This document shows positions 1 through 64,000 of a DNA stretch of 64,000 nucleotides, one piece after another. Within the stretch, counting starts at the first letter, position 1; the number at the start of each line of letters is the position of its first letter. Position numbers and translations under genes: made by a program. A model generated the notes under the pieces. It was not told where the DNA came from, made no database searches, and worked only from the letters and a program-made list of their open reading frames with translations. Source of the DNA: a virus; the IMG/VR virus record IMGVR_UViG_3300025610_000001; one strand, 5' to 3'.

Positions 1-25
1 CATTCACGCCTATTACCATAAACCT

Positions 26-68
26 AAAAAAAAGGGGCATAAAGCCCCTAATTTTATCCGTTTTTGAA
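26..68 (-). terminator. Cassette terminator module T1: hairpin plus T8, with a conserved box
   Basis: Plus-strand A8 at 26-33 and stem GGGGC/GCCCC at 34-38/44-48. Box AATTTTATCCGTTTTTGAA at 50-68. Lies directly 3' of gene 87..335. The same module recurs at 445, 1124, 2747 and 4292. Confidence 0.6.
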
Positions 69-86
69 TCATTTTAGATTCAAATG

Positions 87-335
87 TCATTCATTGATGA
101 CACTAATGAGCAAACTAAGCATTGCGATTCTTTGTTCATTGAAGACACCCGAATCTTTGATGATTTCAAACATTGCCTTCAATAGTTCTTGTTCGCTACA
201 TCCTACGGGAATATAGCCATCAGTGCTTGCATCATAAATCAATGTCGCTCTATCCTCGATGTATTCGAGTACTTTTGCTAGTGTTTCAGCCGCTTTGATT
301 ATTCGTTCAAGTTGTGCATCATTTTCTGTCTGCAT
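87..335 (-). CDS. Small acidic protein, 82 aa, unknown function
   Basis: Track ORF 87..446 trimmed, because its residues LTICFGNL are the promoter motif read through. ATG 335 lies exactly 19 nt after the TATA box. Confidence 0.7.
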   Translation of the reverse strand: MQTENDAQLERIIKAAETLAKVLEYIEDRATLIYDASTDGYIPVGCSEQELLKAMFEIIKDSGVFNEQRIAMLSLLISVINE

Positions 336-354
336 GATTATATTATGTCTTTGA

Positions 355-388
355 ATATATAGTGGTAAATTGCCAAAGCATATGGTAA
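355..388 (-). promoter_or_regulatory. Promoter P1: 19-bp operator TTACCATATGCTTTGGCAA (388-370) plus TATA box CTATATAT (362-355)
   Basis: One of 7 near-identical copies. The box-to-ATG spacer is exactly 19 nt, implying a leaderless mRNA. Confidence 0.65.
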
Positions 389-444
389 GATAAAGATTGT
401 TCAGCATGAACACACAATAAAACATATAATCTGTTCTGCCCCAC

Positions 445-485
445 AAAAAAAGAGGGCAAAGCCCTCAATTTTATCCGTTTTTGAG
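445..485 (-). terminator. Cassette terminator module T2
   Basis: A7 at 445-451, stem GAGGGC/GCCCTC at 452-466, box AATTTTATCCGTTTTTGAG at 467-485. Lies 3' of gene 497..736. Confidence 0.6.
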
Positions 486-496
486 TCAAATGTGAG

Positions 497-736
497 TTAT
501 TCTTCTTCATCTTTTTTGGCTTTTTTGTACTTTTCAAGCCATACTCTCGCCATAAATGCCACCCATTTTGGCGACTGTTTGAGTTCTTCGCCTAAACAAT
601 GAGGACAAATCGCTTCTTTGTCATTTATCCACATCATCTCTTCTTCATGAGTTTTGCAATACATAGAAACCGAACCGAGTTTTAGTTTGAAATCTTCAGA
701 CAATTCGATACCCCCGCATATTCTTCCATTCTCCAT
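497..736 (-). CDS. Small Cys-containing protein, 79 aa, possible zinc ribbon, lysine/glutamate-rich tail
   Basis: ATG 736 is preceded by GGTGA 8 nt upstream. Contains C..C...CPHC. Overlaps the upstream gene by 41 nt in another frame. Confidence 0.55.
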   Translation of the reverse strand: MENGRICGGIELSEDFKLKLGSVSMYCKTHEEEMMWINDKEAICPHCLGEELKQSPKWVAFMARVWLEKYKKAKKDEEE

Positions 737-1016
737 CCCACAATTCACCGTTGAGAAACCATTTAAAGTTTTTTTGTTGAATATGCACATTAGGCAATCC
801 ATTAAGGCGTTCTTTAGTGGTGTTGGTGAAATATCCCGCATTTGTTATTAAAAGTCCTTCTTTCCTGTTTTGTCGAGCGATTAGGTTTCCGTGAAGGTAT
901 AGTTTTGTGGTGATGTCATGGGGGGAATCATCTAAAACCCTAACTTCGGTATTACCTCGCTTAAACGGTTCTTCAGTCCTAAATGCCCATATTGCTTCTT
1001 GCGTAATCTTTCGCAT
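696..1016 (-). CDS. Hypothetical protein, 106 aa
   Basis: Track ORF 696..1088 trimmed to ATG 1016, which is 19 nt after TATA box CTTATATC (1043-1036). Confidence 0.7.
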   Translation of the reverse strand: MRKITQEAIWAFRTEEPFKRGNTEVRVLDDSPHDITTKLYLHGNLIARQNRKEGLLITNAGYFTNTTKERLNGLPNVHIQQKNFKWFLNGELWDGEWKNMRGYRIV

Positions 1017-1035
1017 GATAATATGAGGGTTTGGT

Positions 1036-1068
1036 GATATAAGCGTAAATTGCCAAAGCATATGGTAA
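1036..1068 (-). promoter_or_regulatory. Promoter P2: operator 1068-1050 plus TATA 1043-1036
   Basis: Identical 19-mer TTACCATATGCTTTGGCAA. 19-nt spacer to ATG 1016. Confidence 0.65.
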
Positions 1069-1123
1069 GACGTATTGACGTAAGGCAATACAACAACAAA
1101 TAAACATTAAGTTGTCGCACCCT

Positions 1124-1164
1124 AAAAAAAGAGGCTTTCGCCTCAATTTTTGTCCTTTTTTGAG
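1124..1164 (-). terminator. Cassette terminator module T3
   Basis: A7 at 1124-1130, stem GAGGC/GCCTC at 1131-1144, box AATTTTTGTCCTTTTTTGAG at 1145-1164. Confidence 0.55.
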
Positions 1165-1177
1165 ATAACTTTGTTAA

Positions 1178-1519
1178 TCACCAAAGTTTTTCATAAATAT
1201 CTCGATAATGTTGGAACAAAATCTCATTGAATTTCATTTCATACCATTCGCCAATTCTTAATCTCATATAGAAGATTGGGTCATATCCAGCATCATCTTT
1301 TCGAATTCTGAGAATAGTGGAGTCCCTACCCAATATGATGACTAATTCGTTAAATTGGTAAAGCAGGTGATGGTTGAGTTGCTCAATTTGAGAATCGGCT
1401 AAATCAATGATTTTTTGTTTCGTAATGGATTCCCCGTATTGTTTAATTATATCATCAACCAATGATTTTAATTGTTCATCAGTTCCCAAACAGGTGTATA
1501 TTTCAGTATCTTCGCTCAT
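1178..1519 (-). CDS. Acidic hypothetical protein, 113 aa
   Basis: Long ORF with GGAGGAAG SD upstream. Third gene of a 3-gene cassette. Confidence 0.75.
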   Translation of the reverse strand: MSEDTEIYTCLGTDEQLKSLVDDIIKQYGESITKQKIIDLADSQIEQLNHHLLYQFNELVIILGRDSTILRIRKDDAGYDPIFYMRLRIGEWYEMKFNEILFQHYRDIYEKLW

Positions 1520-1657
1520 TTATTCTTCCTCCGTTTTGTTCATAATTTCAACGATTTGACCCTTAAGGTCTTTTGCTCGATTCAATGAAAGGATATGTTC
1601 AATAAAATCCGCTTCATCAATCGCATCCATTGTGATAGTTAGTTTAAAAGTTCTCAT
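1520..1657 (-). CDS. Micro-protein, 45 aa (MRTFKLTITMDAIDEADFIEH...)
   Basis: Not in the track because it is under 60 aa. GGAGGAATACCAATG SD. ATGA overlap with the upstream gene, and its stop abuts the downstream ATG. Confidence 0.5.
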   Translation of the reverse strand: MRTFKLTITMDAIDEADFIEHILSLNRAKDLKGQIVEIMNKTEEE

Positions 1658-1842
1658 TGGTATTCCTCCTTTGTTATTGCGTTTTGAACTGCTACTTTGT
1701 TAAAGTATTCAATAATGGCAATAATAGCCATTTCTTCTTGAAAAATATCAATTAGGGGTTGTATTTTTCTTACATCTTCTTCAGGCATGATTTCAAACTT
1801 CACGCCTTGTTCTTCTAATCTCTTCATGGGGTCTTGCTCCAT
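1654..1842 (-). CDS. Small protein, 62 aa
   Basis: Track ORF 1654..1953 trimmed to ATG 1842, 19 nt after TATA box TCATATAT (1869-1862). Confidence 0.65.
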   Translation of the reverse strand: MEQDPMKRLEEQGVKFEIMPEEDVRKIQPLIDIFQEEMAIIAIIEYFNKVAVQNAITKEEYQ

Positions 1843-1861
1843 ATTTACATAATACAATAGG

Positions 1862-1895
1862 ATATATGAAGATAAATTGCCAAAGCATATGGTAA
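1862..1895 (-). promoter_or_regulatory. Promoter P3: operator 1895-1877 plus TATA 1869-1862
   Basis: Identical 19-mer. 19-nt spacer to ATG 1842. Confidence 0.65.
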
Positions 1896-1966
1896 TGGTC
1901 AAGCAACACGGTTTTCGAAAGTAACAAGCGTTTATGCGTAGCATAATGACCATTACCTCAACGAAT

Positions 1967-2020
1967 AAAAAAACAGCCCAGAAACGTGCGTAAATGTTAG
2001 ATTGTACACGTTTCTGGGCT
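1967..2020 (-). terminator. Strong hairpin terminator: 14-bp stem followed by T7
   Basis: AGCCCAGAAACGTG (1975-1988) pairs with CACGTTTCTGGGCT (2007-2020). On the minus strand a T7 follows (plus-strand A7 at 1967-1973). Lies 3' of gene 2058..2597. Confidence 0.7.
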
Positions 2021-2057
2021 TAATGAGTAAAAGGGTGGCGCAACCCTGCTAATTACC

Positions 2058-2597
2058 TCAAGCATCCTCCTTTAGTGGCATATTGTAAAGAGGCTCGCCA
2101 CTCTCGCCCCATGTGAGTCCGTTTCCAAAGTGCGACTTTGTTCGATTGATTGCCTTATCGACAATACAATGCTGAATAAGTGCCTTTGCTGTGCCGTAAA
2201 TGTCATTCTTAGAAGGACTTTTACAGATTGATGAAAGAAGTGCTTGGTCATCTTCATCAAGGTTTTCGACCATGCGTGTAGCAATTTGATTCATGCGACC
2301 ATCAAAGTTTCGCATTTCTGGGCCGTAGTCTTTTGTTGGTTGTCCCTGTGAAGGTACATCCAAATCGAGTTCTCTTGCGACTGGTGAGTTATTTCGCCAA
2401 TACTTAGCGATTGCTTTCTCATCAGCAGTTTCAAGAGTACTGCGTTGGTTTTCAAAATAGTCTGAAAGGGTCAAATCCATGATTTGAGCCTTAAGAGCCA
2501 TATTGCTCTCAATCAGTCCATTGTCTTGCTTTGCTTTTAGACTAACATGAATTCGATTCATGCGTTCATCCAATTGTTCAAACGTTATTCCTGTCAT
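2058..2597 (-). CDS. Paralog A of a two-member family, 179 aa, unknown function
   Basis: Start chosen by GAGGTG SD and by alignment to paralog B (MTGITFEQLDERMNRI versus ELTIETLTDRMARI). The alternative near-leaderless start is ATG 2639. Shared core is AKYWRNxSPxARELDLDVPSQGQPxKDYGP. Confidence 0.7.
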   Translation of the reverse strand: MTGITFEQLDERMNRIHVSLKAKQDNGLIESNMALKAQIMDLTLSDYFENQRSTLETADEKAIAKYWRNNSPVARELDLDVPSQGQPTKDYGPEMRNFDGRMNQIATRMVENLDEDDQALLSSICKSPSKNDIYGTAKALIQHCIVDKAINRTKSHFGNGLTWGESGEPLYNMPLKEDA

Positions 2598-2656
2598 AAT
2601 TTTCACCTCAAATGTTGGGTTTTCGCTGGGTTGCGCCATTCATACTATGTTATTGG

Positions 2657-2690
2657 ATATATAATAGCAAATTGCCAAAGCATATGGTAA
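2657..2690 (-). promoter_or_regulatory. Promoter P4: operator 2690-2672 plus TATA 2664-2657
   Basis: Identical 19-mer. The predicted start site falls within 2 nt of ATG 2639. Confidence 0.6.
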
Positions 2691-2746
2691 GGAAAATCGT
2701 TTAGATACAAATAAATCGTTAAGAACGATTAACGATTGACGACCAC

Positions 2747-2788
2747 AAAAAAAATGGAGGCATAGCCTCCAAATTTTCATCCTTTGAG
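2747..2788 (-). terminator. Cassette terminator module T4
   Basis: A8 at 2747-2754, stem TGGAGGC/GCCTCCA at 2755-2771, box AAATTTTCATCCTTTGAG at 2771-2788. Confidence 0.6.
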
Positions 2789-2803
2789 TCATTGGGTCAC
2801 AAT

Positions 2804-3112
2804 TCAAAGCAAATTGTGAGTTCTGACCGTGTAGCGTTCACCCTTGAGTTTATCGAGGGTTTCCACAAGTAACTTGTACTTTGGATTTGGGACATCAACT
2901 TTGGTGATGATTCCAAAATCGTTCTCCATTGGAGTTTTGATTGTTGGTCGCTTCCAACCACCCTTCGATGAAAGATTTACGGCCTCCCATGCAATTGTCA
3001 TCTTGTAGTCATCGTTGAGCCGTAGGGCTTCATTCTCAGCCTTGTGTGGGTTTTGGTAGCGGCCCACGACCTTTTCTTTCTTCGTATCGTATATTTCATG
3101 CACTTTGAACAT
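2804..3112 (-). CDS. Hypothetical protein, 102 aa
   Basis: Track ORF. GGAGGC SD 6 nt upstream of ATG 3112. Confidence 0.75.
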   Translation of the reverse strand: MFKVHEIYDTKKEKVVGRYQNPHKAENEALRLNDDYKMTIAWEAVNLSSKGGWKRPTIKTPMENDFGIITKVDVPNPKYKLLVETLDKLKGERYTVRTHNLL

Positions 3113-3148
3113 TATTCTGCCTCCAGTGATGATATTATATTATTGGAA

Positions 3149-3180
3149 CTATAATGGAAAAATGCCAAAGCATATGGTAA
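3149..3180 (-). promoter_or_regulatory. Promoter P5: operator variant TTACCATATGCTTTGGCAT (3180-3162) plus TATA-like CATTATAG (3156-3149)
   Basis: 18 of 19 positions match the consensus. The predicted transcript has a leader of about 17 nt containing the SD. Confidence 0.55.
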
Positions 3181-3299
3181 TGATAAGCGATGGAAATAAC
3201 GTCAAGTATATCGCGTTTTATACGCAGTATAAATATCATTACCTCAAAAATAAAAAAATTGAGGGCATCCACCCAACAGAACCTACTAAGGCAGACGCT

Positions 3300-3562
3300 T
3301 TTACTTGATTAGACATTAACTAGTATTGCCTTTCTATCTATAACGTGTGCATGTTCGTGAACTGCGGGTTTCAGCCCCTAATGGTTTCTTATGGCCAATT
3401 ATACGCCATTGGAGATTAAAGGACAGGTAAGGGGGAATGCTTCAGTTATTGAATCAACTTGCACCACGCCAAACGGCTCTTGTTTTTGTGGCGAATCAAT
3501 TTTTCACATTCCCCCCTTCCATTGTATCATATTCAATGATACTTGATGAATAGGGCGACAAA
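3300..3562. other. ORF-free structured spacer; candidate ncRNA or complex 3' UTR
   Basis: No ORF on either strand. AAGGGGGAATG (3429-3439) pairs with CATTCCCCCCTT (3507-3518). Inner hairpin 3467-3493. GTATCAT/ATGATAC hairpin around 3524-3542. Visibly more G+C than the flanks. Confidence 0.3.
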
Positions 3563-3581
3563 AGCGGTTTCAAACCAAAAT
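3563..3581. repeat. Left arm of an inverted repeat flanking gene 3581..4126
   Basis: AGCGGTTTCAAACCAAAAT. Its reverse complement matches 4158-4176 at 17 of 19 positions, with a 12-nt perfect core TTTGAAACCGCT. Confidence 0.6.
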
Positions 3582-4126
3582 CAACCTTGTGTGTCCTCCA
3601 CGTTAAATGAAGGCATATCGTTTTCTCCCCATGACAAAGTTTCATTGTCATGGTGCGAGCGCACACGATTTCGTGCCTTTTCTACGAGGTTATGTTCAAG
3701 ACATGCCTCAATAGATGCGTAGCCGTCGTTTTTGCTTGGGCTTCGAGGCATAGCCATCAAAGCGTCAGCAAGACGAGAATCCTCATGGTTTTGGATTGAT
3801 TCAGCCAATACACCGAGAATGATGGTAAAAATACCATCCCATGTAGCCATACTTGGCCCATAGTCTTTTTTTGGTTGTCCTTGAGATGGAACATCGAGGT
3901 CTAATTCTCTTGCGATTGGGGAAACATTCCGCCAATACTTTGCAAGTTCCTTAGAATCTGCGTTGCTCATATCAGACTGATGCCAGTCATCAAGGGTTAG
4001 TTGCATGATTTGTGCCTTAATCGCCAAGTTAGATGGGATAAGGTCACTATCACGCTTTGTTTGAAGAGATGACTCGATTCGGGCCATCCTGTCCGTTAGT
4101 GTTTCAATTGTTAGTTCTGTTGCCAT
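3581..4126 (-). CDS. Paralog B of the 2058..2597 family, 181 aa
   Basis: Track ORF with AGGAGGAAAAAGTATG SD. Shares a long conserved core with paralog A. Confidence 0.8.
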   Translation of the reverse strand: MATELTIETLTDRMARIESSLQTKRDSDLIPSNLAIKAQIMQLTLDDWHQSDMSNADSKELAKYWRNVSPIARELDLDVPSQGQPKKDYGPSMATWDGIFTIILGVLAESIQNHEDSRLADALMAMPRSPSKNDGYASIEACLEHNLVEKARNRVRSHHDNETLSWGENDMPSFNVEDTQG

Positions 4127-4157
4127 ACTTTTTCCTCCTGTGTTAAAAGAAGGTCAA

Positions 4158-4176
4158 AATTTGATTTGAAACCGCT
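4158..4176. repeat. Right arm of the inverted repeat flanking gene 3581..4126
   Basis: AATTTGATTTGAAACCGCT, located in the 5' UTR of the minus-strand gene. Confidence 0.6.
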
Positions 4177-4201
4177 AATGCCAACTATCCTATGCCTTTG
4201 G

Positions 4202-4235
4202 ATATATAATGGGATTTTGCCAAAGCATATGGTAA
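4202..4235 (-). promoter_or_regulatory. Promoter P6: operator 4235-4217 plus TATA 4209-4202
   Basis: Identical 19-mer. Predicted leader of about 55 nt that contains the IR arm and the SD. Confidence 0.6.
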
Positions 4236-4291
4236 GATAAAAAGTTCTCCAGTAAATAACGCACTAAAGTATTGAACTTGACTCTTACCCT

Positions 4292-4329
4292 AAAAAAACA
4301 GGGCCAAAGCCCTGAATTTTCATCCTTTA
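4292..4329 (-). terminator. Cassette terminator module T5
   Basis: A7 at 4292-4298, stem CAGGGC/GCCCTG at 4299-4314, box AATTTTCATCCTTTA at 4315-4329. Confidence 0.6.
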
Positions 4330-4345
4330 TTCCAGTAGAATTGAT

Positions 4346-4588
4346 TTAATCATGTAATGTTGGAGAAAATGGGTCTTGTCCACCTACATTTTTTCCAGCA
4401 TCACAAGTTGGGCAAGTGAGAAACATAACTCCATTATCCCAGCCACTATGAATTTCATCTCCACAATCTGCACATAATCCCATTGTTGCACAATTCTCTT
4501 GATGGTCATAACATGGGTTACAGTAAAGGGTTTCAATTCCCAGAACTGTGCAGGTTTGGTTATTACAGTCTTTTGTTTTGCATTTCAT
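4346..4588 (-). CDS. Cys-rich, multi-CxxC metal-binding small protein, 80 aa
   Basis: Track ORF with 14 Cys, including CNPC, CADC and CPTC. ATG 4588 lies 19 nt after TATA box CTATATAC (4615-4608). Confidence 0.75.
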   Translation of the reverse strand: MKCKTKDCNNQTCTVLGIETLYCNPCYDHQENCATMGLCADCGDEIHSGWDNGVMFLTCPTCDAGKNVGGQDPFSPTLHD

Positions 4589-4607
4589 GATAATACTGTA
4601 TCTTTGA

Positions 4608-4644
4608 GTATATAGTATAAAATTGTCAAAGCATATGATTGTAA
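4608..4644 (-). promoter_or_regulatory. Promoter P7: degenerate operator TTACAATCATATGCTTTGACAA (4644-4623) plus TATA 4615-4608
   Basis: Same architecture and the same 19-nt spacer to the ATG. Confidence 0.55.
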
Positions 4645-4653
4645 ATTTATGGT

Positions 4654-4680
4654 TTACCCAACCATATGGCTTTGTTGCAA
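4654..4680 (+). promoter_or_regulatory. Plus-oriented degenerate operator copy TTACCCAACCATATGGCTTTGTTGCAA
   Basis: Faces P7 head-to-head across about 10 bp in the divergent control region. Followed by a T/A-rich tract. Confidence 0.35.
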
Positions 4681-4774
4681 ATTTTTATTTATTATTTATT
4701 TTAAAGAATAAACGGCTTATTAGTTAAGATTACATCACTTGGGCTAACATATTATTACAGAAGACCCGCTACAC

Positions 4775-4782
4775 TTATAATA
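4775..4782 (+). promoter_or_regulatory. TATA-like box TTATAATA 19 nt upstream of ATG 4802
   Basis: Same box-19 nt-ATG geometry as the minus-strand cassettes. No SD precedes ATG 4802. Confidence 0.45.
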
Positions 4783-4801
4783 TGAACGAACTTAGAACAA
4801 A

Positions 4802-5038
4802 ATGAGCCTGATGAGTAGTTCAGATACTCTTGAACAACAGATAAATAGAAATGTAGATACCATTAAATCACAATTAGAAGATATATTAGGTATCATTAAA
4901 GATAATACAGACAAAACATTATCTGAGAAAGAATTAAAAATACTTAAGAATATTCAAAGTAAGATACAAATACTTAAGAAACAAATAACTGATGTATTAA
5001 ATATTAAAACAAATACTAAACAAACAAAATTATTTTAA
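4802..5038 (+). CDS. Coiled-coil-like small protein, 78 aa; first gene of the plus-strand block
   Basis: Track ORF. Predicted to be leaderless. Confidence 0.6.
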   Translation: MSLMSSSDTLEQQINRNVDTIKSQLEDILGIIKDNTDKTLSEKELKILKNIQSKIQILKKQITDVLNIKTNTKQTKLF

Positions 5039-5120
5039 AAGAAAATAATAAATAAATAAAACATTTTTATTCTGGTTATACATAAAAAATAAAAAATAAA
5101 AAAACGCAAGTGCCAAAAAA

Positions 5121-5144
5121 ATTCCAGCCCAAATTTTGAGAAAA
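5121..5144 (+). promoter_or_regulatory. Intergenic repeat copy A: ATTCCAGCCCAAATTTTGAGAAAA
   Basis: 24-mer repeated at 5542-5565 (identical) and 5802-5825 (1 mismatch). Each copy fills the gap just before an SD-ATG. Confidence 0.5.
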
Positions 5145-5158
5145 AAGAGATGATTAAC

Positions 5159-5539
5159 ATGAATTGGCAAAATATTCTTAAAAATACTAAAAAAGATATT
5201 TTAGAGGGCCTTCATATTCTACAACAAAATATTACTCCAGACATTCTAGAAAAACATACAATGGAAAGAGGCATACATATGTTTAATATAAAAAAGAAAA
5301 ATGATAGTTTTTATTTTGGTCGTGTTAATCTGCGAATAAACGAACCTAAACCTGCTGGTTTTGGTTCTTCAAAAAATATCAAAAAACCTAAAGAAAAAAT
5401 TGTTTCTATAATTAAAGAACTTAAAGAAAGCAATTTGAAAAATTATTCCGATGAGAATGGAAAACTTAGGGCATTATTCGTAGTGATTACTCCAAACGTT
5501 GATGAACAATACCTAGAGATAGATATGAAGCGTAAATAA
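5159..5539 (+). CDS. W-tag protein (MNWQNILK...), 126 aa, unknown function
   Basis: Track ORF 5150..5539 trimmed. GATGATTAAC acts as the SD-like junction before ATG 5159. Confidence 0.7.
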   Translation: MNWQNILKNTKKDILEGLHILQQNITPDILEKHTMERGIHMFNIKKKNDSFYFGRVNLRINEPKPAGFGSSKNIKKPKEKIVSIIKELKESNLKNYSDENGKLRALFVVITPNVDEQYLEIDMKRK

Positions 5540-5541
5540 AA

Positions 5542-5565
5542 ATTCCAGCCCAAATTTTGAGAAAA
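5542..5565 (+). promoter_or_regulatory. Intergenic repeat copy B
   Basis: Identical 24-mer, immediately after the stop at 5539. Confidence 0.5.
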
Positions 5566-5576
5566 ACGTGATTACT

Positions 5577-5795
5577 ATGTGGAAAGACGAAATTATTAAA
5601 CGACAACCAAGAGATGTGCAACTAGAAAAGAATATTAATAGATTTATCAAAGAAATTGAAAATATGGAAAACAGATTATCAACAATGGATATGTATATTC
5701 CTTTACCTCAAAAAGCAGAAAGACCAATTAAAAAGGCTCTTAAGGCTTTAGAAGAGGCAGAAGAGGCACTAAGAGATGTTCTCGATGAAGTTTGA
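5577..5795 (+). CDS. W-tag protein (MWKDEIIK...), 72 aa
   Basis: The GTG at 5568 is part of the SD GTGATTACT. ATG 5577. Confidence 0.7.
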   Translation: MWKDEIIKRQPRDVQLEKNINRFIKEIENMENRLSTMDMYIPLPQKAERPIKKALKALEEAEEALRDVLDEV

Positions 5796-5801
5796 AAAAA
5801 A

Positions 5802-5825
5802 ATTCCAGCCCAAAATTTGAGAAAA
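5802..5825 (+). promoter_or_regulatory. Intergenic repeat copy C
   Basis: ATTCCAGCCCAAAATTTGAGAAAA. Confidence 0.5.
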
Positions 5826-5836
5826 GGTGATTAAAG

Positions 5837-6097
5837 ATGAAATGGGAAGATATATTAAAAGACACCAATACAGCAATAGCGAAGATTCTAAGTAAAATAT
5901 TTGTAAAAGAGTATATTCAAGAACTCTTAGCAAAGCCTAATCCGAAACAAGCGACTATTGAAGTATTAGAAAGTGAAATTAAATATACAAAACGAACTAT
6001 GGAAACCATAGTTCCTTATAAAATCCTAATAGAAGAACATCGAAAAAAGATTGCTAAATATGAAGAGGCTATTGAGAAAATAAAGAATTTAAAGTGA
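5837..6097 (+). CDS. W-tag protein (MKWEDILK...), 86 aa
   Basis: Track ORF with AGGTGATTAAAG SD. Confidence 0.75.
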   Translation: MKWEDILKDTNTAIAKILSKIFVKEYIQELLAKPNPKQATIEVLESEIKYTKRTMETIVPYKILIEEHRKKIAKYEEAIEKIKNLK

Positions 6098-6101
6098 TAT
6101 T

Positions 6102-6341
6102 ATGTGGAAAGACACTCTAAAGAAAAGAAAAACTAACTTAGGAAGAGGTTCTGGAGGCATGACTCCAGAAGAACTTAAAGAGGCTAAAGAAAGACTTAGA
6201 AGAAAAGAAAGAAGAAAAATACCTCTCAGCGAATTAAGAGAACAAGAAAACGACCCAGAATTTAGAGCAAAACAAGAAAGGGCAAGAAGAAGCGTCAAAG
6301 ATAAAAAAAGTGATTATTATGACATGGGAAGAAATACTTAA
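6102..6341 (+). CDS. W-tag protein (MWKDTLKK...), 79 aa, very basic
   Basis: Track ORF with GTGATATT SD. Confidence 0.7.
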   Translation: MWKDTLKKRKTNLGRGSGGMTPEELKEAKERLRRKERRKIPLSELREQENDPEFRAKQERARRSVKDKKSDYYDMGRNT

Positions 6342-6633
6342 AGAAAAATCCATATTTATAAAATTTCGTGAAGAATTAAATAATCTCCTGCGCCAAGCAG
6401 ATATTCTTGTGGGAAAAAAGTATAGCACTAGAGAAAAACAGTATGGTACTAGAGAAGAAGCATTTTTAAGGAAAGTTGATGCATTTTTGAACAAGTTGAA
6501 AGATAACGATATTACTGCTAAAACGGATAAAGGTCAAATTTTCTTTGATGCAAAAACAACAAAGAATCTAAAGGAATTGATTGAATTAGCAAAATACTAC
6601 AATGCTGGTAAAAGCGGAAAAGGTGATTTTTAA
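6319..6633 (+). CDS. W-tag protein (MTWEEILK...), 104 aa
   Basis: Trimmed from 6310. GTGATTATT SD. Overlaps the previous gene by 23 nt. Confidence 0.7.
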   Translation: MTWEEILKEKSIFIKFREELNNLLRQADILVGKKYSTREKQYGTREEAFLRKVDAFLNKLKDNDITAKTDKGQIFFDAKTTKNLKELIELAKYYNAGKSGKGDF

Positions 6634-6648
6634 AAAAAAGTGATTAAT

Positions 6649-6876
6649 ATGTGGAAAGATGAAATAATTAGAAAAAGGTCATTTACTCGACTTTATAGTA
6701 GAAATGAAAAAAGAGAAGCAATCAAAGAAGTAATGGATAGTTTAGAAGAAACTATCAAAATTGCTGAGAAAAATAATGAGCAGATGAAGTTGATGATTCT
6801 TCAAAGTTTAACATCGGCACGATTTGAATTACAAAAAAGATATGACACCATACAAGGCGATAGACCTTATCAATAA
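6649..6876 (+). CDS. W-tag protein (MWKDEIIR...), 75 aa
   Basis: Trimmed from 6640. GTGATTAAT SD. Confidence 0.7.
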   Translation: MWKDEIIRKRSFTRLYSRNEKREAIKEVMDSLEETIKIAEKNNEQMKLMILQSLTSARFELQKRYDTIQGDRPYQ

Positions 6877-6888
6877 AAAAGTGATTAA

Positions 6889-7122
6889 ATGTCAGAAGTT
6901 CCCATATTGTACTTGACTTCAACTGATACGTTAGAATTATTACAGAATTTAACAACTTTGCATAAAGACATCATACCCGATTTGGTGGAAAACATTTATA
7001 GGTATTCAGAAGATAAGTTGGAACTAGAGGACTTTGAGGATATGATAAAGGCTTTTCTTTACTTTACAAGTGAGGCATTAGATTCATTAGTTAGATTAAA
7101 TACGTTATTGCACAATCAATAG
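6889..7122 (+). CDS. Acidic small protein, 77 aa, no W-tag
   Basis: Track ORF with GTGATTAA SD. Confidence 0.65.
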   Translation: MSEVPILYLTSTDTLELLQNLTTLHKDIIPDLVENIYRYSEDKLELEDFEDMIKAFLYFTSEALDSLVRLNTLLHNQ

Positions 7123-7130
7123 GTGATATT

Positions 7131-7547
7131 ATGTGGAAAGGAATTGTTAAAAAACAAATTAGAAAAGGCGCAAGTTACGAAGAAGATTTCGTAAGTAAAC
7201 ATAAAGGTAAGCAGGATGATTTCGGTATTTATGTTCGTTCACCTGAAAATGTTAGCATTATTAAAGAAGAAGCAACATTAGAATGGACAGGTTCTATTGA
7301 AGTTTATTCTGCTGGCTTTGGTGCATTGAGTTCTTCATCCAATAAATTAACACTAGAAATAGAATATGTTAAAATGGGGGATGACGACGAGAAAGAAATA
7401 ACTAAAGAGTTCGTTTTTACTGGTAATTTTGAAGATGATGGAGGCGGTAATCCTGAAGATATTACAGTTGATATGGATTTTTCGGATTTTAACAATCCAA
7501 AGATTACAAAAGTGAAAGTAGCATATGAGGGGCGATTTAATGAGTGA
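7131..7547 (+). CDS. W-tag protein (MWKGIVKK...), 138 aa
   Basis: Track ORF with AGGTGATATT SD. Confidence 0.75.
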   Translation: MWKGIVKKQIRKGASYEEDFVSKHKGKQDDFGIYVRSPENVSIIKEEATLEWTGSIEVYSAGFGALSSSSNKLTLEIEYVKMGDDDEKEITKEFVFTGNFEDDGGGNPEDITVDMDFSDFNNPKITKVKVAYEGRFNE

Positions 7548-7695
7548 TTGGTCAAAACTTCTTAAAAATCAGAAAGAAGCGTCAAGCGCACAAAGCCTCG
7601 CTACTTTACAACAAAATCTAAAAGATGCACCAAGATATATTAAAATTGCATTAAATGAAATAGAAAGATACCTAATGGGTGAGAAAAATGTATAA
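7540..7695 (+). CDS. W-tag micro-protein (MSDWSKLLK...), 51 aa
   Basis: Not in the track because it is under 60 aa. ATGAGTGA overlap with the upstream stop. Confidence 0.5.
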   Translation: MSDWSKLLKNQKEASSAQSLATLQQNLKDAPRYIKIALNEIERYLMGEKNV

Positions 7696-8482
7696 GGACA
7701 TATTGAAGAGAGATAGAATGCCAAAGCCAAAAAGGGGCAAAGGCCGTCGTAGACAAACTGCTGAAAAAGACCGTAAAAAAGATGAATTTGGCGGTATGCA
7801 AATTAGTGGTGATGTTGAAGCAATTATTGGAAATAAAGAAGAGCGTGATAAAAGAGATGAAAGAGAAGCAGCCGATAAAAAATCTGGAAGGGTAAATCCC
7901 TTTGAAATAACTGCTGATTTTGCTCAAGCCACAGATGTTTTTGAAAAAGACTTTAATGACTTTGAAATATTTGATGAAATGAAAAAGCGAGTTAATGGGC
8001 TTTTTAAAGAGGCTGAGTTTTATTTTAAGCAAGGTGAAAAAAGGCAAAAGCAATTAGATACTGAATTTAAAGAAGCACTTAAGCGAAAACAAGGTATTGC
8101 TAGAGTAAGAAAAACTATTGAAACTTCAAACTATTATAGTCTTAAGAAATTCAATGAAAAACTAAAAAGCGAGAACATGAAAATTGGCAAAAAGAATTAT
8201 CCAGTTATTGAAGTTTTAGCAGCAATTGTGGTTGTTACTATTCAGGGTGATGATAAAGAAGCAACTGTTAGAGAAACATTTAATGACGCAGCCGATTACT
8301 TAGAAAGAAGGAATTTTGACCTTCTTACTCAAGGAGCGAATGGTTATAAGTTTTTGATAGATTTGGCTGAAAGATTAGGAATAGATGAATATGATAGGCC
8401 ACGCATGGTAGTAGGAAGAACAGGTAAATTTTATCTTGAAGAAGGACAAGCCACATATTTTGATTTAGACGATGTTCTTTGA
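7688..8482 (+). CDS. Tyr-variant tag protein (MYKDILKR...), 264 aa, basic N-terminal half
   Basis: Trimmed from GTG 7679. GGTGAGAAAA SD before ATG 7688. Confidence 0.7.
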   Translation: MYKDILKRDRMPKPKRGKGRRRQTAEKDRKKDEFGGMQISGDVEAIIGNKEERDKRDEREAADKKSGRVNPFEITADFAQATDVFEKDFNDFEIFDEMKKRVNGLFKEAEFYFKQGEKRQKQLDTEFKEALKRKQGIARVRKTIETSNYYSLKKFNEKLKSENMKIGKKNYPVIEVLAAIVVVTIQGDDKEATVRETFNDAADYLERRNFDLLTQGANGYKFLIDLAERLGIDEYDRPRMVVGRTGKFYLEEGQATYFDLDDVL

Positions 8483-8494
8483 ATAGGTGATTCT

Positions 8495-8905
8495 ATGAAC
8501 TGGTTTGAAGTATTGAAAAAAACAATGAACGCTTTAGAGTTCATTGAATATTTTCAAGAAAAGTTGGGAGGAAAACCAACTTATCCTAGTACTGCTAGTT
8601 TAAGAATACCTGAGAATAAACTCACAAGACCTATCGTTTACAAATTAGATTATCCAAATGGCTACATTAAAGTAACGATGGGTAAAAAAGGAGAAAAGCA
8701 CGTTAATGTAAATGGCGTAGTTGTGGCAAATGTTTTTAACCTAAAGGATGCAGTAGAAGAAGTAGAAGAGGCCGTTGGCTCAGATACCTTTGAAAAGAAA
8801 GCAGGTGGAGTATCATTTGGTGGTCATGGAACAAATCCAGAACTATTCAATATAAAATACGGAGGTGGAAAAGGTGGCAAAAAACGTAAGAAAGAAGACG
8901 AGTAA
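8495..8905 (+). CDS. W-tag protein (MNWFEVLK...), 136 aa, G/K-rich C-terminus
   Basis: Track ORF with AGGTGATTCT SD. Confidence 0.75.
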   Translation: MNWFEVLKKTMNALEFIEYFQEKLGGKPTYPSTASLRIPENKLTRPIVYKLDYPNGYIKVTMGKKGEKHVNVNGVVVANVFNLKDAVEEVEEAVGSDTFEKKAGGVSFGGHGTNPELFNIKYGGGKGGKKRKKEDE

Positions 8906-9956
8906 ATATAATAAACAGTCTATTACGCAAACCTTTGAAGGTTCTGATTTTCAAAAAGATTACAATGATTGGGAAAATCATTGTGATAGTATTGACAAAG
9001 ATGAGTTACAAGTTCAAAATGGAACGCTTTTGGACTTTTTAGTTCAACACGTTGATGAAGCAAGAGATGGCACATCAAGAAATGGTGCGAGATTGCCAAT
9101 CAAAGAAATACGTGAGATTTTAAATTCAGATATTATTACTAAGCCCGCTATTCAAAAAGTAAAAGATATGCGTAAGCATATTTCAGAAATGAAGAATAGC
9201 AAAGGTAAGGGTGGATTAGACCCAGCATTCATTTCATTTACAGATAGAGCCTATGATAAAAGAAACAAGTTTAGGTCAAAGCGAACTGTTTATGGACATT
9301 ACATGACTCAGAATTATGTTAATAGAAAGACGTTTAAGGATAAAAATTTCAAAGGTGAACCTGTTGATGGAGATTGGCTTACAGGAAAAAATCCTCCGCA
9401 TCTTGCATTATTCTCGGAAACAGAAGGAGATTACAGTAAGCCCTTTGGTTTGTTAAAAATTCTCGATAATGCCATTGATTCATTTAAAGAAATCACAGTT
9501 CAGCCTATTATTGATAGTATCACTAGAGCGAATGCTATGAAACTTGATAGTATTTACCCGATTGAAAAGTTCTTCGACAATGTTGTAAAAACAGATGGTT
9601 ATTGGAAAGCAAGCGGGGAATTGAAAACTTCTTCTGTTGCTTCTGAATTCAAAGCAACACAATTTGATGTAAAGCCAAGTGGTGCAAGAATCATACAAAG
9701 GCTTACAAATTTAGAAGATGTTGCGGGAAAAATTACTGCTTTTAAGATTAAAGCGACAATACCAATTAATTATTTGGTTGGTGAAGCACTTAAGAGAAAG
9801 AATAAGAAAAACGCACCTGCTGGAGAAAAGAACCGAGCATGGGCAAAATCAGGTTTTGATTACAGAAAGACTCGAAAAGAAGTATATGGCAAAGATACAA
9901 AGAGTCCAGACAAAAAGGTAATAAGTAAGTCATGGCAAGAAGTCATAAGGGCGTGA
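8865..9956 (+). CDS. Hypothetical protein, about 360 aa; ends with a W-motif relic SWQEVIRA
   Basis: Track ORF. No early ATG, so the start is probably GTG 8865 or GTG 8874 after GGAGGTG. Overlaps the previous gene by about 40 nt. Confidence 0.65.
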   Translation: MEKVAKNVRKKTSKYNKQSITQTFEGSDFQKDYNDWENHCDSIDKDELQVQNGTLLDFLVQHVDEARDGTSRNGARLPIKEIREILNSDIITKPAIQKVKDMRKHISEMKNSKGKGGLDPAFISFTDRAYDKRNKFRSKRTVYGHYMTQNYVNRKTFKDKNFKGEPVDGDWLTGKNPPHLALFSETEGDYSKPFGLLKILDNAIDSFKEITVQPIIDSITRANAMKLDSIYPIEKFFDNVVKTDGYWKASGELKTSSVASEFKATQFDVKPSGARIIQRLTNLEDVAGKITAFKIKATIPINYLVGEALKRKNKKNAPAGEKNRAWAKSGFDYRKTRKEVYGKDTKSPDKKVISKSWQEVIRA

Positions 9957-9961
9957 TGCAT

Positions 9962-10243
9962 ATGTGGAAAGCCATATTGAAGGATGAAAGGTTTGATGCC
10001 TTTAGACAAAATATGTCGAGTATGCACGAAGATATGCTAAGAGCAGAAAAAGGTTCAGTAATTTCAAGAGCCGAAAGTATGATAGAATCCTTGTTAGATT
10101 ACAAAGAAGACTTGATGGAAAAGAAGGAAAATAAAAGACTAGATAGATTTATTGATGACAATTTTCCTATAAGGCAAATAGATAGTCTAATCGCATCGTT
10201 AAGAAAATTTAAAGAAAGTATGGAAAAAAAATTAGGTGTTTAG
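9962..10243 (+). CDS. W-tag protein (MWKAILKD...), 93 aa
   Basis: Trimmed from 9932. GCGTGATGCAT junction. Confidence 0.7.
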   Translation: MWKAILKDERFDAFRQNMSSMHEDMLRAEKGSVISRAESMIESLLDYKEDLMEKKENKRLDRFIDDNFPIRQIDSLIASLRKFKESMEKKLGV

Positions 10244-10244
10244 T

Positions 10245-10580
10245 ATGTGGAAGAACGAAATTAAAAAGAATAGACGCAATTTGTCAAGAGATGACATTAA
10301 AAGATATTGGCCTGAACCTAGTGAATGGTATAAAGATTTAGAAGAAGTTCGGGGATTTGGTCAAATGTTTGAAGATTTTTTTAATCTCGGAGTAGGAGGC
10401 GGGGAAACTATTTGGTATTATTGGGAAAAACCATGGAAATGGAATCCTGAATATAAAATCCTATATGATGCAGGAATTAAATTAGGCTTAGACCCTGAAG
10501 ATTTAAAAGAATATATGTATGATAATAATATTTATTCTTTACAAGATTTAAAGAAACACATAGAGAAAAAGGATGATTAG
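10245..10580 (+). CDS. W-tag protein (MWKNEIKK...), 111 aa, Trp-rich
   Basis: Trimmed from 10236. GGTGTTTAGT junction. Confidence 0.7.
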   Translation: MWKNEIKKNRRNLSRDDIKRYWPEPSEWYKDLEEVRGFGQMFEDFFNLGVGGGETIWYYWEKPWKWNPEYKILYDAGIKLGLDPEDLKEYMYDNNIYSLQDLKKHIEKKDD

Positions 10581-10581
10581 T

Positions 10582-11064
10582 ATGTGGAAAGATATTTTAA
10601 AAGGCGAAGAAGTTCATCCTAGCGTAAAAGGTTTCATTGGTAGAAGAATGTCAAAAATTCGTCAAGCGATGATTAAAGAACAAAAAGAAATAGAAGAAGC
10701 GGAAGAGTTTATGCAAGGTAAACTTTATGCAAGTTACCCCTTTAAAATAAAAGACCAAGTAGAAAGGGGCATAAAAGAGCAAAAAGAAAAAATAGAAAAA
10801 TTAGGTAAAATAATAGGTGCTAAATTTAGTCCACAACATGATAAATTCCCTATGACCCCTTCACAAAGATTAAGCCCATCTACTAAAAAATTAAAAGTTA
10901 AAAGAATGGAAAGACCAAGTGCGTTTAGTTATAATCCTAAAGATACTTTTGATTCAAATGTTATGAGAAGATTTAATATTTCTGAGAAAGACTTTAATGC
11001 GATGAGTAGAGAAAGAAAGGATGGTTTTAGAGAAGGCTATAAATTATTAGAAGGGGATAAATAA
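10582..11064 (+). CDS. W-tag protein (MWKDILKG...), 160 aa
   Basis: Trimmed from 10573. GGATGATTAGT junction. Confidence 0.7.
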   Translation: MWKDILKGEEVHPSVKGFIGRRMSKIRQAMIKEQKEIEEAEEFMQGKLYASYPFKIKDQVERGIKEQKEKIEKLGKIIGAKFSPQHDKFPMTPSQRLSPSTKKLKVKRMERPSAFSYNPKDTFDSNVMRRFNISEKDFNAMSRERKDGFREGYKLLEGDK

Positions 11065-11065
11065 A

Positions 11066-11722
11066 ATGGTTACTCGTAAGCGTTGTGGTTTTTGCCAACA
11101 TGAAAATAGGGAAGAACTTGAATCCTTGTTAGAAACAGGGCAAGCAAGTTGTGATGCCCTAGATTTGCAGAATGATTGGAGAAGTGGAACTTCCTCCCAA
11201 CATCAAAGAAATCACATGGGGAACTATGAAATGGCTTCTAATCCTCGTTGTGTGCTATGCACAGACCCGATGAGAAAACACTATGAGATTGCGCTTTCGG
11301 AAGGTAATATCACAAGTGAAGCAGTTTCTGAGGCTCTAAACGTGTCGAAAGAACAGGTGCAACGGCACATGAAGCACCACTTGTCGCCATTGGTACAGAA
11401 ATCTGCGGCCTCCTTGATAGCGAAAAAGGAGGTAAATGAAGTTGATTTGTTATCAGCGAATGTTCAGCGATTAGATATGAAATTAGATGATGTATTCGCT
11501 ATGGATGATTTAGACCCAAAGGTGATTGATAGTCTCACCAAACTCGCTAGAGAGATTCGTGAATCATTAAAGTACCTTATGGAGTTTAAAGGCAAATTGG
11601 TTCATAAAAGACAAGATACAGTTATTTTCGCACAGATGCAAATTGTTCAAGAAGTGCTTGCACAGAACAATCCTGAGATTTGGCTTGACATTAAAAAAGA
11701 AATGCAGGAGAGATTACAATGA
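11066..11722 (+). CDS. Zinc-ribbon plus helix-turn-helix-like protein, 218 aa; candidate small terminase or regulator
   Basis: CGFC...C and C..C pairs. Segment ALNVSKEQVQRHMKHH. No W-tag. Codon usage is visibly less A/T-biased than the neighbours. Confidence 0.35.
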   Translation: MVTRKRCGFCQHENREELESLLETGQASCDALDLQNDWRSGTSSQHQRNHMGNYEMASNPRCVLCTDPMRKHYEIALSEGNITSEAVSEALNVSKEQVQRHMKHHLSPLVQKSAASLIAKKEVNEVDLLSANVQRLDMKLDDVFAMDDLDPKVIDSLTKLAREIRESLKYLMEFKGKLVHKRQDTVIFAQMQIVQEVLAQNNPEIWLDIKKEMQERLQ

Positions 11723-11991
11723 GTTGGGAAGATATAATTAAAAAAGAAAATGAATTACCCAAACCATTCAAAGATGTCATAAAATGGAAAGGCAAATATT
11801 ATAAACACTATGATACTAAAACAAGTGATTATGCACCTTTAGGAATTTATTATATATATTTTCCATCTGATAAAGATGGTAATTTAGTCGGTAATTCTCT
11901 AACTCATGAAATTAAAGAACTTGCTTTAGATTCGGATAGTGTAGATGCTAAGATAATTGAAGGCGATTTTGGCTATGTTGGTGTTGATTAA
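11719..11991 (+). CDS. W-tag protein (MSWEDIIK...), 90 aa; cassette flanked by an 18-bp direct repeat
   Basis: Track ORF. Repeat CAGGAGAGATTACAATGA at 11705-11722 and 11999-12016. Confidence 0.75.
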   Translation: MSWEDIIKKENELPKPFKDVIKWKGKYYKHYDTKTSDYAPLGIYYIYFPSDKDGNLVGNSLTHEIKELALDSDSVDAKIIEGDFGYVGVD

Positions 11992-12012
11992 AAATATACA
12001 GGAGAGATTACA

Positions 12013-12120
12013 ATGACACGCTGTAAATTACTTGACCAATGGTTTGATTCAAAGTCTAAAGAATTAGATAAGGAAGAAAATAAGCAGAAAAAAGATTTAA
12101 TTACTGGACAAAAGAAGTGA
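12013..12120 (+). CDS. Micro-protein, 35 aa (MTRCKLLDQWFDSKSKE...)
   Basis: Uses the duplicated initiation region. Its stop is embedded in the GTGATTTT SD of the next gene. Confidence 0.4.
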   Translation: MTRCKLLDQWFDSKSKELDKEENKQKKDLITGQKK

Positions 12121-12124
12121 TTTT

Positions 12125-14044
12125 ATGTCAGAAATCAAAACTTTTCTGGAAACTGCGAAGAAGGGTAAAACCTTGCGTAGTCTTTTACAATTTTTATTAG
12201 TCAAAGATATTACAGAAGAGTTCAAAGGTGCAAACTTATCTAGTTCAATCAGTAAAACATTTGAAATGTTAAATTCAGGTAGTTTAGATAATGAAGTTGA
12301 GAATATCCTCAACGAAACAATATTCAAAGGGAAAAAAGATGAAGTTCTTTCTCGATTAAATTCACTAAAAGAAGCATTTCTCTCTAAAGGAACAGGAACT
12401 GCATCAAGAACAAAAGAGTTCAACGACAAAATTAAACCAAAACTTTCTAAATTAAGAGAACTTTCGCAAAAATTAAGAGAAAATAAGGATAATGAAGCCG
12501 TATTTTCTAAAATAAAAGGTGAATCAGAAGAGTTAGTTACTGAATTAAACGAAGAAATAGAAAAATTTACCGAAAAATTTGGAAGAGAAGGCGGATTTAG
12601 AGATACTCCTAAGATTAAAGAGTTAATGGATGCCACAAAAAAGACAATTTCTGAATTTAAAGAGTTATTTTTAACAAAAGACGTTTCTTCTGATGCAGGT
12701 TACTACGATTCTATCATTCAAGATAATATTTCTTTCGTTTTAGAGAGAGATATTAAGAGTTTTACCTCAGATGACGTTGAAAATTACATCACAGCAGTAA
12801 ATAATGCTGTCGGAAAGGCTTCAACAGGCAAATTTAGGCCATTATACATAGACCATGAAGAAAACGGTGTTCAAATTAACTCAAGTTTTCCAAAAAGACT
12901 CTACAAAGGTAAAAGAGCAACACTAGTAAAGCCCCTAAAGTTCTTAATTAACAGCGATTTTGGTCAAGATTGGTGGAAACAATGGTCTAAAGGACAAACT
13001 CGTAAAGGAGTCATAACTGCATCCGAAATTAGAGAAAGAATTGTTAAGCAATTGTTTTATGGTGGTTTAACTTTTAGAGAACATTTTAATTTTAGAGCAG
13101 GTAGCGATACTGATAATGAAAAAATTATAAGAAATAATGAAAAATTGGATATAATTGAAGAAAAAGATGAAGCGGGAAATAAGACAAAACGTCTTAAGTT
13201 AGACGATACGTTAAATAAAACAATAGGTAATGCAGTTAGCGGGGAATCCTTAGAAAAAATATTTAGTTCATTTTATACAGAAACATTAGGTAAAAATTAC
13301 AACCCCACAGAAAATCACAATAAATTACTTATTGAATTAATTAAAAAATACAGACAGCCTGTTGAAAAGTTCCAAAATTTTCTTAAAAAAGAGTATAGTG
13401 ACCTAATTGATAAACTAATTAAAAAAGTCCGAACAGATAAATCAAAACTAGGGACAGTTATTAGGATTGAAAATGTAGAATTGCCGAAGGGTCTTGAGTA
13501 TGACGAAAAAGAAAACACTTTTATTGACGAAGAGGAAGATACTCTCACTTTAGAAGAAGTAAGAGAGATATATGAAGGTGATGAATTAGCCACAATCAAT
13601 CAATACATAAAAAATATAAACACACCTATGGAAGAACCCGATACTTTCTTTGATTTCTTAAATAGTAAAGAAGATATCGAAGCATATTTTAATAAAATTG
13701 CAACTAATCAACTAATTAGCCCAAATGTAGACAATTTGCTAGGTGTTTTGTTTGAATTAAGCGAAATGGCTGAAAGAGAAGGCAATTATGAGGTATTAGA
13801 AGAAGAAATTCAATCAATTATGACCAATAAAGCCTTCGATTCTAATGAAAAAAGGGAACAAATTGAGAAAATTGAGAGGGCTATTGTTGATAAATTAAAG
13901 AATTATAGTAGGTTAATTAAGAGAGGATTTGCCCAAAAAGCAAAGGATTTCATAGAAAATCACCGTAATTATAGTACAAGTGCCGATGTAAGAGGGAAAC
14001 TTTTAAGGCAACTGGAAGAACAGAACGTAATTAGGAGGGGATGA
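12125..14044 (+). CDS. Large K/E-rich orphan protein, 639 aa
   Basis: Track ORF. No catalytic motif was recognised. Confidence 0.8.
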   Translation: MSEIKTFLETAKKGKTLRSLLQFLLVKDITEEFKGANLSSSISKTFEMLNSGSLDNEVENILNETIFKGKKDEVLSRLNSLKEAFLSKGTGTASRTKEFNDKIKPKLSKLRELSQKLRENKDNEAVFSKIKGESEELVTELNEEIEKFTEKFGREGGFRDTPKIKELMDATKKTISEFKELFLTKDVSSDAGYYDSIIQDNISFVLERDIKSFTSDDVENYITAVNNAVGKASTGKFRPLYIDHEENGVQINSSFPKRLYKGKRATLVKPLKFLINSDFGQDWWKQWSKGQTRKGVITASEIRERIVKQLFYGGLTFREHFNFRAGSDTDNEKIIRNNEKLDIIEEKDEAGNKTKRLKLDDTLNKTIGNAVSGESLEKIFSSFYTETLGKNYNPTENHNKLLIELIKKYRQPVEKFQNFLKKEYSDLIDKLIKKVRTDKSKLGTVIRIENVELPKGLEYDEKENTFIDEEEDTLTLEEVREIYEGDELATINQYIKNINTPMEEPDTFFDFLNSKEDIEAYFNKIATNQLISPNVDNLLGVLFELSEMAEREGNYEVLEEEIQSIMTNKAFDSNEKREQIEKIERAIVDKLKNYSRLIKRGFAQKAKDFIENHRNYSTSADVRGKLLRQLEEQNVIRRG

Positions 14045-16842
14045 GTATGTCTGAGGTTATTAAAGCAAAAAGAGAAGCCAAAGTTTTAGAAAAAATCCCT
14101 CAAGATTTATTTAATGAAATTGTCGGTGCAATGCCAGAAAGCGAAGCACCTGCACTAAATAGTTTATTGTTAGAATTGAACAAGGAAACGAAGCAATTTG
14201 ACGAAAATATGTCAAGAATCGAAAAGAAGAGAAAAAAGAAAGAAATAAGAAATAAAATTGAAAATTTCTTTTCAGAAGTAGAATCAAGAGCAAGTAAGCC
14301 AAATGAAGCAATTAGAGAACAGATTAAAGAAGTTCAAGAAAAATTCAAAAAAGATTCTGCTGAAACAACAAAAAAGTTTAGCGAAGAAAGAAAGAAAAAA
14401 ATGAAAAATTTAGAAGGTAAGCAACCATCAGAAAAAATTAGACAAGAAGTTGCTGATATTGCTTCTAAGAGAAATTCTGAACTTCAAGAATTAGCAAGGC
14501 AAAGAGATGCAGATGTAGAAAAATTAGAAAGAGAACTTACGGCAAGTGTGGAGTCTATTGAAATAGATAGAAGATTAATCGGTAAATTGGCTAATAAATT
14601 CTTTACTGTAAAAGTAGATAAATTAGAGAATCTAATAAATAAAATTAAAATACAAAGAGATGGAGAGTCATATCCTAACAAAGTATTTATCAACTTAGAT
14701 GCTGATAGTTTAGACAAATATGATTTTACTTTTACAAATGTAGAGTCTGTTGATATTTCACAACTTAAGGAACTAAAAAAGACTTCTGAAAAGAAAGCAC
14801 ATATTCAACTTATTATTGACACAATTAAGAAAAAAGAAAAAATTTCTACAAAGAAGTTCACAGGCTTCGGTATAGATTCAGATGAACTAATTGCAGGATT
14901 TAATCTTACAAAGTCAAATGAAAGAGAAGCGATTTATAAGTTTTGGGAAAAGGTTTCAGAAAAAGAAACTGAATTCGTTGAAGCCACTAGAACCTTTATT
15001 CAAGAATTAGAAAACTTACAAGATGAAGTTAAGTCCAAAGAAATAAAATCTTTTATCAGCAAATATAAAAATAGTATCAGCAAAGGAGAATTATTTTACT
15101 TAATGCCATTCCCATCACAACTTAAAAGAATACCAGAACCATTGGGTATTTTAATTAACATTATTGCATTCAAAGAAAAATTCTATGAAGAAGTAGAGGT
15201 TTCCTTTGAAGAAGATAATTCTGATGAATTACAAGGTTTTATGTCAGATTTTGCCGCTTATGTCCCATCGGATGAAAGAGGTGGCGGTGGAGGAACTAAA
15301 GCATCTTTTGATGTTTACAAGCCAAACTTACTTGAAGAACTTAATTCTGATTTAACAGGTGAACTCAAAAACGTTGAAGAAGACTTAGGCACGATAGACC
15401 CGCTACTATTATACGATATGGTAGTTAATGGAACTATTGCCTTAGTTAAGAAAGAAATTTCAGAATTTAACGAAGAGTTAGATGAATTTATTGATTCTGA
15501 TTCATTTGATTATATTTCAGGAGTACTTGGTGAGATAAGCGTAAAGGATGCTATTTTACCTGAAGATGACTTTGAAGAATTACAAGATTTAGTAGATGCT
15601 TTACAAGATACCTTTGCAATTGAAGGAGATAGTTTTACTTTACCTGTCTTTATGCTTTACGATGAAAAATTTGAAAGAGCATATGAAGGAAAAGAAATAG
15701 AATATAGAGAGAACCTTGAAACCAAAAATCCAAAAGAAATTGATGATAAAATTCAGGAGTTCTTAAAAGATGTTATTTCTTTGGTTGATATTGATTTCCA
15801 ATTTGCTATTAAAGAAGGAAAAGCAGCAGAAAAAACTTTAGGCTATGAACCTGATAGAACAATCACTTCTTGGGCGAGGGATAGAGATAGAGTAACTATT
15901 GACAGATTAGAACAAAGTCAAGTTTCTACCCTAAGAGGAAAAAAGGCTGAAAAAAGAATTGAAGAAGACCTTAAAGAAACTATGACTCCTTTCTTAACTG
16001 CAATTTCAGAATATTATTATAAACCATTCTTTAGAAATAGAGATATTGGAACAAAACCAAAATATCTTTCTAACAATACTGGAAGAGGAATTGTTTTATT
16101 GGCTAATGAATTAAAAGTAGATACTATTCTTGGTTCATCTTACAAAAAATTACTAAGAGGAACACAATCACAAAGAAGACAATTAAGACCAAAACTATTC
16201 AAAGACATTCTAGCATTTTTACAACTTACAAGAAACCCATCAAACTTACAACAATTGATAGATATGGGAGAAAGTGCCGTTCAAGGACTTAATAAAATTT
16301 TCCCAAAAACAGAAGAAAGAAACAGAAATCATATTGCAAAGATTATTTCATCTCTAGCGGATAAAATGAAAACTAAAGATACGGTAGATAGAAAAACAAT
16401 CAAAGGAAAAACAATCAAGCAAAGAGCCTTAGAATACGATAAGCAAGTTTCACAAGGATTAGAAATGCCCCTCTTCGCTTTGCCATATTGGATTACTGTA
16501 AATAAAAGAAGTTTCAATAATAAAACTCATGAGAAAGCATTTTCTCAATTAGAAAATTTCTTCAATAGAGGACAGAATGTTCCGCTTGTTCTGACAAAGA
16601 TGCTAATGGCTCACGATGAAATTAGAAAGATGTTGGGTAAAGATGTAGTATATGGGTTCTATAATTTAGAATACAATGACATTGATGAGTTTATTCTCAA
16701 GATACACGATGAGAATAAATTAGATTTAAGCCACATGGAAGTTACTGAAATCGTAAAGTCATATGATTCCCATGAGAATATCTCAAAAGAATACGGAATT
16801 AGTTCTGACGAAGTATATTTAATCAAGGCAAACTTTAGGTGA
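14041..16842 (+). CDS. Large K/E-rich orphan protein, 933 aa
   Basis: Track ORF with ATGA overlap to the upstream gene. Confidence 0.8.
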   Translation: MSMSEVIKAKREAKVLEKIPQDLFNEIVGAMPESEAPALNSLLLELNKETKQFDENMSRIEKKRKKKEIRNKIENFFSEVESRASKPNEAIREQIKEVQEKFKKDSAETTKKFSEERKKKMKNLEGKQPSEKIRQEVADIASKRNSELQELARQRDADVEKLERELTASVESIEIDRRLIGKLANKFFTVKVDKLENLINKIKIQRDGESYPNKVFINLDADSLDKYDFTFTNVESVDISQLKELKKTSEKKAHIQLIIDTIKKKEKISTKKFTGFGIDSDELIAGFNLTKSNEREAIYKFWEKVSEKETEFVEATRTFIQELENLQDEVKSKEIKSFISKYKNSISKGELFYLMPFPSQLKRIPEPLGILINIIAFKEKFYEEVEVSFEEDNSDELQGFMSDFAAYVPSDERGGGGGTKASFDVYKPNLLEELNSDLTGELKNVEEDLGTIDPLLLYDMVVNGTIALVKKEISEFNEELDEFIDSDSFDYISGVLGEISVKDAILPEDDFEELQDLVDALQDTFAIEGDSFTLPVFMLYDEKFERAYEGKEIEYRENLETKNPKEIDDKIQEFLKDVISLVDIDFQFAIKEGKAAEKTLGYEPDRTITSWARDRDRVTIDRLEQSQVSTLRGKKAEKRIEEDLKETMTPFLTAISEYYYKPFFRNRDIGTKPKYLSNNTGRGIVLLANELKVDTILGSSYKKLLRGTQSQRRQLRPKLFKDILAFLQLTRNPSNLQQLIDMGESAVQGLNKIFPKTEERNRNHIAKIISSLADKMKTKDTVDRKTIKGKTIKQRALEYDKQVSQGLEMPLFALPYWITVNKRSFNNKTHEKAFSQLENFFNRGQNVPLVLTKMLMAHDEIRKMLGKDVVYGFYNLEYNDIDEFILKIHDENKLDLSHMEVTEIVKSYDSHENISKEYGISSDEVYLIKANFR

Positions 16843-16846
16843 TATT

Positions 16847-17464
16847 ATGGTAGAAAAGTATTCTAAAGATGACATTGAATTTAAAGAAATGTCAGAAGAT
16901 GAAGCAGTTGCTACATTCGTTAAAGATGGCTATGATAAATATGTTAAAAGAAGCGTAAGATATGGGAGTAATCTTTCTCCAGATTCAGAATGGGCAAAAA
17001 GCCCAGCAAAAATGTTTGTTGCTTTTTATGAAGATAAACCAGTTGGTGTCATGGGATTTTCAGAATACAAGGGAGTTCTTCTAGGTGCAGGTATTCATAT
17101 TCGTGAAGATGAAAGAAAAAAAGGCTTATTTGGAATTTTAGTAGATAAAATTCTTTCTGAGAAAGGAAGTAAGACTCTTTACATTAACGTAGCAAAAGAA
17201 GGATTAGGTGCTGCATTTCGGAAAAAGGGGTTTAAAGATATGAAAAAGGATGAACTCCCTCAAGACATACAAGAAGACCTTCAGGGAACTAAGTATTCAG
17301 ACCAAGTTCAAAAGTGGATGAAATTAAAGGCTAAAGATATGGCAGAAGACAAGCCTATGCCACAAATTACTACTCGTATAAAAGGAAAAACAGAAAAGAC
17401 AAAGGATAGAACCTATTCTGGTAAAAACTTCCCCGAATGGAAAAAGATTCTTAGGGGTGATTAA
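16847..17464 (+). CDS. GNAT-like acetyltransferase, 205 aa; ends with a W-motif relic EWKKILRGD
   Basis: The segment GVMGF...GIHIREDERKKGLFGILVDKIL resembles GNAT motif A (R-x-x-G-x-G/A). Confidence 0.45.
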   Translation: MVEKYSKDDIEFKEMSEDEAVATFVKDGYDKYVKRSVRYGSNLSPDSEWAKSPAKMFVAFYEDKPVGVMGFSEYKGVLLGAGIHIREDERKKGLFGILVDKILSEKGSKTLYINVAKEGLGAAFRKKGFKDMKKDELPQDIQEDLQGTKYSDQVQKWMKLKAKDMAEDKPMPQITTRIKGKTEKTKDRTYSGKNFPEWKKILRGD

Positions 17465-18274
17465 ATGGGATGGAAAGATATTCTAAAGGTATTACCTCCT
17501 AGTGATTGGGAAGCATATCCATATCCAGAATTAGAAGCAGTAAGTGGTGATTATCAAGCCAAAGCCAAAGATATAGGTTCTACTAGATTTATCGTCAGAC
17601 CTCACTATTTAGATAGGCTTTATAACGTAACTCCTAAAGGACACGGCACAAGAAAAAGAAATACAGATGATTTGAATAAGTGGGCAAATGGTGCTAAAAA
17701 TTTACCAACAGGCAAATACTGGATGTATGCTAATGAGGATGAAAATGATTTAGATGTAATTATTTTAAATGTTATTGGAAAAGGGCAACCATTTCCAGGC
17801 CATGCTAATAAAAAGAAATTAGATAGAAGCATTACCAATTCTGAAACAGGAGAACAAATAACGAAAGTTGTTTTCTTTACTAACTACTTCGGAGTAAAGG
17901 GAATAAGACAACGAGTTGCTAGTAAATTTAAAGCGACTCGTTTTGATTATCTTTATACTGGATTAAAGCCTAATCACAAACAAAGAGATGTAAGTGATGC
18001 TAAGGTTAAAAGAAAGGTAAAATCAATTAGTATAGATGATTTGAGTTCTCCACAACAAACAAAACCTGATGCTACTCCAGAAAAACCAAAGAAAGAATAT
18101 GGTAAATTAGTTAGTGAATATTTAAAGGATGTTAAAGGATTTAATATTGATTTACCCATAAATACTCTTAAAGAAATGATTACTGAAAAAGGTAAAACCA
18201 CTTGGCCCTTGCTTGGAAGAAGAGAACGAAGAGATTTAATAGACGATGCTAAAGCCTATCATAAATTAAGGTGA
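17465..18274 (+). CDS. W-tag protein (MGWKDILK...), 269 aa, immediately upstream of the large terminase
   Basis: Track ORF. The position is compatible with a small terminase subunit, but no motif supports it. Confidence 0.7.
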   Translation: MGWKDILKVLPPSDWEAYPYPELEAVSGDYQAKAKDIGSTRFIVRPHYLDRLYNVTPKGHGTRKRNTDDLNKWANGAKNLPTGKYWMYANEDENDLDVIILNVIGKGQPFPGHANKKKLDRSITNSETGEQITKVVFFTNYFGVKGIRQRVASKFKATRFDYLYTGLKPNHKQRDVSDAKVKRKVKSISIDDLSSPQQTKPDATPEKPKKEYGKLVSEYLKDVKGFNIDLPINTLKEMITEKGKTTWPLLGRRERRDLIDDAKAYHKLR

Positions 18275-18278
18275 TTAG

Positions 18279-19709
18279 ATGGAAATAGAAGAATTTAATC
18301 TAGAACATCAAATGGATATGGAGTTATCAAAGAACTCCTTTCCATATTTTTTCCAACACGTTCTAGGTTTTGACTTTCCAACATACATACAAGAATGGTA
18401 TGGCTTGATGAATGATACACAAAGAACTGTTATTATTTGTAGCCGTGACCACGGAAAATCTGTATTTATGCATTCATGGGTTGTTTGGAATTTAGTGTTT
18501 AGACCTCCGCCATATCAAATGCTTTACATCTCATCTAACCAAAAACAGACAATGGTTCACATGAGAGATATTGATAAGATGTTTCAGCACCCATTACTTA
18601 AAAAATTCAAACCCTCTAGAGGTTGGGCTATTGGAAACATTACATTAACAAACGGTAATCAAATTCTTGAGCGTTCCGTTGGTTCACAGATTCGTGGTTT
18701 GCACCCACAAGAAATTATTATTGACGACCCCTTGAAAGAATTTAGCGTAAGCGGTATTCAAAAGGTTACAGACTGGTTTTACGGGGATATGATTCCTACT
18801 CTTCACCATACTGCATCTTTGAGAGTTATCGGAACTCCGTTCAGTTATACGGATATTTACCGACAACTTGAAGAAAATGCCGCATATACTGTTAGAACCT
18901 ATCCTTGTTTAAATGCTCTCAATGAACCCCTTTGGCCTGACCGTTGGGACTATGATGCTTTAATGTCAAGAAAGGCTGAAATTGGTTCACTTAAATTTAC
19001 AAGAGAATATATGTGTGTTCCTATTTCAACTGGTACTTCTCTCTTTAATCCAGAATATTTAGACCTTGCAAAGAATAAGAACTTAGTTTTGAAACCTAGT
19101 AGAAGAGAAGGATATAAGTATTATGTGGGAGTTGACCCAGCAATTTCAACAGATGGCGACTATAACGTAATTACTGTATTAGAAGTTGATGAAGATGACA
19201 ATAAAAACATTGTATATATTGACCGTTCTAAAAACGTAGAGTTTAGAGAAAACATCAATAAAGTTAAACTTATTGGTAAAATATTCAATCCAGAAGTAAT
19301 CCTTTTTGAAACAAATACATTCGCAAAGTCATTTACTCAGGAACTTCGCAACGTCGCAGATTTAAATGTTCATGACTTTAACACTACTCGAAAGAAAAAA
19401 GAAGAAATTATCTTAAATTTGCAAATGACCTTAGAAAACCAAAAGATGAATTTTCCTTATGGTAATGAAGAAAGTCGAAGAGTTACTTCTGCTTTGGTAG
19501 AAGAACTGTCTATGTTTGCTATTACAGAACGTGGAAGATTTGAGGGAATCGGGGCGCACGACGACATGGTGATGAGCCTAGCACTAGCCAATTCAGCGAC
19601 GTTTCAGATGACGGATAACTTCATACTCTTAGATGACATGGAGATATTCGGGAGTTCTAAACCGTCTAACAATCGAGTTAAAACACCTTTCTTGGGGTTG
19701 AATTTTTAA
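18279..19709 (+). CDS. terL: Terminase large subunit
   Basis: Walker A-like CSRDHGKS and Walker B EIIIDDP. Nuclease-domain signatures VGVDPAISTDGDYNV and GAHDDMVMSLALA. Confidence 0.9.
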   Translation: MEIEEFNLEHQMDMELSKNSFPYFFQHVLGFDFPTYIQEWYGLMNDTQRTVIICSRDHGKSVFMHSWVVWNLVFRPPPYQMLYISSNQKQTMVHMRDIDKMFQHPLLKKFKPSRGWAIGNITLTNGNQILERSVGSQIRGLHPQEIIIDDPLKEFSVSGIQKVTDWFYGDMIPTLHHTASLRVIGTPFSYTDIYRQLEENAAYTVRTYPCLNALNEPLWPDRWDYDALMSRKAEIGSLKFTREYMCVPISTGTSLFNPEYLDLAKNKNLVLKPSRREGYKYYVGVDPAISTDGDYNVITVLEVDEDDNKNIVYIDRSKNVEFRENINKVKLIGKIFNPEVILFETNTFAKSFTQELRNVADLNVHDFNTTRKKKEEIILNLQMTLENQKMNFPYGNEESRRVTSALVEELSMFAITERGRFEGIGAHDDMVMSLALANSATFQMTDNFILLDDMEIFGSSKPSNNRVKTPFLGLNF

Positions 19710-20035
19710 TGTGGGAAGATATTCTTAAAAGAAAAAAATCTTACACTGGTAAGTTAAAAGACCTTGTTAATGAAGTTTATACTGGTAAAATAGTGGGTGC
19801 TGATTTTAAAAAGGTAAAACAACTCTTAGCAGATGAAGACTTCGATATTAGATTTCACGTTGAGTTACAAGTAAAGCGTGGAGAATTTGTTCACTTTTTT
19901 ACATTTGCAGCGAGAACTTTTATGGATTTCTTGACAGGATTATCAACAACTATTGTAGGCATGAAGATACCATCTTTGGGTAGAGAATTCAATAAAAATA
20001 GAGATATTATCAGAATATATTCAGATGACGTTTAG
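19709..20035 (+). CDS. W-tag protein (MWEDILKR...), 108 aa
   Basis: Track ORF with TAATG overlap to terL. Confidence 0.75.
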   Translation: MWEDILKRKKSYTGKLKDLVNEVYTGKIVGADFKKVKQLLADEDFDIRFHVELQVKRGEFVHFFTFAARTFMDFLTGLSTTIVGMKIPSLGREFNKNRDIIRIYSDDV

Positions 20036-20043
20036 GTGATATT

Positions 20044-21414
20044 ATGGCAACAGCAGAAGAAATGAGAGAGGCTTCCGATAAATTACAGGAACTTGCTAGA
20101 ATTTCTGAAGAAGAAGAGGGTTTAAAGGAAGAACTCTCAGAAACGATAGGTGATGATATTAAACTATCCTTTCTAAGTACAGGCCACGTTTTATCAGAAT
20201 ATGAAGAAATTCAACAAATCTCAAAAAATCTAAATATGAATCTAACTGATGCAAGAAAACAATTAACTTATCCTAACGAATATTCTATTGATGGTCAATC
20301 AATTCCAGACTTAGTAAAGAAAATGCGTTTGGCTCGAAGAGAACTAAAAGGAGAACAGAAAGATAAAATGTCAAAGGCAATTGACAATATCATTGATGCT
20401 TATTCAGACCATGTTATGAAGTGTATTGATTCTATTCATTGGCTTAAGCCATATAAATATCCATTACTCAAAATGAACTTTAATGAAAAGCATTTGAGAA
20501 AAATGGAAAAAATGAAATCATTAGAAGAAAGAAGAAGCATTGTAGATACTCTTTGCAAGTTCTGGGAAAAGGATTTACAAATACAAGACATGGCATATTC
20601 TGAAGAATATGCAAAAATTTCAAAAGAAATGAAAATAACTAAAAAACAATTTAGAGATACTATCGCTAAAATTAATGTTCAAAAAATTACGAAGAGTAAA
20701 AGAGAACTTGTTCAAGAATTCGTTTTAAAATCTATTTGTGAGAATAGAGGTATAGGAGCAAAAAGAATACATGATATGATGCCTAATAATCTTTACAAGC
20801 ATACTAATTCAAATATGATTTCAAAAATGGTTAGAAGCATGGATGTTATCAATGACAACGGTTCTTATTACAAAGCACCGTCATTAATGAAGAAAAACAT
20901 TTGGGCTTATTGTGCTGCATTTATTGATTCAGATGGATATATTACATTAGACCGCAACATGAATCCTAGAGTCGGAATGGTTGCTACGGGCCAAAGAGGT
21001 AGAGTATTTATGGAAGAAATGCACAAGTCTATTGGTTTTGGTCGTATGCATCTTGACCAGAAATCACCACAAAATACTCGATTAATTAATCGTTTAAATT
21101 TCTATTCACAAGATGACGTTACAAATATTTTAACAAAGTGCTTGCCTCATTTCAGATTAAAGAAGGGTAATGCTAATTTATTGCTCGAACTTATTCGCAT
21201 GAAGAAATCATATAAGAAAGCCGATTGGTATAAAGACCGTTGCGATGAAATTTTCAAGTTAATGAAATGGGAGAACCATAAAGACCATGTTGGTTTTGAT
21301 TGGGCTAAAGAAAATATTTACTTAGATGATATTGCAAAGTTACAAGGTAATTGTAAAATGAGTCTTATGGATGAATTGGAGAATGTCGGTGGTATTGTTC
21401 TTAAGGAGGTTTAA
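20044..21414 (+). CDS. LAGLIDADG-domain protein (single motif) with a long N-terminal extension, 456 aa
   Basis: WAYCAAFIDSDGYITLDRN matches a LAGLIDADG motif and is followed by a typical core. The N-terminal 290 aa are unassigned. Confidence 0.6.
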   Translation: MATAEEMREASDKLQELARISEEEEGLKEELSETIGDDIKLSFLSTGHVLSEYEEIQQISKNLNMNLTDARKQLTYPNEYSIDGQSIPDLVKKMRLARRELKGEQKDKMSKAIDNIIDAYSDHVMKCIDSIHWLKPYKYPLLKMNFNEKHLRKMEKMKSLEERRSIVDTLCKFWEKDLQIQDMAYSEEYAKISKEMKITKKQFRDTIAKINVQKITKSKRELVQEFVLKSICENRGIGAKRIHDMMPNNLYKHTNSNMISKMVRSMDVINDNGSYYKAPSLMKKNIWAYCAAFIDSDGYITLDRNMNPRVGMVATGQRGRVFMEEMHKSIGFGRMHLDQKSPQNTRLINRLNFYSQDDVTNILTKCLPHFRLKKGNANLLLELIRMKKSYKKADWYKDRCDEIFKLMKWENHKDHVGFDWAKENIYLDDIAKLQGNCKMSLMDELENVGGIVLKEV

Positions 21415-21416
21415 TT

Positions 21417-21878
21417 ATGAACTGGATGAATATATTGAAGAGAAAAGTAGATACTTACGAAGAATACAAGAAAGAGCGTGAAAGATTACTTCAAGAACAG
21501 AAGAGGGAACAACAAAAGATATTGGATTCTCTATTTGATGAAAATGGTAAAAGAAAGAGATTTCTTAACAATGAAGAAATGAAAGAAATGGGGAAAATAA
21601 ACGAACCTCTTAATAATTTTGATGATATAAATGAAGAATATTATGACAGAATGATTAGCGATGAAAAATTTGCAGAAGAAAATGAAAAGAGAATCAAAAG
21701 AGAAAGAGAACGAAAGGCACAGATGCAAGAAAGAGGATTAAAAGGCCGCAGACACGGTGGAAGAAAGAAAAATAAAAAGCGAAAAGGTCAATTTCAAGTT
21801 CAAAGAGGTTCAGGTCAATCTAAATCACAAAGAAGAAGTGGTGGAAGAGATGACTCAAGACGATTCAGAAAATTATAG
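21417..21878 (+). CDS. W-tag protein (MNWMNILK...), 153 aa, extremely basic R/K/G C-terminus
   Basis: Track ORF. Confidence 0.75.
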   Translation: MNWMNILKRKVDTYEEYKKERERLLQEQKREQQKILDSLFDENGKRKRFLNNEEMKEMGKINEPLNNFDDINEEYYDRMISDEKFAEENEKRIKRERERKAQMQERGLKGRRHGGRKKNKKRKGQFQVQRGSGQSKSQRRSGGRDDSRRFRKL

Positions 21879-21886
21879 GGATATTT

Positions 21887-22009
21887 ATGAATATAGGAAA
21901 CCATAATTTCATGTATTGTGGCATTTGCTACATTGAAGGAGAAAAACCATTCAGTTTCTGCGACTTATGCTGGATTGCTCATGGAAAACCAAAGGGGATG
22001 AATGAATGA
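21887..22009 (+). CDS. Zinc-ribbon micro-protein, 40 aa (CGIC...CDLC)
   Basis: Not in the track. ATGA overlap with the next gene. Confidence 0.45.
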   Translation: MNIGNHNFMYCGICYIEGEKPFSFCDLCWIAHGKPKGMNE

Positions 22010-22272
22010 GTTGGAAAGAAATCTTAAAATTTAAAAGGCGATTTAAAAAAGTCTACAAAAATAAAAAAACAGGTAGAACTAATACTGTCAAATATGGACA
22101 GGCTGGGAAGGCTAAAGATGGAAAAGACCGAATAAGGCCAGGAACTTCTAAAGGAGACGCTTATTGTGCAAGGTCAAATAAAATCAAAGGTAATTGGAGA
22201 AATGACCCAAATAGCCCTAATAATCTAAGTAGAAAGAACTGGAAATGTCATGGTAATAAATCTAGAAGGTGA
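22006..22272 (+). CDS. W-tag small basic protein (MSWKEILK...), 88 aa
   Basis: The pattern VKYGQAG...RPGT.KGDAYCARS...W.C recalls a widespread small viral protein family. That resemblance is from memory and was not searched. Confidence 0.7.
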   Translation: MSWKEILKFKRRFKKVYKNKKTGRTNTVKYGQAGKAKDGKDRIRPGTSKGDAYCARSNKIKGNWRNDPNSPNNLSRKNWKCHGNKSRR

Positions 22273-22276
22273 TATT

Positions 22277-22516
22277 ATGAATTGGCAAGAGGTTCTTAAG
22301 AAAGACCCACGACGCACTAAAAAGGCTCGTAAAAAAAGAAAGAAGGCTAAATCTTCACCATATGCAAATCCTAAATTAAGAGCAAGTGTTGTTCAAGCCG
22401 CTAAAAATAAGATATTTGGAGATGGTAAAGGCGGAAACGCTAGAGGCAAATGGTCTGGAAGAAAGGCTCAATGGGCTGCAAGAGAATATAAAGAGCGTGG
22501 AGGGAAATATAAATGA
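22277..22516 (+). CDS. W-tag small basic protein (MNWQEVLK...), 79 aa
   Basis: Trimmed from 22250. The core GKWSGRKAQWAAREYKERGGKY recalls a widespread small-protein family. Confidence 0.7.
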   Translation: MNWQEVLKKDPRRTKKARKKRKKAKSSPYANPKLRASVVQAAKNKIFGDGKGGNARGKWSGRKAQWAAREYKERGGKYK

Positions 22517-22821
22517 GTTGGCGAGATATTCTCAAGGCTAAGACCGAAGAACAACAAGATTTAGACGAATGGACTGATGAGGATTGGGGAACTAAAACAG
22601 AACATAGCGCAAAAGAAAAAGGTAAAACTCCTAGAAAAGTAAAAACAAGAGGCAGATATATGCCTTATAAAACTTATAAGAAAACTCCTAAAGGCACTTT
22701 AAATTATCAAGACAAAAAGAAAAGACAAGGATTAAAGTCTGGTAAAACTGTTACTCCAACTGGTAAAAAATTCAGTCAAAAGAGAAGTCGTGGAAGAGGA
22801 TTTACAGGTGATTTAAAATGA
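22513..22821 (+). CDS. W-tag small basic protein (MSWRDILK...), 102 aa
   Basis: Track ORF with EWTDEDWGTK...RYMP pattern. Confidence 0.7.
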   Translation: MSWRDILKAKTEEQQDLDEWTDEDWGTKTEHSAKEKGKTPRKVKTRGRYMPYKTYKKTPKGTLNYQDKKKRQGLKSGKTVTPTGKKFSQKRSRGRGFTGDLK

Positions 22822-23186
22822 AATGGGAAGAAATTATTAAAAGAAACTGTGGTTGTGGAAAGAATCCTTGTGAAAAATATGGAGAAATACAGAAAGGTAA
22901 AGGAGAAAGGCATTTTTTCATTGAAGGAGAAAAACCTGTTCAATGGGTTGGCCCAACTCATAAACATCCCGATGGTACATTAATGTCAGGAAAAGAACAT
23001 ACTGATAAAAGTAAAAAACTATATCACTTTTATGACTTAGAAGAGAAATACCTAAAACATTTAAGTAAAGATACAACTGTAATCAAACTTTCACCAAAGC
23101 AAAAGAAAATCGCAGAATTAAAGCCACCAAAGGATAAAATTGATGCTGATGACCTTGCCGAGTTAAGAAGTAGAGAAAACCCTTAA
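22818..23186 (+). CDS. W-tag protein (MKWEEIIK...), 122 aa, with a THKHPDGTLMSGKEHT motif
   Basis: Track ORF with ATGA overlap. Confidence 0.7.
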   Translation: MKWEEIIKRNCGCGKNPCEKYGEIQKGKGERHFFIEGEKPVQWVGPTHKHPDGTLMSGKEHTDKSKKLYHFYDLEEKYLKHLSKDTTVIKLSPKQKKIAELKPPKDKIDADDLAELRSRENP

Positions 23187-23227
23187 TAGGTGCATCTATT
23201 ATAGTCAAATATCGGGAGGCGTAGCGT

Positions 23228-24865
23228 ATGGTGGAAGAGAAACGAAGATTCTCCATTACTAACTTGTTTAGACGTTCTACTCCCAAACCTGCCGATAGGC
23301 AAATTTTTAACATTGGTATTCAAGAAAGAAGAAACCAACAAATGATGACAGCACCAATCATTTATTCAATGGTGCAACAGTCTGTTATTGTGAGAACTTG
23401 TGTTACTCAATTAAAGCAAGAAATCTTCAGAAGAGGATATGTTTGGGAAAAGGCATATGAAGCACTTTGTCAAAGTTGTGGTAAAAAACATAAAAAACCT
23501 GTTACAGAATGTTCTCGATGTAATTCAACAGAATTGAGATTACCAGACCCAAAACAATTAGAATACATAGAAAAATTCTTAGATAGATACGTTAATAAAT
23601 CTGAACAATTATTTATTGATGTTCTTCGAGAACTTGAAGATGATTTGAATACAATGGATGATGCATACATTGTAATGGTAAAGGAATATTTCTTAGACGG
23701 AAACGGTAAAATAAGAATGCATCGAGTTAAAGAATTATATCGGGGCGACCCAGTAACTATGTATATTTATGCTGATGAGAATGGCGTAAGAGGAACTAAA
23801 GGTTTTACTTGCGTAAATCATCGTTCAATTATTGCCACTGAGCCACATGAAATGTGTGAAGCCTGTAATAGTAATTTATTTCCTATTCATTATGTAAATA
23901 GAGTTGGAGGGGAAGACCAATACTTCTTAGAGGGAGAAGTTCTTCACTTTAGCAAATACAGTCCATCTCGACTTTACGGATTATCTCCGATTTTAACTCT
24001 CTATAATCATATTATGACATTGATTGCTATGGAGAATTACGTCAATTCATCTTATACAAAGAGCAGAATGCCGAGAGGTTTGTTAGCAGTACAGACAAGA
24101 AACATGGAGTCTATGCGCTCTTTTTGGAGGTCTGTTAAAGAAAAGATGGAACAAGACCCGCACTTCATTCCTGTCATGGGAATCGAGGCTGAGAACGGTA
24201 AAGGGGCAGTTGAATGGATTAAGTTCATGGATAGTCTGAAAGAGATGGACTACGTTTCAGTGAAGGATGATTTGAGAGATAGAATTTCAGCATTCTATGG
24301 TGTCAGTAAAGTATTTATGGCTGATAATACTACCAGTGGTGGATTAAACAACGAAGGTATGCAAATTCTTGTAACAAATAGAGCAGTTCAAATGGCTCAA
24401 AATGTCTACAATAATTATGTATTCCCGTTTTTGGTCAAACAATTCGGTATTACTGATTGGGAATTAAAACTACCACCAAGCGAAGAAGAAGATGAAATTG
24501 CAGTATTGCGTAAAAGAGAAATTGAAGTTAATATTGCGGCATCAATTAAGAATTTAGGATTTGAAATAGATATGGATGAAGATGGAAACTTTACCTATAC
24601 TAAACCAGAACCCGAAGAACCTGAACAAACAGAAGAAGGTGAAGATGTGGAGAAAGACCCATTAGCAGGTTCTAATTTAGACCAAAGAGATATTGATGAA
24701 CAAAATAGACAATTCGCAGAAGGTGGAAGTAAACCTCAAGAAAATCCACCTGCTACAAGAAATAAGCCATCAATGAGTACTGGCCCAGATAAAAGATTTC
24801 AAGGATTACCTGAAGATGCAGGTAATCAAAACGTAGATAGAAGAAGTGAAAGGAGAGTTGGTTAA
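23228..24865 (+). CDS. Portal protein with two Cys/His clusters
   Basis: 545 aa. Conserved-looking portal core (MENYVNSSYTKSRMPRGLL...ISAFYGVSKVFMAD) and an acidic C-terminus. Lies downstream of terL. Confidence 0.8.
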   Translation: MVEEKRRFSITNLFRRSTPKPADRQIFNIGIQERRNQQMMTAPIIYSMVQQSVIVRTCVTQLKQEIFRRGYVWEKAYEALCQSCGKKHKKPVTECSRCNSTELRLPDPKQLEYIEKFLDRYVNKSEQLFIDVLRELEDDLNTMDDAYIVMVKEYFLDGNGKIRMHRVKELYRGDPVTMYIYADENGVRGTKGFTCVNHRSIIATEPHEMCEACNSNLFPIHYVNRVGGEDQYFLEGEVLHFSKYSPSRLYGLSPILTLYNHIMTLIAMENYVNSSYTKSRMPRGLLAVQTRNMESMRSFWRSVKEKMEQDPHFIPVMGIEAENGKGAVEWIKFMDSLKEMDYVSVKDDLRDRISAFYGVSKVFMADNTTSGGLNNEGMQILVTNRAVQMAQNVYNNYVFPFLVKQFGITDWELKLPPSEEEDEIAVLRKREIEVNIAASIKNLGFEIDMDEDGNFTYTKPEPEEPEQTEEGEDVEKDPLAGSNLDQRDIDEQNRQFAEGGSKPQENPPATRNKPSMSTGPDKRFQGLPEDAGNQNVDRRSERRVG

Positions 24866-24866
24866 T

Positions 24867-25094
24867 ATGAAAGAAGATAACAAACAAAAAGAAATTAGGC
24901 TAAGAAAAGAATTAACAAAGGTAAAGGCGCAAAATGCAAGTGAATCAAGAAAGATTACAAAGAACCGTGATTTTTCTGTTGGTGGCATTCCACCAGATAC
25001 TACGCATAAGCGCACAAATACATCAAATGATGTTCCTGATGCAATTCTCTTGCCATCGAAGCGAAGAGGAAAGAAAGAAAACATTCCATTTTGA
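24867..25094 (+). CDS. Small basic protein, 75 aa
   Basis: Trimmed from 24846. The ATG follows the portal stop by 1 nt. Confidence 0.6.
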   Translation: MKEDNKQKEIRLRKELTKVKAQNASESRKITKNRDFSVGGIPPDTTHKRTNTSNDVPDAILLPSKRRGKKENIPF

Positions 25095-25104
25095 GGCGAT
25101 ATAA

Positions 25105-27930
25105 GTGTCTTATTCTGAAATTCTTAGAAAGAGAACAGATGATGACCAGCGACAGCAAGATGAGAGAATGTTAGACCAAGCCTCTAAAGAACAACAAGAT
25201 AAAGTTAAAACTGAATTTAGAGATATAAAAAATAAATATGCTAGATTACAAGAATTATATAATGATATTGAGCCAGTTTTAAAAACTATTAATTTTACTT
25301 TGGGAAGAAGAAACAAAATTCAAAGTTTTTATCGTAATATAGAAATTCAAGATGTAATGTCAAAAAAATCATTTGATTATCTTTTGTCTGAAATATTTAA
25401 TATGAAGGATAAAGATGCAGACTATTATCAAAAACAATTGTCTAATTCTATTGGTAGATTTGCTATGAGTACTCCCGATGGCAGTTTTACTCTTGATGGT
25501 ACTGATGAATCTACTGTTAGTGTAGGAGAATTAGGTAAAAACTTAAAAGAATTAGCAAACAGTGAAATTGATGGAGTACCTTTTGAAAAAGCAATTAGTT
25601 TTATTTATAGAAAAACTTTTGGTCAGCAACTAATTAGAAGTAGAGAAGAGTTGCGTGAAAAAAGACAGAATTTAAAAGATATGAAAAAACTTGTTGGTGA
25701 AATTGGAAAAACAAGAAGAACAGGTAGAAGATTACCTAAAGATTTTAAAGATGTTGATATAAGAGCAACTAAAGGCGATACATATGCTCATAAAACAGAA
25801 AAAGACAAAGATGGCAGACCCAAAGAAATTTCTGAAAAAGAATATAAAAATTTAAATGAAGAACAACAACAAGAATACAAGAGAAAGGATTATCTTGAAG
25901 GAGATGTTGCAGAATTAGATGATAAGTTTGCAATATCTACTGCTAAGAAATTAGTAGAACAAATTGAAAAGAACTTTGCTCCTACGACTTACAAAGGTTT
26001 TGAAGAATTTAACCTTCTTGGAGCATTACCAGAAAATCCTGAAGAATACATCAGAAAGAAGTTTAACAATCTAAGAGACACTTTAGAGTCGGAAATTCAA
26101 AGTTTTTTATTAAATACAATAGAAACATCCAAAACAATCAAAAAAGAAAGAAAAGTTAAAATTTTAACATATCTTTCTACATTCACTGATAGATTTAATA
26201 TTAGTGAAATCGAAACACAAAGTGTAGATAAAATAGTAGATAAAATAAACTTTGATGATTTAATAGTACAAGCCAAGAAAAATAGACAAGAGTGGTTAAA
26301 ACCCAAAAAAAGCGGAAAGGTTTCCAAAGTCATTAAGCAATATGAAAAAGTAGTAAATTCAATAGTTGATAAAAAAATAATGCCGACTAACGCAGACCTA
26401 TTAAGCGATAAAATAAGAAAAAGTAATGAAGAGTCTTCTGATGTGTTAATAAAAGCAATTGCTAAAGTATTTGAAGAAATACCAAAAAGAAACGAACTAG
26501 AAAAAATTCTTGGAGGTAAAAGTGCTTCACCTCTTGAAAAAGCAACAAGTTTAGTTACAAAGTCGAAAAAGAATTTTGGTAGATTTATGCTTATGTATAA
26601 TGCTTTTAATTCTTCGGATATTATAGATTATTATGAAAACTTTCAAGAACAGGTAGATGAACTTCTTTCTAAAATAAAAGAAGAAATTGAACTGTTTCCT
26701 TCTGGAAAGGAACAAACAGATGCTCTTGTTTCTGTATTAGATGAAGACTTTATAGAAGATTTTTTGAATACAATAAGAGATAATGCGGTGGAATCCATAG
26801 AAGAAGTATTAAGACTTGAAAAGGAAAGATACCTCAACAAAGATAAATATTCTCCCAGTGAATTAAGAAAGAACATTTCTTATTTAAGAGAAAACATAGA
26901 AGATGATGGCATCAAAAAACAATTAGATGATATTCTTGCTTCTGAGGTATTTAGAATGTTTTTATCATCTAGAGTAAAATCACCTGATTCCAAAGGTAGA
27001 AGAGAACAAATTAAAGAGTCATTTGAAAGGACAATTTCTGAATACAAGAAATATGAACTTTCTCAAGATGAAAAAATTAAAAAGGCTAGGAAACTTCTAA
27101 AAGATATGTTTTCTCAACCTAATGATGATGACCCTGAATTTAAACAAAACTCAGAAGTTGCGATTAAAGTTAGAGAATACGAAGAAAAATTCATTGGAGT
27201 ATTAGAAGCATACAATGAATTAATTGTAAACAACGATGTTGCTGAGATTGCTACTGTTAAAGATACACTTAAGCAACTAAGTATTTTTGTGAAAGACCCT
27301 AGAGAAATTGAACTTAAACCATTAAATGAAAAAATGTTCACCTATGATAAAGAAAAGGTCTTAAGAAAAATTATTACAAAAATTAATGCAATTACTGATA
27401 CTACTGGATTAGTTGGAAGAAAATCATATAGAACAAGTGAAACTGTTTCAGAAAAGAGAATCAATCCAAAAAAGAGATACAACTATTCTCTTAATTTCTC
27501 ACAAAAAGTATTCGATACAATGTTCGACAAAGACAACTTTGAAGAACAAATAATTAATCATTTAGAAGGCAAAGTATTCACAACAGGAATATTTCCATCA
27601 CTTAAGCCAACTGCTGATGCTTTAGTTAGACAAGTTAAGGAATTAGTAGAATATGACATTCAAGAAAGAATCCCGTTAGGCCCACTAAGAGAAGGAGAGG
27701 AACGAGATTTAAATTTAAATGAACAAATTAAGGGTGTAATTCGTAGGGCAATCGAAAGAACCAAAGAAGGAATTACAAAATTAGAAAATAAAAATACTGA
27801 TGATATAGAAAGGCTATCAAAGGGAGAAGGTATAGAAAGAGCAATAAGAAACGTTATCGCCTCAAGAAATAACCTTATCTCTCAATTTGTAAAAGACATC
27901 GAAGAACTAGAAAAATACATAGGAGAATGA
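25105..27930 (+). CDS. Large K/E-rich orphan protein, 941 aa, with a Tyr-variant tag (MSYSEILRKR)
   Basis: Track ORF with a GTG start. Confidence 0.8.
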   Translation: MSYSEILRKRTDDDQRQQDERMLDQASKEQQDKVKTEFRDIKNKYARLQELYNDIEPVLKTINFTLGRRNKIQSFYRNIEIQDVMSKKSFDYLLSEIFNMKDKDADYYQKQLSNSIGRFAMSTPDGSFTLDGTDESTVSVGELGKNLKELANSEIDGVPFEKAISFIYRKTFGQQLIRSREELREKRQNLKDMKKLVGEIGKTRRTGRRLPKDFKDVDIRATKGDTYAHKTEKDKDGRPKEISEKEYKNLNEEQQQEYKRKDYLEGDVAELDDKFAISTAKKLVEQIEKNFAPTTYKGFEEFNLLGALPENPEEYIRKKFNNLRDTLESEIQSFLLNTIETSKTIKKERKVKILTYLSTFTDRFNISEIETQSVDKIVDKINFDDLIVQAKKNRQEWLKPKKSGKVSKVIKQYEKVVNSIVDKKIMPTNADLLSDKIRKSNEESSDVLIKAIAKVFEEIPKRNELEKILGGKSASPLEKATSLVTKSKKNFGRFMLMYNAFNSSDIIDYYENFQEQVDELLSKIKEEIELFPSGKEQTDALVSVLDEDFIEDFLNTIRDNAVESIEEVLRLEKERYLNKDKYSPSELRKNISYLRENIEDDGIKKQLDDILASEVFRMFLSSRVKSPDSKGRREQIKESFERTISEYKKYELSQDEKIKKARKLLKDMFSQPNDDDPEFKQNSEVAIKVREYEEKFIGVLEAYNELIVNNDVAEIATVKDTLKQLSIFVKDPREIELKPLNEKMFTYDKEKVLRKIITKINAITDTTGLVGRKSYRTSETVSEKRINPKKRYNYSLNFSQKVFDTMFDKDNFEEQIINHLEGKVFTTGIFPSLKPTADALVRQVKELVEYDIQERIPLGPLREGEERDLNLNEQIKGVIRRAIERTKEGITKLENKNTDDIERLSKGEGIERAIRNVIASRNNLISQFVKDIEELEKYIGE

Positions 27931-28298
27931 ATAAAATGACATGGGATTTTTATGAAACTGGAGAGGAATTTATCCTCAAAGAAAAAGAAGTAAAGAAAGA
28001 ACTTTTGGACACATTAAGCCCAAAAGAAAAAAAGCGCATTAAGAAGATTTTACAGTCAGCACAGCCGACTGAATTTTTTGGTCAAGACTTTACGAAGTTA
28101 GGTGAGTTAGTCGGTGAACTTAAATCATTAAACTTCATTAAATCAGATGACAAACTAAAGAAGAAAATGAAAGGCATGGATGAGCGCAATGTAGATATAG
28201 TAGCCTCCGCATCCAAACTTCGTAAGGAGTATGAATTGCTCTATCGTCAATTGCGAGATTTAATCTATCCTAAAGGTAAAAAGGAGGAAAAGAAATGA
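27927..28298 (+). CDS. Hypothetical protein, 123 aa
   Basis: Track ORF. An alternative start at ATG 27936 gives MTWDFYE. Confidence 0.7.
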   Translation: MNKMTWDFYETGEEFILKEKEVKKELLDTLSPKEKKRIKKILQSAQPTEFFGQDFTKLGELVGELKSLNFIKSDDKLKKKMKGMDERNVDIVASASKLRKEYELLYRQLRDLIYPKGKKEEKK

Positions 28299-28537
28299 CA
28301 GAAGAAAACAAGGTAAGTAACGACATTTTGGCTATATTGAAAGCCCTAACAGATAAAATTGAATCATTAGAGAGAACAGTTTATGCAAAGGATAATTTGC
28401 TAATGAAATCTGGTCTTGTTGTTTCTGAAAGCCCTACTCCAACAATGGATAATAAGATTGCTTCACCCGTTGGTGATGTAGCAAACATGGAATGGTCTGA
28501 AATTCACAAAATGGTAGAAAAGGTAGGAGGTCAATAA
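28295..28537 (+). CDS. Scaffold-like small protein, 80 aa, with the C-terminal peptide MEWSEIHKMV
   Basis: The helical N-terminal half and the C-terminal peptide are shared with the protease-scaffold protein. Confidence 0.5.
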   Translation: MTEENKVSNDILAILKALTDKIESLERTVYAKDNLLMKSGLVVSESPTPTMDNKIASPVGDVANMEWSEIHKMVEKVGGQ

Positions 28538-28538
28538 T

Positions 28539-29069
28539 ATGCCCGAAAGAGTAACAAAAGAAGAAAGAATGGTTACTTTAGCCATTGAGAAAGCAAGAAA
28601 GACAATTGAAACATTAAGGGAATCAACTCAAGTTATTCCCGTTGATACAGAAGTAGAAGTTCAAAAGATTAAGCGACCTAAAGTTCAAGATGCTTCAAAG
28701 ATTACAAATCAAACCCAAGACAAAGAAGGTTATGGTTTAGCAGGTGAATCTTTAAAAAAGGCAAAATTTCAAGGGCCACCTAGAAAAAACATAGGTAGTA
28801 AGTATCAAGATACAGTATTGACAATAAAACTAAAAGATACTGTGCAAAACATTAATAGCATATTAAAGGGGTCAGAATCTATTAATAACATTGATGCTTT
28901 GAAGAGAATAATTAAACGCGCTCAGAAAGAATTAGATAAAATTGATGAAGTTCTCTTAGATGCGGCAAAATATGGAAAAGGCAACCCCCGAACCGTTACT
29001 GATAGAACAGATAGTAAAAATTTATCAATAGCAGGTGCTAAATACGACAAAAATAGAAGTTTTGAGTGA
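28539..29069 (+). CDS. Hypothetical protein, 176 aa
   Basis: Track ORF. Confidence 0.7.
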   Translation: MPERVTKEERMVTLAIEKARKTIETLRESTQVIPVDTEVEVQKIKRPKVQDASKITNQTQDKEGYGLAGESLKKAKFQGPPRKNIGSKYQDTVLTIKLKDTVQNINSILKGSESINNIDALKRIIKRAQKELDKIDEVLLDAAKYGKGNPRTVTDRTDSKNLSIAGAKYDKNRSFE

Positions 29070-29075
29070 TAATTC

Positions 29076-31589
29076 ATGCCTCTTCTCATTGAAAAGGATA
29101 AGGACTCTTCTGAAAAGATTATACGTCTTTTCGAGAAAACAAGAGTCGCTTATCTATCTGCTCGCACCGACCCCAAAGAATATGGGAATAGGTGGCGTAA
29201 AGCAATTGATGACATTAGAGAACTCTATGAAGAACTCAATGAATTTAGCAAGGAATTAAAACAATTCATACAAGAAGATGAATTAGAAAACAAAGAAGCA
29301 AAAGACCCAACAAGTAATATCGCTGAAAAGATTTACAACGGTATTAAAGAAATGCGTTTTGGTTCTGAATTAATTGAAGACCCTTTTGCTAAAAACTTCA
29401 AAGGCGATGTTCTTGAAGCATTACTTGAATCTCCAGAAACTATGATTAAATTTGTCCACTATGCTCTAAGGGCTGACAATAAATCCCTACCAAAAGAGAT
29501 TTGGAGCATTAAAGATATGCAACCCGACACGATAACTGAGGGTCTAACGGGACTTGACCTAGATGAAGACGATATTGCTCTCTACATTATCGAACAGTAT
29601 GGGGATGAAAAAGACTCAAAGAAGGTTGAAAGCAAAGTTAAATCAGCCTTAGAGATGTTAGAAACTTTATTCTTCTCCAAGTATAGTGAAGAAGAATTCG
29701 ATGAACTGAAAGACATTGAAGGTATTGAGAAGGCTGAAAAATCAGAAGACGAAAAGGCTGAATCAGACTTCCTTATTCCAAACAAACCTATGTATCGAAT
29801 CTTTGAGATTGACGATATGAAGGAATTAAAAGGTTTTAGTGGAGAATATATTATACAAGAAAAATACGATGGTATGAGAATACAGTTACATAAGATAGAT
29901 GATAACGTAAAGGTATTCTCATACAATGGTAACAATATTTCAGATAAGTGCCAAGAACAAATCAAAGAATTAAAGAAAAAGAAATACGGAGATTGCATTC
30001 TTGATGCAGAATTGATTCTATTTGATGGAGATGAAGCCCTACATCGGGCCGATACAATTGCACATATCTTTAAAGGTAAATATCCTGATGCAAAGGTAAG
30101 AGCGCACGTTTTTGATATTATGCGACACAACGAACAAAATCTTGTTGAAGAAGAATTAAAAGACAGAATCACTATTCTATTCAACAATTATGCATCACAT
30201 TCCACAGAATCAATAGAGTTCCCTTCAAAGAAAGATACTCGAACTGCTGATAATTTAAAAGATGTTGAAGAATATTCAAAAGAAATTATGGAGATGCCGA
30301 CATCAGAAGGAGTAGTAATTAAAGACTCTACATCAACATATTTTATAGGAACAAAAAAGAATCCTAAGTGGATTAAATGGAAGAAGTTTGTTGATTTAGA
30401 TTTAGTTGTTCTTGATAAGAAAACTACAAAATCCAATCTCAATTCTTATACTTTAGGCGCAGGGCCAGCAGAAGGAGAAGGTAAATTCTTTACTGAAATA
30501 GAAGGAAAAACCTACATGAATGTTGGAAAGGCTCTCAATACAAAAATAGAAGTAGACGTTGGAGATATTATTCGAGTTAAGGTTGATGAAGTCAAAAAGA
30601 ATGGAGATAGATATACTTTGTTTTCTGCGAAGGTTATTGAAGTTCCTGAAGTTGAATATCCAGATAAACTTGTAACATTAGAGATGCTTTCACAAGATAC
30701 TAAGAAGTCATTAAATTATGACGTAAAGGCATTAGAAAAAGGAATTAGAATCACAGACCACATACACGGTGAAGCAGATATTATTGTAAAATCAGATTTA
30801 GATGGTTTTACAATTTATGGTTTTGATGAAAGCAATCTAATGTCTAAGAATGCTATAATTGATATGGATATGTGGAAGTCAAAAGTCGAAGAGATTATGA
30901 AGACTAAGCAATCTAAATTGACTCAAATTGTCTTCAATTACCTAAAAAACATGGGTTCAAAAGAACCAAAAGAAATTCACAATTTCCTAACAAAGAAACA
31001 TAGTTCAGTTTATGAGGATATTCTTGAAGGAAAAATGTCAAGAGTCAAAGATTGGTTTGAAAATAGAGATGGCATTGGCTATGATACAAAAACCAAAAAA
31101 CTCTTTGCTGAAGAAGATAAAATTATCAAAGAACCTGAATTACTAAAAGCATATAAAACTCCAGAAAAATATAGAGAAGGGGAGTTTAAAGTATATCTTA
31201 GAAAAGATGATAACCTAAACATTGCCATGAAACTAGATGACGAAACAATCAACTGGTTTGTAAAATTAGAAAGTGATGATAATATATTTGATTTGTTTGG
31301 TAAAGCAGGTAAATATCCAGCAGAAGTAGCAAAGACTTCTTCAAGAGAAAAGGTAGTTGATTCTGGTTCTGTGAAATTAGGTGTCCAAAAAGAAGGCTAT
31401 CATGAATATTTCTTAAATGGTAATAAATTCCAAACTAAAATTCACTTTAGAGTTGTAGAGAGTAAAGGTGATAAAATGTGGATTGCTTGGACTGGCTACA
31501 AACAAGAACCTGCTGACGACGATGAGGACAAGGGATTGTGGAATATCTATGAAGATAGGTATAACTCCTTGACCATACCGACTGAATAA
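29076..31589 (+). CDS. ATP-dependent DNA ligase core with large N- and C-terminal extensions, 837 aa
   Basis: Motif I EKYDGMR (KxDG), motif III ILDAELILF, motif IV EGVVIKD, motif V KWIKWKK. Confidence 0.8.
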   Translation: MPLLIEKDKDSSEKIIRLFEKTRVAYLSARTDPKEYGNRWRKAIDDIRELYEELNEFSKELKQFIQEDELENKEAKDPTSNIAEKIYNGIKEMRFGSELIEDPFAKNFKGDVLEALLESPETMIKFVHYALRADNKSLPKEIWSIKDMQPDTITEGLTGLDLDEDDIALYIIEQYGDEKDSKKVESKVKSALEMLETLFFSKYSEEEFDELKDIEGIEKAEKSEDEKAESDFLIPNKPMYRIFEIDDMKELKGFSGEYIIQEKYDGMRIQLHKIDDNVKVFSYNGNNISDKCQEQIKELKKKKYGDCILDAELILFDGDEALHRADTIAHIFKGKYPDAKVRAHVFDIMRHNEQNLVEEELKDRITILFNNYASHSTESIEFPSKKDTRTADNLKDVEEYSKEIMEMPTSEGVVIKDSTSTYFIGTKKNPKWIKWKKFVDLDLVVLDKKTTKSNLNSYTLGAGPAEGEGKFFTEIEGKTYMNVGKALNTKIEVDVGDIIRVKVDEVKKNGDRYTLFSAKVIEVPEVEYPDKLVTLEMLSQDTKKSLNYDVKALEKGIRITDHIHGEADIIVKSDLDGFTIYGFDESNLMSKNAIIDMDMWKSKVEEIMKTKQSKLTQIVFNYLKNMGSKEPKEIHNFLTKKHSSVYEDILEGKMSRVKDWFENRDGIGYDTKTKKLFAEEDKIIKEPELLKAYKTPEKYREGEFKVYLRKDDNLNIAMKLDDETINWFVKLESDDNIFDLFGKAGKYPAEVAKTSSREKVVDSGSVKLGVQKEGYHEYFLNGNKFQTKIHFRVVESKGDKMWIAWTGYKQEPADDDEDKGLWNIYEDRYNSLTIPTE

Positions 31590-31599
31590 TGCGTGGGTA

Positions 31600-31607
31600 T
31601 TATATAC
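31600..31607 (+). promoter_or_regulatory. TATA box TTATATAC 19 nt upstream of the protease ORF start
   Basis: Same box and spacer as the left-arm cassettes. The flanking ATACTCAAA is shared with P7. Confidence 0.5.
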
Positions 31608-31626
31608 TCAAATCAGATAAACTGGT

Positions 31627-32835
31627 TTGAACGACATGAGCATCAGTATTAGTGCATCCAGAAATGATGATTTTCTCATCATTAAAAGCGATGAACTGAT
31701 GATTGGTGGTTATGCTTCAATTGAAATTGTTGATAAGCAAAATGACTTAATCACGCTTAAAGCATTAAACGAAGCAGTTCAAAAATTTATGTCAAAGTCT
31801 GAATATAGAAATGTAATGACAAATCATTCAAATGTTCAAGTCGGAGAGGTAGTAGATTCATATAGAGATAAAACAGGGAGATTGTGGAAAACTGAAGTTG
31901 ATGACGTTGGTTTCTTTGTTGTAATTAAATTAAGAGATGATATAGAAAAAGCCAAAGAAGTTGGTAGAAACATTCGCAAAGGGTCATTAAGGTCTTTTAG
32001 CATTGGTGGACAGGCATTAAAAAAGTCTAAGAAAAACCACGACGAATTAGGAGAATATAACGAAATTAGTAAGTTAGAACTCCATGAAGTAACAATATGC
32101 GAAAAAGGAATTAATCCCGAAGCGAGATTCGATATTCTAAAACAGGATAAAGGAAGTGAAAAAATGTCTGATAAACTAGAAAAAGCATTGGAAGAATTAG
32201 ACGCATTGATGGAAGAAGTCAATACGTTGAGAAAGGAAGAAGAAGAAGAAGGAAAGGAAGCATTAGAAATGGCTGACCCTAAAACGGAAGAAATGGAAAT
32301 GTCTGATGAAAGTGAAGAAGAAATGGAATCTTCTGAATATGCTGATTTTGAAAGCGCAGATAAGGCATACCTCCGCACATTAGATGGTGCTGGTAATCAA
32401 ATCGGTGAACCTGCTGATAGAATCGTCATTAACAATGGTCGCCCGACATCTTCGGATATGCCTGTTGTTAAGGCATTCGGAAACAATGAGTTAGAAACTC
32501 TTGATTTGTCCGTTGGCAACATTGAGAAGGCTTACGAGGCTTTCCGACAAGAACAACTTGAAAAGTTGGCTTATGATAACTTGCAAAAGTCTTTTGAAGA
32601 CCGATTTGCAAGAGAAAAGAATGTAAGAGAGAATACTCTCGCAAAGTCGCAATATGACGCACAAAGCGAAATTGCTTCTCTAAAGGATGAATTTACAGCA
32701 TTGAGAAAGTCCTTAACTGCTGAAAAGGAAACAATCCTAAAGGCTCAAGAAGAGGCTAAGGTTGAACTCCCAAGTATTGATGATTTGGCCGAAATGGATT
32801 GGTCAGACATTCACAAGATGGTAGGAGGTTATTAA
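31627..32835 (+). CDS. HK97-type prohead protease fused to an acidic coiled-coil scaffold-like C-terminal half
   Basis: N-terminal GGYAS...DKQND...H...SFSIGG...HEVTICEKGINPEA pattern. E-rich C-terminal half ending MDWSDIHKMVGGY. The start is TTG 31627 or ATG 31636. Confidence 0.75.
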   Translation: MNDMSISISASRNDDFLIIKSDELMIGGYASIEIVDKQNDLITLKALNEAVQKFMSKSEYRNVMTNHSNVQVGEVVDSYRDKTGRLWKTEVDDVGFFVVIKLRDDIEKAKEVGRNIRKGSLRSFSIGGQALKKSKKNHDELGEYNEISKLELHEVTICEKGINPEARFDILKQDKGSEKMSDKLEKALEELDALMEEVNTLRKEEEEEGKEALEMADPKTEEMEMSDESEEEMESSEYADFESADKAYLRTLDGAGNQIGEPADRIVINNGRPTSSDMPVVKAFGNNELETLDLSVGNIEKAYEAFRQEQLEKLAYDNLQKSFEDRFAREKNVRENTLAKSQYDAQSEIASLKDEFTALRKSLTAEKETILKAQEEAKVELPSIDDLAEMDWSDIHKMVGGY

Positions 32836-32836
32836 G

Positions 32837-34171
32837 ATGACTGGATATATTAACACAATTGCAGATTTAGAAGCACAAACATACGGAACAGGCACTTTTG
32901 CTGGCAATTCTTTGCTTAAGCAAGCAGGAATGGTTGGTGGCATTCATACAGGACATGATGGTGGCCCATCTTTTAGCGGTTCAGCCGTTTCAGATGTTTC
33001 AGCCCTATACAACGTCGTTTACGGACAAAAAGTTTGGTCTATGTTGAATAGAGAAGTAAATGCTCTTTCAATGATTTCAAAGCGACCATACTCTTCTAGC
33101 GGTTGGAGAGTTCTAAAGTCAAGACCTGCGGGTGGAAGCGGTAATCTATTTACTGTTGATACTTCGGGAACTGCTTCTTTAGGAGAATTAGGTTCTGATG
33201 ACCCAAGAGCAGATTTAATTGGTGGTGTTCCTGAAAACGCTGCATTGTCTACATCAGCAGATGGTTTAGGCCCAATTGCACCAACATATGCTCAATTGAA
33301 CATGAGTCCAAAGGTTATTGCTCATCAATTCGATTTCAGCGAATTGGCTATGGAAATGGCTCAGATTGACGATGGAATTGGCGATATTAGAGCGCAAATG
33401 CGTGAAGATATGGGCAAGCACCACGCAGAAGTTCAAAACAAGATGTTAGTTATGCCTTTGGAACATTTCGGTGAATCTGCGGCTATGCCTAACATTACTA
33501 ACAACTATACCTCATTAAACAAGGTTATCTCTTCAAGAGCAGAATTGTTGGCTATTGATGGTGGAGTTATCGCTACTGATACTACTTCTGCTTCTAACGC
33601 ATTAGGACAGATTTACGGTAGTGAGAGATTTACTGCCGCATCTTTCCTAGATTCTGAAGTTGATTTTGGTTCGGGATATGCTTCTGGAAATGTTCGTTCT
33701 TTGACTCTAACTCGTCTTAATGACATGATTAGAAACCTAAGACTTGCAGGTGGTTCACCAAAGGTTATTTTAACTGGATATGATACCATTCAAGCACTTG
33801 CTGACCTATTGCAAAGCCAAGAAAGATTTATGGACAGAAAGGAGATTGTTCCTACTGTAAATGGTGTTCGTGGAACAAAGGGTCAAGAAGTTGGATTTAG
33901 AGTTGCAACATACTATGATATTCCATTGATTCCTGTTAAGGACATGGCTACAACGGGTAATGCTTCAACAAAGTTATCTGACCTATTATTCCTCGATACT
34001 GACCATCTATGGCTTTCTGTTATGAAGCCAACTCAATACTTTGAGGATGGTATTGCGAATGGAAACCCATTTGGTGTTGGAACTCTCGGAAACCGAGCAT
34101 TGTATCGAACAATTGGTGAAGTCGGATGTTCCTTCTTTAAGGGTCAAGGTAAGATTACTAACATTCAATGA
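32837..34171 (+). CDS. Major capsid protein
   Basis: 444 aa, directly after the protease-scaffold gene. Less A/T-biased codon usage, typical of a highly expressed gene. No motif-level proof. Confidence 0.7.
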   Translation: MTGYINTIADLEAQTYGTGTFAGNSLLKQAGMVGGIHTGHDGGPSFSGSAVSDVSALYNVVYGQKVWSMLNREVNALSMISKRPYSSSGWRVLKSRPAGGSGNLFTVDTSGTASLGELGSDDPRADLIGGVPENAALSTSADGLGPIAPTYAQLNMSPKVIAHQFDFSELAMEMAQIDDGIGDIRAQMREDMGKHHAEVQNKMLVMPLEHFGESAAMPNITNNYTSLNKVISSRAELLAIDGGVIATDTTSASNALGQIYGSERFTAASFLDSEVDFGSGYASGNVRSLTLTRLNDMIRNLRLAGGSPKVILTGYDTIQALADLLQSQERFMDRKEIVPTVNGVRGTKGQEVGFRVATYYDIPLIPVKDMATTGNASTKLSDLLFLDTDHLWLSVMKPTQYFEDGIANGNPFGVGTLGNRALYRTIGEVGCSFFKGQGKITNIQ

Positions 34172-34202
34172 GGAAAGGAAAAGAAAAAGGAGATGATTTA
34201 TT

Positions 34203-34466
34203 ATGGCATGGACAACAACAGTTTTATTTGAAATGAATGTAGAAGGAAACCGAAAAATGGTATTTGGTAAGACAACAACCGATAGCGCAGATGATGATGT
34301 AGCAACGGGCTTAAGCCGTGTTGATTCATTTCTGTTCTCCCATTCAGGTTCGGCAGTAGAAGGCGATTCCGCAGTAATTAAGGAAACATTACCAAATACA
34401 GATGGAAACATCAATGTTATTTGCACATCAGGTGATGTTCTTTATTGGCTTGCAATTGGTCTTTGA
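34203..34466 (+). CDS. Small beta-rich head-associated protein, 87 aa
   Basis: Track ORF. Shares the GLSR[VI] segment and a ...GL C-terminus with the next gene. Confidence 0.6.
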   Translation: MAWTTTVLFEMNVEGNRKMVFGKTTTDSADDDVATGLSRVDSFLFSHSGSAVEGDSAVIKETLPNTDGNINVICTSGDVLYWLAIGL

Positions 34467-34476
34467 GGTGATTTAA

Positions 34477-34830
34477 TTGGCAAATACAGTTACATTATTA
34501 GCCGACCATAAGGGTTATACTAGACCTAGAGTTATGGGCGATGAATATATGGTTGATGCATCAATTGATATTCAAACATATAGCGCACCTGAAGTAGTTA
34601 CTGCTGCTTCTTTAGGATTAAGCAGAATTAATAGGGCTGTTATTACGAGAATAGGCGGAGGACAACAAAAACATAGTTTTAACCTTGTTGGTGGGTCTGA
34701 TAACCTAAACAACCTTTACTTAGAAGTAAATGTTGAAGATGGCACTAGCGGTATAGAAGCAGAATTGGCAGGTTCAAATACTTCCTTAGATGGAACGCCT
34801 ATTATTGTTAGAGTTTACGGTCTTATTTGA
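34477..34830 (+). CDS. Small beta-rich head-associated protein, 117 aa; possible paralog of 34203..34466
   Basis: TTG start after GAGGTGATTTA SD. Confidence 0.6.
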   Translation: MANTVTLLADHKGYTRPRVMGDEYMVDASIDIQTYSAPEVVTAASLGLSRINRAVITRIGGGQQKHSFNLVGGSDNLNNLYLEVNVEDGTSGIEAELAGSNTSLDGTPIIVRVYGLI

Positions 34831-34840
34831 GGTGATTTGA

Positions 34841-35203
34841 ATGGTTACTGTTAAATTGACAGAAAGTAGTCAATTAGGTGGTAGGTATGTTATTGAAGGA
34901 TTAGAAGGGAGGACTGAGATTACTCGGAATGATTCTACTTCTGTTCCTTTACGCAGGGCTATTGTTGCTTTATCTGATTCAAACCTTATGTTTGAGTTTG
35001 ATGAGTCAGATAGAGAAGGTCTGCTTAATCTTTCTGAAAAACTTTTAGAAATTGGTCTTAAAGAAATCGGAAAAGAAAGTGGAACTGCACAAGATTTGTG
35101 CGATGTTCTTCTTCCTAAGAAAGCAACCTCTAAACCTAAGAGCAAACCTAAGCCAAAGAAAACTTCAACAACGGCTAAAAAGTCTGCTTTAAGTGAAGAT
35201 TGA
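34841..35203 (+). CDS. Hypothetical protein, 120 aa, lysine/proline-rich tail
   Basis: Track ORF with GAGGTGATTTGA SD. Confidence 0.7.
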   Translation: MVTVKLTESSQLGGRYVIEGLEGRTEITRNDSTSVPLRRAIVALSDSNLMFEFDESDREGLLNLSEKLLEIGLKEIGKESGTAQDLCDVLLPKKATSKPKSKPKPKKTSTTAKKSALSED

Positions 35204-35254
35204 AACCGAAGTCTTAAGTAGGGAATCCTCCCTGCTCGTATTGAAGGTGATAAC

Positions 35255-35557
35255 ATGGCAAATCAGGTATGTCGTTCAAGTGGTGTTTTAGGTTCTGATG
35301 GAATTGTTAATAGGGAACAATCTCTATTGATTAGCATTCATGCAAACTTAATTATTGCAGGTAACGCTTTAGTTACAGTTAAGGTGTTTGATGGAACAAG
35401 TGCAAGTGGAACAGAAATAGCGAGAATTACTCATTCTGTAACAGGTCATTATAACATTGAATATGATATGCATGGAGTATTATGCAGAAATGGTATCTTT
35501 GTTCAGATTGTCGAGAACGGTTCTTCAACAGCAGAAGTTTCTGTTGAATTCGCTTGA
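35255..35557 (+). CDS. Hypothetical small protein, 100 aa
   Basis: Track ORF with AGGTGATAAC SD. Confidence 0.7.
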   Translation: MANQVCRSSGVLGSDGIVNREQSLLISIHANLIIAGNALVTVKVFDGTSASGTEIARITHSVTGHYNIEYDMHGVLCRNGIFVQIVENGSSTAEVSVEFA

Positions 35558-35566
35558 GGTGATAAA

Positions 35567-35965
35567 ATGCCAGCATTAAACACAGATACTCGTTTAGTTA
35601 TGACTATTCTCTTTGTTGGAACAGTAAGCGGTGCTAATGTTTTCTTTTATGCAACTTATGGGACTACTTTCCCATATACGCCTTTAGCACATTCTGTTCT
35701 CTTTGGTTTAATTACTGTTGGAACAATCATGGTTATGAAAGCCCTCTTTGATATTTCACTTAACGATAAGATTGAATTATGGTTATTAGACCGTAAGATT
35801 AGTGCTTATTGGGCTAGAATGGCAAGAGATGAAGAACAAAGAAAGAAACTTCAAGATACTGCTAAATCATACAATCTTTCTCCCTATGCGGGATTAGCAC
35901 CTATGGCACAGTCTTATGAATCAGAAAATACAGTTTCTTCTGATTTCTTGACTACGCTACAATAG
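35567..35965 (+). CDS. Membrane protein, 132 aa, two N-terminal hydrophobic helices
   Basis: Hydrophobic segments LVMTILFVGTVSGANVFFYA and VLFGLITVGTIMVMKALF. Confidence 0.65.
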   Translation: MPALNTDTRLVMTILFVGTVSGANVFFYATYGTTFPYTPLAHSVLFGLITVGTIMVMKALFDISLNDKIELWLLDRKISAYWARMARDEEQRKKLQDTAKSYNLSPYAGLAPMAQSYESENTVSSDFLTTLQ

Positions 35966-35973
35966 GTGAGTAA

Positions 35974-36192
35974 ATGGTTGTATCGGATTGGTTAGGTTTT
36001 AGCGATTCTGATTATGCGTATAATCAGCAAAGAGCGCATTCAGCAGACATTCTCTTTCTAAAAATGAGAATGTGGTTTTGGGCTAGTTGCGCTACGCTTT
36101 CAGCATTTTTAATTGGAAACATCATGGGTGTTTTTGATATTAATGTAATGGGTTGGTTATTTGATAACCTTCTCGGTGGGTGGGGTCATTAA
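35974..36192 (+). CDS. Small membrane protein, 72 aa
   Basis: Hydrophobic segment WFWASCATLSAFLIGNIMGVF. Confidence 0.6.
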   Translation: MVVSDWLGFSDSDYAYNQQRAHSADILFLKMRMWFWASCATLSAFLIGNIMGVFDINVMGWLFDNLLGGWGH

Positions 36193-36854
36193 TGTCATTA
36201 ATGACAGGCTTTGCTATTTTAGTCGGAGAAGCAATATTAGGTTTTTACAAAAAAGTTCATGCAATTAATTTTGGAGTATATGGTGCAACAATGGTTGGTA
36301 AAACTACATTACATCATCAATTAAGAACAAGAGGTGAAGTTCCGACAATACAGAAAAGAACTGTTGGTCGTCATCGAGCAACTAGAAAATCTATTAAATT
36401 AGATGGAGAAATGAATACTCTTAGAACATCAGATATTGGCGGAGAAGCAATGTATTGGAAAGAATGGGCTAAAGATATGCAAATGAGAAAAGTAAAATAT
36501 GTTATATTTATGATTGACCATAGGCATTTAGATAAAGGCGGTAATTTAGACCATCAGGTAGCATGGAAATTCTTAGTTGATACAATTACAAACGATAGGT
36601 GGCCTAGCGGTAAAAAGAAGAAAGAAGCAGATTATCCAATGGCAGTTGCTATTTGGGCAAACAAATATGATGTTTGGGGAGATAAATACAAGAGCGATGC
36701 ACCGATTGACAAGCATCCAATTTTTGAACCTTTTAAATATGGTATGCAAAAATTAAATAATGTAGGAATACCGACGCATAAATATATTGTATCGGCAAAA
36801 TCCCAACCCGAAGCAGTTTATCAAGGAATATTTACGATGATTAAGGATTATTGA
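36192..36854 (+). CDS. Ras-superfamily small GTPase (Arf-like G3) with a hydrophobic N-terminus
   Basis: G1 GATMVGKTT, G3 DIGGE, G4 NKYD, G5 SAK. N-terminus MSLMTGFAILVGEAILGF. TAATG overlap with the upstream gene. The track start is GTG 36180. Confidence 0.7.
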   Translation: MSLMTGFAILVGEAILGFYKKVHAINFGVYGATMVGKTTLHHQLRTRGEVPTIQKRTVGRHRATRKSIKLDGEMNTLRTSDIGGEAMYWKEWAKDMQMRKVKYVIFMIDHRHLDKGGNLDHQVAWKFLVDTITNDRWPSGKKKKEADYPMAVAIWANKYDVWGDKYKSDAPIDKHPIFEPFKYGMQKLNNVGIPTHKYIVSAKSQPEAVYQGIFTMIKDY

Positions 36855-36859
36855 TTATT

Positions 36860-37417
36860 ATGTGGTTCGATATTCTTAAAAGTTTAAGACGTTATGCTCT
36901 TTCAGATAGTGATAAAATAAATAAAAAAGAAAGGCCAACAGGAACAGGAAGTAAGCCTAGAGGATTATGGTATTCTTTTTCACTAGGACAGGGATGGCTA
37001 AAATTTATGCAAGAAGAAAGACATTATAATTTGCAAGGAAAGATGGATTCATATAAGTATATTTTAGAACTTGATACGTCTAGTGTTAATATTTTAAAAA
37101 TAAATACTAAAAAGAAATTAGATTCCTTTATTAAAATCTACAAAATAAATCCTTCAGATGATATGGATGCTAAATTTTGGTGGCCTTTGGTTGCTCTAAG
37201 GTATGATGGAATAGAATTTTCTAACGGTATGTATGCTAAACATGATACTATAAGAAGAAATTGGGATATGGATTCTGGTTGTATTTGGAACACCACTTCA
37301 TTAAAAATAAAAAAAGTTAAACCATTAGAAGAAAGACAAAAAACTTATGTAAACCCTAGTATGAGAGAATACTATAAAATGAGAGAAGAAGAGATGAAAC
37401 GAAGGGAGAAAGATTAG
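36860..37417 (+). CDS. W-tag protein (MWFDILKS...), 185 aa
   Basis: Trimmed from TTG 36851. This is the only W-tag gene outside the 5-23 kb region. Confidence 0.7.
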   Translation: MWFDILKSLRRYALSDSDKINKKERPTGTGSKPRGLWYSFSLGQGWLKFMQEERHYNLQGKMDSYKYILELDTSSVNILKINTKKKLDSFIKIYKINPSDDMDAKFWWPLVALRYDGIEFSNGMYAKHDTIRRNWDMDSGCIWNTTSLKIKKVKPLEERQKTYVNPSMREYYKMREEEMKRREKD

Positions 37418-38080
37418 ATGTATCAAAACAACATTATACAACAAGTAGGAACAAATGGCGCACCTGTCGGCAATACTGTTAATCAGAATGTGCCGAATAG
37501 ATTTTTGCCTAAATTACAACAGGCAAGAGCAAGTGGGCCAATCGAAGAATATAAGTTTAATAACTTTAAACCAAAGAAGAAACTAAAAGAATTAAGAAAG
37601 GTATTACTACCAGAAAAGAAGAAGTTTCTCTTTGTAAAATTCGGATATAAATTTAATCTCAAAGAAAGGTGTGTAGTTTGTGGAATGCATCATATTTGGG
37701 AAGCAGGAGATTATTTACGACCTCCTATTCCATTAGATAGAGTAGAGCGTGGAAGGCCATTAAGAGGAACTTATTGTCCTAAACATGCCGCACACCATAA
37801 ACAATTTGAAATGCTACAACAAGAAATTATTGCAGATGAACATGGATTAGATTTCAAAAGATTTATTCCTACTCCAAAAATGCCTAAAATGATGAAAGCA
37901 GGGCCAATTTATAATCTCACTAATGAGGATATTGTTGCCCTCTCATCAGTCGGATATGTTATAAAGCCCCCAGTCATATCACAAGATGAGTCGAAAGAGA
38001 GCGAAGTATTACGCTTAACATCGGAGTTAAAAACGATTAGTCAAAGACTTGATGTATTACTAAAAATTAAGGAGGAATAA
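37418..38080 (+). CDS. Hypothetical protein with a CVVCGMHH...CPKH metal-binding motif, 220 aa
   Basis: Track ORF. Confidence 0.7.
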   Translation: MYQNNIIQQVGTNGAPVGNTVNQNVPNRFLPKLQQARASGPIEEYKFNNFKPKKKLKELRKVLLPEKKKFLFVKFGYKFNLKERCVVCGMHHIWEAGDYLRPPIPLDRVERGRPLRGTYCPKHAAHHKQFEMLQQEIIADEHGLDFKRFIPTPKMPKMMKAGPIYNLTNEDIVALSSVGYVIKPPVISQDESKESEVLRLTSELKTISQRLDVLLKIKEE

Positions 38081-38082
38081 AC

Positions 38083-38739
38083 ATGGGAATGTTCGGAACA
38101 AGTAATGGAACTGTATTAAATGCAGTTCAACAACAATCAGATTCAAACTTTAAAACAGTTAATAACTTACTATCATTACAAGAAAATCACGTTGAAGAGT
38201 TCTTTCAGTATCATGGAGAACTTTTCTTAAAGTCATTGGAAAAGTTGATGGAAGACGTTATTGAAAGAGTAATGAGTCAAATGCTAGGAAAGTTAGCATT
38301 TGTTCAAGACTCCACAACAAACAGAATGAAAATTGATTCAGATGCTATGCGTGAGTTTGAGCGCATTACACAAGAGAATATTGATTTAGATTTAAAGAAT
38401 CTCTTAGATACCGCAATTAATACAGAAATTATTAATCAACGAAAACTTGCAAAACAGCAGTACCTAGAATCTCAAGGGTTCTCGGCAGGTGCAGGGCAAG
38501 TTTCAGCAGGTATGGCATTAGCAAACGTAACAGGAAATACTCAACAATTTAACCAAATGCAGGGTGCTATGAACAATGGTTCAGGTTATCCCGTTCCTCC
38601 AAATGGAACGGATGGATATGGTCGCCCATATTGGATTGACCCACAAACAGGACAAATGAGTTATGAGCCACCAACTTCAGGATTGGGCTTAGGTTCAGCA
38701 ATTCAAAAAGGTGCGGCATGGGCAAAATGGTTAATGTGA
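38083..38739 (+). CDS. Hypothetical protein, 218 aa, with a Q/N/G-rich C-terminal region
   Basis: Track ORF. Confidence 0.7.
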   Translation: MGMFGTSNGTVLNAVQQQSDSNFKTVNNLLSLQENHVEEFFQYHGELFLKSLEKLMEDVIERVMSQMLGKLAFVQDSTTNRMKIDSDAMREFERITQENIDLDLKNLLDTAINTEIINQRKLAKQQYLESQGFSAGAGQVSAGMALANVTGNTQQFNQMQGAMNNGSGYPVPPNGTDGYGRPYWIDPQTGQMSYEPPTSGLGLGSAIQKGAAWAKWLM

Positions 38740-38750
38740 GCGTGAATTAA

Positions 38751-40307
38751 ATGGTTAGTTTCTTATGGCGGGAATATCCCACTATTACCAAAGATGAAAC
38801 TAAGGTTAAAATTCAAAATGCTTTTTATGATGTATTAAAAGGAGTTTCTAAAGTTGATAATTTCACTTCAGAAATTGATGCTTCTTTAAATAGCATTAAA
38901 GAAGGAACAAAAGAAGAACTTATAAATTTTATTCAGAATGCAATAGATGAAAAGATGGAAGATACTACTATTGAGAAGGCTTTTCATGATGCTGGAATTT
39001 TAGAAATTTATAAAGGGTTAAGCAAAGGTTCTGAGAAGTCGCAAGATATGGGATATATTAAAAGAATTATGAAAAACTTTGATAAGTCTTTGAAAGATTT
39101 AGAGAGTAGTTCTTCTTTGCAAAGACAGATTGAATTAAGAAGTAAAGATGTTAAACCTGATTCTATTGATTTGATGAGTTCTAATTTTGGAGAAGATAGA
39201 CTTAAAGATGTTCTTCTTCAGTTTTCAACAGAAAAAGGTGAAAGCGGTCAAGGGCTTCCATTTGTATCTACTAAAAATATGAAAACTGCTGAGGATTTAA
39301 TTCGATTTCAAAGACTTGACCCCAACAAAGAAGGAGAAGAAATGATTAGACTTAAAAATGCTATTATTTTTAAGACAAAAAAAGATTTCATTGATTGGCA
39401 AGAACTCACAAAGAAAAATCTATTATTAGAAGAAGGAGTTTTTTCGTCTTCCAGAAAGTCAAATAGAAAGGACAAAAAAGAAATAGATAATTTAATTTTA
39501 AAAGAATTAGATATTGAAAGCAACGTATATAAAAATCGTAAAGAATTAGAAGAAAAATTTCAAAGCGGGAACAAGGAGGAAAAAAACAGGGCATTGACGG
39601 AATTAGTATTTAACGTAATCCGAGAAAATGAATTAATCATTAGAGAATACTTAACTCCTATATTAAACAACCCTTATTTGATTTCAGAAATTATTTTGAA
39701 AATTACTCCTAGTCTTAAAAAACCGACATTAAGCGTTCTAGAACTAACCAATACTGATATGACAATTATTTTTAAATATTTAACGTCGGGTAAACTAACA
39801 AATTCAGACTTAAAAGATGTTACAAAGGAAAAATTTATTCAACCTTTATTTGAAAGTGTTGATGGAAAAATGCAACCGATTAGAGAATTACCAGAAAATA
39901 AAAGAGAAGAATTCTTAGAAGAAAATTTTGGAAAGAATGAATTTGTTGATAGGGTCTTAGCAAAAGTAGAAAGTAGTCCACCTAAAAACATAGATAGAAT
40001 GAAAGATGATTTTAGAATAATTATAAATGAATTAAAAAAGGAAGGAAAACCAGTTAAATTACAAGTATATGGAAAAGGATTCTCAATAGAAGAACCCGTA
40101 AAAGCAGGATTTAAGCGTTCAGAAGAAAAAGGAATCAAAGAAAGCGACATTCTTTCTAACTTAACCGTAGATATTACAATAGAATTTAAACATGAAAAAA
40201 TATTACGAATCGAACCTACAACATTAAAATCAGAAGATTCAAATAAAGTAGAAGCGTTTATGGATAAACTAGCAGATATAGTTGATGAACTAGAAGACTT
40301 AAGGTGA
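38751..40307 (+). CDS. Large K/E-rich orphan protein, 518 aa
   Basis: Track ORF. Confidence 0.8.
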   Translation: MVSFLWREYPTITKDETKVKIQNAFYDVLKGVSKVDNFTSEIDASLNSIKEGTKEELINFIQNAIDEKMEDTTIEKAFHDAGILEIYKGLSKGSEKSQDMGYIKRIMKNFDKSLKDLESSSSLQRQIELRSKDVKPDSIDLMSSNFGEDRLKDVLLQFSTEKGESGQGLPFVSTKNMKTAEDLIRFQRLDPNKEGEEMIRLKNAIIFKTKKDFIDWQELTKKNLLLEEGVFSSSRKSNRKDKKEIDNLILKELDIESNVYKNRKELEEKFQSGNKEEKNRALTELVFNVIRENELIIREYLTPILNNPYLISEIILKITPSLKKPTLSVLELTNTDMTIIFKYLTSGKLTNSDLKDVTKEKFIQPLFESVDGKMQPIRELPENKREEFLEENFGKNEFVDRVLAKVESSPPKNIDRMKDDFRIIINELKKEGKPVKLQVYGKGFSIEEPVKAGFKRSEEKGIKESDILSNLTVDITIEFKHEKILRIEPTTLKSEDSNKVEAFMDKLADIVDELEDLR

Positions 40308-40312
40308 TACAA

Positions 40313-41617
40313 ATGGGAACAGTTCGCTCGCCAAGTGATTATACCACAATCAATGTAGATTATTCTACTGGAAGTGGTTTTTATACAGACAAGGGAGCAG
40401 TTTCTGATTTGCTTCAAGTTTCAGCATTTTCCGCCTCCACAAACCCCACGCAAGCGCAGGTCGGTTCTATCATTAAGAGGGTCGAGGGAATCATAGATGA
40501 CAAAGTTAAGAGGTCGTTTCGCCCGATTATTACTCAACATGAATATCATAACTTTGAATTCATTAGGCATCCCGCTAGAGCATACTATGGTGGCTATGTT
40601 GGATATGTTCAACTTTCTATGATGAAAGTAAGAAAGATTGTTTCTCTTCAGGTATGGCAGGGAAGTAGTTATATTGAATTGGCATCAGCACAAGCAAAAA
40701 TCGAACTACTTGAGAATTATAGAGACATTTATTCAATAGTATTGCAATTGCCAAATAGCGGAACAGAATTTGAAATGCTTTCAGAAGATACAGGTTCTCT
40801 ACAAAAAACAGAATTTAATACATCTTTTGGAGAAAAGACAACTGCTAATGAATTAGTTGCTTTAATCAATGAACAGTTCCCATCGCCAACTGCACAATTT
40901 ACAGGTGCAACAGAAGCAAAAGAATTACATGTTAGTAATAGAAATATTTCAGATTTCTTTTACGCACAAAAGAATACAGAAAATTCAAAGGAAGTATTTA
41001 TTTCTTCACTATTGGCTGGTGAAGATGGTTCTGATTGCACAATTAAAGTAAAGACTCAACAAGCAATAACTCATACAAATGGAAGTTTTAATCTTGTTGT
41101 TGCTGATTCATCTAAATTAGTTGTGGGTATGGAGATTGAAGATAATCATATTCCAAGTGGAACTACAATTACTGCTATTGTAGATTCAACTAATGTTACT
41201 ATGTCTGCATCAGCAACAAATACTGGTTCAAGCACAGGAACATTTATCGCAACAAATACTTCTATTCCAACAATTTGCACAGTAACTCAATTTACAGATA
41301 AACAAGATGTAAGAAGATTAGGTTCTTTTTGGAATATCGGAGAAGAAGGTAAAATTTTCTTCTTGCAGGATTATCCATATCATACTCAGAATTCTATTAT
41401 TGTTTCGTATATTGCAGGAGATAATAGAGTACCTGCGGCTATTCACGAAGCAGCCACAAAATTAGTTGCGGCAGAAATACTGCGACATGATGACCAAACT
41501 ATCCTTATTGCTGATACTGGGGGCAATATATCAACCAAGGAAAAGTATGATATACTGCGAAAGGAAGGCATGGATATACTCAAAGGCAAGGGAGATTTAG
41601 TTTATTTCTTAGGGTGA
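40313..41617 (+). CDS. Head-tail adaptor-like protein with an inserted domain, 434 aa
   Basis: Trimmed from GTG 40304, which lies in the SD. The N-terminus resembles adaptor/connector proteins only in style. Carries the VGMxI..IPxxTTI...TMS module also present in the 2190-aa protein. Confidence 0.35.
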   Translation: MGTVRSPSDYTTINVDYSTGSGFYTDKGAVSDLLQVSAFSASTNPTQAQVGSIIKRVEGIIDDKVKRSFRPIITQHEYHNFEFIRHPARAYYGGYVGYVQLSMMKVRKIVSLQVWQGSSYIELASAQAKIELLENYRDIYSIVLQLPNSGTEFEMLSEDTGSLQKTEFNTSFGEKTTANELVALINEQFPSPTAQFTGATEAKELHVSNRNISDFFYAQKNTENSKEVFISSLLAGEDGSDCTIKVKTQQAITHTNGSFNLVVADSSKLVVGMEIEDNHIPSGTTITAIVDSTNVTMSASATNTGSSTGTFIATNTSIPTICTVTQFTDKQDVRRLGSFWNIGEEGKIFFLQDYPYHTQNSIIVSYIAGDNRVPAAIHEAATKLVAAEILRHDDQTILIADTGGNISTKEKYDILRKEGMDILKGKGDLVYFLG

Positions 41618-41623
41618 TTAAAG

Positions 41624-42397
41624 ATGTATGATGATATTATGAAAGCGGAAACTTATGCAGAAACTTACGTTGCTATTTCTAAAATGAGCAACGAAGAAGT
41701 AAATAATTTATTGAGAGATTTAGTAGGGCCAAATAAAGATAATGTTCCAAATGCTCCTAATTTACCCTTGACTCCACAAGAAATGGAAAGAATAAATCAA
41801 ATGAGACGAGCAGGTAAAGATATGCCTTTAACTATCCAAGATAAAAAATTCTTAACTGATGCAGTTAGAAATGCAAAGAAAAGAAAAGTAAATAAAAAAA
41901 GAACTGCATTTCAACAAGCGTTAAATAAACCAAGAAAAGTTGAAAATCCAGTAAAAAGGGCTAAAAGATTAGGTCAAACACAACAACCTGCCCAAACTTC
42001 ATTAAATCCGAAACAGCAACAGGCTATGGAAATGTTTAATCAGGTTCAAGAAAATAAAAGAAGAAGATTAGCCCAACAACAACAAGTTCCTTTACCACAA
42101 AAAAACGTTCCATTACCTAAAACACCAAGAACAATGTCTAACGAGGAAATGCAACGAAGAATGAAAGCAAGAAGAAAAAGAGAACAATCTCAACAACAAC
42201 CTCAGCAACAACCCCAAACAACACAACAACAGCCATTTCCACCAGCACCTCCAAGAGAGATTCCTTTTCCGCCACCATCTCAACAACCTCAACAAACACA
42301 ACGAGAGTTACCACCAAGAGTTAAATCACTTTTACAAAGAAAACCAAGAAGAGTAATTAGAAGAAAGCAACCAGTTACAGTAAATCCCAAAGCGTGA
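41624..42397 (+). CDS. Basic, Q/P-rich low-complexity protein, 257 aa
   Basis: Track ORF. Contains QQQPQQQPQTTQQQPFPPAPP. Confidence 0.7.
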   Translation: MYDDIMKAETYAETYVAISKMSNEEVNNLLRDLVGPNKDNVPNAPNLPLTPQEMERINQMRRAGKDMPLTIQDKKFLTDAVRNAKKRKVNKKRTAFQQALNKPRKVENPVKRAKRLGQTQQPAQTSLNPKQQQAMEMFNQVQENKRRRLAQQQQVPLPQKNVPLPKTPRTMSNEEMQRRMKARRKREQSQQQPQQQPQTTQQQPFPPAPPREIPFPPPSQQPQQTQRELPPRVKSLLQRKPRRVIRRKQPVTVNPKA

Positions 42398-42401
42398 TTA
42401 A

Positions 42402-42596
42402 ATGAATAGCCTAAAAATATTCAAAGAGATGCTAAATCTTGAAAAAGAAAGACAATTAGCAACTCAGGAATTATCACAATTATTAGGAATAGATATATCA
42501 TTTAGCGATGAAGAAGTAATTAAAAATGCCGAAGAACAAACGGTAAAACATATCGAAAAGAAACTCGCTGAAAAAATAAATAACATGGTGAAGTAA
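42402..42596 (+). CDS. Small protein, 64 aa
   Basis: Track ORF. Confidence 0.6.
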   Translation: MNSLKIFKEMLNLEKERQLATQELSQLLGIDISFSDEEVIKNAEEQTVKHIEKKLAEKINNMVK

Positions 42597-43106
42597 ATGG
42601 ATGAAGTAAGTCTGCTTATTGATTTAGTTTCGTCGAATTGGTCAAGTTCGGCAACTACTTTACAAAGTGCAGGAACTATTTCAGCAGACCATGTAGCAAC
42701 TCCAAACTTTGTTGATGTTAGAACATTAGAAAGAGGAAAGGGAGTTAGATATGATTTGTCATCTAAAGATGTTATTATCTTTTTTGAAGATGGACAAAAT
42801 CTAGAATACCCAACAGTTCACTTTGACGTTAGAAATGAAACATACACATTTACTATGCATATAAGAACAGTTCACGACGAAAGGGCGGGAACAGATACGA
42901 ATTTCGGGCGTGATAGGCTAAGGGCTTTATACTTGGTCGCCCGTCATGCACTTGAGCGAGGTCGAAGAGGCTATACTGCAAGTGATGGGTCTAAATTCAA
43001 TCAAATCTTTGTAGGTTCAAGAAGCGAATCAAATGACCGAGCAAAGAGATTATTTGGATATAAATTAAGTATAGAAGCAAAAAGATTCGCATTAAGTATT
43101 CCCTAG
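42597..43106 (+). CDS. Neck or tail-completion protein candidate, 169 aa
   Basis: Called only on position, immediately upstream of the major tail gene. Confidence 0.35.
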   Translation: MDEVSLLIDLVSSNWSSSATTLQSAGTISADHVATPNFVDVRTLERGKGVRYDLSSKDVIIFFEDGQNLEYPTVHFDVRNETYTFTMHIRTVHDERAGTDTNFGRDRLRALYLVARHALERGRRGYTASDGSKFNQIFVGSRSESNDRAKRLFGYKLSIEAKRFALSIP

Positions 43107-43135
43107 TAAGTAAGTAAAGGAAGGGGAGATTAAAG

Positions 43136-44779
43136 ATGGCAGTAAATACAGACATATTTTTAGGCAGTGGCGCAACTTTGACTATGATTCCAGAATTGGA
43201 TTTAAAAGTCATATTAGATACAACAAGCACAAGCACAAGTTTAGTTGCTGATGCTCTTTGGTCAGATAATGTAAGAATGGTAGAAAATCTCTACGTTGGT
43301 TGCGTTATTGATTTATTTGATGCATCTGTTTCACCAACAGAAGCCCATTCTACTCACGTTATTACTGCTAATGATGCTACATCTTTTACAATTTCTCCAG
43401 CCCATAATTTAGGAACTTTACAAGATGCAACAGATTTCATTGTTATTAGAGGATATGGCGCACCTGCTCCAACAACCCTAACAGGTTCTATTGCACGATT
43501 AAGTGCAGATAACTGGTTAGGTATTTTAGAAAGTGCTACTTTCCCAAATCTTGAAGTGGAAATGAAACAATTTAATATTTCATTAGGTGGAACAAGAAAC
43601 TTTTCTCATCAATTTAAAGGAATTGAAACTGCAAGCGGGGCAAGTTTAAATATCATTAATAATCAAGGAACATGGCTTTATTATGCTTTAGGTAAATGTA
43701 CACAAATTAACGCAACCTTTACTGGAAGTTCTTCATTAGACCCAGCAACTCCACCATATATTGCCCATGCAAACAATGTTCATTATCTAGATATTGGAGA
43801 AAATGCAGCCGCAAAAGCATTTAGTGATAACATTACAGGCTTTACATCAACAGGGCCAATCTTTTATAGAACTGCAAAGGATTCTACTTTTATGATTCCT
43901 CCAGTAGCAAATCAAGATACTGCAACACATATGGCACTATTGACATTACCATCATACAATGCAAGTGGTGTTCTAACAAACCCAATTAAATATACATTTG
44001 GAGAAGCAAATGGTGAAGAATTGCCTTCTTTTGGATTAGAACAAAACATGAGTAAATTAGAAACATCAAATCCACACAGAACAGGAGATACTACATTAGC
44101 AACAGAATCTCATAATTTTGTTCGTATTGCAAGAGGTAATCGAGTAAATACTTTAACAATGACAGCAAATGAGAATGAAGAAGTTAAGATGACTCTTGAT
44201 TTAAATACAAGAACTGTTCACAAACTTAAGACTGATGAAGCATATGAAGGTCGTGCGGGTGTTGATGACAATGCTGATTTGTTTAACTTTGGAAGTGGTT
44301 CAAATACATTAACAGCGACAGGAGAAGAATCTCTTGAACCTTTCTTCTTTTCAAGTGGTGCTTTCACTATCTTCGGACAACAATTCCTTAAGATTACAAA
44401 TATGACATTAACTATCAATAATAATCTACAAGACAAGAGATTCGTAGGAATTGGCAACAAATCCGTTAAGTCTGCTATTCCTGCACAAAGAACTTATGAA
44501 ATTTCGTTTACTGCTATGGTTACAGATAATCAACTATTTGAAGAACTTCTTGACCAAACAGAAGAAGGCACAAGCAATCTTATTACTCTACAATTTGATA
44601 AGAATGCTCCTGATGGAACCCTCAATGAACAAATTCTATTAAAGTTCCAAGATTACTTCTTAAGTTCAGCAAACATTACAATTCCAGATGATAAAGGGCC
44701 AATTACTATCGAAGGAACAGTAATGCCAAGAAATCTAAACACTTGTGAAGTTAGAACTCACTGGGTTTTACAGGGGTGA
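43136..44779 (+). CDS. Major tail protein candidate, 547 aa
   Basis: Large gene directly upstream of the chaperone/tape-measure pair. Followed by a hairpin. No separate tube gene was seen. Confidence 0.5.
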   Translation: MAVNTDIFLGSGATLTMIPELDLKVILDTTSTSTSLVADALWSDNVRMVENLYVGCVIDLFDASVSPTEAHSTHVITANDATSFTISPAHNLGTLQDATDFIVIRGYGAPAPTTLTGSIARLSADNWLGILESATFPNLEVEMKQFNISLGGTRNFSHQFKGIETASGASLNIINNQGTWLYYALGKCTQINATFTGSSSLDPATPPYIAHANNVHYLDIGENAAAKAFSDNITGFTSTGPIFYRTAKDSTFMIPPVANQDTATHMALLTLPSYNASGVLTNPIKYTFGEANGEELPSFGLEQNMSKLETSNPHRTGDTTLATESHNFVRIARGNRVNTLTMTANENEEVKMTLDLNTRTVHKLKTDEAYEGRAGVDDNADLFNFGSGSNTLTATGEESLEPFFFSSGAFTIFGQQFLKITNMTLTINNNLQDKRFVGIGNKSVKSAIPAQRTYEISFTAMVTDNQLFEELLDQTEEGTSNLITLQFDKNAPDGTLNEQILLKFQDYFLSSANITIPDDKGPITIEGTVMPRNLNTCEVRTHWVLQG

Positions 44780-44783
44780 TTAT

Positions 44784-44888
44784 ATGGATAAGTATGATAA
44801 ACTACGCCTTAAGGAACAATTGGCTAAGAAGCCAAAAGAAACTAAAAAGGAAACTCCAAAAAAGACTACAAGTAAATTACAAGAATAA
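44784..44888 (+). CDS. Lysine-rich micro-protein, 34 aa
   Basis: GGGGTGATTAT SD. Not in the track. Confidence 0.35.
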   Translation: MDKYDKLRLKEQLAKKPKETKKETPKKTTSKLQE

Positions 44889-44894
44889 TATTCC

Positions 44895-44921
44895 ACCAAC
44901 ACCGTTTGTTTGTTTGTTGGT
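44895..44921 (+). terminator. Hairpin ACCAACA/TGTTGGT with a T/G-rich loop; candidate attenuator after the major tail gene
   Basis: 7-bp stem and 13-nt loop. No clean T-run follows it. Confidence 0.3.
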
Positions 44922-44937
44922 ATAGAAGGTGGATGAA

Positions 44938-45306
44938 ATGTTAAACGAAAAAAAAGTTGTTACAGATAAGAGTGTATTATTTGCACTAACCGAGCCTACG
45001 CTACATTATATTAAAGTAGCACCCGAAAGTAATGAATATCTCAAGGTGTGGGTAAAAGAACCTACTTGGCTTGAAGCCGAAAAAGCCTTGAATAGTGTGA
45101 TGAAGATTGATTCTCGCACACAATCGTTAGACCTCGACTTAAATGCGATGTATCGCTATATGGTTGAGAATTTCATCTCAAAAACAGAACCTTCATTATC
45201 AACAATTGATATGCTTAAATTAAGCCCCTATGTTGGTAATCAGATAAAAGAAATTCTTCCTAATCCAATGAGTATGGTGCAGGAGGATGAAGAAAAAAAC
45301 GATTAA
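44938..45306 (+). CDS. Tail assembly chaperone, short (G-like) product
   Basis: Lies immediately upstream of the tape measure gene and ends just after a slippery heptamer. The track start is GTG 44929. Confidence 0.7.
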   Translation: MLNEKKVVTDKSVLFALTEPTLHYIKVAPESNEYLKVWVKEPTWLEAEKALNSVMKIDSRTQSLDLDLNAMYRYMVENFISKTEPSLSTIDMLKLSPYVGNQIKEILPNPMSMVQEDEEKND

Positions 45307-45512
45307 TTAAAGAAGCAGTAAGAGGTCGAGGAAATGACCATAAAACTGCTTCTTTAGTCGTCGTTTATATGCTTTCAAAAGCATTGGCAATTAGCCCATT
45401 AGAGATTTACAAAATGCCAGTTTCTTTAGTTAAAGACTTACTTAGTGTTCATATGCACGTTGAAGAAGTTAAAGCCGAAGAGTTAGAAAAACATAAAAGA
45501 AACATAAAGTGA
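44938..45512 (+). CDS. Tail assembly chaperone, long (GT-like) product made by a -1 frameshift at 45294-45300
   Basis: The -1 frame is open for 70 codons from 45300 to TGA 45510-45512, 5 nt before the tape measure ATG. Confidence 0.6.
45294..45300 (+). promoter_or_regulatory. Slippery heptamer A_AAA_AAC (programmed -1 frameshift site)
   Basis: In the zero frame it reads gaA AAA AAC, 2 codons before the stop. Confidence 0.6.
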
Positions 45513-45516
45513 TACA

Positions 45517-47541
45517 ATGTCAAAAATAGATGAAGCAAAGGTAGGAGTTACTGAATTAAGTGATTCTTTAAAAAGCCTAGAAGATGCATCATTTAAGGCA
45601 GGTATCGAGTTTCAAGGAATGTTAGGCAGTTTAACAAAGGCTGCATACAGTTTAAATGATGCTGGTAAAGGTTGGACTACATTTAGCCGATTAGTTTCAG
45701 GAAGCCCACTTTGGGCAATTCAAAATAAATTTAGAGCATATTTGTCTATTCTTGCTTCATTTGAACAAAGGTCAAAAAATAATACTAATGCTCAAATAGA
45801 ACAAAGAAAAAGAGTATTAGATAACTTTGAAGCAACAAAGAAATTAAATGAAAGTGTTAAGGACTTAAGTAAAATTAAAAGAATGGAAGTTAATCTAATT
45901 GAACAGGAAATAAAATTGAATGACCAGTTAGAAAAACAACAGAAAAGAAAAAATGAGTTACTAGACCTAGAAGCGGCATTAAAGGCAGAAGGGCTAGATA
46001 AAGGTCCTGAATTAATCAAAGACTTAGAAAAAAGAGATAAGGCTATAAAGGAACTTACAGAAAGAATAACTAAATTAAATAGAGGAATAGGAGATAGTTC
46101 TAAAGAAATAATGGAAGAAGTCAAAAGCCTAGATATTTACAAATATACTTTAGCCGCAACAGGTAGTGAAGAAAAGGCATTTATTAGAGCCAAAGCAGAA
46201 TTAATAGAAAAACAAAAAGAAGCAAATAAACAACTTAAGCAAGGAGAAAGGGCTTTAAAAGAACAATTTGCTTTTGATAAGAAAAGACTAGAATTTCAAA
46301 TGAAAGCGGCTGAAAAAGAGGCAAAAAGACAAGGATTAACAGGAAGAGCAAGAAAAAAATTCCTCAAAGAACAAAGGCAACTTGGTCAAAGAAAAATGAA
46401 AGAAGACCAAAAAGAGGCAATTAAAACTGTTAAAAAAGAAAACCTCAGAACAGAAAGTAAAACATCTTCCAATGAAGGAATTAAAGAAGACTTTAAGGGA
46501 ATGAAACTCGCTCTTGCTCCTTTTTTGCCACTTATAGGAGTTTATAGATTAGCAAAAAACCAAAGAAAAATTGCATTAAAAGCGCAAAAATTTAGGGCTT
46601 CTATGATTCCTGTTTTAAATTTAGCATTTAAGTTCTTTGTCTTTGGCATTATGGGTATTCTTGCATTCTTGTTATTTATCAAAGGTGCTTACGAAGTTTT
46701 CAAGATTTTAAAGGAAATGGGGCTAATCGAGGAAATAAAAGAATTTTTCTTTGCCGCTTGGGAGATAGCACTAGGATTTATAGGAGTAATAAGTACATTT
46801 ATTTCTGGAGACTTTAAGAAAGCATTTAAAGATTTAGGGCCACTTTTAGATAAAGTATTTATTCTTGCCTTAAATGGTTTAGGTTTATTTATTAAGGTAG
46901 CATGGGAAACAATTGTTGCTACATTTTATGTAATGATTCAGTTTTTCCATGACTTAGTTCGTGACCCCGACTTACAGGCAAGAGCAATTAGTATAGGATT
47001 AAAAATAGGAAAAATTATATTAGGTGCTTATTTGGTCAAAACTCTTGCATTAATGGCATTACAATTAGTTGCTGCTTATGCTGCACCAATTCTTCTAGGA
47101 GTATTTATTCTAGCAGGTCTTTATGCTTTGGCTAAATTTGTATTTGATAGATATGCCTTAGCAATTGTAAAACCTTTCCATATGTTTTTTGACTTTATTA
47201 CAGATATAGGCGCATTTGTTAGAGATGCATTAATTGATATAAAAGACTTCGTTAAGGACTTAAGCCCATTTTCTGAAGGAGGAAGAGTCAATTCTAATTT
47301 TCAATTAGTTGGAGAAAAAGGCCCAGAAATTGTAAAAATGCCGAGAGGCTCTACTGTTTATTCAAATGCAGTAAGTAAGCAAATGATTTCAAGAGGTTCT
47401 AATACAGTAGTCAATAATATGAGCATTACAATAAATGCTAGAGATACTTCTGATGCAGAACTAAGACGCATTGCAGATAAAATAGGAAACATGGTTAATA
47501 ACAAAATTAACAGAAGAACATCTTCAAGAACATTAGGGTGA
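45517..47541 (+). CDS. Tape measure protein
   Basis: 674 aa. Coiled-coil K/E-rich N-terminal half, a central block of hydrophobic helices, and position after the frameshifted chaperone. Confidence 0.8.
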   Translation: MSKIDEAKVGVTELSDSLKSLEDASFKAGIEFQGMLGSLTKAAYSLNDAGKGWTTFSRLVSGSPLWAIQNKFRAYLSILASFEQRSKNNTNAQIEQRKRVLDNFEATKKLNESVKDLSKIKRMEVNLIEQEIKLNDQLEKQQKRKNELLDLEAALKAEGLDKGPELIKDLEKRDKAIKELTERITKLNRGIGDSSKEIMEEVKSLDIYKYTLAATGSEEKAFIRAKAELIEKQKEANKQLKQGERALKEQFAFDKKRLEFQMKAAEKEAKRQGLTGRARKKFLKEQRQLGQRKMKEDQKEAIKTVKKENLRTESKTSSNEGIKEDFKGMKLALAPFLPLIGVYRLAKNQRKIALKAQKFRASMIPVLNLAFKFFVFGIMGILAFLLFIKGAYEVFKILKEMGLIEEIKEFFFAAWEIALGFIGVISTFISGDFKKAFKDLGPLLDKVFILALNGLGLFIKVAWETIVATFYVMIQFFHDLVRDPDLQARAISIGLKIGKIILGAYLVKTLALMALQLVAAYAAPILLGVFILAGLYALAKFVFDRYALAIVKPFHMFFDFITDIGAFVRDALIDIKDFVKDLSPFSEGGRVNSNFQLVGEKGPEIVKMPRGSTVYSNAVSKQMISRGSNTVVNNMSITINARDTSDAELRRIADKIGNMVNNKINRRTSSRTLG

Positions 47542-47545
47542 TTAA

Positions 47546-48250
47546 ATGGCAGACTATCACGTTTATCTTAAACTGCAAAGTTATGCAGGTAATATTCAAC
47601 AAAATACTATTCCTTTAAGAGCAACAGGTGTTTCTATTTCAGTTTCTAAAACTATTCCAGCGTTTCCTGTTCCTTTATCTGGTATTGCAACAGGTGAATC
47701 TATTACTGCGGCATTAGATTTAGGGATGGCTACAAAAAATGTATCGGTTAATGGATATATTATTGACGATACAATTACTAAAGTTTTTGATGGAACTGCT
47801 ACAACAAGAAAATTTACTGCTCATGAAATTGCACAAATGATTGCATCAGGTGTAGATTCAACAGGTTTAGCAAAAAATCAAGCGTTTTCAGAATTGGTTG
47901 TTCTTATGCCATCTTTTGTTGCGAGCGACTACAATTATCGAGGAACTTGTAGTATTGCTACTCATAAAAATAAAACAAATTGCGAAGAAGCAGGTGGAAC
48001 TTGGACACAAACAATAGATGAAAATTCCAATAGAGAAGATGGAATCAGTGTTCCTTTAATGTTTGGTTCAAGAGGAAATGCTCTTAGTTTAGATAATGCA
48101 AGAGTTCCATTACCATTAACGACATTTCCAGACAGTGATACAGAAACAGGAATTACAGGATTTGTAAGAAGTTTTTCATATGAATTAAATGCAGACACCT
48201 TTGAAATTACATTCAGTTTAGAATTTGAAGCGGCAAACATCTTCCCTTGA
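47546..48250 (+). CDS. Distal tail protein candidate, 234 aa
   Basis: Called on position after the tape measure gene. Confidence 0.4.
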   Translation: MADYHVYLKLQSYAGNIQQNTIPLRATGVSISVSKTIPAFPVPLSGIATGESITAALDLGMATKNVSVNGYIIDDTITKVFDGTATTRKFTAHEIAQMIASGVDSTGLAKNQAFSELVVLMPSFVASDYNYRGTCSIATHKNKTNCEEAGGTWTQTIDENSNREDGISVPLMFGSRGNALSLDNARVPLPLTTFPDSDTETGITGFVRSFSYELNADTFEITFSLEFEAANIFP

Positions 48251-48260
48251 GGTGAATTAA

Positions 48261-49388
48261 ATGTATAATACATTAATAGGAGAAAAAAGAAGTCTTGTCT
48301 TCCCTGTTATGTGTAATGCTCATGTTAAATTATCTTATGCAGATAACATACCCGATACGAACTCAAACACAGATACTTCTGATGATATTGCTTATGGTCT
48401 TTGGGCGCATGAAGGTTCTTTTACCTTTGAAAGTATAATTACTCCTTATGATGTAAATGGATATGGTAAATTTTCAACAGGAGGAACAATACCAACCTTT
48501 ACTCCATCTAAGAAAATAATGCCTTCAAATCATCATCAAAGTTCTCCAAATGACTATGAAAGCCAACTATATTTACCAGTTGCAGGAGGAAGACTAACTC
48601 ATGAAATGAGAATATTTGATAATGATAACTTTAAAATATCTTTGTTAAATTCTACATTATTAAACGAGAATCAACCTGCTGAATATAAAATAAAAGCAGA
48701 ATTAACCATTGGGACGACTACTGAAACATTTACATCTGATAAAGTAATCCTTCCTAATTTTTCATATTATAATGAATATGAAACAAATCAGAACCATGTA
48801 AATAAAGAAGGATTTGCTCAATATAGATATGTAGGGGCTTCTATTATTGGAAATCATTCAGCAGGTGATACGGTCATTAACGTATTCGTGAACACCTTTG
48901 CGGTAGGTCAGGAGTTGTTCGTTTTTGATACTACAAATGGCTTTAGGTCAATCGGTACGATAGCCTCCGTAGGCGGAAGTAACATTACGCTATCAAGCGG
49001 TCTTCCCTTCGATGTCGCCTCCCTAAGCCGTGTGTTTTTCAAAGGCTTTGCAAACCCTTCTTACATAAATAATACATACCATGTAGCCTTTGTTCTTAAT
49101 GATAATGGCAATTCTGTAAATATATTCCTTAATGGTAGAATTGTCTTATCGTCTTCTCATAGCGTAAAGACAGCATTTAGTTTCGCTAGAACAGATACAT
49201 TTTTAGGTGCTAATGGGACACTATCAAAAGGAACGAGTTCAGCGATTACAAATAAACAATTTATGGGAGAGTTTCATGAATTATCAATTATTGATATTCC
49301 TAAATTAAAATTTCCAAATGTAAATACGCTATTACCTTCTTTAGATGAAACGCTTCTATATTTAAGATTTGAGGAGATTGATTTATAA
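48261..49388 (+). CDS. Tail/baseplate protein with a LamG (concanavalin-A-like) type C-terminal domain, 375 aa
   Basis: YHVAFVLNDNGNSVNIFLNGRIV...FLGANGT...FMGEFHELSIID matches the LamG-like pattern. Confidence 0.45.
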   Translation: MYNTLIGEKRSLVFPVMCNAHVKLSYADNIPDTNSNTDTSDDIAYGLWAHEGSFTFESIITPYDVNGYGKFSTGGTIPTFTPSKKIMPSNHHQSSPNDYESQLYLPVAGGRLTHEMRIFDNDNFKISLLNSTLLNENQPAEYKIKAELTIGTTTETFTSDKVILPNFSYYNEYETNQNHVNKEGFAQYRYVGASIIGNHSAGDTVINVFVNTFAVGQELFVFDTTNGFRSIGTIASVGGSNITLSSGLPFDVASLSRVFFKGFANPSYINNTYHVAFVLNDNGNSVNIFLNGRIVLSSSHSVKTAFSFARTDTFLGANGTLSKGTSSAITNKQFMGEFHELSIIDIPKLKFPNVNTLLPSLDETLLYLRFEEIDL

Positions 49389-52300
49389 TGGCGCAAAATC
49401 TTAAGGTATTTGGGATAGGCGAAACTGCTGTTGATACTCAAAGTAGTGACCAATATAATGTACCAACTAATCCTAAATTTACTGCCGAAGGTACTTTTTC
49501 CTCATCTTTGAGAGCATCTGATAATGTTGAACAAACTAGGTTATATTCTTTAATATATCCTAGCCATCTGACAAGTGGTGTTGCAAGTGGAGAATTTACA
49601 GAAGTTGGAACATCTACTGCAAATACGATAAGATTTAATTTAGCAACGACAAATGGTTCTAGAATTAAATGCTATGATGAGAATACTGGAACTGGCGTAA
49701 AACTAGACTCTACAAATTATGATTCAGACCATCATTATTTTGTATTAATACACGCCAAAAATCATTTAAAGCATCATTTTGCTAGAGTAACTAAAGTTTT
49801 GACAGAAGATACAGAAGGAGATGCTTTTTCATTTGAACCAGCGTTAGGTAATGAAATTGAATTAAATACTGATTTTATGTTGTTTAAAGGCCCACATAAA
49901 ACATCTACTGCTGTTGCCTTTTCAGCAGGAATTAAACAAGACTTACAGAATAGTTTAGTTTGCTCAAAACCTTTATTTTACTTTTTAAAAACTAATGAAA
50001 AACACTTTACTGCTAATTTAAGTAGCGGAAGTGCTTTGATAGCAATTTCTACTTTAAGTGGGATAGAATCTGGAAATTTACAGGTTGGTATGAAAATATC
50101 TGGAAAAAATATTCCTGCAAATACGACAATTTCTTTGATAACTACAACTCATATTACAATGAGTAATAATGCAAGTGCATCTTCTACTGGAGAATTAATC
50201 ACCATAGAAAACTATAATGAAGACTATACTCTAGATAAAGATGACCAGTTAGACCACAATATAAAATACACTGCGGCCATTTCAACAACAAATACAAGTG
50301 GAGCAATAAATACTTTCTACCTTTCTGTATTTGGAACAATGCAAGACTTTAGTAACAAAATTGTAGATTATAGTAAATATTCTATGAAACTTGAATTAGT
50401 TGATAAATTAAGAGAATTGGATGAAAACCATGCTAAAGGTATAGGTAGCGGAACAGCGAATAGCAACGAAGACACATCATTATCTGCTTATAATTATACT
50501 GACTACACTGAAACTTTATTAAATTCTAGAAGGTCTTTAGCCGACGCAAAACAGTCTACTTCTAGCGATAAAAGTGGCCCGATTAGATATGTCCATTATG
50601 ACTATTCTCCCAAAAAGGTAAATATTATTTCTAATGTTTTAGATTTGGAATTAGAACAATCTTATGCTCCTAGAGGCAGTTTTGCTTCTTCAAAAGTCAT
50701 TGATAATAGTAAAATGCTGGGAGTTAAAATAAATGATTTTGAAAAGTATAGAATTAGGCATAGGGTCTTTAGAGGGGATTTATCTGAATTTGTAGATATT
50801 CCCGCAAAGGTTAATGCATTTAATAGCAGTAGAGAATATTCATTTCATACAGATTTTGAATTATATAATTATTTAAATGTTGGTGATGAAGTAAAAATAG
50901 GAGATTATATTTTATTTGTGGAGGCTTTACCGACAAATGGCATTAGTTTTTCTGATTTAATAAGAACTGAAAATTCGCAGCAATTTAAAACAGCAAGCCA
51001 ATTAGGATTATCTTGGTCTAGTTTATTGACAGCAGACCAGCAACTTAAAAGAAGAGCATTTAACTTTAAAGACAGGACTTTATTATCTTCTTTTAATATT
51101 GTAGAAAATAGAGAAAAAGAACTTTTTGTTAGCATAGTTTCCAAAGACTTTGAATACTTAGAAGCAGAAGTAGTAGTATCAAATTCTAAATTAGGATTAC
51201 TTTATTTAAAATTCGGTGAAAAAGCATACTCTAATACAGAAACATCAATGAGATATGCCACAGGTATCTTTAACATCGAAATAGAAAGATTTACAGGAAA
51301 GATTGAAAAAATAGAAGCATTCAAAGAAAATCAACAAAATTTTATTAAAATTGAAGGAAGAGATGAATTTAGTCAATTGCTTGGCCCTATTGTAAATAGA
51401 AATACTGCTTTCTCAGAAGATATTATTTATAGCACAAATAGTCCATATAATACTTTAACTAGTCTTTCTTCTAATGGTGATTTTAGTTTTAATAGTGTAA
51501 ATATTACAAATACATCCAGCATCAGTTTAACTGCTGGAGATAGAATATTTGCAGAGATAAATGACCACTTTATTTTCGTTGGTGTAATTAAGAATAATAC
51601 CTCAAGTGCCACAACTCATGAATTAGAAGAAAAAGCATTCGCAAAGTCAACAGGTAAAGCACTATACAAAGCATCAACAAAAAATTATATGCTAACTAAG
51701 GCATTGTCTTCTAATCCATTAGTTTCTTCTGAAACATCTTTAAAGGGTTCAGCAGATAAAGGTATTTTCTTTTCTGGTGGAGCAATAGTTGATTCTAACG
51801 AAAATGCTTCAGAAGGTACATCTTTAATAGGTACAAGTTCTAGTAATAATGAAAAAGGAGTAGGTTATTTTATTCACCAACCTAAAGGAATATCTTCAGA
51901 TAATTATTTTCAGTGTCGTTTAACTAATAACGATAATAGTGCTTTTCAATCATTTGATACAGTCAATACTTTGTTGGATTTTGAAATATTAAATATAAGT
52001 GAAGAAAATGGAAATAAAGTTTTAGAAGTAGCACCATATATGCCTTTATCGTTGGGTCGTGTAGAATTAAATTATGCAAATACAAGAAATACAACATTTA
52101 CAGATATAGGTAATCCTACTGCTACTTCTAACAAAAATTATTTTGATATTACTGTGACTCATGGACATAATTTTTTATCTTCCACATCTGATAAAAGAAA
52201 TCATCATGGAAAACCAGTGTTTAAAAATGGAGAATTTTTAGGATTTATTACTTTTGCTTATTTACGGACAGATTACTCAACAGTAAGAGTATTTGTTGAT

Positions 52301-55300
52301 AGAATAATTACTACTGCAACTTCAGATACTATACAGTTATTAACTTATGCTAGTGCAAGAAATACAAGCAGTAAATTAACTCAAGAATTACATTTGCTAA
52401 ATGGCGGTCACTTATGGAATGGTAAAATTATCTCATTACTAAATCCTAATACTACACAAAATGGAAAAGTCTTTTCATTAGATTATCCTAAACATTATAA
52501 TAGCGGTCTAAGTAGTTCATATTGTTCTGCATTCGGTACGCCATACTATAATATATACAATTTAGAAAAAGGAAACATTAATTCAAGGCAAATTAGAAAC
52601 CATATAAGTTCTATCGAAAGACCAAATGTTTTTGAGTTTTATTCTGAAATTCCTAGCAAAATTAAATATTATGCGAGTACGAATAAATTTGGACTAGGGA
52701 ATACATATTCAGGTGCTACTTTAGTAGATGATATTATTGGAACAGATAAATATATTTCTTCTAGTTTCCCAAACACTTTAGCAGAAGCAAGAGGCTTTGT
52801 CCCAAGTCAAGGTTCTAAATTTTATGATACTACTATACATAAAAGCGGAGGAAGTGCAGATATTGTTGCATTAGACCAAGACCAAATAGAAGCATCTAAT
52901 ACAGTTTCTATTTCAAGTAGTGACTATTTGAGAAGCAACCCTCTTTTCTTGAAAGATTATTTTGGGCATATTGATGCTAAGATAGCAAGAATGTTTTTAT
53001 TTAGTAATAGTGATTTAGAACCGTATAGTAGTTTACGGGAAGACAGTCTTATGTATTTTAGTGTTGATACTGACGGTGTTTCTCATTTCAAGGATATTAC
53101 AAACTACAAACTATTTGCTAAAAGAAAATCAATAGAAACTACAAATTCTGATACTAAATCTTTAACGACAGGACAGACTGTTTCTGTTAAGAATAATGAT
53201 GAGGATTATATATCTTGCGACATTATTTCAGCAGATAAGACACTATCAAGTCTAACTAGATTTTCTATTATGAGATTAACAGAACTTTGTCTAGATTGGT
53301 CTTTTAATCAGTTTGACCCTGAAAATATTCCTAGTAAAGATAAAATGATGCCGCCAATAGGCTTAGAACAAAATATTCTTAGTGTGACAAATACTGCAAA
53401 TATTACTGCATATGATACTAGTACAAATACTGTAACAACCAATACAACTGTTACTGTCGGTGGTTCAGGTCTTTCTAATGGAGATATTTTATATGATTTG
53501 CAAGGAAGATTAATTGGAACGGTTGATAGCCAAAGTTCTACTACTATTACATTTGATAGCGACCCTATCAAAACAAACGGTACTTCCAATACTTGTGCTT
53601 TAGGATATGTTATTACTAGTGGAAATAGAAACCATGACTTATTTTCTGGAAATGGAAAAGGAGATACCTTTATTGACTTTGGTAAAGAAATACATATGTT
53701 AAAAGGATTGGCTACCCAAACTTCACATGAAAGCGATGGTTGGGGGAGTACAAAAGGGGGAGCAACTGACGATAGATGGCGTACCTCTTATAGTGCTTCA
53801 TTTGGCCCACTTTTTTCAGCAAATAATAAAATTCATCTGGTTTTACCATTTGCTTACAATATAAGACACAGTACAACGACGATAGAAAAAGCAGTTAAGT
53901 TATTTGACATATTTAGAAATATGATTGATATTGATGACACAGGTTCAAATAATGATGCTAATGAATATGCTGATAATTTAATTCCTATATTTTTAGATAG
54001 ATATGGAGTAGAGGATGGAGAAGAATTAGCATCAGAAGGTATGGCAGGTCAAGATATTATTGAAGCACACGTTAATAATGGTTCAGGTGCAACAAATAAA
54101 GACACTATTACTATGGCTTGTACTACTGCACCTTTCAATAATAATACTGATGAAGATATTAATGCTGATTATGATGATACTGCTGATGGGGTATTCTTAG
54201 GATTCAAGCCTAAATTAATTTTAAACTATTCTAACTTAACTGCAAGAGTAACAAAGGGAGGAGAAAACGTTTATGAAATAGATGTTGCTTCAAGTGGTGG
54301 AAATGTTTTCTTAGATTTTGTTGATTTAACTGGCTGTTATTTGGTTTCTGAAGCAGGTTTATTTTTAGATTCAGACGGTGATTTAACGGCCAATGTTGGT
54401 TCATTAGATGACGCAAAACCAGACCATATATGCTATGTTATCTCTCATGAACTAGATGCTAGTAATTCAACAAAAACTCATAGATTAATTTTAGATAATG
54501 ATTTTGGTTCAGGCTCAGATAGAATTTTTAGAATTATGCAACCTAATCATACTTGTTTTCACAGTTTTTCTCCTAAAGAAATAAAACTCCAGATGACAAG
54601 TTCTCGATATACAAAGATGCCTTCTAGTAATCAATGCTATAATGGTATCAATTCTTTCTTTAATAGAAATTCCAAGGGTGGTAGGGACATAAAAGGAAAC
54701 AACGAAGGAATACTCTCAATGTATGTTTTAGTTGATTGTGATAATCAAAATAATAATACAAGTGAAAAACACACAGTTATTAGGCATCATAGTAGTTATG
54801 CAAACATTTTACCATCTCAAGCCACTACTGTTAATGTTTCAGATGGCGATAATAACTTAAAAACAGAAATAGAATACTTTTCTGGAATTACAGGATTAAG
54901 TTCTTCTGTAAACGAAATATTAACTTTTGCACAAATGAAAGAAATGCTAGGAGTTGTTTCAGTTTCAGAAATTTTAAACATTACAGTAAATGCCGAAATT
55001 GATTCTGACTTTACTAGGGCTTGTATTGGCTCAACACTTACAGTAGCAAATGAAACAGATAAACTTATTGACAATCTATTAAAAGATAATAATATAGAAG
55101 TGGATGTTACTGATAGCAACTATCCTTTGTTCTTAGCACCTAATTTTCAAGGAGTTGATTTATTTTCAGCAGTTAATTTCTTATTAGAAAGAAAGGATAA
55201 AAGTATTTTATATGAATATGATAAGTTTAAGGTTTTGGATAAAAAGGATAACCAATTTTATAGCGAAGTAATTCTTGAAGAGAATGGAGATTTGCAGATA

Positions 55301-55960
55301 TATGATTTACAAAAAGAATCAAATATGTTTAACGTATATAATGAAATTGTAGTATATGGAAAAAATCATAGAGGAATTCGTAAAAGAAATAAAAGTATTA
55401 AAAAAATTGGTATTAAAACACTAGAAGTCCATGAACCCGAACTTACTTCACAAGAAGAAGTTGATAGAAGGGCTAGAGTATTGAGAGAGGTTCATTCAGA
55501 AGATAGTAATAATAGATTATTTAAGGTAACTATCGGCCATTCAGGAATTTCTCAATTAAGAGGCGGCGATTTAATTAGATTGAATGTCCCTAGAGAAAAT
55601 ATTGAAAATGAACAAGTTATTGTATTACAGATAAAACATCTACTTAATGGTTTAATGGAATTGCAATTAGGTAAATTTAGCAGATTGCTAGAAGATATAT
55701 TTGCAGAATTACAAATTAAAAATAAAACAGTTGATGCTAATTTAAGAAAGCAACAATATGGAGAAGAAAACATCATTAAGATAGACATTGAAGATAAATT
55801 TAAAATTAAACAACTTAGACTATTTGTGAGAAAAAGAACCTCTTCTGGTTCATTTAAGTTAGGTTTTGGAACAGCATTAAATACAGGAACAAACACGCTT
55901 GGCTATGGGGTCGGCACAGGCATTACATTCACTACTTTGATAGATGAGGAATTAATATGA
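49388..55960 (+). CDS. Giant tail tip/fibre protein, 2190 aa
   Basis: A single uninterrupted ORF. S/T/N-rich and beta-rich. Position corresponds to a tail-associated central fibre. Confidence 0.7.
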   Translation: MAQNLKVFGIGETAVDTQSSDQYNVPTNPKFTAEGTFSSSLRASDNVEQTRLYSLIYPSHLTSGVASGEFTEVGTSTANTIRFNLATTNGSRIKCYDENTGTGVKLDSTNYDSDHHYFVLIHAKNHLKHHFARVTKVLTEDTEGDAFSFEPALGNEIELNTDFMLFKGPHKTSTAVAFSAGIKQDLQNSLVCSKPLFYFLKTNEKHFTANLSSGSALIAISTLSGIESGNLQVGMKISGKNIPANTTISLITTTHITMSNNASASSTGELITIENYNEDYTLDKDDQLDHNIKYTAAISTTNTSGAINTFYLSVFGTMQDFSNKIVDYSKYSMKLELVDKLRELDENHAKGIGSGTANSNEDTSLSAYNYTDYTETLLNSRRSLADAKQSTSSDKSGPIRYVHYDYSPKKVNIISNVLDLELEQSYAPRGSFASSKVIDNSKMLGVKINDFEKYRIRHRVFRGDLSEFVDIPAKVNAFNSSREYSFHTDFELYNYLNVGDEVKIGDYILFVEALPTNGISFSDLIRTENSQQFKTASQLGLSWSSLLTADQQLKRRAFNFKDRTLLSSFNIVENREKELFVSIVSKDFEYLEAEVVVSNSKLGLLYLKFGEKAYSNTETSMRYATGIFNIEIERFTGKIEKIEAFKENQQNFIKIEGRDEFSQLLGPIVNRNTAFSEDIIYSTNSPYNTLTSLSSNGDFSFNSVNITNTSSISLTAGDRIFAEINDHFIFVGVIKNNTSSATTHELEEKAFAKSTGKALYKASTKNYMLTKALSSNPLVSSETSLKGSADKGIFFSGGAIVDSNENASEGTSLIGTSSSNNEKGVGYFIHQPKGISSDNYFQCRLTNNDNSAFQSFDTVNTLLDFEILNISEENGNKVLEVAPYMPLSLGRVELNYANTRNTTFTDIGNPTATSNKNYFDITVTHGHNFLSSTSDKRNHHGKPVFKNGEFLGFITFAYLRTDYSTVRVFVDRIITTATSDTIQLLTYASARNTSSKLTQELHLLNGGHLWNGKIISLLNPNTTQNGKVFSLDYPKHYNSGLSSSYCSAFGTPYYNIYNLEKGNINSRQIRNHISSIERPNVFEFYSEIPSKIKYYASTNKFGLGNTYSGATLVDDIIGTDKYISSSFPNTLAEARGFVPSQGSKFYDTTIHKSGGSADIVALDQDQIEASNTVSISSSDYLRSNPLFLKDYFGHIDAKIARMFLFSNSDLEPYSSLREDSLMYFSVDTDGVSHFKDITNYKLFAKRKSIETTNSDTKSLTTGQTVSVKNNDEDYISCDIISADKTLSSLTRFSIMRLTELCLDWSFNQFDPENIPSKDKMMPPIGLEQNILSVTNTANITAYDTSTNTVTTNTTVTVGGSGLSNGDILYDLQGRLIGTVDSQSSTTITFDSDPIKTNGTSNTCALGYVITSGNRNHDLFSGNGKGDTFIDFGKEIHMLKGLATQTSHESDGWGSTKGGATDDRWRTSYSASFGPLFSANNKIHLVLPFAYNIRHSTTTIEKAVKLFDIFRNMIDIDDTGSNNDANEYADNLIPIFLDRYGVEDGEELASEGMAGQDIIEAHVNNGSGATNKDTITMACTTAPFNNNTDEDINADYDDTADGVFLGFKPKLILNYSNLTARVTKGGENVYEIDVASSGGNVFLDFVDLTGCYLVSEAGLFLDSDGDLTANVGSLDDAKPDHICYVISHELDASNSTKTHRLILDNDFGSGSDRIFRIMQPNHTCFHSFSPKEIKLQMTSSRYTKMPSSNQCYNGINSFFNRNSKGGRDIKGNNEGILSMYVLVDCDNQNNNTSEKHTVIRHHSSYANILPSQATTVNVSDGDNNLKTEIEYFSGITGLSSSVNEILTFAQMKEMLGVVSVSEILNITVNAEIDSDFTRACIGSTLTVANETDKLIDNLLKDNNIEVDVTDSNYPLFLAPNFQGVDLFSAVNFLLERKDKSILYEYDKFKVLDKKDNQFYSEVILEENGDLQIYDLQKESNMFNVYNEIVVYGKNHRGIRKRNKSIKKIGIKTLEVHEPELTSQEEVDRRARVLREVHSEDSNNRLFKVTIGHSGISQLRGGDLIRLNVPRENIENEQVIVLQIKHLLNGLMELQLGKFSRLLEDIFAELQIKNKTVDANLRKQQYGEENIIKIDIEDKFKIKQLRLFVRKRTSSGSFKLGFGTALNTGTNTLGYGVGTGITFTTLIDEELI

Positions 55961-56307
55961 TAACAGAAAAAACAAAAGAATTGATTGCAACATACTTAGC
56001 AGGTCTTGTAAATACTCCTAATAAATTTGATATTGGATTAGGTGGGAATGCAACTAGTCCAGCATCAACTACTTTAGATGTACCCCTTACAACAATACCA
56101 ATAACTACTGGTGCAGTAACGGCTGATAATGTAATTGAATTCCAAGCAATCTTTGATGGTGCTGATTCTACAATGACAGGAAATGTTATTCGTGAGTTTG
56201 GAATAACAGACGGAACTAATCTTCTAGCAAGAGTTAATTTTAATGGAGTTGGCCCATTTGCATCAAATGAAGATTTAGAAATTTTTTATACAATAGAGGT
56301 GGAATGA
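55957..56307 (+). CDS. Small tail-fibre-associated protein, 116 aa
   Basis: Track ORF with ATGA overlap. Confidence 0.6.
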   Translation: MITEKTKELIATYLAGLVNTPNKFDIGLGGNATSPASTTLDVPLTTIPITTGAVTADNVIEFQAIFDGADSTMTGNVIREFGITDGTNLLARVNFNGVGPFASNEDLEIFYTIEVE

Positions 56308-56308
56308 T

Positions 56309-57739
56309 ATGGCAGACGAAAACCCGCACCAATTTAGCACACAGACAACAGGCGTAACTTTTGGTCAAATAACTGATGATACTGATTTTCCTCACACTGG
56401 TTTAATTAAATCATTAAGTCTTATGGCTAAAGGAAATATGGCTGTAAAAGGTTCAGCAACAGATTTTGATATTACCCAAGCAAGTTCTGGGAATGTTATT
56501 CAAGTTGCCGCAGGTAGAATATTTAAAGATAATAAATTTACTGCTCAAGTAGCCGCCAAAAACTTTACTTCTAGCGCATTTGATACAACAACAGGAAATA
56601 GTTTTTATCATTTACTTGTTGTTGATGCTTCAAATGTTTTACAAGTTAGAAAGCATGGTAGTTCTACTGCAAATAAAGTTCCAGAATATACAGAAGGAGA
56701 TACTATTATTGCAGTAATTATGTTTAACTCTTCTACTGCTGCTTTAGGAAGTATGCAGATTCAATTCTTAACAACAGGTAAAGTTGAGAATAGTTTAAGT
56801 ATTGGTTATGATGATAGTGGATATACAGAAGCGGGTTCTTTAACAGGAACTTCTGATGGTATTACTATGACAGGATTATACAAACTAGATACTTTACCTA
56901 CTGCTACTGTTGCAACAGATGATAAATTAATTATTCAAGACACAAATGATTCTGATAAAATTAAAACTGTAACTGCCCAATCAATTGCAAATTTGGCTAG
57001 TTATAGTGATTCTAATGCTATTTCAGCAGTAGAAGGTGAAGCAACATTAGATTTAACTGGGGATGTAACAATTGCCGCAGGTAAGGATTTAACCGTTGAT
57101 ACTAACACATTACACGTTGATTCTGCAAATAATAGAGTAGGTATTGGAACAACTTCTCCTGATATGTCTTTAGATGTAATACAATCAGGAACAACTATTG
57201 CAAGAGTAGCAAGCACAGGTTCACACGCTAATTTGCGCTTTGGTCGGGCTAATTCATCTTATGATGCGGCTATGTTATTTTATGACGATATGGCTACTAC
57301 TCCTTCATTACAATGGCGTATTCAAATGACAAGTGGCGGAAGTGATTTATCCATTCGTGACGAAGATGGAAGCCCTGATGGTCAAGAAATAATGAAATTT
57401 AAAGATGGTGGCGGTATTGATATTAATTGTGATGTAGAAATGCCAGTCGCACATAAATTAAGAACGGGAGAAATAGAAATTGAAGGCGATTTAAACCATG
57501 ATGGTTCAAATGTCGGTTTCTTTGGAACTGCTGTTGCTTCTCGTCAAAATGTAGGTAATGGTTCTTTTGTAACTAATCCAGTTAATTTTGGCCGACCAGT
57601 TCCTGACCCGTCTGCAAATCCTGGATTTGAGCCTAATGTAGATAATTACATCGCTCAACTTGAAAATGAAATAGTTACTATTTCAACTAAGTTAAACGAT
57701 TTAATAGACGCTTTACAGTTGTATGGTTTAATTTTGTGA
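56309..57739 (+). CDS. Tail fibre protein, 476 aa
   Basis: Contains DDKLIIQDTNDSDKIKTVTAQSIANL and NNRVGIGTTSPDMSLDV, motifs common in phage fibre proteins (recognised from memory). Confidence 0.6.
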   Translation: MADENPHQFSTQTTGVTFGQITDDTDFPHTGLIKSLSLMAKGNMAVKGSATDFDITQASSGNVIQVAAGRIFKDNKFTAQVAAKNFTSSAFDTTTGNSFYHLLVVDASNVLQVRKHGSSTANKVPEYTEGDTIIAVIMFNSSTAALGSMQIQFLTTGKVENSLSIGYDDSGYTEAGSLTGTSDGITMTGLYKLDTLPTATVATDDKLIIQDTNDSDKIKTVTAQSIANLASYSDSNAISAVEGEATLDLTGDVTIAAGKDLTVDTNTLHVDSANNRVGIGTTSPDMSLDVIQSGTTIARVASTGSHANLRFGRANSSYDAAMLFYDDMATTPSLQWRIQMTSGGSDLSIRDEDGSPDGQEIMKFKDGGGIDINCDVEMPVAHKLRTGEIEIEGDLNHDGSNVGFFGTAVASRQNVGNGSFVTNPVNFGRPVPDPSANPGFEPNVDNYIAQLENEIVTISTKLNDLIDALQLYGLIL

Positions 57740-57743
57740 TTAT

Positions 57744-57827
57744 ATGAAATTATTCATATTGGCTATAATAGCCTTTGCTGTAGGTTTTCTATCTACATGG
57801 CTTGCAACAATTGATGAAAAATGGTAA
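57744..57827 (+). CDS. Hydrophobic micro-protein, 27 aa (MKLFILAIIAFAVGFLSTWLATIDEKW)
   Basis: GTGATTAT SD. Last ORF of the plus-strand block. Confidence 0.35.
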   Translation: MKLFILAIIAFAVGFLSTWLATIDEKW

Positions 57828-57839
57828 ATTCCAAAAGCC

Positions 57840-57881
57840 AAAAAAAAGAGGGAAGGCGACCCAAAAGAGCCACCTTCCCTC
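57840..57881 (-). terminator. Convergent-block terminator: 9-bp stem plus T8 on the minus strand
   Basis: GAGGGAAGG (57848-57856) pairs with CCTTCCCTC (57873-57881). Plus-strand A8 at 57840-57847. Sits between the plus-strand and minus-strand blocks. Confidence 0.6.
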
Positions 57882-58023
57882 AAATAGTCTTAATTGACCA
57901 AATTTTCTGACATTCCCGACATTCCCACAACTTTACCTGTTCGGGAGAACCTACATAAAAACCCAATAGACGCTTCGCTAACGTCTTATTGCCACAATAC
58001 GGGCATTGTTGCTTCAATCCCAT
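57880..58023 (-). CDS. Zinc-ribbon micro-protein, 47 aa (CPYC...CREC)
   Basis: TAATG overlap with the upstream ORF. Its stop lies inside the terminator stem. Not in the track. Confidence 0.45.
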   Translation of the reverse strand: MGLKQQCPYCGNKTLAKRLLGFYVGSPEQVKLWECRECQKIWSIKTI

Positions 58024-58172
58024 TACTGTCCATCTTCCTTGTTTCTCATCAATCTTCTCATATAATCTTCAACGCTGTCATCGGTGATATTTGTTCCACC
58101 AAATGCAGCGAAAAAGAGCAATAAGAGAACTGTTAAGAAAACAAGAAGAAAGAACCAATCCCAGCCTTCCAT
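58023..58172 (-). CDS. Membrane micro-protein, 49 aa (MEGWDWFFLLVFLTVLLLLFFAAFGG...)
   Basis: TAATG overlap with the exonuclease stop. Not in the track. Confidence 0.45.
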   Translation of the reverse strand: MEGWDWFFLLVFLTVLLLLFFAAFGGTNITDDSVEDYMRRLMRNKEDGQ

Positions 58173-58765
58173 TACCATTTCACCTCTAATTCTACAAACT
58201 TTTCTTTATCGACAGAAAATGCTTTGACAATCCCATTGTCTTGACCATATTTCCAAAGGTCATACACTAGTTGAGTATCTTTCATACAATACTCAACGAC
58301 TTCATCATATTGACCAGCCTTCCATAACTTAGGAGCATCAGCACTATCCATGAGTTTAAAATCATTCATTGTGCATTTAACTAAGTTACTTAATGGGAAT
58401 CTTTCACCATGTTCTTTGGTTAAGATTCTGCTAGTATCAATATATCTTTTATCTTCTAGATATTGTTTAATACAATAAATATCCATAGAGTCTTTCAGAA
58501 TAGGCAAATCAAATGCGGCAATATTATGTCCTAATAATACTCCACCTTTCTGAAAATGCTCATCTAAATCATACTTTAGTTCTCTTAAAGACTTTACAAT
58601 ATGACCAGACTTAGCAAAAGAATCAACGGGTTCATCAACATAAACAGTTCCAGTATTTCCATCCCATGTAGCAACGGTTGATACTTGAAACATATGCGTA
58701 TTACCAAAACCGCCTATGTCATACGACATATTTTTTGTTTCGATATCAAGAGCCATTACTGACAT
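58172..58765 (-). CDS. DnaQ-like 3'-5' exonuclease (DEDDy type)
   Basis: Exo I ALDIET, Exo II GHNIAAFDLPIL, Exo III YCMKD. Confidence 0.7.
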   Translation of the reverse strand: MSVMALDIETKNMSYDIGGFGNTHMFQVSTVATWDGNTGTVYVDEPVDSFAKSGHIVKSLRELKYDLDEHFQKGGVLLGHNIAAFDLPILKDSMDIYCIKQYLEDKRYIDTSRILTKEHGERFPLSNLVKCTMNDFKLMDSADAPKLWKAGQYDEVVEYCMKDTQLVYDLWKYGQDNGIVKAFSVDKEKFVELEVKW

Positions 58766-58770
58766 TTAAC

Positions 58771-58995
58771 TCAATCCTGCGACCAAAGTTTAGAAATCTT
58801 TTCTGTTTCTTTATCCACTTTAGGTTCTTCATCAACATCAATTCTTCGCTTTAAGAAGCAAACAATGTTACTGCCCGCTACTGTTAGCATAGAACAACAT
58901 TCCCAGCCATCAGCACCATATGTATCTAATGATTCTATAATTACTTTTGGCCCTTTTGATACTTCAAACACTAGGTATGTATTTTCCCATTTCAT
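58771..58995 (-). CDS. Hypothetical protein, 74 aa
   Basis: Track ORF with ATGA overlap to the upstream gene. Confidence 0.65.
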   Translation of the reverse strand: MKWENTYLVFEVSKGPKVIIESLDTYGADGWECCSMLTVAGSNIVCFLKRRIDVDEEPKVDKETEKISKLWSQD

Positions 58996-60494
58996 TTCTT
59001 TTCCTCTCCTTTAAATTTAATAAATACTGCTCGGCCTTGTTTTTCTATTTCAAATAGGTTTTCAATTGATTTGAAGTAGTTGTAAACACTAGCCTGACTT
59101 TTCTTGCTTTCTCTTTTCACTTCTGATAAGAAATCTTTTTTACTTATGAATCCGTCTTCATCTTTTTCCATAGCAACATAAACAGTCTTAAATGTGCTTA
59201 ACATTGATTTTTCAGTAACCGAAGTTCGACGGACACGGAGGCTACGTTCAAGCCATGCGACAAGGGTTATATAACACTTTTCTGCAATCTGTCCTGCTTG
59301 TTCGACGTTTTTACCTGTAACAATGAATCTCTTATCTTTATCTCTAATGCTTCTTGCTTGAGATATAGAACATAAAACTGCCATCTTTTTAAGATTTTGA
59401 TTCAGACGAGTAATAAATACATCAAGAATTTCCTTTACTTCCTTTCTTGAATCTGAAATATAGTTATCCATTTTATCATATTCATAGAGTAATCTATCTC
59501 TTGCTTCTTGAGTATAAGTCATTGTTTTCAACGGGTCGCAACCTACTTCAACAAATCTCTCTTTTACAAGATTGTAGATTTCAAATATATTATTTGCAAA
59601 TCTTTCTGTTGGTGGTTCTTCTCTTTCAGTTATTACACCAAACTGACTAATTAATTCTCTTCTAATTTTATCTTGAACGAAAGAAGGAACATCATGAACA
59701 TACATAACCATTCTTGGTAATACACCTGTTGTAGCCATAATCTCTTGTAGGTTTCTAGGAGGATATGTCATAGCAACTACTGTTCTTTGACAATAGCAAT
59801 TAACTACTCCACCCTCTTTTAATTGTTTATTAATTACCCAAGATTCTCCAGTTAAAGAATTCATTAAGGTATTCAAATATACAATAGAATTACCTTTGTG
59901 TTGGCTTTCCTTGAAGATACCCGAATACTCAAATTCATCCCAGTGGGCTATTCCGTTTCCTTCCAATGCCCCTGCAACTCTTTCATAATAAACATCTCCT
60001 ATTTGTTCTCCATGTAATTCTGCTTCTTCATCATTTCTAATGATTTTCTTATCCATATAACCAATTAATGCAGCATCAGTATAATCAACTAAAGAGAAAA
60101 CATCAAAGAAAGTATCTGCTATTTCTCCAGCATCTCTTAATTGTGGAGGATGTGTTCCTGTTTCGTTAATCTTTTTAAATACTGACTTAGTAATTGGGCC
60201 TACAAATCTCCAAAGTGTTGATTTACCTGTACCTGAAGTTTGAATCCAACACAAATGTATTCTAATATCATCAGTTAAATCACCGTCAGGTATATGCACA
60301 AAGTCTTTACATACTGCACTTAATAAATTATAATACATTAATAGTGCAGGAGTATCGTTATGCTTTGAGTAACTAGTTGCAGTATCAGCCCATGCTTTCA
60401 TAATAGCAGGTAGTTCCGTTTTACTTACTGCGCCCATATCTTCTGTAAATTGCGCCCAGTAATCTTCTTCATTCATTTCATATTCATCTATCAT
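58992..60494 (-). CDS. MCM-like AAA+ ATPase; putative replicative helicase
   Basis: Walker A TSGTGKST and Walker B IAHWDEFE. QRTVVAMTYPP resembles the MCM sensor-1 region and GVLPRMVMYVHD resembles the SRFDLIF arginine-finger region. Confidence 0.55.
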   Translation of the reverse strand: MIDEYEMNEEDYWAQFTEDMGAVSKTELPAIMKAWADTATSYSKHNDTPALLMYYNLLSAVCKDFVHIPDGDLTDDIRIHLCWIQTSGTGKSTLWRFVGPITKSVFKKINETGTHPPQLRDAGEIADTFFDVFSLVDYTDAALIGYMDKKIIRNDEEAELHGEQIGDVYYERVAGALEGNGIAHWDEFEYSGIFKESQHKGNSIVYLNTLMNSLTGESWVINKQLKEGGVVNCYCQRTVVAMTYPPRNLQEIMATTGVLPRMVMYVHDVPSFVQDKIRRELISQFGVITEREEPPTERFANNIFEIYNLVKERFVEVGCDPLKTMTYTQEARDRLLYEYDKMDNYISDSRKEVKEILDVFITRLNQNLKKMAVLCSISQARSIRDKDKRFIVTGKNVEQAGQIAEKCYITLVAWLERSLRVRRTSVTEKSMLSTFKTVYVAMEKDEDGFISKKDFLSEVKRESKKSQASVYNYFKSIENLFEIEKQGRAVFIKFKGEEKK

Positions 60495-61186
60495 AGTTTC
60501 ACCTTATCTTCTGAATTTAATACGTTAAGTATTCTGTCTGCTAATACTTTTCCAAACCCATCTAGTTTTTGTATGTCAAAACTAGTTTGTTCTCCTATTT
60601 CCATAACAGACCCAAAAGTATCAATTAATACCTTTGCTTTTTTATAGGATACGCCTTTGATGCTAGTTAAAATATCAAGTCTTAAATCGTCGGTGCTTAT
60701 TCTCTTAAATACTTGTGGTCTTATAACTTCTCTTTCTATTGGTTGCATTTTACAAATCGCTGTAATTATCAATGACGCTTCTTCTTCGCTCTTTACCCAA
60801 AAGGGTTTTATATCCGTGTCTAATACAATTCTACCTATTGCTCCTAGAAATTTATTTGATAACATAATCTTTCTAGAAGCGATAGGTAATTTGCTTTTAC
60901 TGTGTTCAATAATATTGTATATTCCTTCTGATAAATCTCCATAGATAATTACAACATTGTTCTTGTAATGTCTATCCATATTATCTAATTGAGTCCATAA
61001 TCTTTTAGACATTACAGACCCAATAAAATCTACAACAGACTTTGCTTCAAAGCATACATCAGCAAAAACATAATCTCCTATTTCTAGCCATTTCTTTTCT
61101 GTTTGTATATTTAGAATTCTCGCTCGTTCTTCAACGAGTTTGACAATTTTAGAACCTTCTTTTTCTCTACTATCAATTATTAACAT
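60491..61186 (-). CDS. XPF/ERCC4-family nuclease with a C-terminal (HhH)2 domain
   Basis: IIDSRE, GDYVF and FEAKSVVDF (ERKxxxD-like). C-terminal IKGVSYKKAKVL and LDGFGKVLADRIL hairpins. Confidence 0.6.
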   Translation of the reverse strand: MLIIDSREKEGSKIVKLVEERARILNIQTEKKWLEIGDYVFADVCFEAKSVVDFIGSVMSKRLWTQLDNMDRHYKNNVVIIYGDLSEGIYNIIEHSKSKLPIASRKIMLSNKFLGAIGRIVLDTDIKPFWVKSEEEASLIITAICKMQPIEREVIRPQVFKRISTDDLRLDILTSIKGVSYKKAKVLIDTFGSVMEIGEQTSFDIQKLDGFGKVLADRILNVLNSEDKVKL

Positions 61187-62213
61187 TTGGAAACCTCCAA
61201 CATTTACCTATACAATATCCTTCTGAAATAAGTTTATCACAAGAAGGAGTTTTGTAATTACCATGCACCGTAAAACGTGCGTGTTTTCGTGTTTGTCCTT
61301 CATCCCAGTCTAACCAGACTTCATCATTATTTTCAGCAATAGATTTAATCTCTTCAACAACCATATCTAAAACTTTATTCTTTTCTTCCAATGAAGTGAG
61401 ATTAGTTCGCAAAGTTAATAAATCCCGATACCAAGATACAAGATATGCTCTCGCTAAATGCGAAGGATTCTCCGTCATCACTGCGTTATGCAAACACGGC
61501 AACATTGGAAGTTTTCCTTCATAGAACGGAACGCTAACTTCTCCTTCAACTGCTTCAATGGGGGGTTGTTCGGGAAACTTGACCCTGCTATTACCAACCT
61601 TTCTAAAAGGAATACTTCTTGACTTAGATGCTAACAGAATAATATCTTCAAGACTTAAACTAAGGTCATCATATAGCAAAGGAATACAGAAAAGAGAATT
61701 ACCGTTCTTATCTGAAGATGACATATTAACAGTATTCGGAACTCTTCTTAAACGAGTCGTTTGCCCGACCCTATCATCTAATGTATTATCATCTCCTACC
61801 TTTTCTTTTAAGATATTCTTGACCACTTTAAAATAAGCCTGTATATCTCGAATGTCCTGAGTTTCTTCACCATCTAAAAATAGATGAAAACCTCTTCCAG
61901 AAAAGAATAAAGTATGCATAATATCATTCTCCATAACCCAATTCATAATTATCTTAACATCACGATATGCTTTATCGAGGTCATCATTATGGCCGTCAAA
62001 ATCTAAAAATATTCTGTTTAGAATTACAGAAGAATCAATCTGTGCTGTTTCACTAAAATGCTCAAAATCATATACAGTTGTATATACATTCATCTTATTG
62101 TTGTAGTCCTTAACGAATTTAATATAATCATTCTTCGTTAGAACTATTTTTCTTTTCATCTGTCTTGCGTTTTTCAGGTGGCTTCCCGCCCAAACTGCTC
62201 TCGGAAATTTCAT
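61173..62213 (-). CDS. Archaeo-eukaryotic primase (AEP / PrimPol-like)
   Basis: Motif I IFLDFDG, motif II FSGRGFHLFL, motif III DDRVGQTTRLRRVPNTVN. GGAGGA SD before ATG 62213. Confidence 0.75.
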   Translation of the reverse strand: MKFPRAVWAGSHLKNARQMKRKIVLTKNDYIKFVKDYNNKMNVYTTVYDFEHFSETAQIDSSVILNRIFLDFDGHNDDLDKAYRDVKIIMNWVMENDIMHTLFFSGRGFHLFLDGEETQDIRDIQAYFKVVKNILKEKVGDDNTLDDRVGQTTRLRRVPNTVNMSSSDKNGNSLFCIPLLYDDLSLSLEDIILLASKSRSIPFRKVGNSRVKFPEQPPIEAVEGEVSVPFYEGKLPMLPCLHNAVMTENPSHLARAYLVSWYRDLLTLRTNLTSLEEKNKVLDMVVEEIKSIAENNDEVWLDWDEGQTRKHARFTVHGNYKTPSCDKLISEGYCIGKCWRFPNVNN

Positions 62214-62499
62214 TTTTTATTCCTCCAAAATTTACTGTTGCTGTGTTCAGCATATTTTTTATTGTTCCTGCTACTTCTGCTTTAATGTGTGTAAGGCACA
62301 TCTCTCTCAATATATCAGCATAGTAGTAGCCAACCATACTATCATTGATTTTTGTCTCTTTAACCATATCAAATCTTTCTATTAAATTCATTTCAGAATA
62401 GATTTCATTTGATAGGTCTTCAATCGTTACCATGAGATTTGATATTTCATTAAATGTCCAAGGTCTTGCCTTTACTTTTAATTCAATTACTTCTTTCAT
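62128..62499 (-). CDS. Hypothetical protein, 123 aa; its 3' end overlaps the primase gene by 86 nt
   Basis: Track ORF. Confidence 0.55.
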   Translation of the reverse strand: MKEVIELKVKARPWTFNEISNLMVTIEDLSNEIYSEMNLIERFDMVKETKINDSMVGYYYADILREMCLTHIKAEVAGTIKNMLNTATVNFGGIKNEISESSLGGKPPEKRKTDEKKNSSNEE

Positions 62500-62647
62500 T
62501 TTCTTCCTCCATAGTCATTATCTTCATAATAAGAAACTCATTAAAAGACAATGGGGGTTGATAATTGAACTTTATTTTGTCATACAACTCTTTTAGTTCG
62601 GCTTTGTGATTTGTAATCTTCTCTCTTTTAACTAATATTTTTCTCAT
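62483..62647 (-). CDS. Small protein, 54 aa (MRKILVKREKI...)
   Basis: Track ORF 62483..62752 trimmed to the first ATG after the upstream stop. Confidence 0.45.
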   Translation of the reverse strand: MRKILVKREKITNHKAELKELYDKIKFNYQPPLSFNEFLIMKIMTMEEENERSN

Positions 62648-62651
62648 ATTA

Positions 62652-63557
62652 TCACACCCATGAATCTTCTTGTGCCGCATCACAAATACCAAAGTAAGAG
62701 CAATGAGCGCAAGTCTTGTAAAAGAACTTTGTAGGAAATGTATTTCTTTCATAGTGATGAATCAACTTAGCGATATTATTCATTACAGAAGTCATAGACC
62801 TTTTCTTTCTCTCTTCTGCATAAATGTAATTTGATGCTGGATAGTACCAACCCCAATGTGTTACTTTATCATTTGGGTCAAGACCATTCTTAATCATAAC
62901 TTCATCGGTTGCATTCTCGATAAGTAATTCATAAAACGCCATTTCTTTTCTCATTGAAGTTGTTTTCCAATCTTTCCAAAGACCTGTTTTATATTCAAAA
63001 GGAACAAGACCCCCATTCTCTCTAAAAATTCGGTCAATGATTCCTTGAATGTGAATTACATAATCTCTTTGAAGAGGAAACTTTGGATTGATGTTTGCAG
63101 GGATTGTAATTTCAGCATCAAACTTTCCTTCATTACAAACTGGCAAGTATTCTTGTATCTTATCTTCTGACTTCGCTTCAATAAATCGTTGTGCTTCGAG
63201 CGATGCCACTGTTACTGAAATATCATAGTATTCATCAACAGGCATTAGTCCAGTGCAGTATTCCAAAATCTCACTATTGTTCATCTTTGAAGCCTTCTCA
63301 ATATCAAAGTTATTGAAAAAGTCTTCTCTATGATTGTGTAATATTGTTCCTTTAAGCATAGCCTCCGTTTGGTCTTGAGGCATTCGCTGGATATAAGAAA
63401 AGTCATATTTCTTCGGACACCAATCGAAAGAACCCAAAGAAGACTTCGTTATTTTCAAGATTGGTTGTGAAGGGTCATCATAATTTTCAGGCTTCCATTG
63501 GTAAGTGAACTCCCTCATCGAGGAAATCACCGCATTATATTTTTCATCGTTATTCAT
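62652..63557 (-). CDS. Cas4-like / RecB-family PD-(D/E)xK nuclease with an Fe-S cysteine signature
   Basis: N-terminal Cys (FDWCPKKY), IIDRIF, FEYKTG, and C-terminal CAHCSYFGIC (C-x2-C-x5-C). Confidence 0.7.
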   Translation of the reverse strand: MNNDEKYNAVISSMREFTYQWKPENYDDPSQPILKITKSSLGSFDWCPKKYDFSYIQRMPQDQTEAMLKGTILHNHREDFFNNFDIEKASKMNNSEILEYCTGLMPVDEYYDISVTVASLEAQRFIEAKSEDKIQEYLPVCNEGKFDAEITIPANINPKFPLQRDYVIHIQGIIDRIFRENGGLVPFEYKTGLWKDWKTTSMRKEMAFYELLIENATDEVMIKNGLDPNDKVTHWGWYYPASNYIYAEERKKRSMTSVMNNIAKLIHHYERNTFPTKFFYKTCAHCSYFGICDAAQEDSWV

Positions 63558-63558
63558 T

Positions 63559-64000
63559 TTACCACCATTCGTCTAATTTCATTTGTAGTTTTCCTGTCCG
63601 TATTGAAGAAATGTCCCATTCCATTGCCTTGTAAATTGGCTTCGCTTTGTTTATCACTTCTTCTGCGTAGTGTTTGTAGTTGGGAATGTAATCATTAAAA
63701 TCTTCATACACTGTTCCCGAAACAAAATCTACTTGTCTTTTTTCTTTTGTGAGAGGGTGGGTGTAGGTATCATTAACACCCTGTACTTTCATAAACAAGT
63801 ATGAATCATCAAAAGTTTTGTCTTCTTTTTCCCAAGCATACAGAACCCCTGCGATACCTGAACCGATTGTGGGTTTCTTGTATTTAGTTGTTAAGAAGAA
63901 TTTGGTTTCAGTTCCGCATTTATCACACCATTTAATCTTAAGGCATTCAGTTAAGTGGTGTTGCTTTTTGCATTCTGGACATTTAACCTCAAATCTTTCT
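63559..64000 (-). CDS. Zinc-ribbon protein, N-terminus beyond the window edge
   Basis: The frame stays open from 63559 to the window edge (…RFEVKCPECKKQHHLTECLKIKWCDKCGTE…). The track start at 63798 is only the first in-window TTG. Confidence 0.55.
   Translation of the reverse strand, partial: ERFEVKCPECKKQHHLTECLKIKWCDKCGTETKFFLTTKYKKPTIGSGIAGVLYAWEKEDKTFDDSYLFMKVQGVNDTYTHPLTKEKRQVDFVSGTVYEDFNDYIPNYKHYAEEVINKAKPIYKAMEWDISSIRTGKLQMKLDEWW

What the first reader, a model, noticed from the sequence alone, without database searches (positions are those of the whole stretch)
35567..36854. Arf-like small GTPase with a hydrophobic N-terminus, coupled to two membrane proteins inside the structural block
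Gene 36192..36854 has a complete small-GTPase motif set (GATMVGKTT, DIGGE, NKYD, SAK). The DxGG-type G3 followed by an aromatic/Trp segment recalls Arf/Sar and G-alpha proteins. It has a hydrophobic N-terminal helix (MSLMTGFAILVGEAILGF).

It is translationally coupled by TAATG to a 72-aa membrane protein, which follows a 132-aa protein with two transmembrane helices. A 9-bp tandem duplication TCATTAATG/TCATTAATG (36186-36203) sits at the junction.

Ras-superfamily GTPases are rare in prokaryotic viruses, and this virus shows no recognisable holin or endolysin. A membrane-anchored GTPase trio is therefore a candidate for membrane remodelling, egress or entry-related functions. The functional link between the three genes is inferred from adjacency only.
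Basis: partly seen in the sequence, partly recalled or inferred. Interest (0 to 1): 0.75.

Follow-up and report, generated by a model that had tools for sequence, protein, structure and literature searches.

The report
Membrane-anchored Arf-like GTPase in magroviruses
A virus of marine group II archaea carries a real, well-conserved Arf-like small GTPase with a hydrophobic N-terminal anchor, inside a conserved membrane-associated gene module of unknown function that is a testable candidate for how archaeal tailed viruses leave their cells.

Summary
Genes 35567-35965 (two transmembrane helices), 35974-36192 (one weaker hydrophobic helix) and 36192-36854 (220 aa) exist. The last has a full G1-G5 motif set and a hydrophobic N-terminal helix.

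The window is a magrovirus, a tailed virus of Poseidoniales. With a deep alignment the GTPase folds confidently (pLDDT 90.6) as a Ras-superfamily G domain. The family profile matches Asgard ArfR, Arl3, G-alpha, Arf1 and Sar1 best. Its architecture (hydrophobic N-terminal helix plus Arf-like G domain) resembles SR-beta. It fails the curated Pfam cut-offs and has no close cellular relative.

The family occurs in 385 protein clusters and 284 IMG/VR contigs. Its conservation (median 77.5% identity) is second only to the capsid protein among the genes compared.

The "trio" is too narrow. In four distant viral lineages the GTPase is followed by the same two soluble proteins (37418-38080 and 38083-38739). 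Upstream membrane proteins recur in most lineages. Tight coupling to the 72-aa gene is common (84% of loci) but not obligatory. The 9-bp duplication is not significant.

The function is inferred only. I favour a GTP-switched membrane module acting late in infection, most likely in egress. I found no mention of this GTPase in the magrovirus papers I could search.

The parts
35567..35965 (+). orf132: 132-aa membrane protein. It has two hydrophobic helices (residues 10-28 and 43-61) followed by a conserved juxtamembrane stretch and a charged, variable C-terminal tail.
   Evidence: ORF and hydropathy. Homologs in 83 loci, median 62% identity, with the TM segments the best conserved part. Topological counterparts (137-148 aa, 2 TM) lie upstream of distant GTPase relatives in L093 and L094. 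No Pfam, PHROG or PADLOC hit.
35974..36192 (+). orf72: 72-aa protein with a conserved soluble N-terminus and one weak hydrophobic helix (about residues 35-63). Its stop overlaps the GTPase start (TAATG).
   Evidence: Homologs in 84 loci, median 67% identity. Small one-TM proteins in the same relative position in L006, L093 and L094, with a similar 'F-x-[IF]-S-L-x-x-W/F-L' tail motif (read by eye).
36192..36854 (+). 220-aa small GTPase. It consists of an N-terminal hydrophobic helix (residues 2-22) and a Ras-superfamily G domain of Arf/Sar/G-alpha type.
   Evidence: Motifs. AF2 model pLDDT 90.6, pTM 0.86. Foldseek PDB matches are all small GTPases, with the best TM-score for Arf6-GTP (0.80). 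The family profile matches ArfR, Arl3 and G-alpha best. 385 homolog clusters. 284 IMG/VR contigs.
36195..36257 (+). N-terminal hydrophobic helix (residues 2-22, SLMTGFAILVGEAILGFYKKV). Gly/Ala small residues and a buried Glu13 are invariant, and a Lys-Lys pair follows. Probable membrane anchor.
   Evidence: KD19 is 1.52-1.85 in 64 distinct homologs. S2, G6, F7, A8, E13, A14 and K20 are invariant. Hydrophobic moment about 0.2. Helix 2-22 in the model, with lower pLDDT (64-74).
36282..36305 (+). G1 / P-loop, GATMVGKT (residues 31-38).
   Evidence: G31, G36 and K37 are invariant even among relatives at 20-35% identity.
36432..36446 (+). G3 / switch II start, DIGGE (residues 81-85). Glu occupies the place of the Arf/G-alpha catalytic Gln. 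Trp92 follows at D+11.
   Evidence: D81 and G84 are invariant. Position 85 is E in magroviruses and Q/H/D/A in relatives. Trp92 aligns with the Trp of ArfR and G-alpha-q.
36660..36671 (+). G4, NKYD (residues 157-160), directly after strand beta5. Guanine specificity motif.
36792..36800 (+). G5, SAK (residues 201-203), directly after strand beta6.
36186..36203 (+). 9-bp perfect tandem duplication (TCATTAATG x2) across the orf72 stop and the GTPase start. Judged incidental.
36860..37417 (+). Variable 185-aa gene starting MWFDILK. It is an insert, not a constant part of the module, and is present in only 9 of 92 loci.
37418..38080 (+). orf220: 220-aa soluble partner. It has a basic stretch (KKKLKELRKVLLPEKKK) and conserved motifs C-V-V-x-G and R-G-T-Y-C-P-K-H. 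It is the gene that follows the GTPase in all four lineages examined.
   Evidence: Homologs in 78 loci. Alignment with the L006, L093 and L094 counterparts has invariant P31, L63, C85, V87, G89, G112 and Y119. HMM hit to L006 at E 1.4e-4. Same motifs in L097. 378 clusters, all unnamed. No PDB or Pfam match.
38083..38739 (+). orf218: 218-aa partner. It has a helical N-terminal half, a Q/G/P-rich region, a WW-like hairpin motif (GRPYWIDPQTGQMSYEPP) and an invariant C-terminal tail (GLGLGSAIQKGAAWAKWLM).
   Evidence: Median 76% identity. The C-terminal 70 residues are nearly invariant. Positional and compositional counterparts in L006, L093, L094 and L097. Weak Pfam hits to Phasin_2 (E 8.6e-4) and WW (E 0.028), both below cut-off.

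Best explanation
What it is. The 220-aa gene encodes a functional guanine-nucleotide switch of the Arf/Sar/SR-beta/G-alpha branch of the Ras superfamily. A conserved, uniformly hydrophobic N-terminal helix holds it at the host cytoplasmic membrane. This is SR-beta-like architecture, with the Lys-Lys pair and the G domain on the cytoplasmic side.

The module. It belongs to a conserved, virus-specific gene module with five parts:
- a two-TM protein (35567-35965)
- a one-TM protein (35974-36192)
- the GTPase (36192-36854)
- a conserved soluble protein (37418-38080)
- a Q/G/P-rich protein with an amphipathic-looking tail (38083-38739)

Proposed mechanism (inferred). The module is expressed with the late morphogenetic genes. 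The GTP-bound anchor recruits or activates the two soluble partners at the membrane patch marked by the small TM proteins. This remodels or breaches the membrane, most likely for release of progeny. GTP hydrolysis would time or reset the process.

Shown versus inferred.
- Shown: fold, motif set, hydrophobic helix, conservation, synteny, recurrence of the module in distant lineages.
- Inferred: GTP binding and hydrolysis, membrane insertion, physical interaction of the parts, late expression, and the role in egress.
For: Identity:
- Complete G1-G5 motifs at canonical positions.
- The only residues invariant across relatives down to 20% identity are nucleotide-binding ones: G31, G36, K37, D81, G84 and D109 in the 50-sequence alignment, with N157 and K158 also invariant in the 25-sequence alignment and at least 90% conserved in the larger one.
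- AF2 model pLDDT 90.6.
- 1466 Foldseek PDB matches at E<=1e-3; the 50 best listed are all small GTPases or their complexes, with the best TM-score for Arf6-GTP at 0.80.
- The family profile matches Asgard ArfR (E 2e-13), Arl3, G-alpha, Arl1, Arf1 and Sar1 over the full length, while Ras and Rab match only the N-terminal half. The switch-II Trp aligns.
- Pfam Arf is the strongest family among the relatives (E 1.9e-15) and SRPRB hits 6 of 25.

Membrane link:
- The N-terminal helix is hydrophobic in all 64 distinct homologs. Small residues and Glu13 are invariant, which suggests specific helix-helix packing.
- Relatives carry clear TM segments at the same place.
- TM proteins lie directly upstream in magroviruses, L006, L009, L011 and L093/L094.

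Module:
- GTPase followed by an orf220-like and then an orf218-like gene is found in magroviruses, L006, L093/L094 and L097.
- orf220 has about as many clusters (378) as the GTPase (385).

Importance:
- Median identity is 77.5%, against 85% for the capsid protein and 44-67% for neighbouring small genes.
- The pattern scan of one genome per GTDB species, which reaches close relatives only, found one hit, a probably mis-binned 12-kb contig.

Context:
- The module sits where the nearest cultured relative, HVTV-1, has only one small TM protein, so it is an accessory elaboration and not a universal head or tail part.
- A review states that the players of archaeal tailed-virus egress are 'completely uncharacterized' (PMC10791045).
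- An Arf-like GTPase, ArvA, drives vesicle budding in Euryarchaeota (PMC10927574).
Against: - There is no experimental or expression data. Magroviruses are uncultured.
- The window protein itself is below every curated Pfam/NCBIfam cut-off: MMR_HSR1 17.7 bits against 21.9, SRPRB 13.9 against 25, small_GTP 25.5 against 42.5.
- Glu replaces the catalytic Gln, so hydrolysis kinetics are unknown.
- The N-terminal segment is short and only moderately hydrophobic (KD 1.58). It could be an in-plane or buried helix and not a full span.
- Position between head and tail genes is equally compatible with a role in assembly.
- No lytic enzyme is adjacent.
- In 14 of 85 loci other genes separate the 72-aa gene from the GTPase.
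- In L097 the upstream TM pair is absent.
- Homology of the upstream TM proteins and of orf218 between lineages rests on position, topology and motifs read by eye. HMMs did not detect it.
- orf220 and orf218 show no similarity to ArvB or ArvC.
Confidence: 0.4

Rival explanations
1. Membrane-bound assembly factor. The anchored GTPase and the small TM proteins form a membrane platform on which head assembly starts or is checked, comparable to the membrane-bound initiation of T4 proheads through gp20/gp40 (my own knowledge). GTP hydrolysis would release the particle. The proteins are not in the mature virion.
For: The module lies inside the morphogenetic block between capsid/head-completion genes and tail genes. 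Its conservation is close to that of the capsid protein. In L011 a distant relative also lies next to protease-like and capsid-like genes. HVTV-1 has a small TM protein at the same place.
Against: In L093/L094 and L097 the module sits among glycosyltransferase, recombinase and anti-defence genes with no head genes within 8-9 kb. HVTV-1 and other tailed archaeal viruses assemble heads without such a GTPase. No similarity to any known scaffold, chaperone or portal partner.
Confidence: 0.2
2. Host take-over or exclusion device. A membrane-anchored switch that manipulates a host membrane process for the benefit of the infected cell state. Candidates are vesicle formation by the host ArvA system, cell division, transport, or blocking superinfecting DNA. 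It would not act in release.
For: Small GTPases act as recruiters in many pathways. Membrane-protein morons with exclusion function do occur inside phage morphogenetic regions (HK97 gp15, my own knowledge). The GTPase is flanked on both sides by hot-spots for variable cargo genes. The L097 relative sits near Tad2-like and Acb5 anti-defence genes.
Against: Exclusion and anti-defence genes are usually fast-evolving and patchy. This gene is near-universal in the group and 77.5% identical at the median. No PADLOC match. The multi-gene module is conserved across lineages that are otherwise very different.
Confidence: 0.2
3. Packaged ejection proteins. The TM proteins and the GTPase are carried in the capsid and inserted into the next host's membrane to help genome delivery, like the internal or ejection proteins of T7 and P22 (my own knowledge).
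For: Location in the head-proximal part of the structural block. Hydrophobic segments. Neighbouring variable genes share an N-terminal leader that could be a capsid-targeting signal.
Against: The GTPase itself lacks the MWxxILK leader. The virus already has a tape-measure-like protein with five hydrophobic segments for channel formation. A GTP-dependent switch would have no nucleotide supply during ejection from outside. I know of no precedent for a packaged small GTPase.
Confidence: 0.08
4. Degenerate or non-catalytic G domain used only as a structural or nucleotide-locked scaffold (pseudo-GTPase).
For: Glu replaces the catalytic Gln in magroviruses, and this position varies (E/Q/H/D/A/F) across relatives.
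Against: All nucleotide-binding motifs, including NKxD and the P-loop Lys, are invariant or nearly so over deep divergence. Sar1 (His) and other GTPases work with non-Gln residues at this position (my own knowledge).
Confidence: 0.07

Closest known systems
Arf family GTPases, including Asgard ArfR (PDB 8oun/8oum), Arl3, Arf1/Arf6 and Sar1
   Same: Best profile-to-sequence matches over the whole G domain. DxGG G3 with the switch-II Trp at D+11. Acidic residue after beta4 (D109). A helix directly N-terminal to beta1. Highest structural TM-score to Arf6-GTP.
   Different: The N-terminal helix is uniformly hydrophobic, not amphipathic. Glu replaces the catalytic Gln. G5 is SAK, as in Ras and Rab. 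Loops after alpha3 (GKKKK) and after G4 are longer. The window protein does not reach the Pfam Arf threshold. Encoded by a virus of Thermoplasmatota-type archaea and not by Asgard archaea or eukaryotes.
SR-beta (signal recognition particle receptor beta subunit)
   Same: Architecture: an N-terminal hydrophobic membrane anchor followed immediately by an Arf-like G domain. Sub-threshold Pfam SRPRB hits for the window protein and 6 of 25 relatives. Some relatives have the DxPG form of G3 seen in SR-beta (the SR-beta motif is from my own knowledge). One relative is named SR-beta by JGI.
   Different: No SR-alpha/SRX partner nearby. Scores are far below the family cut-off. Archaea have no SR-beta (my own knowledge). 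The context is viral and morphogenetic.
ArvA-ArvB-ArvC vesiculation system of Euryarchaeota (PMC10927574)
   Same: An Arf-like small GTPase with an N-terminal membrane-interacting helix in an operon with two small conserved partner proteins. It acts on the cytoplasmic membrane of euryarchaea that lack ESCRT.
   Different: The partners here have no DUF2073 or DUF2072 signature. The helix here is hydrophobic, not amphipathic. Extra TM proteins are present. Sequence relationship to ArvA was not tested, because no ArvA sequence was at hand.
Ras/Rab GTPases of giant eukaryotic viruses (for example the mimivirus Rab, PDB 5xc5)
   Same: Virus-encoded Ras-superfamily GTPases. They are the only viral structural matches in BFVD, and 5xc5 is among the PDB matches.
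   Different: Those are recent captures from eukaryotic hosts with ordinary Rab features and lipid-anchor tails. This family has no close cellular relative and belongs to a prokaryotic tailed virus.
Phage holin-based lysis cassettes
   Same: Small late-expressed membrane proteins. orf132 has the class-II-like layout of two TM helices plus a charged C-terminal tail.
   Different: No endolysin or spanin is adjacent. Known holins do not work with a GTPase. There is no sequence similarity. The hosts lack murein (my own knowledge).

Membership tests
Ras-superfamily small GTPase (TRAFAC class P-loop GTPase) | G1 GxxxxGK[ST], G2 Thr, G3 DxxG, G4 NKxD and G5 SAx motifs in order | tested here: met
   GATMVGKT, T57, DIGG, NKYD and SAK are present. 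All are invariant in 27 magrovirus homologs, and the core residues remain invariant at 20-35% identity.
Ras-superfamily small GTPase (TRAFAC class P-loop GTPase) | Six-stranded mixed beta-sheet / five-helix G-domain fold | tested here: met
   AF2 pLDDT 90.6 with secondary-structure order b1-a1-b2-b3-a2-b4-a3-b5-a4-b6-a5. Foldseek gave 1466 PDB matches at E<=1e-3; the 50 best listed are all small GTPases or their complexes.
Ras-superfamily small GTPase (TRAFAC class P-loop GTPase) | Binds and hydrolyses GTP | not testable with these tools
   Needs biochemistry.
Ras-superfamily small GTPase (TRAFAC class P-loop GTPase) | Reaches curated family thresholds (Pfam Ras/Arf/Roc, NCBIfam small_GTP) | tested here: not met
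   All hits of the window protein are below cut-off: MMR_HSR1 17.7 bits against 21.9, Ras 14.2 against 21.6, small_GTP 25.5 against 42.5. This shows it is a very divergent member.
Arf family (Arf/Arl/Sar1/ArfR, with SR-beta) | N-terminal amphipathic helix that is released on GTP binding (PMC preprint 10.1101/2024.02.28.582541) | tested here: not met
   A helix is present at the right place (residues 2-22), but it is uniformly hydrophobic: mean hydrophobicity 0.69, moment 0.20. This fits an anchor better than a toggling amphipathic helix.
Arf family (Arf/Arl/Sar1/ArfR, with SR-beta) | Switch-II signature DxGGQ...W | tested here: inconclusive
   DIGGE with W92 at D+11 aligns with ArfR and G-alpha. 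The catalytic Gln is Glu here, while it is Gln in P0121 and several distant relatives.
Arf family (Arf/Arl/Sar1/ArfR, with SR-beta) | Interswitch toggle (two-residue register shift between the GDP and GTP forms) | not testable with these tools
   Needs structures in both nucleotide states.
Arf family (Arf/Arl/Sar1/ArfR, with SR-beta) | Closest sequence relatives are Arf-family proteins / placement inside the Arf clade | tested here: inconclusive
   The family profile ranks ArfR, Arl3, Arl1 and Arf1 first, 9-14 bits above Rab and Ras. Pfam Arf is the best family among relatives. Foldseek E-values do not separate Rab from Arf. No phylogeny was made.
SR-beta | N-terminal transmembrane anchor plus Arf-like G domain | tested here: met
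   Architecture only.
SR-beta | Pfam SRPRB above threshold, and an SR-alpha SRX partner | tested here: not met
   SRPRB 13.9 bits against 25. No SRX-like neighbour.
ArvABC vesiculation system | ArvB (DUF2073) directly downstream and ArvC (DUF2072 Zn-ribbon) within two genes (PMC10927574) | tested here: not met
   No Pfam hit to these families for 36851-37417, 37418-38080 or 38083-38739 at E<=1.
ArvABC vesiculation system | GTPase orthologous to ArvA (HVO_3014) | not tested
Holin-endolysin lysis cassette | Small TM protein with a charged C-terminus next to a cell-wall hydrolase | tested here: not met
   orf132 has the topology, but no hydrolase is found in the neighbourhood.

The most novel reading that the evidence does not exclude
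The five-gene module is a self-contained, virus-encoded, GTP-switched membrane-remodelling machine that carries out the so far unidentified egress step of archaeal tailed viruses. Its parts are the two small TM proteins, the anchored Arf-like GTPase, the conserved RGTYCP-motif protein and the Q/G/P-rich tail-anchored protein. It would also be an ancient viral lineage of Arf/SR-beta-type membrane switches outside Asgard archaea and eukaryotes.
Probability: 0.25. Interest if true: 0.85.

Novelty: new variant of a known kind. Interest (0 to 1): 0.62.

Why it matters
Magroviruses are among the most abundant viruses of the surface ocean (PMC5434244, PMC11706807). How tailed archaeal viruses get out of their hosts is an open question. 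[quoted passage not shown]

This module gives a concrete gene set to test in a surrogate archaeon. It is near-universal in the group, strongly conserved and membrane-anchored, and it includes a GTP switch with fixed partners.

It also adds a virus-specific, deeply divergent branch to the Arf/Sar/SR-beta type of membrane GTPases. These were recently found in Asgard archaea (ArfR) and, as ArvA, shown to drive vesicle budding in Euryarchaeota. That is relevant to the debate on the prokaryotic roots of eukaryotic membrane trafficking.

Small GTPases of this kind are otherwise almost unknown in viruses of prokaryotes.

Tried and rejected
- Single-sequence searches were uninformative. PDB phmmer and tblastn against phage records found nothing, PHROGs matched only two neighbouring genes to families of unknown function plus the capsid protein, and Pfam gave only sub-threshold hits.
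- The first AF2 run, with only close homologs, gave a poor model (pLDDT 65.7). Its Foldseek matches had TM about 0.4 and rmsd 13-15 A, and I discarded it.
- The word-indexed search with the distant-relative profile mostly returned two-domain Der GTPases, which I treated as noise.
- HMMs of the magrovirus orf132, orf72 and orf218 families did not detect the positional counterparts in distant loci. Only orf220 gave a weak hit, so those equivalences rest on topology and motifs.
- I rejected a classical zinc-finger reading of orf220. Only C85 and C120 are conserved outside magroviruses.
- The WW-domain reading of orf218 stays weak: Pfam E 0.028 and no PDB profile hit.
- No PADLOC match for any module gene.
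- No PDB match for orf220.
- The 9-bp tandem duplication as a meaningful signal was rejected.
- The GTG start at 36180 was rejected in favour of the ATG at 36192, because homologs begin MS[LIV][ML][TA]GFA.
- A first literature search with min_terms=1 was wasted.
- Supplementary tables of the magrovirus papers are not held, so an earlier mention of the GTPase there cannot be excluded. Zhou et al. 2023 (Environ Microbiol) could not be read.
Full report
**1. What is in the window**

The three ORFs named in the finding are present on the + strand:
- 35567-35965, 132 aa
- 35974-36192, 72 aa
- 36192-36854, 220 aa from the ATG. A GTG at 36180 would add four residues, but homologs start MS[LIV][ML][TA]GFA, so the ATG is the start.

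The stop of the 72-aa gene overlaps the GTPase start (TAATG). An SD-like GGTGGGTGGGG lies just upstream inside the 72-aa gene. AGGTGA motifs precede the other two genes.

Hydropathy:
- The 132-aa protein has two hydrophobic segments, residues 10-28 and 43-61.
- The 72-aa protein has one weak segment.
- The first 19 residues of the GTPase have a Kyte-Doolittle mean of 1.58 and a low helical moment (about 0.2).

The 9-bp tandem repeat at 36186-36203 is real but unremarkable. The window holds five such repeats. Markov simulations give 0.8 on average, and 42% of them have at least one. Only the five closest relatives keep it.

**2. What genome this is**

The window carries the following on the + strand:
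- large terminase, 18279-19709
- portal, 23228-24865
- an ATP-dependent ligase domain protein, 29076-31589
- S78 prohead protease, 31627-32835
- HK97-type capsid protein, 32837-34171
- tail tube protein, 43136-44779

GTPase homologs come from marine metagenomes. They include 'hypothetical protein QKV95_gp088' of Poseidoniales virus YSH_150918. This identifies the window as a magrovirus (order Magrovirales), a tailed virus of marine group II archaea. The capsid protein's nearest cultured relatives are the haloarchaeal Druskaviridae, HVTV-1 and HCTV-1, at 24-25% identity. This agrees with PMC8651126.

**3. The GTPase**

*Close relatives.* In 27 magrovirus homologs (68-87% identity) the following are invariant: the P-loop GxxxxGKTT, T57 in RTVG, D81-x-G-G-E85, IDHRHL after strand 4, NKxD and SAK.

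*Distant relatives.* An exhaustive profile search of 1.84 billion representative proteins found only 80 matches at E<=1e-3.
- The full-length distant relatives are 199-280 aa and 20-35% identical.
- All have a hydrophobic N-terminal segment.
- Across them the invariant residues are essentially the nucleotide-binding ones, plus D109.

*Family assignment from sequence.*
- The window protein alone is below all curated thresholds.
- The family profile matches PDB sequences strongly. The best is 8oun_A at E 2e-13, over profile positions 18-220. 8oun is one of the Asgard ArfR structures of preprint 10.1101/2024.02.28.582541.
- Arl3, mini-Gq and other G-alpha proteins, Arl1, Arf1 and Sar1 follow.
- Ras and Rab align only to the N-terminal half.
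- In those alignments Trp92, eleven residues after D81, pairs with the switch-II Trp of ArfR and G-alpha.
- Among relatives, Pfam Arf is the strongest family (E 1.9e-15, 8 of 25) and SRPRB hits 6 of 25.

*Structure.*
- With a 50-sequence alignment AlphaFold2 gives pLDDT 90.6 and pTM 0.86.
- The model has the canonical G-domain order of strands and helices and an N-terminal helix at residues 2-22.
- The 50 best-listed Foldseek PDB matches are all small GTPases or their complexes.
- Rab8a, Rab7 and Rab1 have the best E-values (about 2e-10).
- Arf6-GTP has the best TM-scores (0.79-0.80, rmsd 3.6-4.2 A).
- In the viral structure library the listed matches are giant eukaryotic viruses.

*Conclusion on identity.* This is a bona fide, very divergent small GTPase whose nearest affinities are with the Arf/Sar/SR-beta/G-alpha branch. 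Two departures from Arf proper stand out:
- The catalytic Gln is Glu in magroviruses, and Gln, His or other residues in relatives.
- The N-terminal helix is uniformly hydrophobic. S2, G6, F7, A8, E13, A14 and K20 are invariant in 64 distinct homologs.

The helix looks like an anchor that packs against other helices, not a toggling amphipathic helix. With Lys-Lys after the helix and only about five residues before strand 1, the G domain would sit directly on the cytoplasmic face. The closest architectural analogue is SR-beta.

**4. Distribution and conservation**

- The family comprises 385 clusters at 90% identity and is encoded on 284 IMG/VR contigs.
- A pattern scan of one genome per GTDB species, which reaches close relatives only, found one copy. 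It is on a 12-kb contig of a 'Maricaulis' MAG with magrovirus synteny, which is evidently a binning error.
- Median identity to the window protein is 77.5%. The comparison values are 85% for the capsid protein, 76% for orf218, 67% for orf72, 62% for orf132 and orf220, and 44-56% for the small head-proximal genes.

**5. Gene neighbourhood**

In more than 80 magrovirus loci the order is:

orf100 - orf132 - orf72 - GTPase - [variable] - orf220 - orf218

The gap between the orf72 stop and the GTPase start is as follows:

| Gap (nt) | Loci |
|---|---|
| -1 | 11 |
| 0 | 18 |
| +1 | 23 |
| 2-10 | 19 |
| 291-845 | 14 |

In the last group one or two unrelated genes are inserted. Close apposition is therefore the rule (84%) but not a requirement. 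The gene after the GTPase in this window (36860-37417) is one of these variable inserts and is present in 9 of 92 loci.

**6. The module beyond magroviruses**

Distant GTPase relatives were traced to their contigs.

| Locus | GTPase | Gene order around the GTPase | Other context |
|---|---|---|---|
| L006 | 34% identical | one-TM protein - GTPase - 316-aa protein - Q/G/P-rich 205-aa protein - small two-TM protein | |
| L093, L094 | 252-aa type | two-TM 137-148 aa - about 70-84 aa with one hydrophobic segment - acidic 258-291 aa - GTPase - 238-244 aa - Q/G/P-rich 230-244 aa - two-TM 94-107 aa | 130-kb and 39-kb elements with a faint TFIIB hit (L093 only), glycosyltransferases and a serine recombinase |
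| L097 | 264-aa type | 463-aa protein - GTPase - 230 aa - G/Q/P/M-rich 174 aa | GC 56%; near Tad2-like, Acb5 and integrase genes |
| L011 | 280-aa type | overlaps a four-TM protein upstream | upstream of protease-like and capsid-like genes |

- The protein directly after the GTPase is homologous in all four lineages. It has a basic 'RKxLxP' stretch, C-[VC]-V-x-G and [RN]-[GS]-[ST]-Y-C-P. Residues P31, L63, C85, V87, G89, G112 and Y119 are invariant in the 12-sequence alignment (L097 judged by eye). The HMM E-value to L006 is 1.4e-4.
- This family has 378 clusters, all unnamed. It has no PDB or Pfam match.
- The next protein shares layout and composition across lineages, but HMMs did not link the versions.

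It is the GTPase plus two downstream soluble proteins, usually preceded by small membrane proteins.

**7. Comparison with HVTV-1**

In HVTV-1 the capsid gene is followed by three small genes, a 110-aa protein with an N-terminal TM helix (gp124), and then gp125. gp125 is homologous to window ORF 40304-41617 (E 1e-8).

The magrovirus stretch 35567-40307 thus occupies the position of a single small membrane protein in the cultured relative. The module is an elaboration at that site, not a universal head or tail part.

On the coding strand of the window, the only small proteins with hydrophobic helices are those of this module. The only other protein with strong hydrophobic segments is a 674-aa tape-measure-like protein.

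**8. Literature**

- None of the magrovirus papers I could search mentions a GTPase: PMC5434244, PMC10160649, PMC11706807, PMC8651126 and the ICTV profile PMC10768690.
- GenBank calls the YSH_150918 copy hypothetical. JGI's automatic pipeline labels some copies 'GTPase SAR1 family protein' and one distant relative 'signal recognition particle receptor subunit beta'.
- A 2024 review states that the players of the membrane-disrupting egress of archaeal tailed viruses are completely uncharacterised. It also points to the small GTPase OapA/ArvA as a possible handle for budding (PMC10791045).
- ArvA is an Arf-like GTPase with an N-terminal membrane-interacting helix. It is needed for vesicle formation in Haloferax volcanii and sits in an operon with ArvB (DUF2073, SepF-like) and ArvC (DUF2072 Zn-ribbon) (PMC10927574).
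- The magrovirus partners show no such domains, so the likeness to ArvABC is organisational only.

**9. Interpretation**

*Well supported.* This is a guanine-nucleotide switch held at the membrane. It is essential enough to be nearly as conserved as the capsid protein, and it works with a fixed set of partners.

*Inferred.* My preferred reading (confidence 0.4) is a late-acting, GTP-timed membrane-remodelling module, most likely for release of progeny. The reasons are:
- It is the only membrane-protein cluster in the late region.
- It replaces a lone small TM protein of the cultured relative.
- It travels between lineages independently of head genes.
- Arf-type GTPases are the known way for ESCRT-less euryarchaea to deform membranes.

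*Rivals.*
- A membrane platform for head assembly (0.2).
- Host manipulation or superinfection exclusion (0.2).
- Packaged ejection proteins (0.08).
- A non-catalytic scaffold (0.07).

None can be excluded without experiments.

**10. Verdict**

It also needs correcting on three points: the helix is anchor-like, coupling is not obligatory, and the repeat is not meaningful.
- The feature is a new, virus-specific variant of a known kind of protein, embedded in a previously undescribed conserved module.

Noticed in passing
window 9962-10243, 10582-11064, 19709-20035, 36860-37417; loci L015, L024, L034-L036, L044, L049, L074, L080 between the orf72 homolog and the GTPase: A set of otherwise unrelated small genes (62-191 aa) all begin with the same N-terminal peptide, MW[KFYQ]x[IV]LK. 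There are 4 in the window and 41 in the 83 magrovirus loci, falling into at least 18 unrelated body types. They sit at gene junctions on either side of the GTPase and after the terminase. In L035 two are in tandem with a duplicated junction sequence. They look like exchangeable cargo cassettes with a shared leader. The leader might be a capsid-targeting or processing signal like that of the T4 internal proteins, or the footprint of a recombination site.
   Followed up: partly
window 38083-38739 (residues about 165-218): The C-terminal 55 residues of orf218 are almost invariant across magroviruses. They contain a proline motif (GYP[IV]PP), a WW-domain-like hairpin (GRPYWIDPQTGQMSYEPP; Pfam WW E 0.028, no PDB profile hit) and a Trp/Lys-rich tail (GLGLGSAIQKGAAWAKWLM) that could lie on a membrane surface.
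   Followed up: partly
window 29076-31589: An 837-aa protein with an ATP-dependent DNA ligase domain (residues 250-436, E 3e-29) lies inside the structural block, between the portal region and the prohead protease. It is conserved at that place in relatives (L002, L004). This is an unusual location and size for a ligase.
   Followed up: no
L095 (HVTV-1, NC_020158.1) 11253-11585 and 11585-12265; window 40304-41617: HVTV-1 gp124 is a 110-aa protein with a strong N-terminal TM helix, at the position where magroviruses carry the GTPase module. HVTV-1 gp125 is homologous to window ORF 40304-41617 (E 1e-8). gp124 may be worth testing as a lysis or membrane factor of a cultured archaeal tailed virus.
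   Followed up: partly
L012 (NZMJ01000024.1, 'MAG: Maricaulis sp. isolate IN14'): A 12.2-kb contig of a bacterial MAG carries the magrovirus block orf100-orf132-orf72-GTPase-orf220-orf218 at 58-75% protein identity. It is almost certainly a mis-binned archaeal virus fragment.
   Followed up: partly
L097 5899-8344 (- strand): A distant GTPase relative (P0138, GC 56% contig) lies next to genes with Tad2-like and Acb5 Pfam hits (anti-Thoeris and anti-CBASS families) and an integrase. The GTPase triad therefore also occurs in a quite different, possibly temperate, virus.
   Followed up: no
L093 / L094 (130-kb and 39-kb metagenomic elements): Large elements with two glycosyltransferases and a serine recombinase (plus a faint TFIIB hit in L093) carry the full module, including an extra highly acidic 258-291-aa protein (long D/E runs) between the small TM proteins and the GTPase. 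The nature of these elements (virus type, host) is unknown.
   Followed up: no
window 45517-47541 and 49388-55960: A 674-aa protein with five hydrophobic segments in its middle (tape-measure-like) and a 2190-aa ORF without any Pfam match lie downstream of the tail tube gene.
   Followed up: no
window 5750, 8752, 13860, 57909: Four further perfect 9+9-bp tandem duplications occur besides the one at the GTPase start. That makes five in the window, more than the 0.8 expected from a first-order Markov model, which suggests a general tendency to short slippage duplications in this genome.
   Followed up: no
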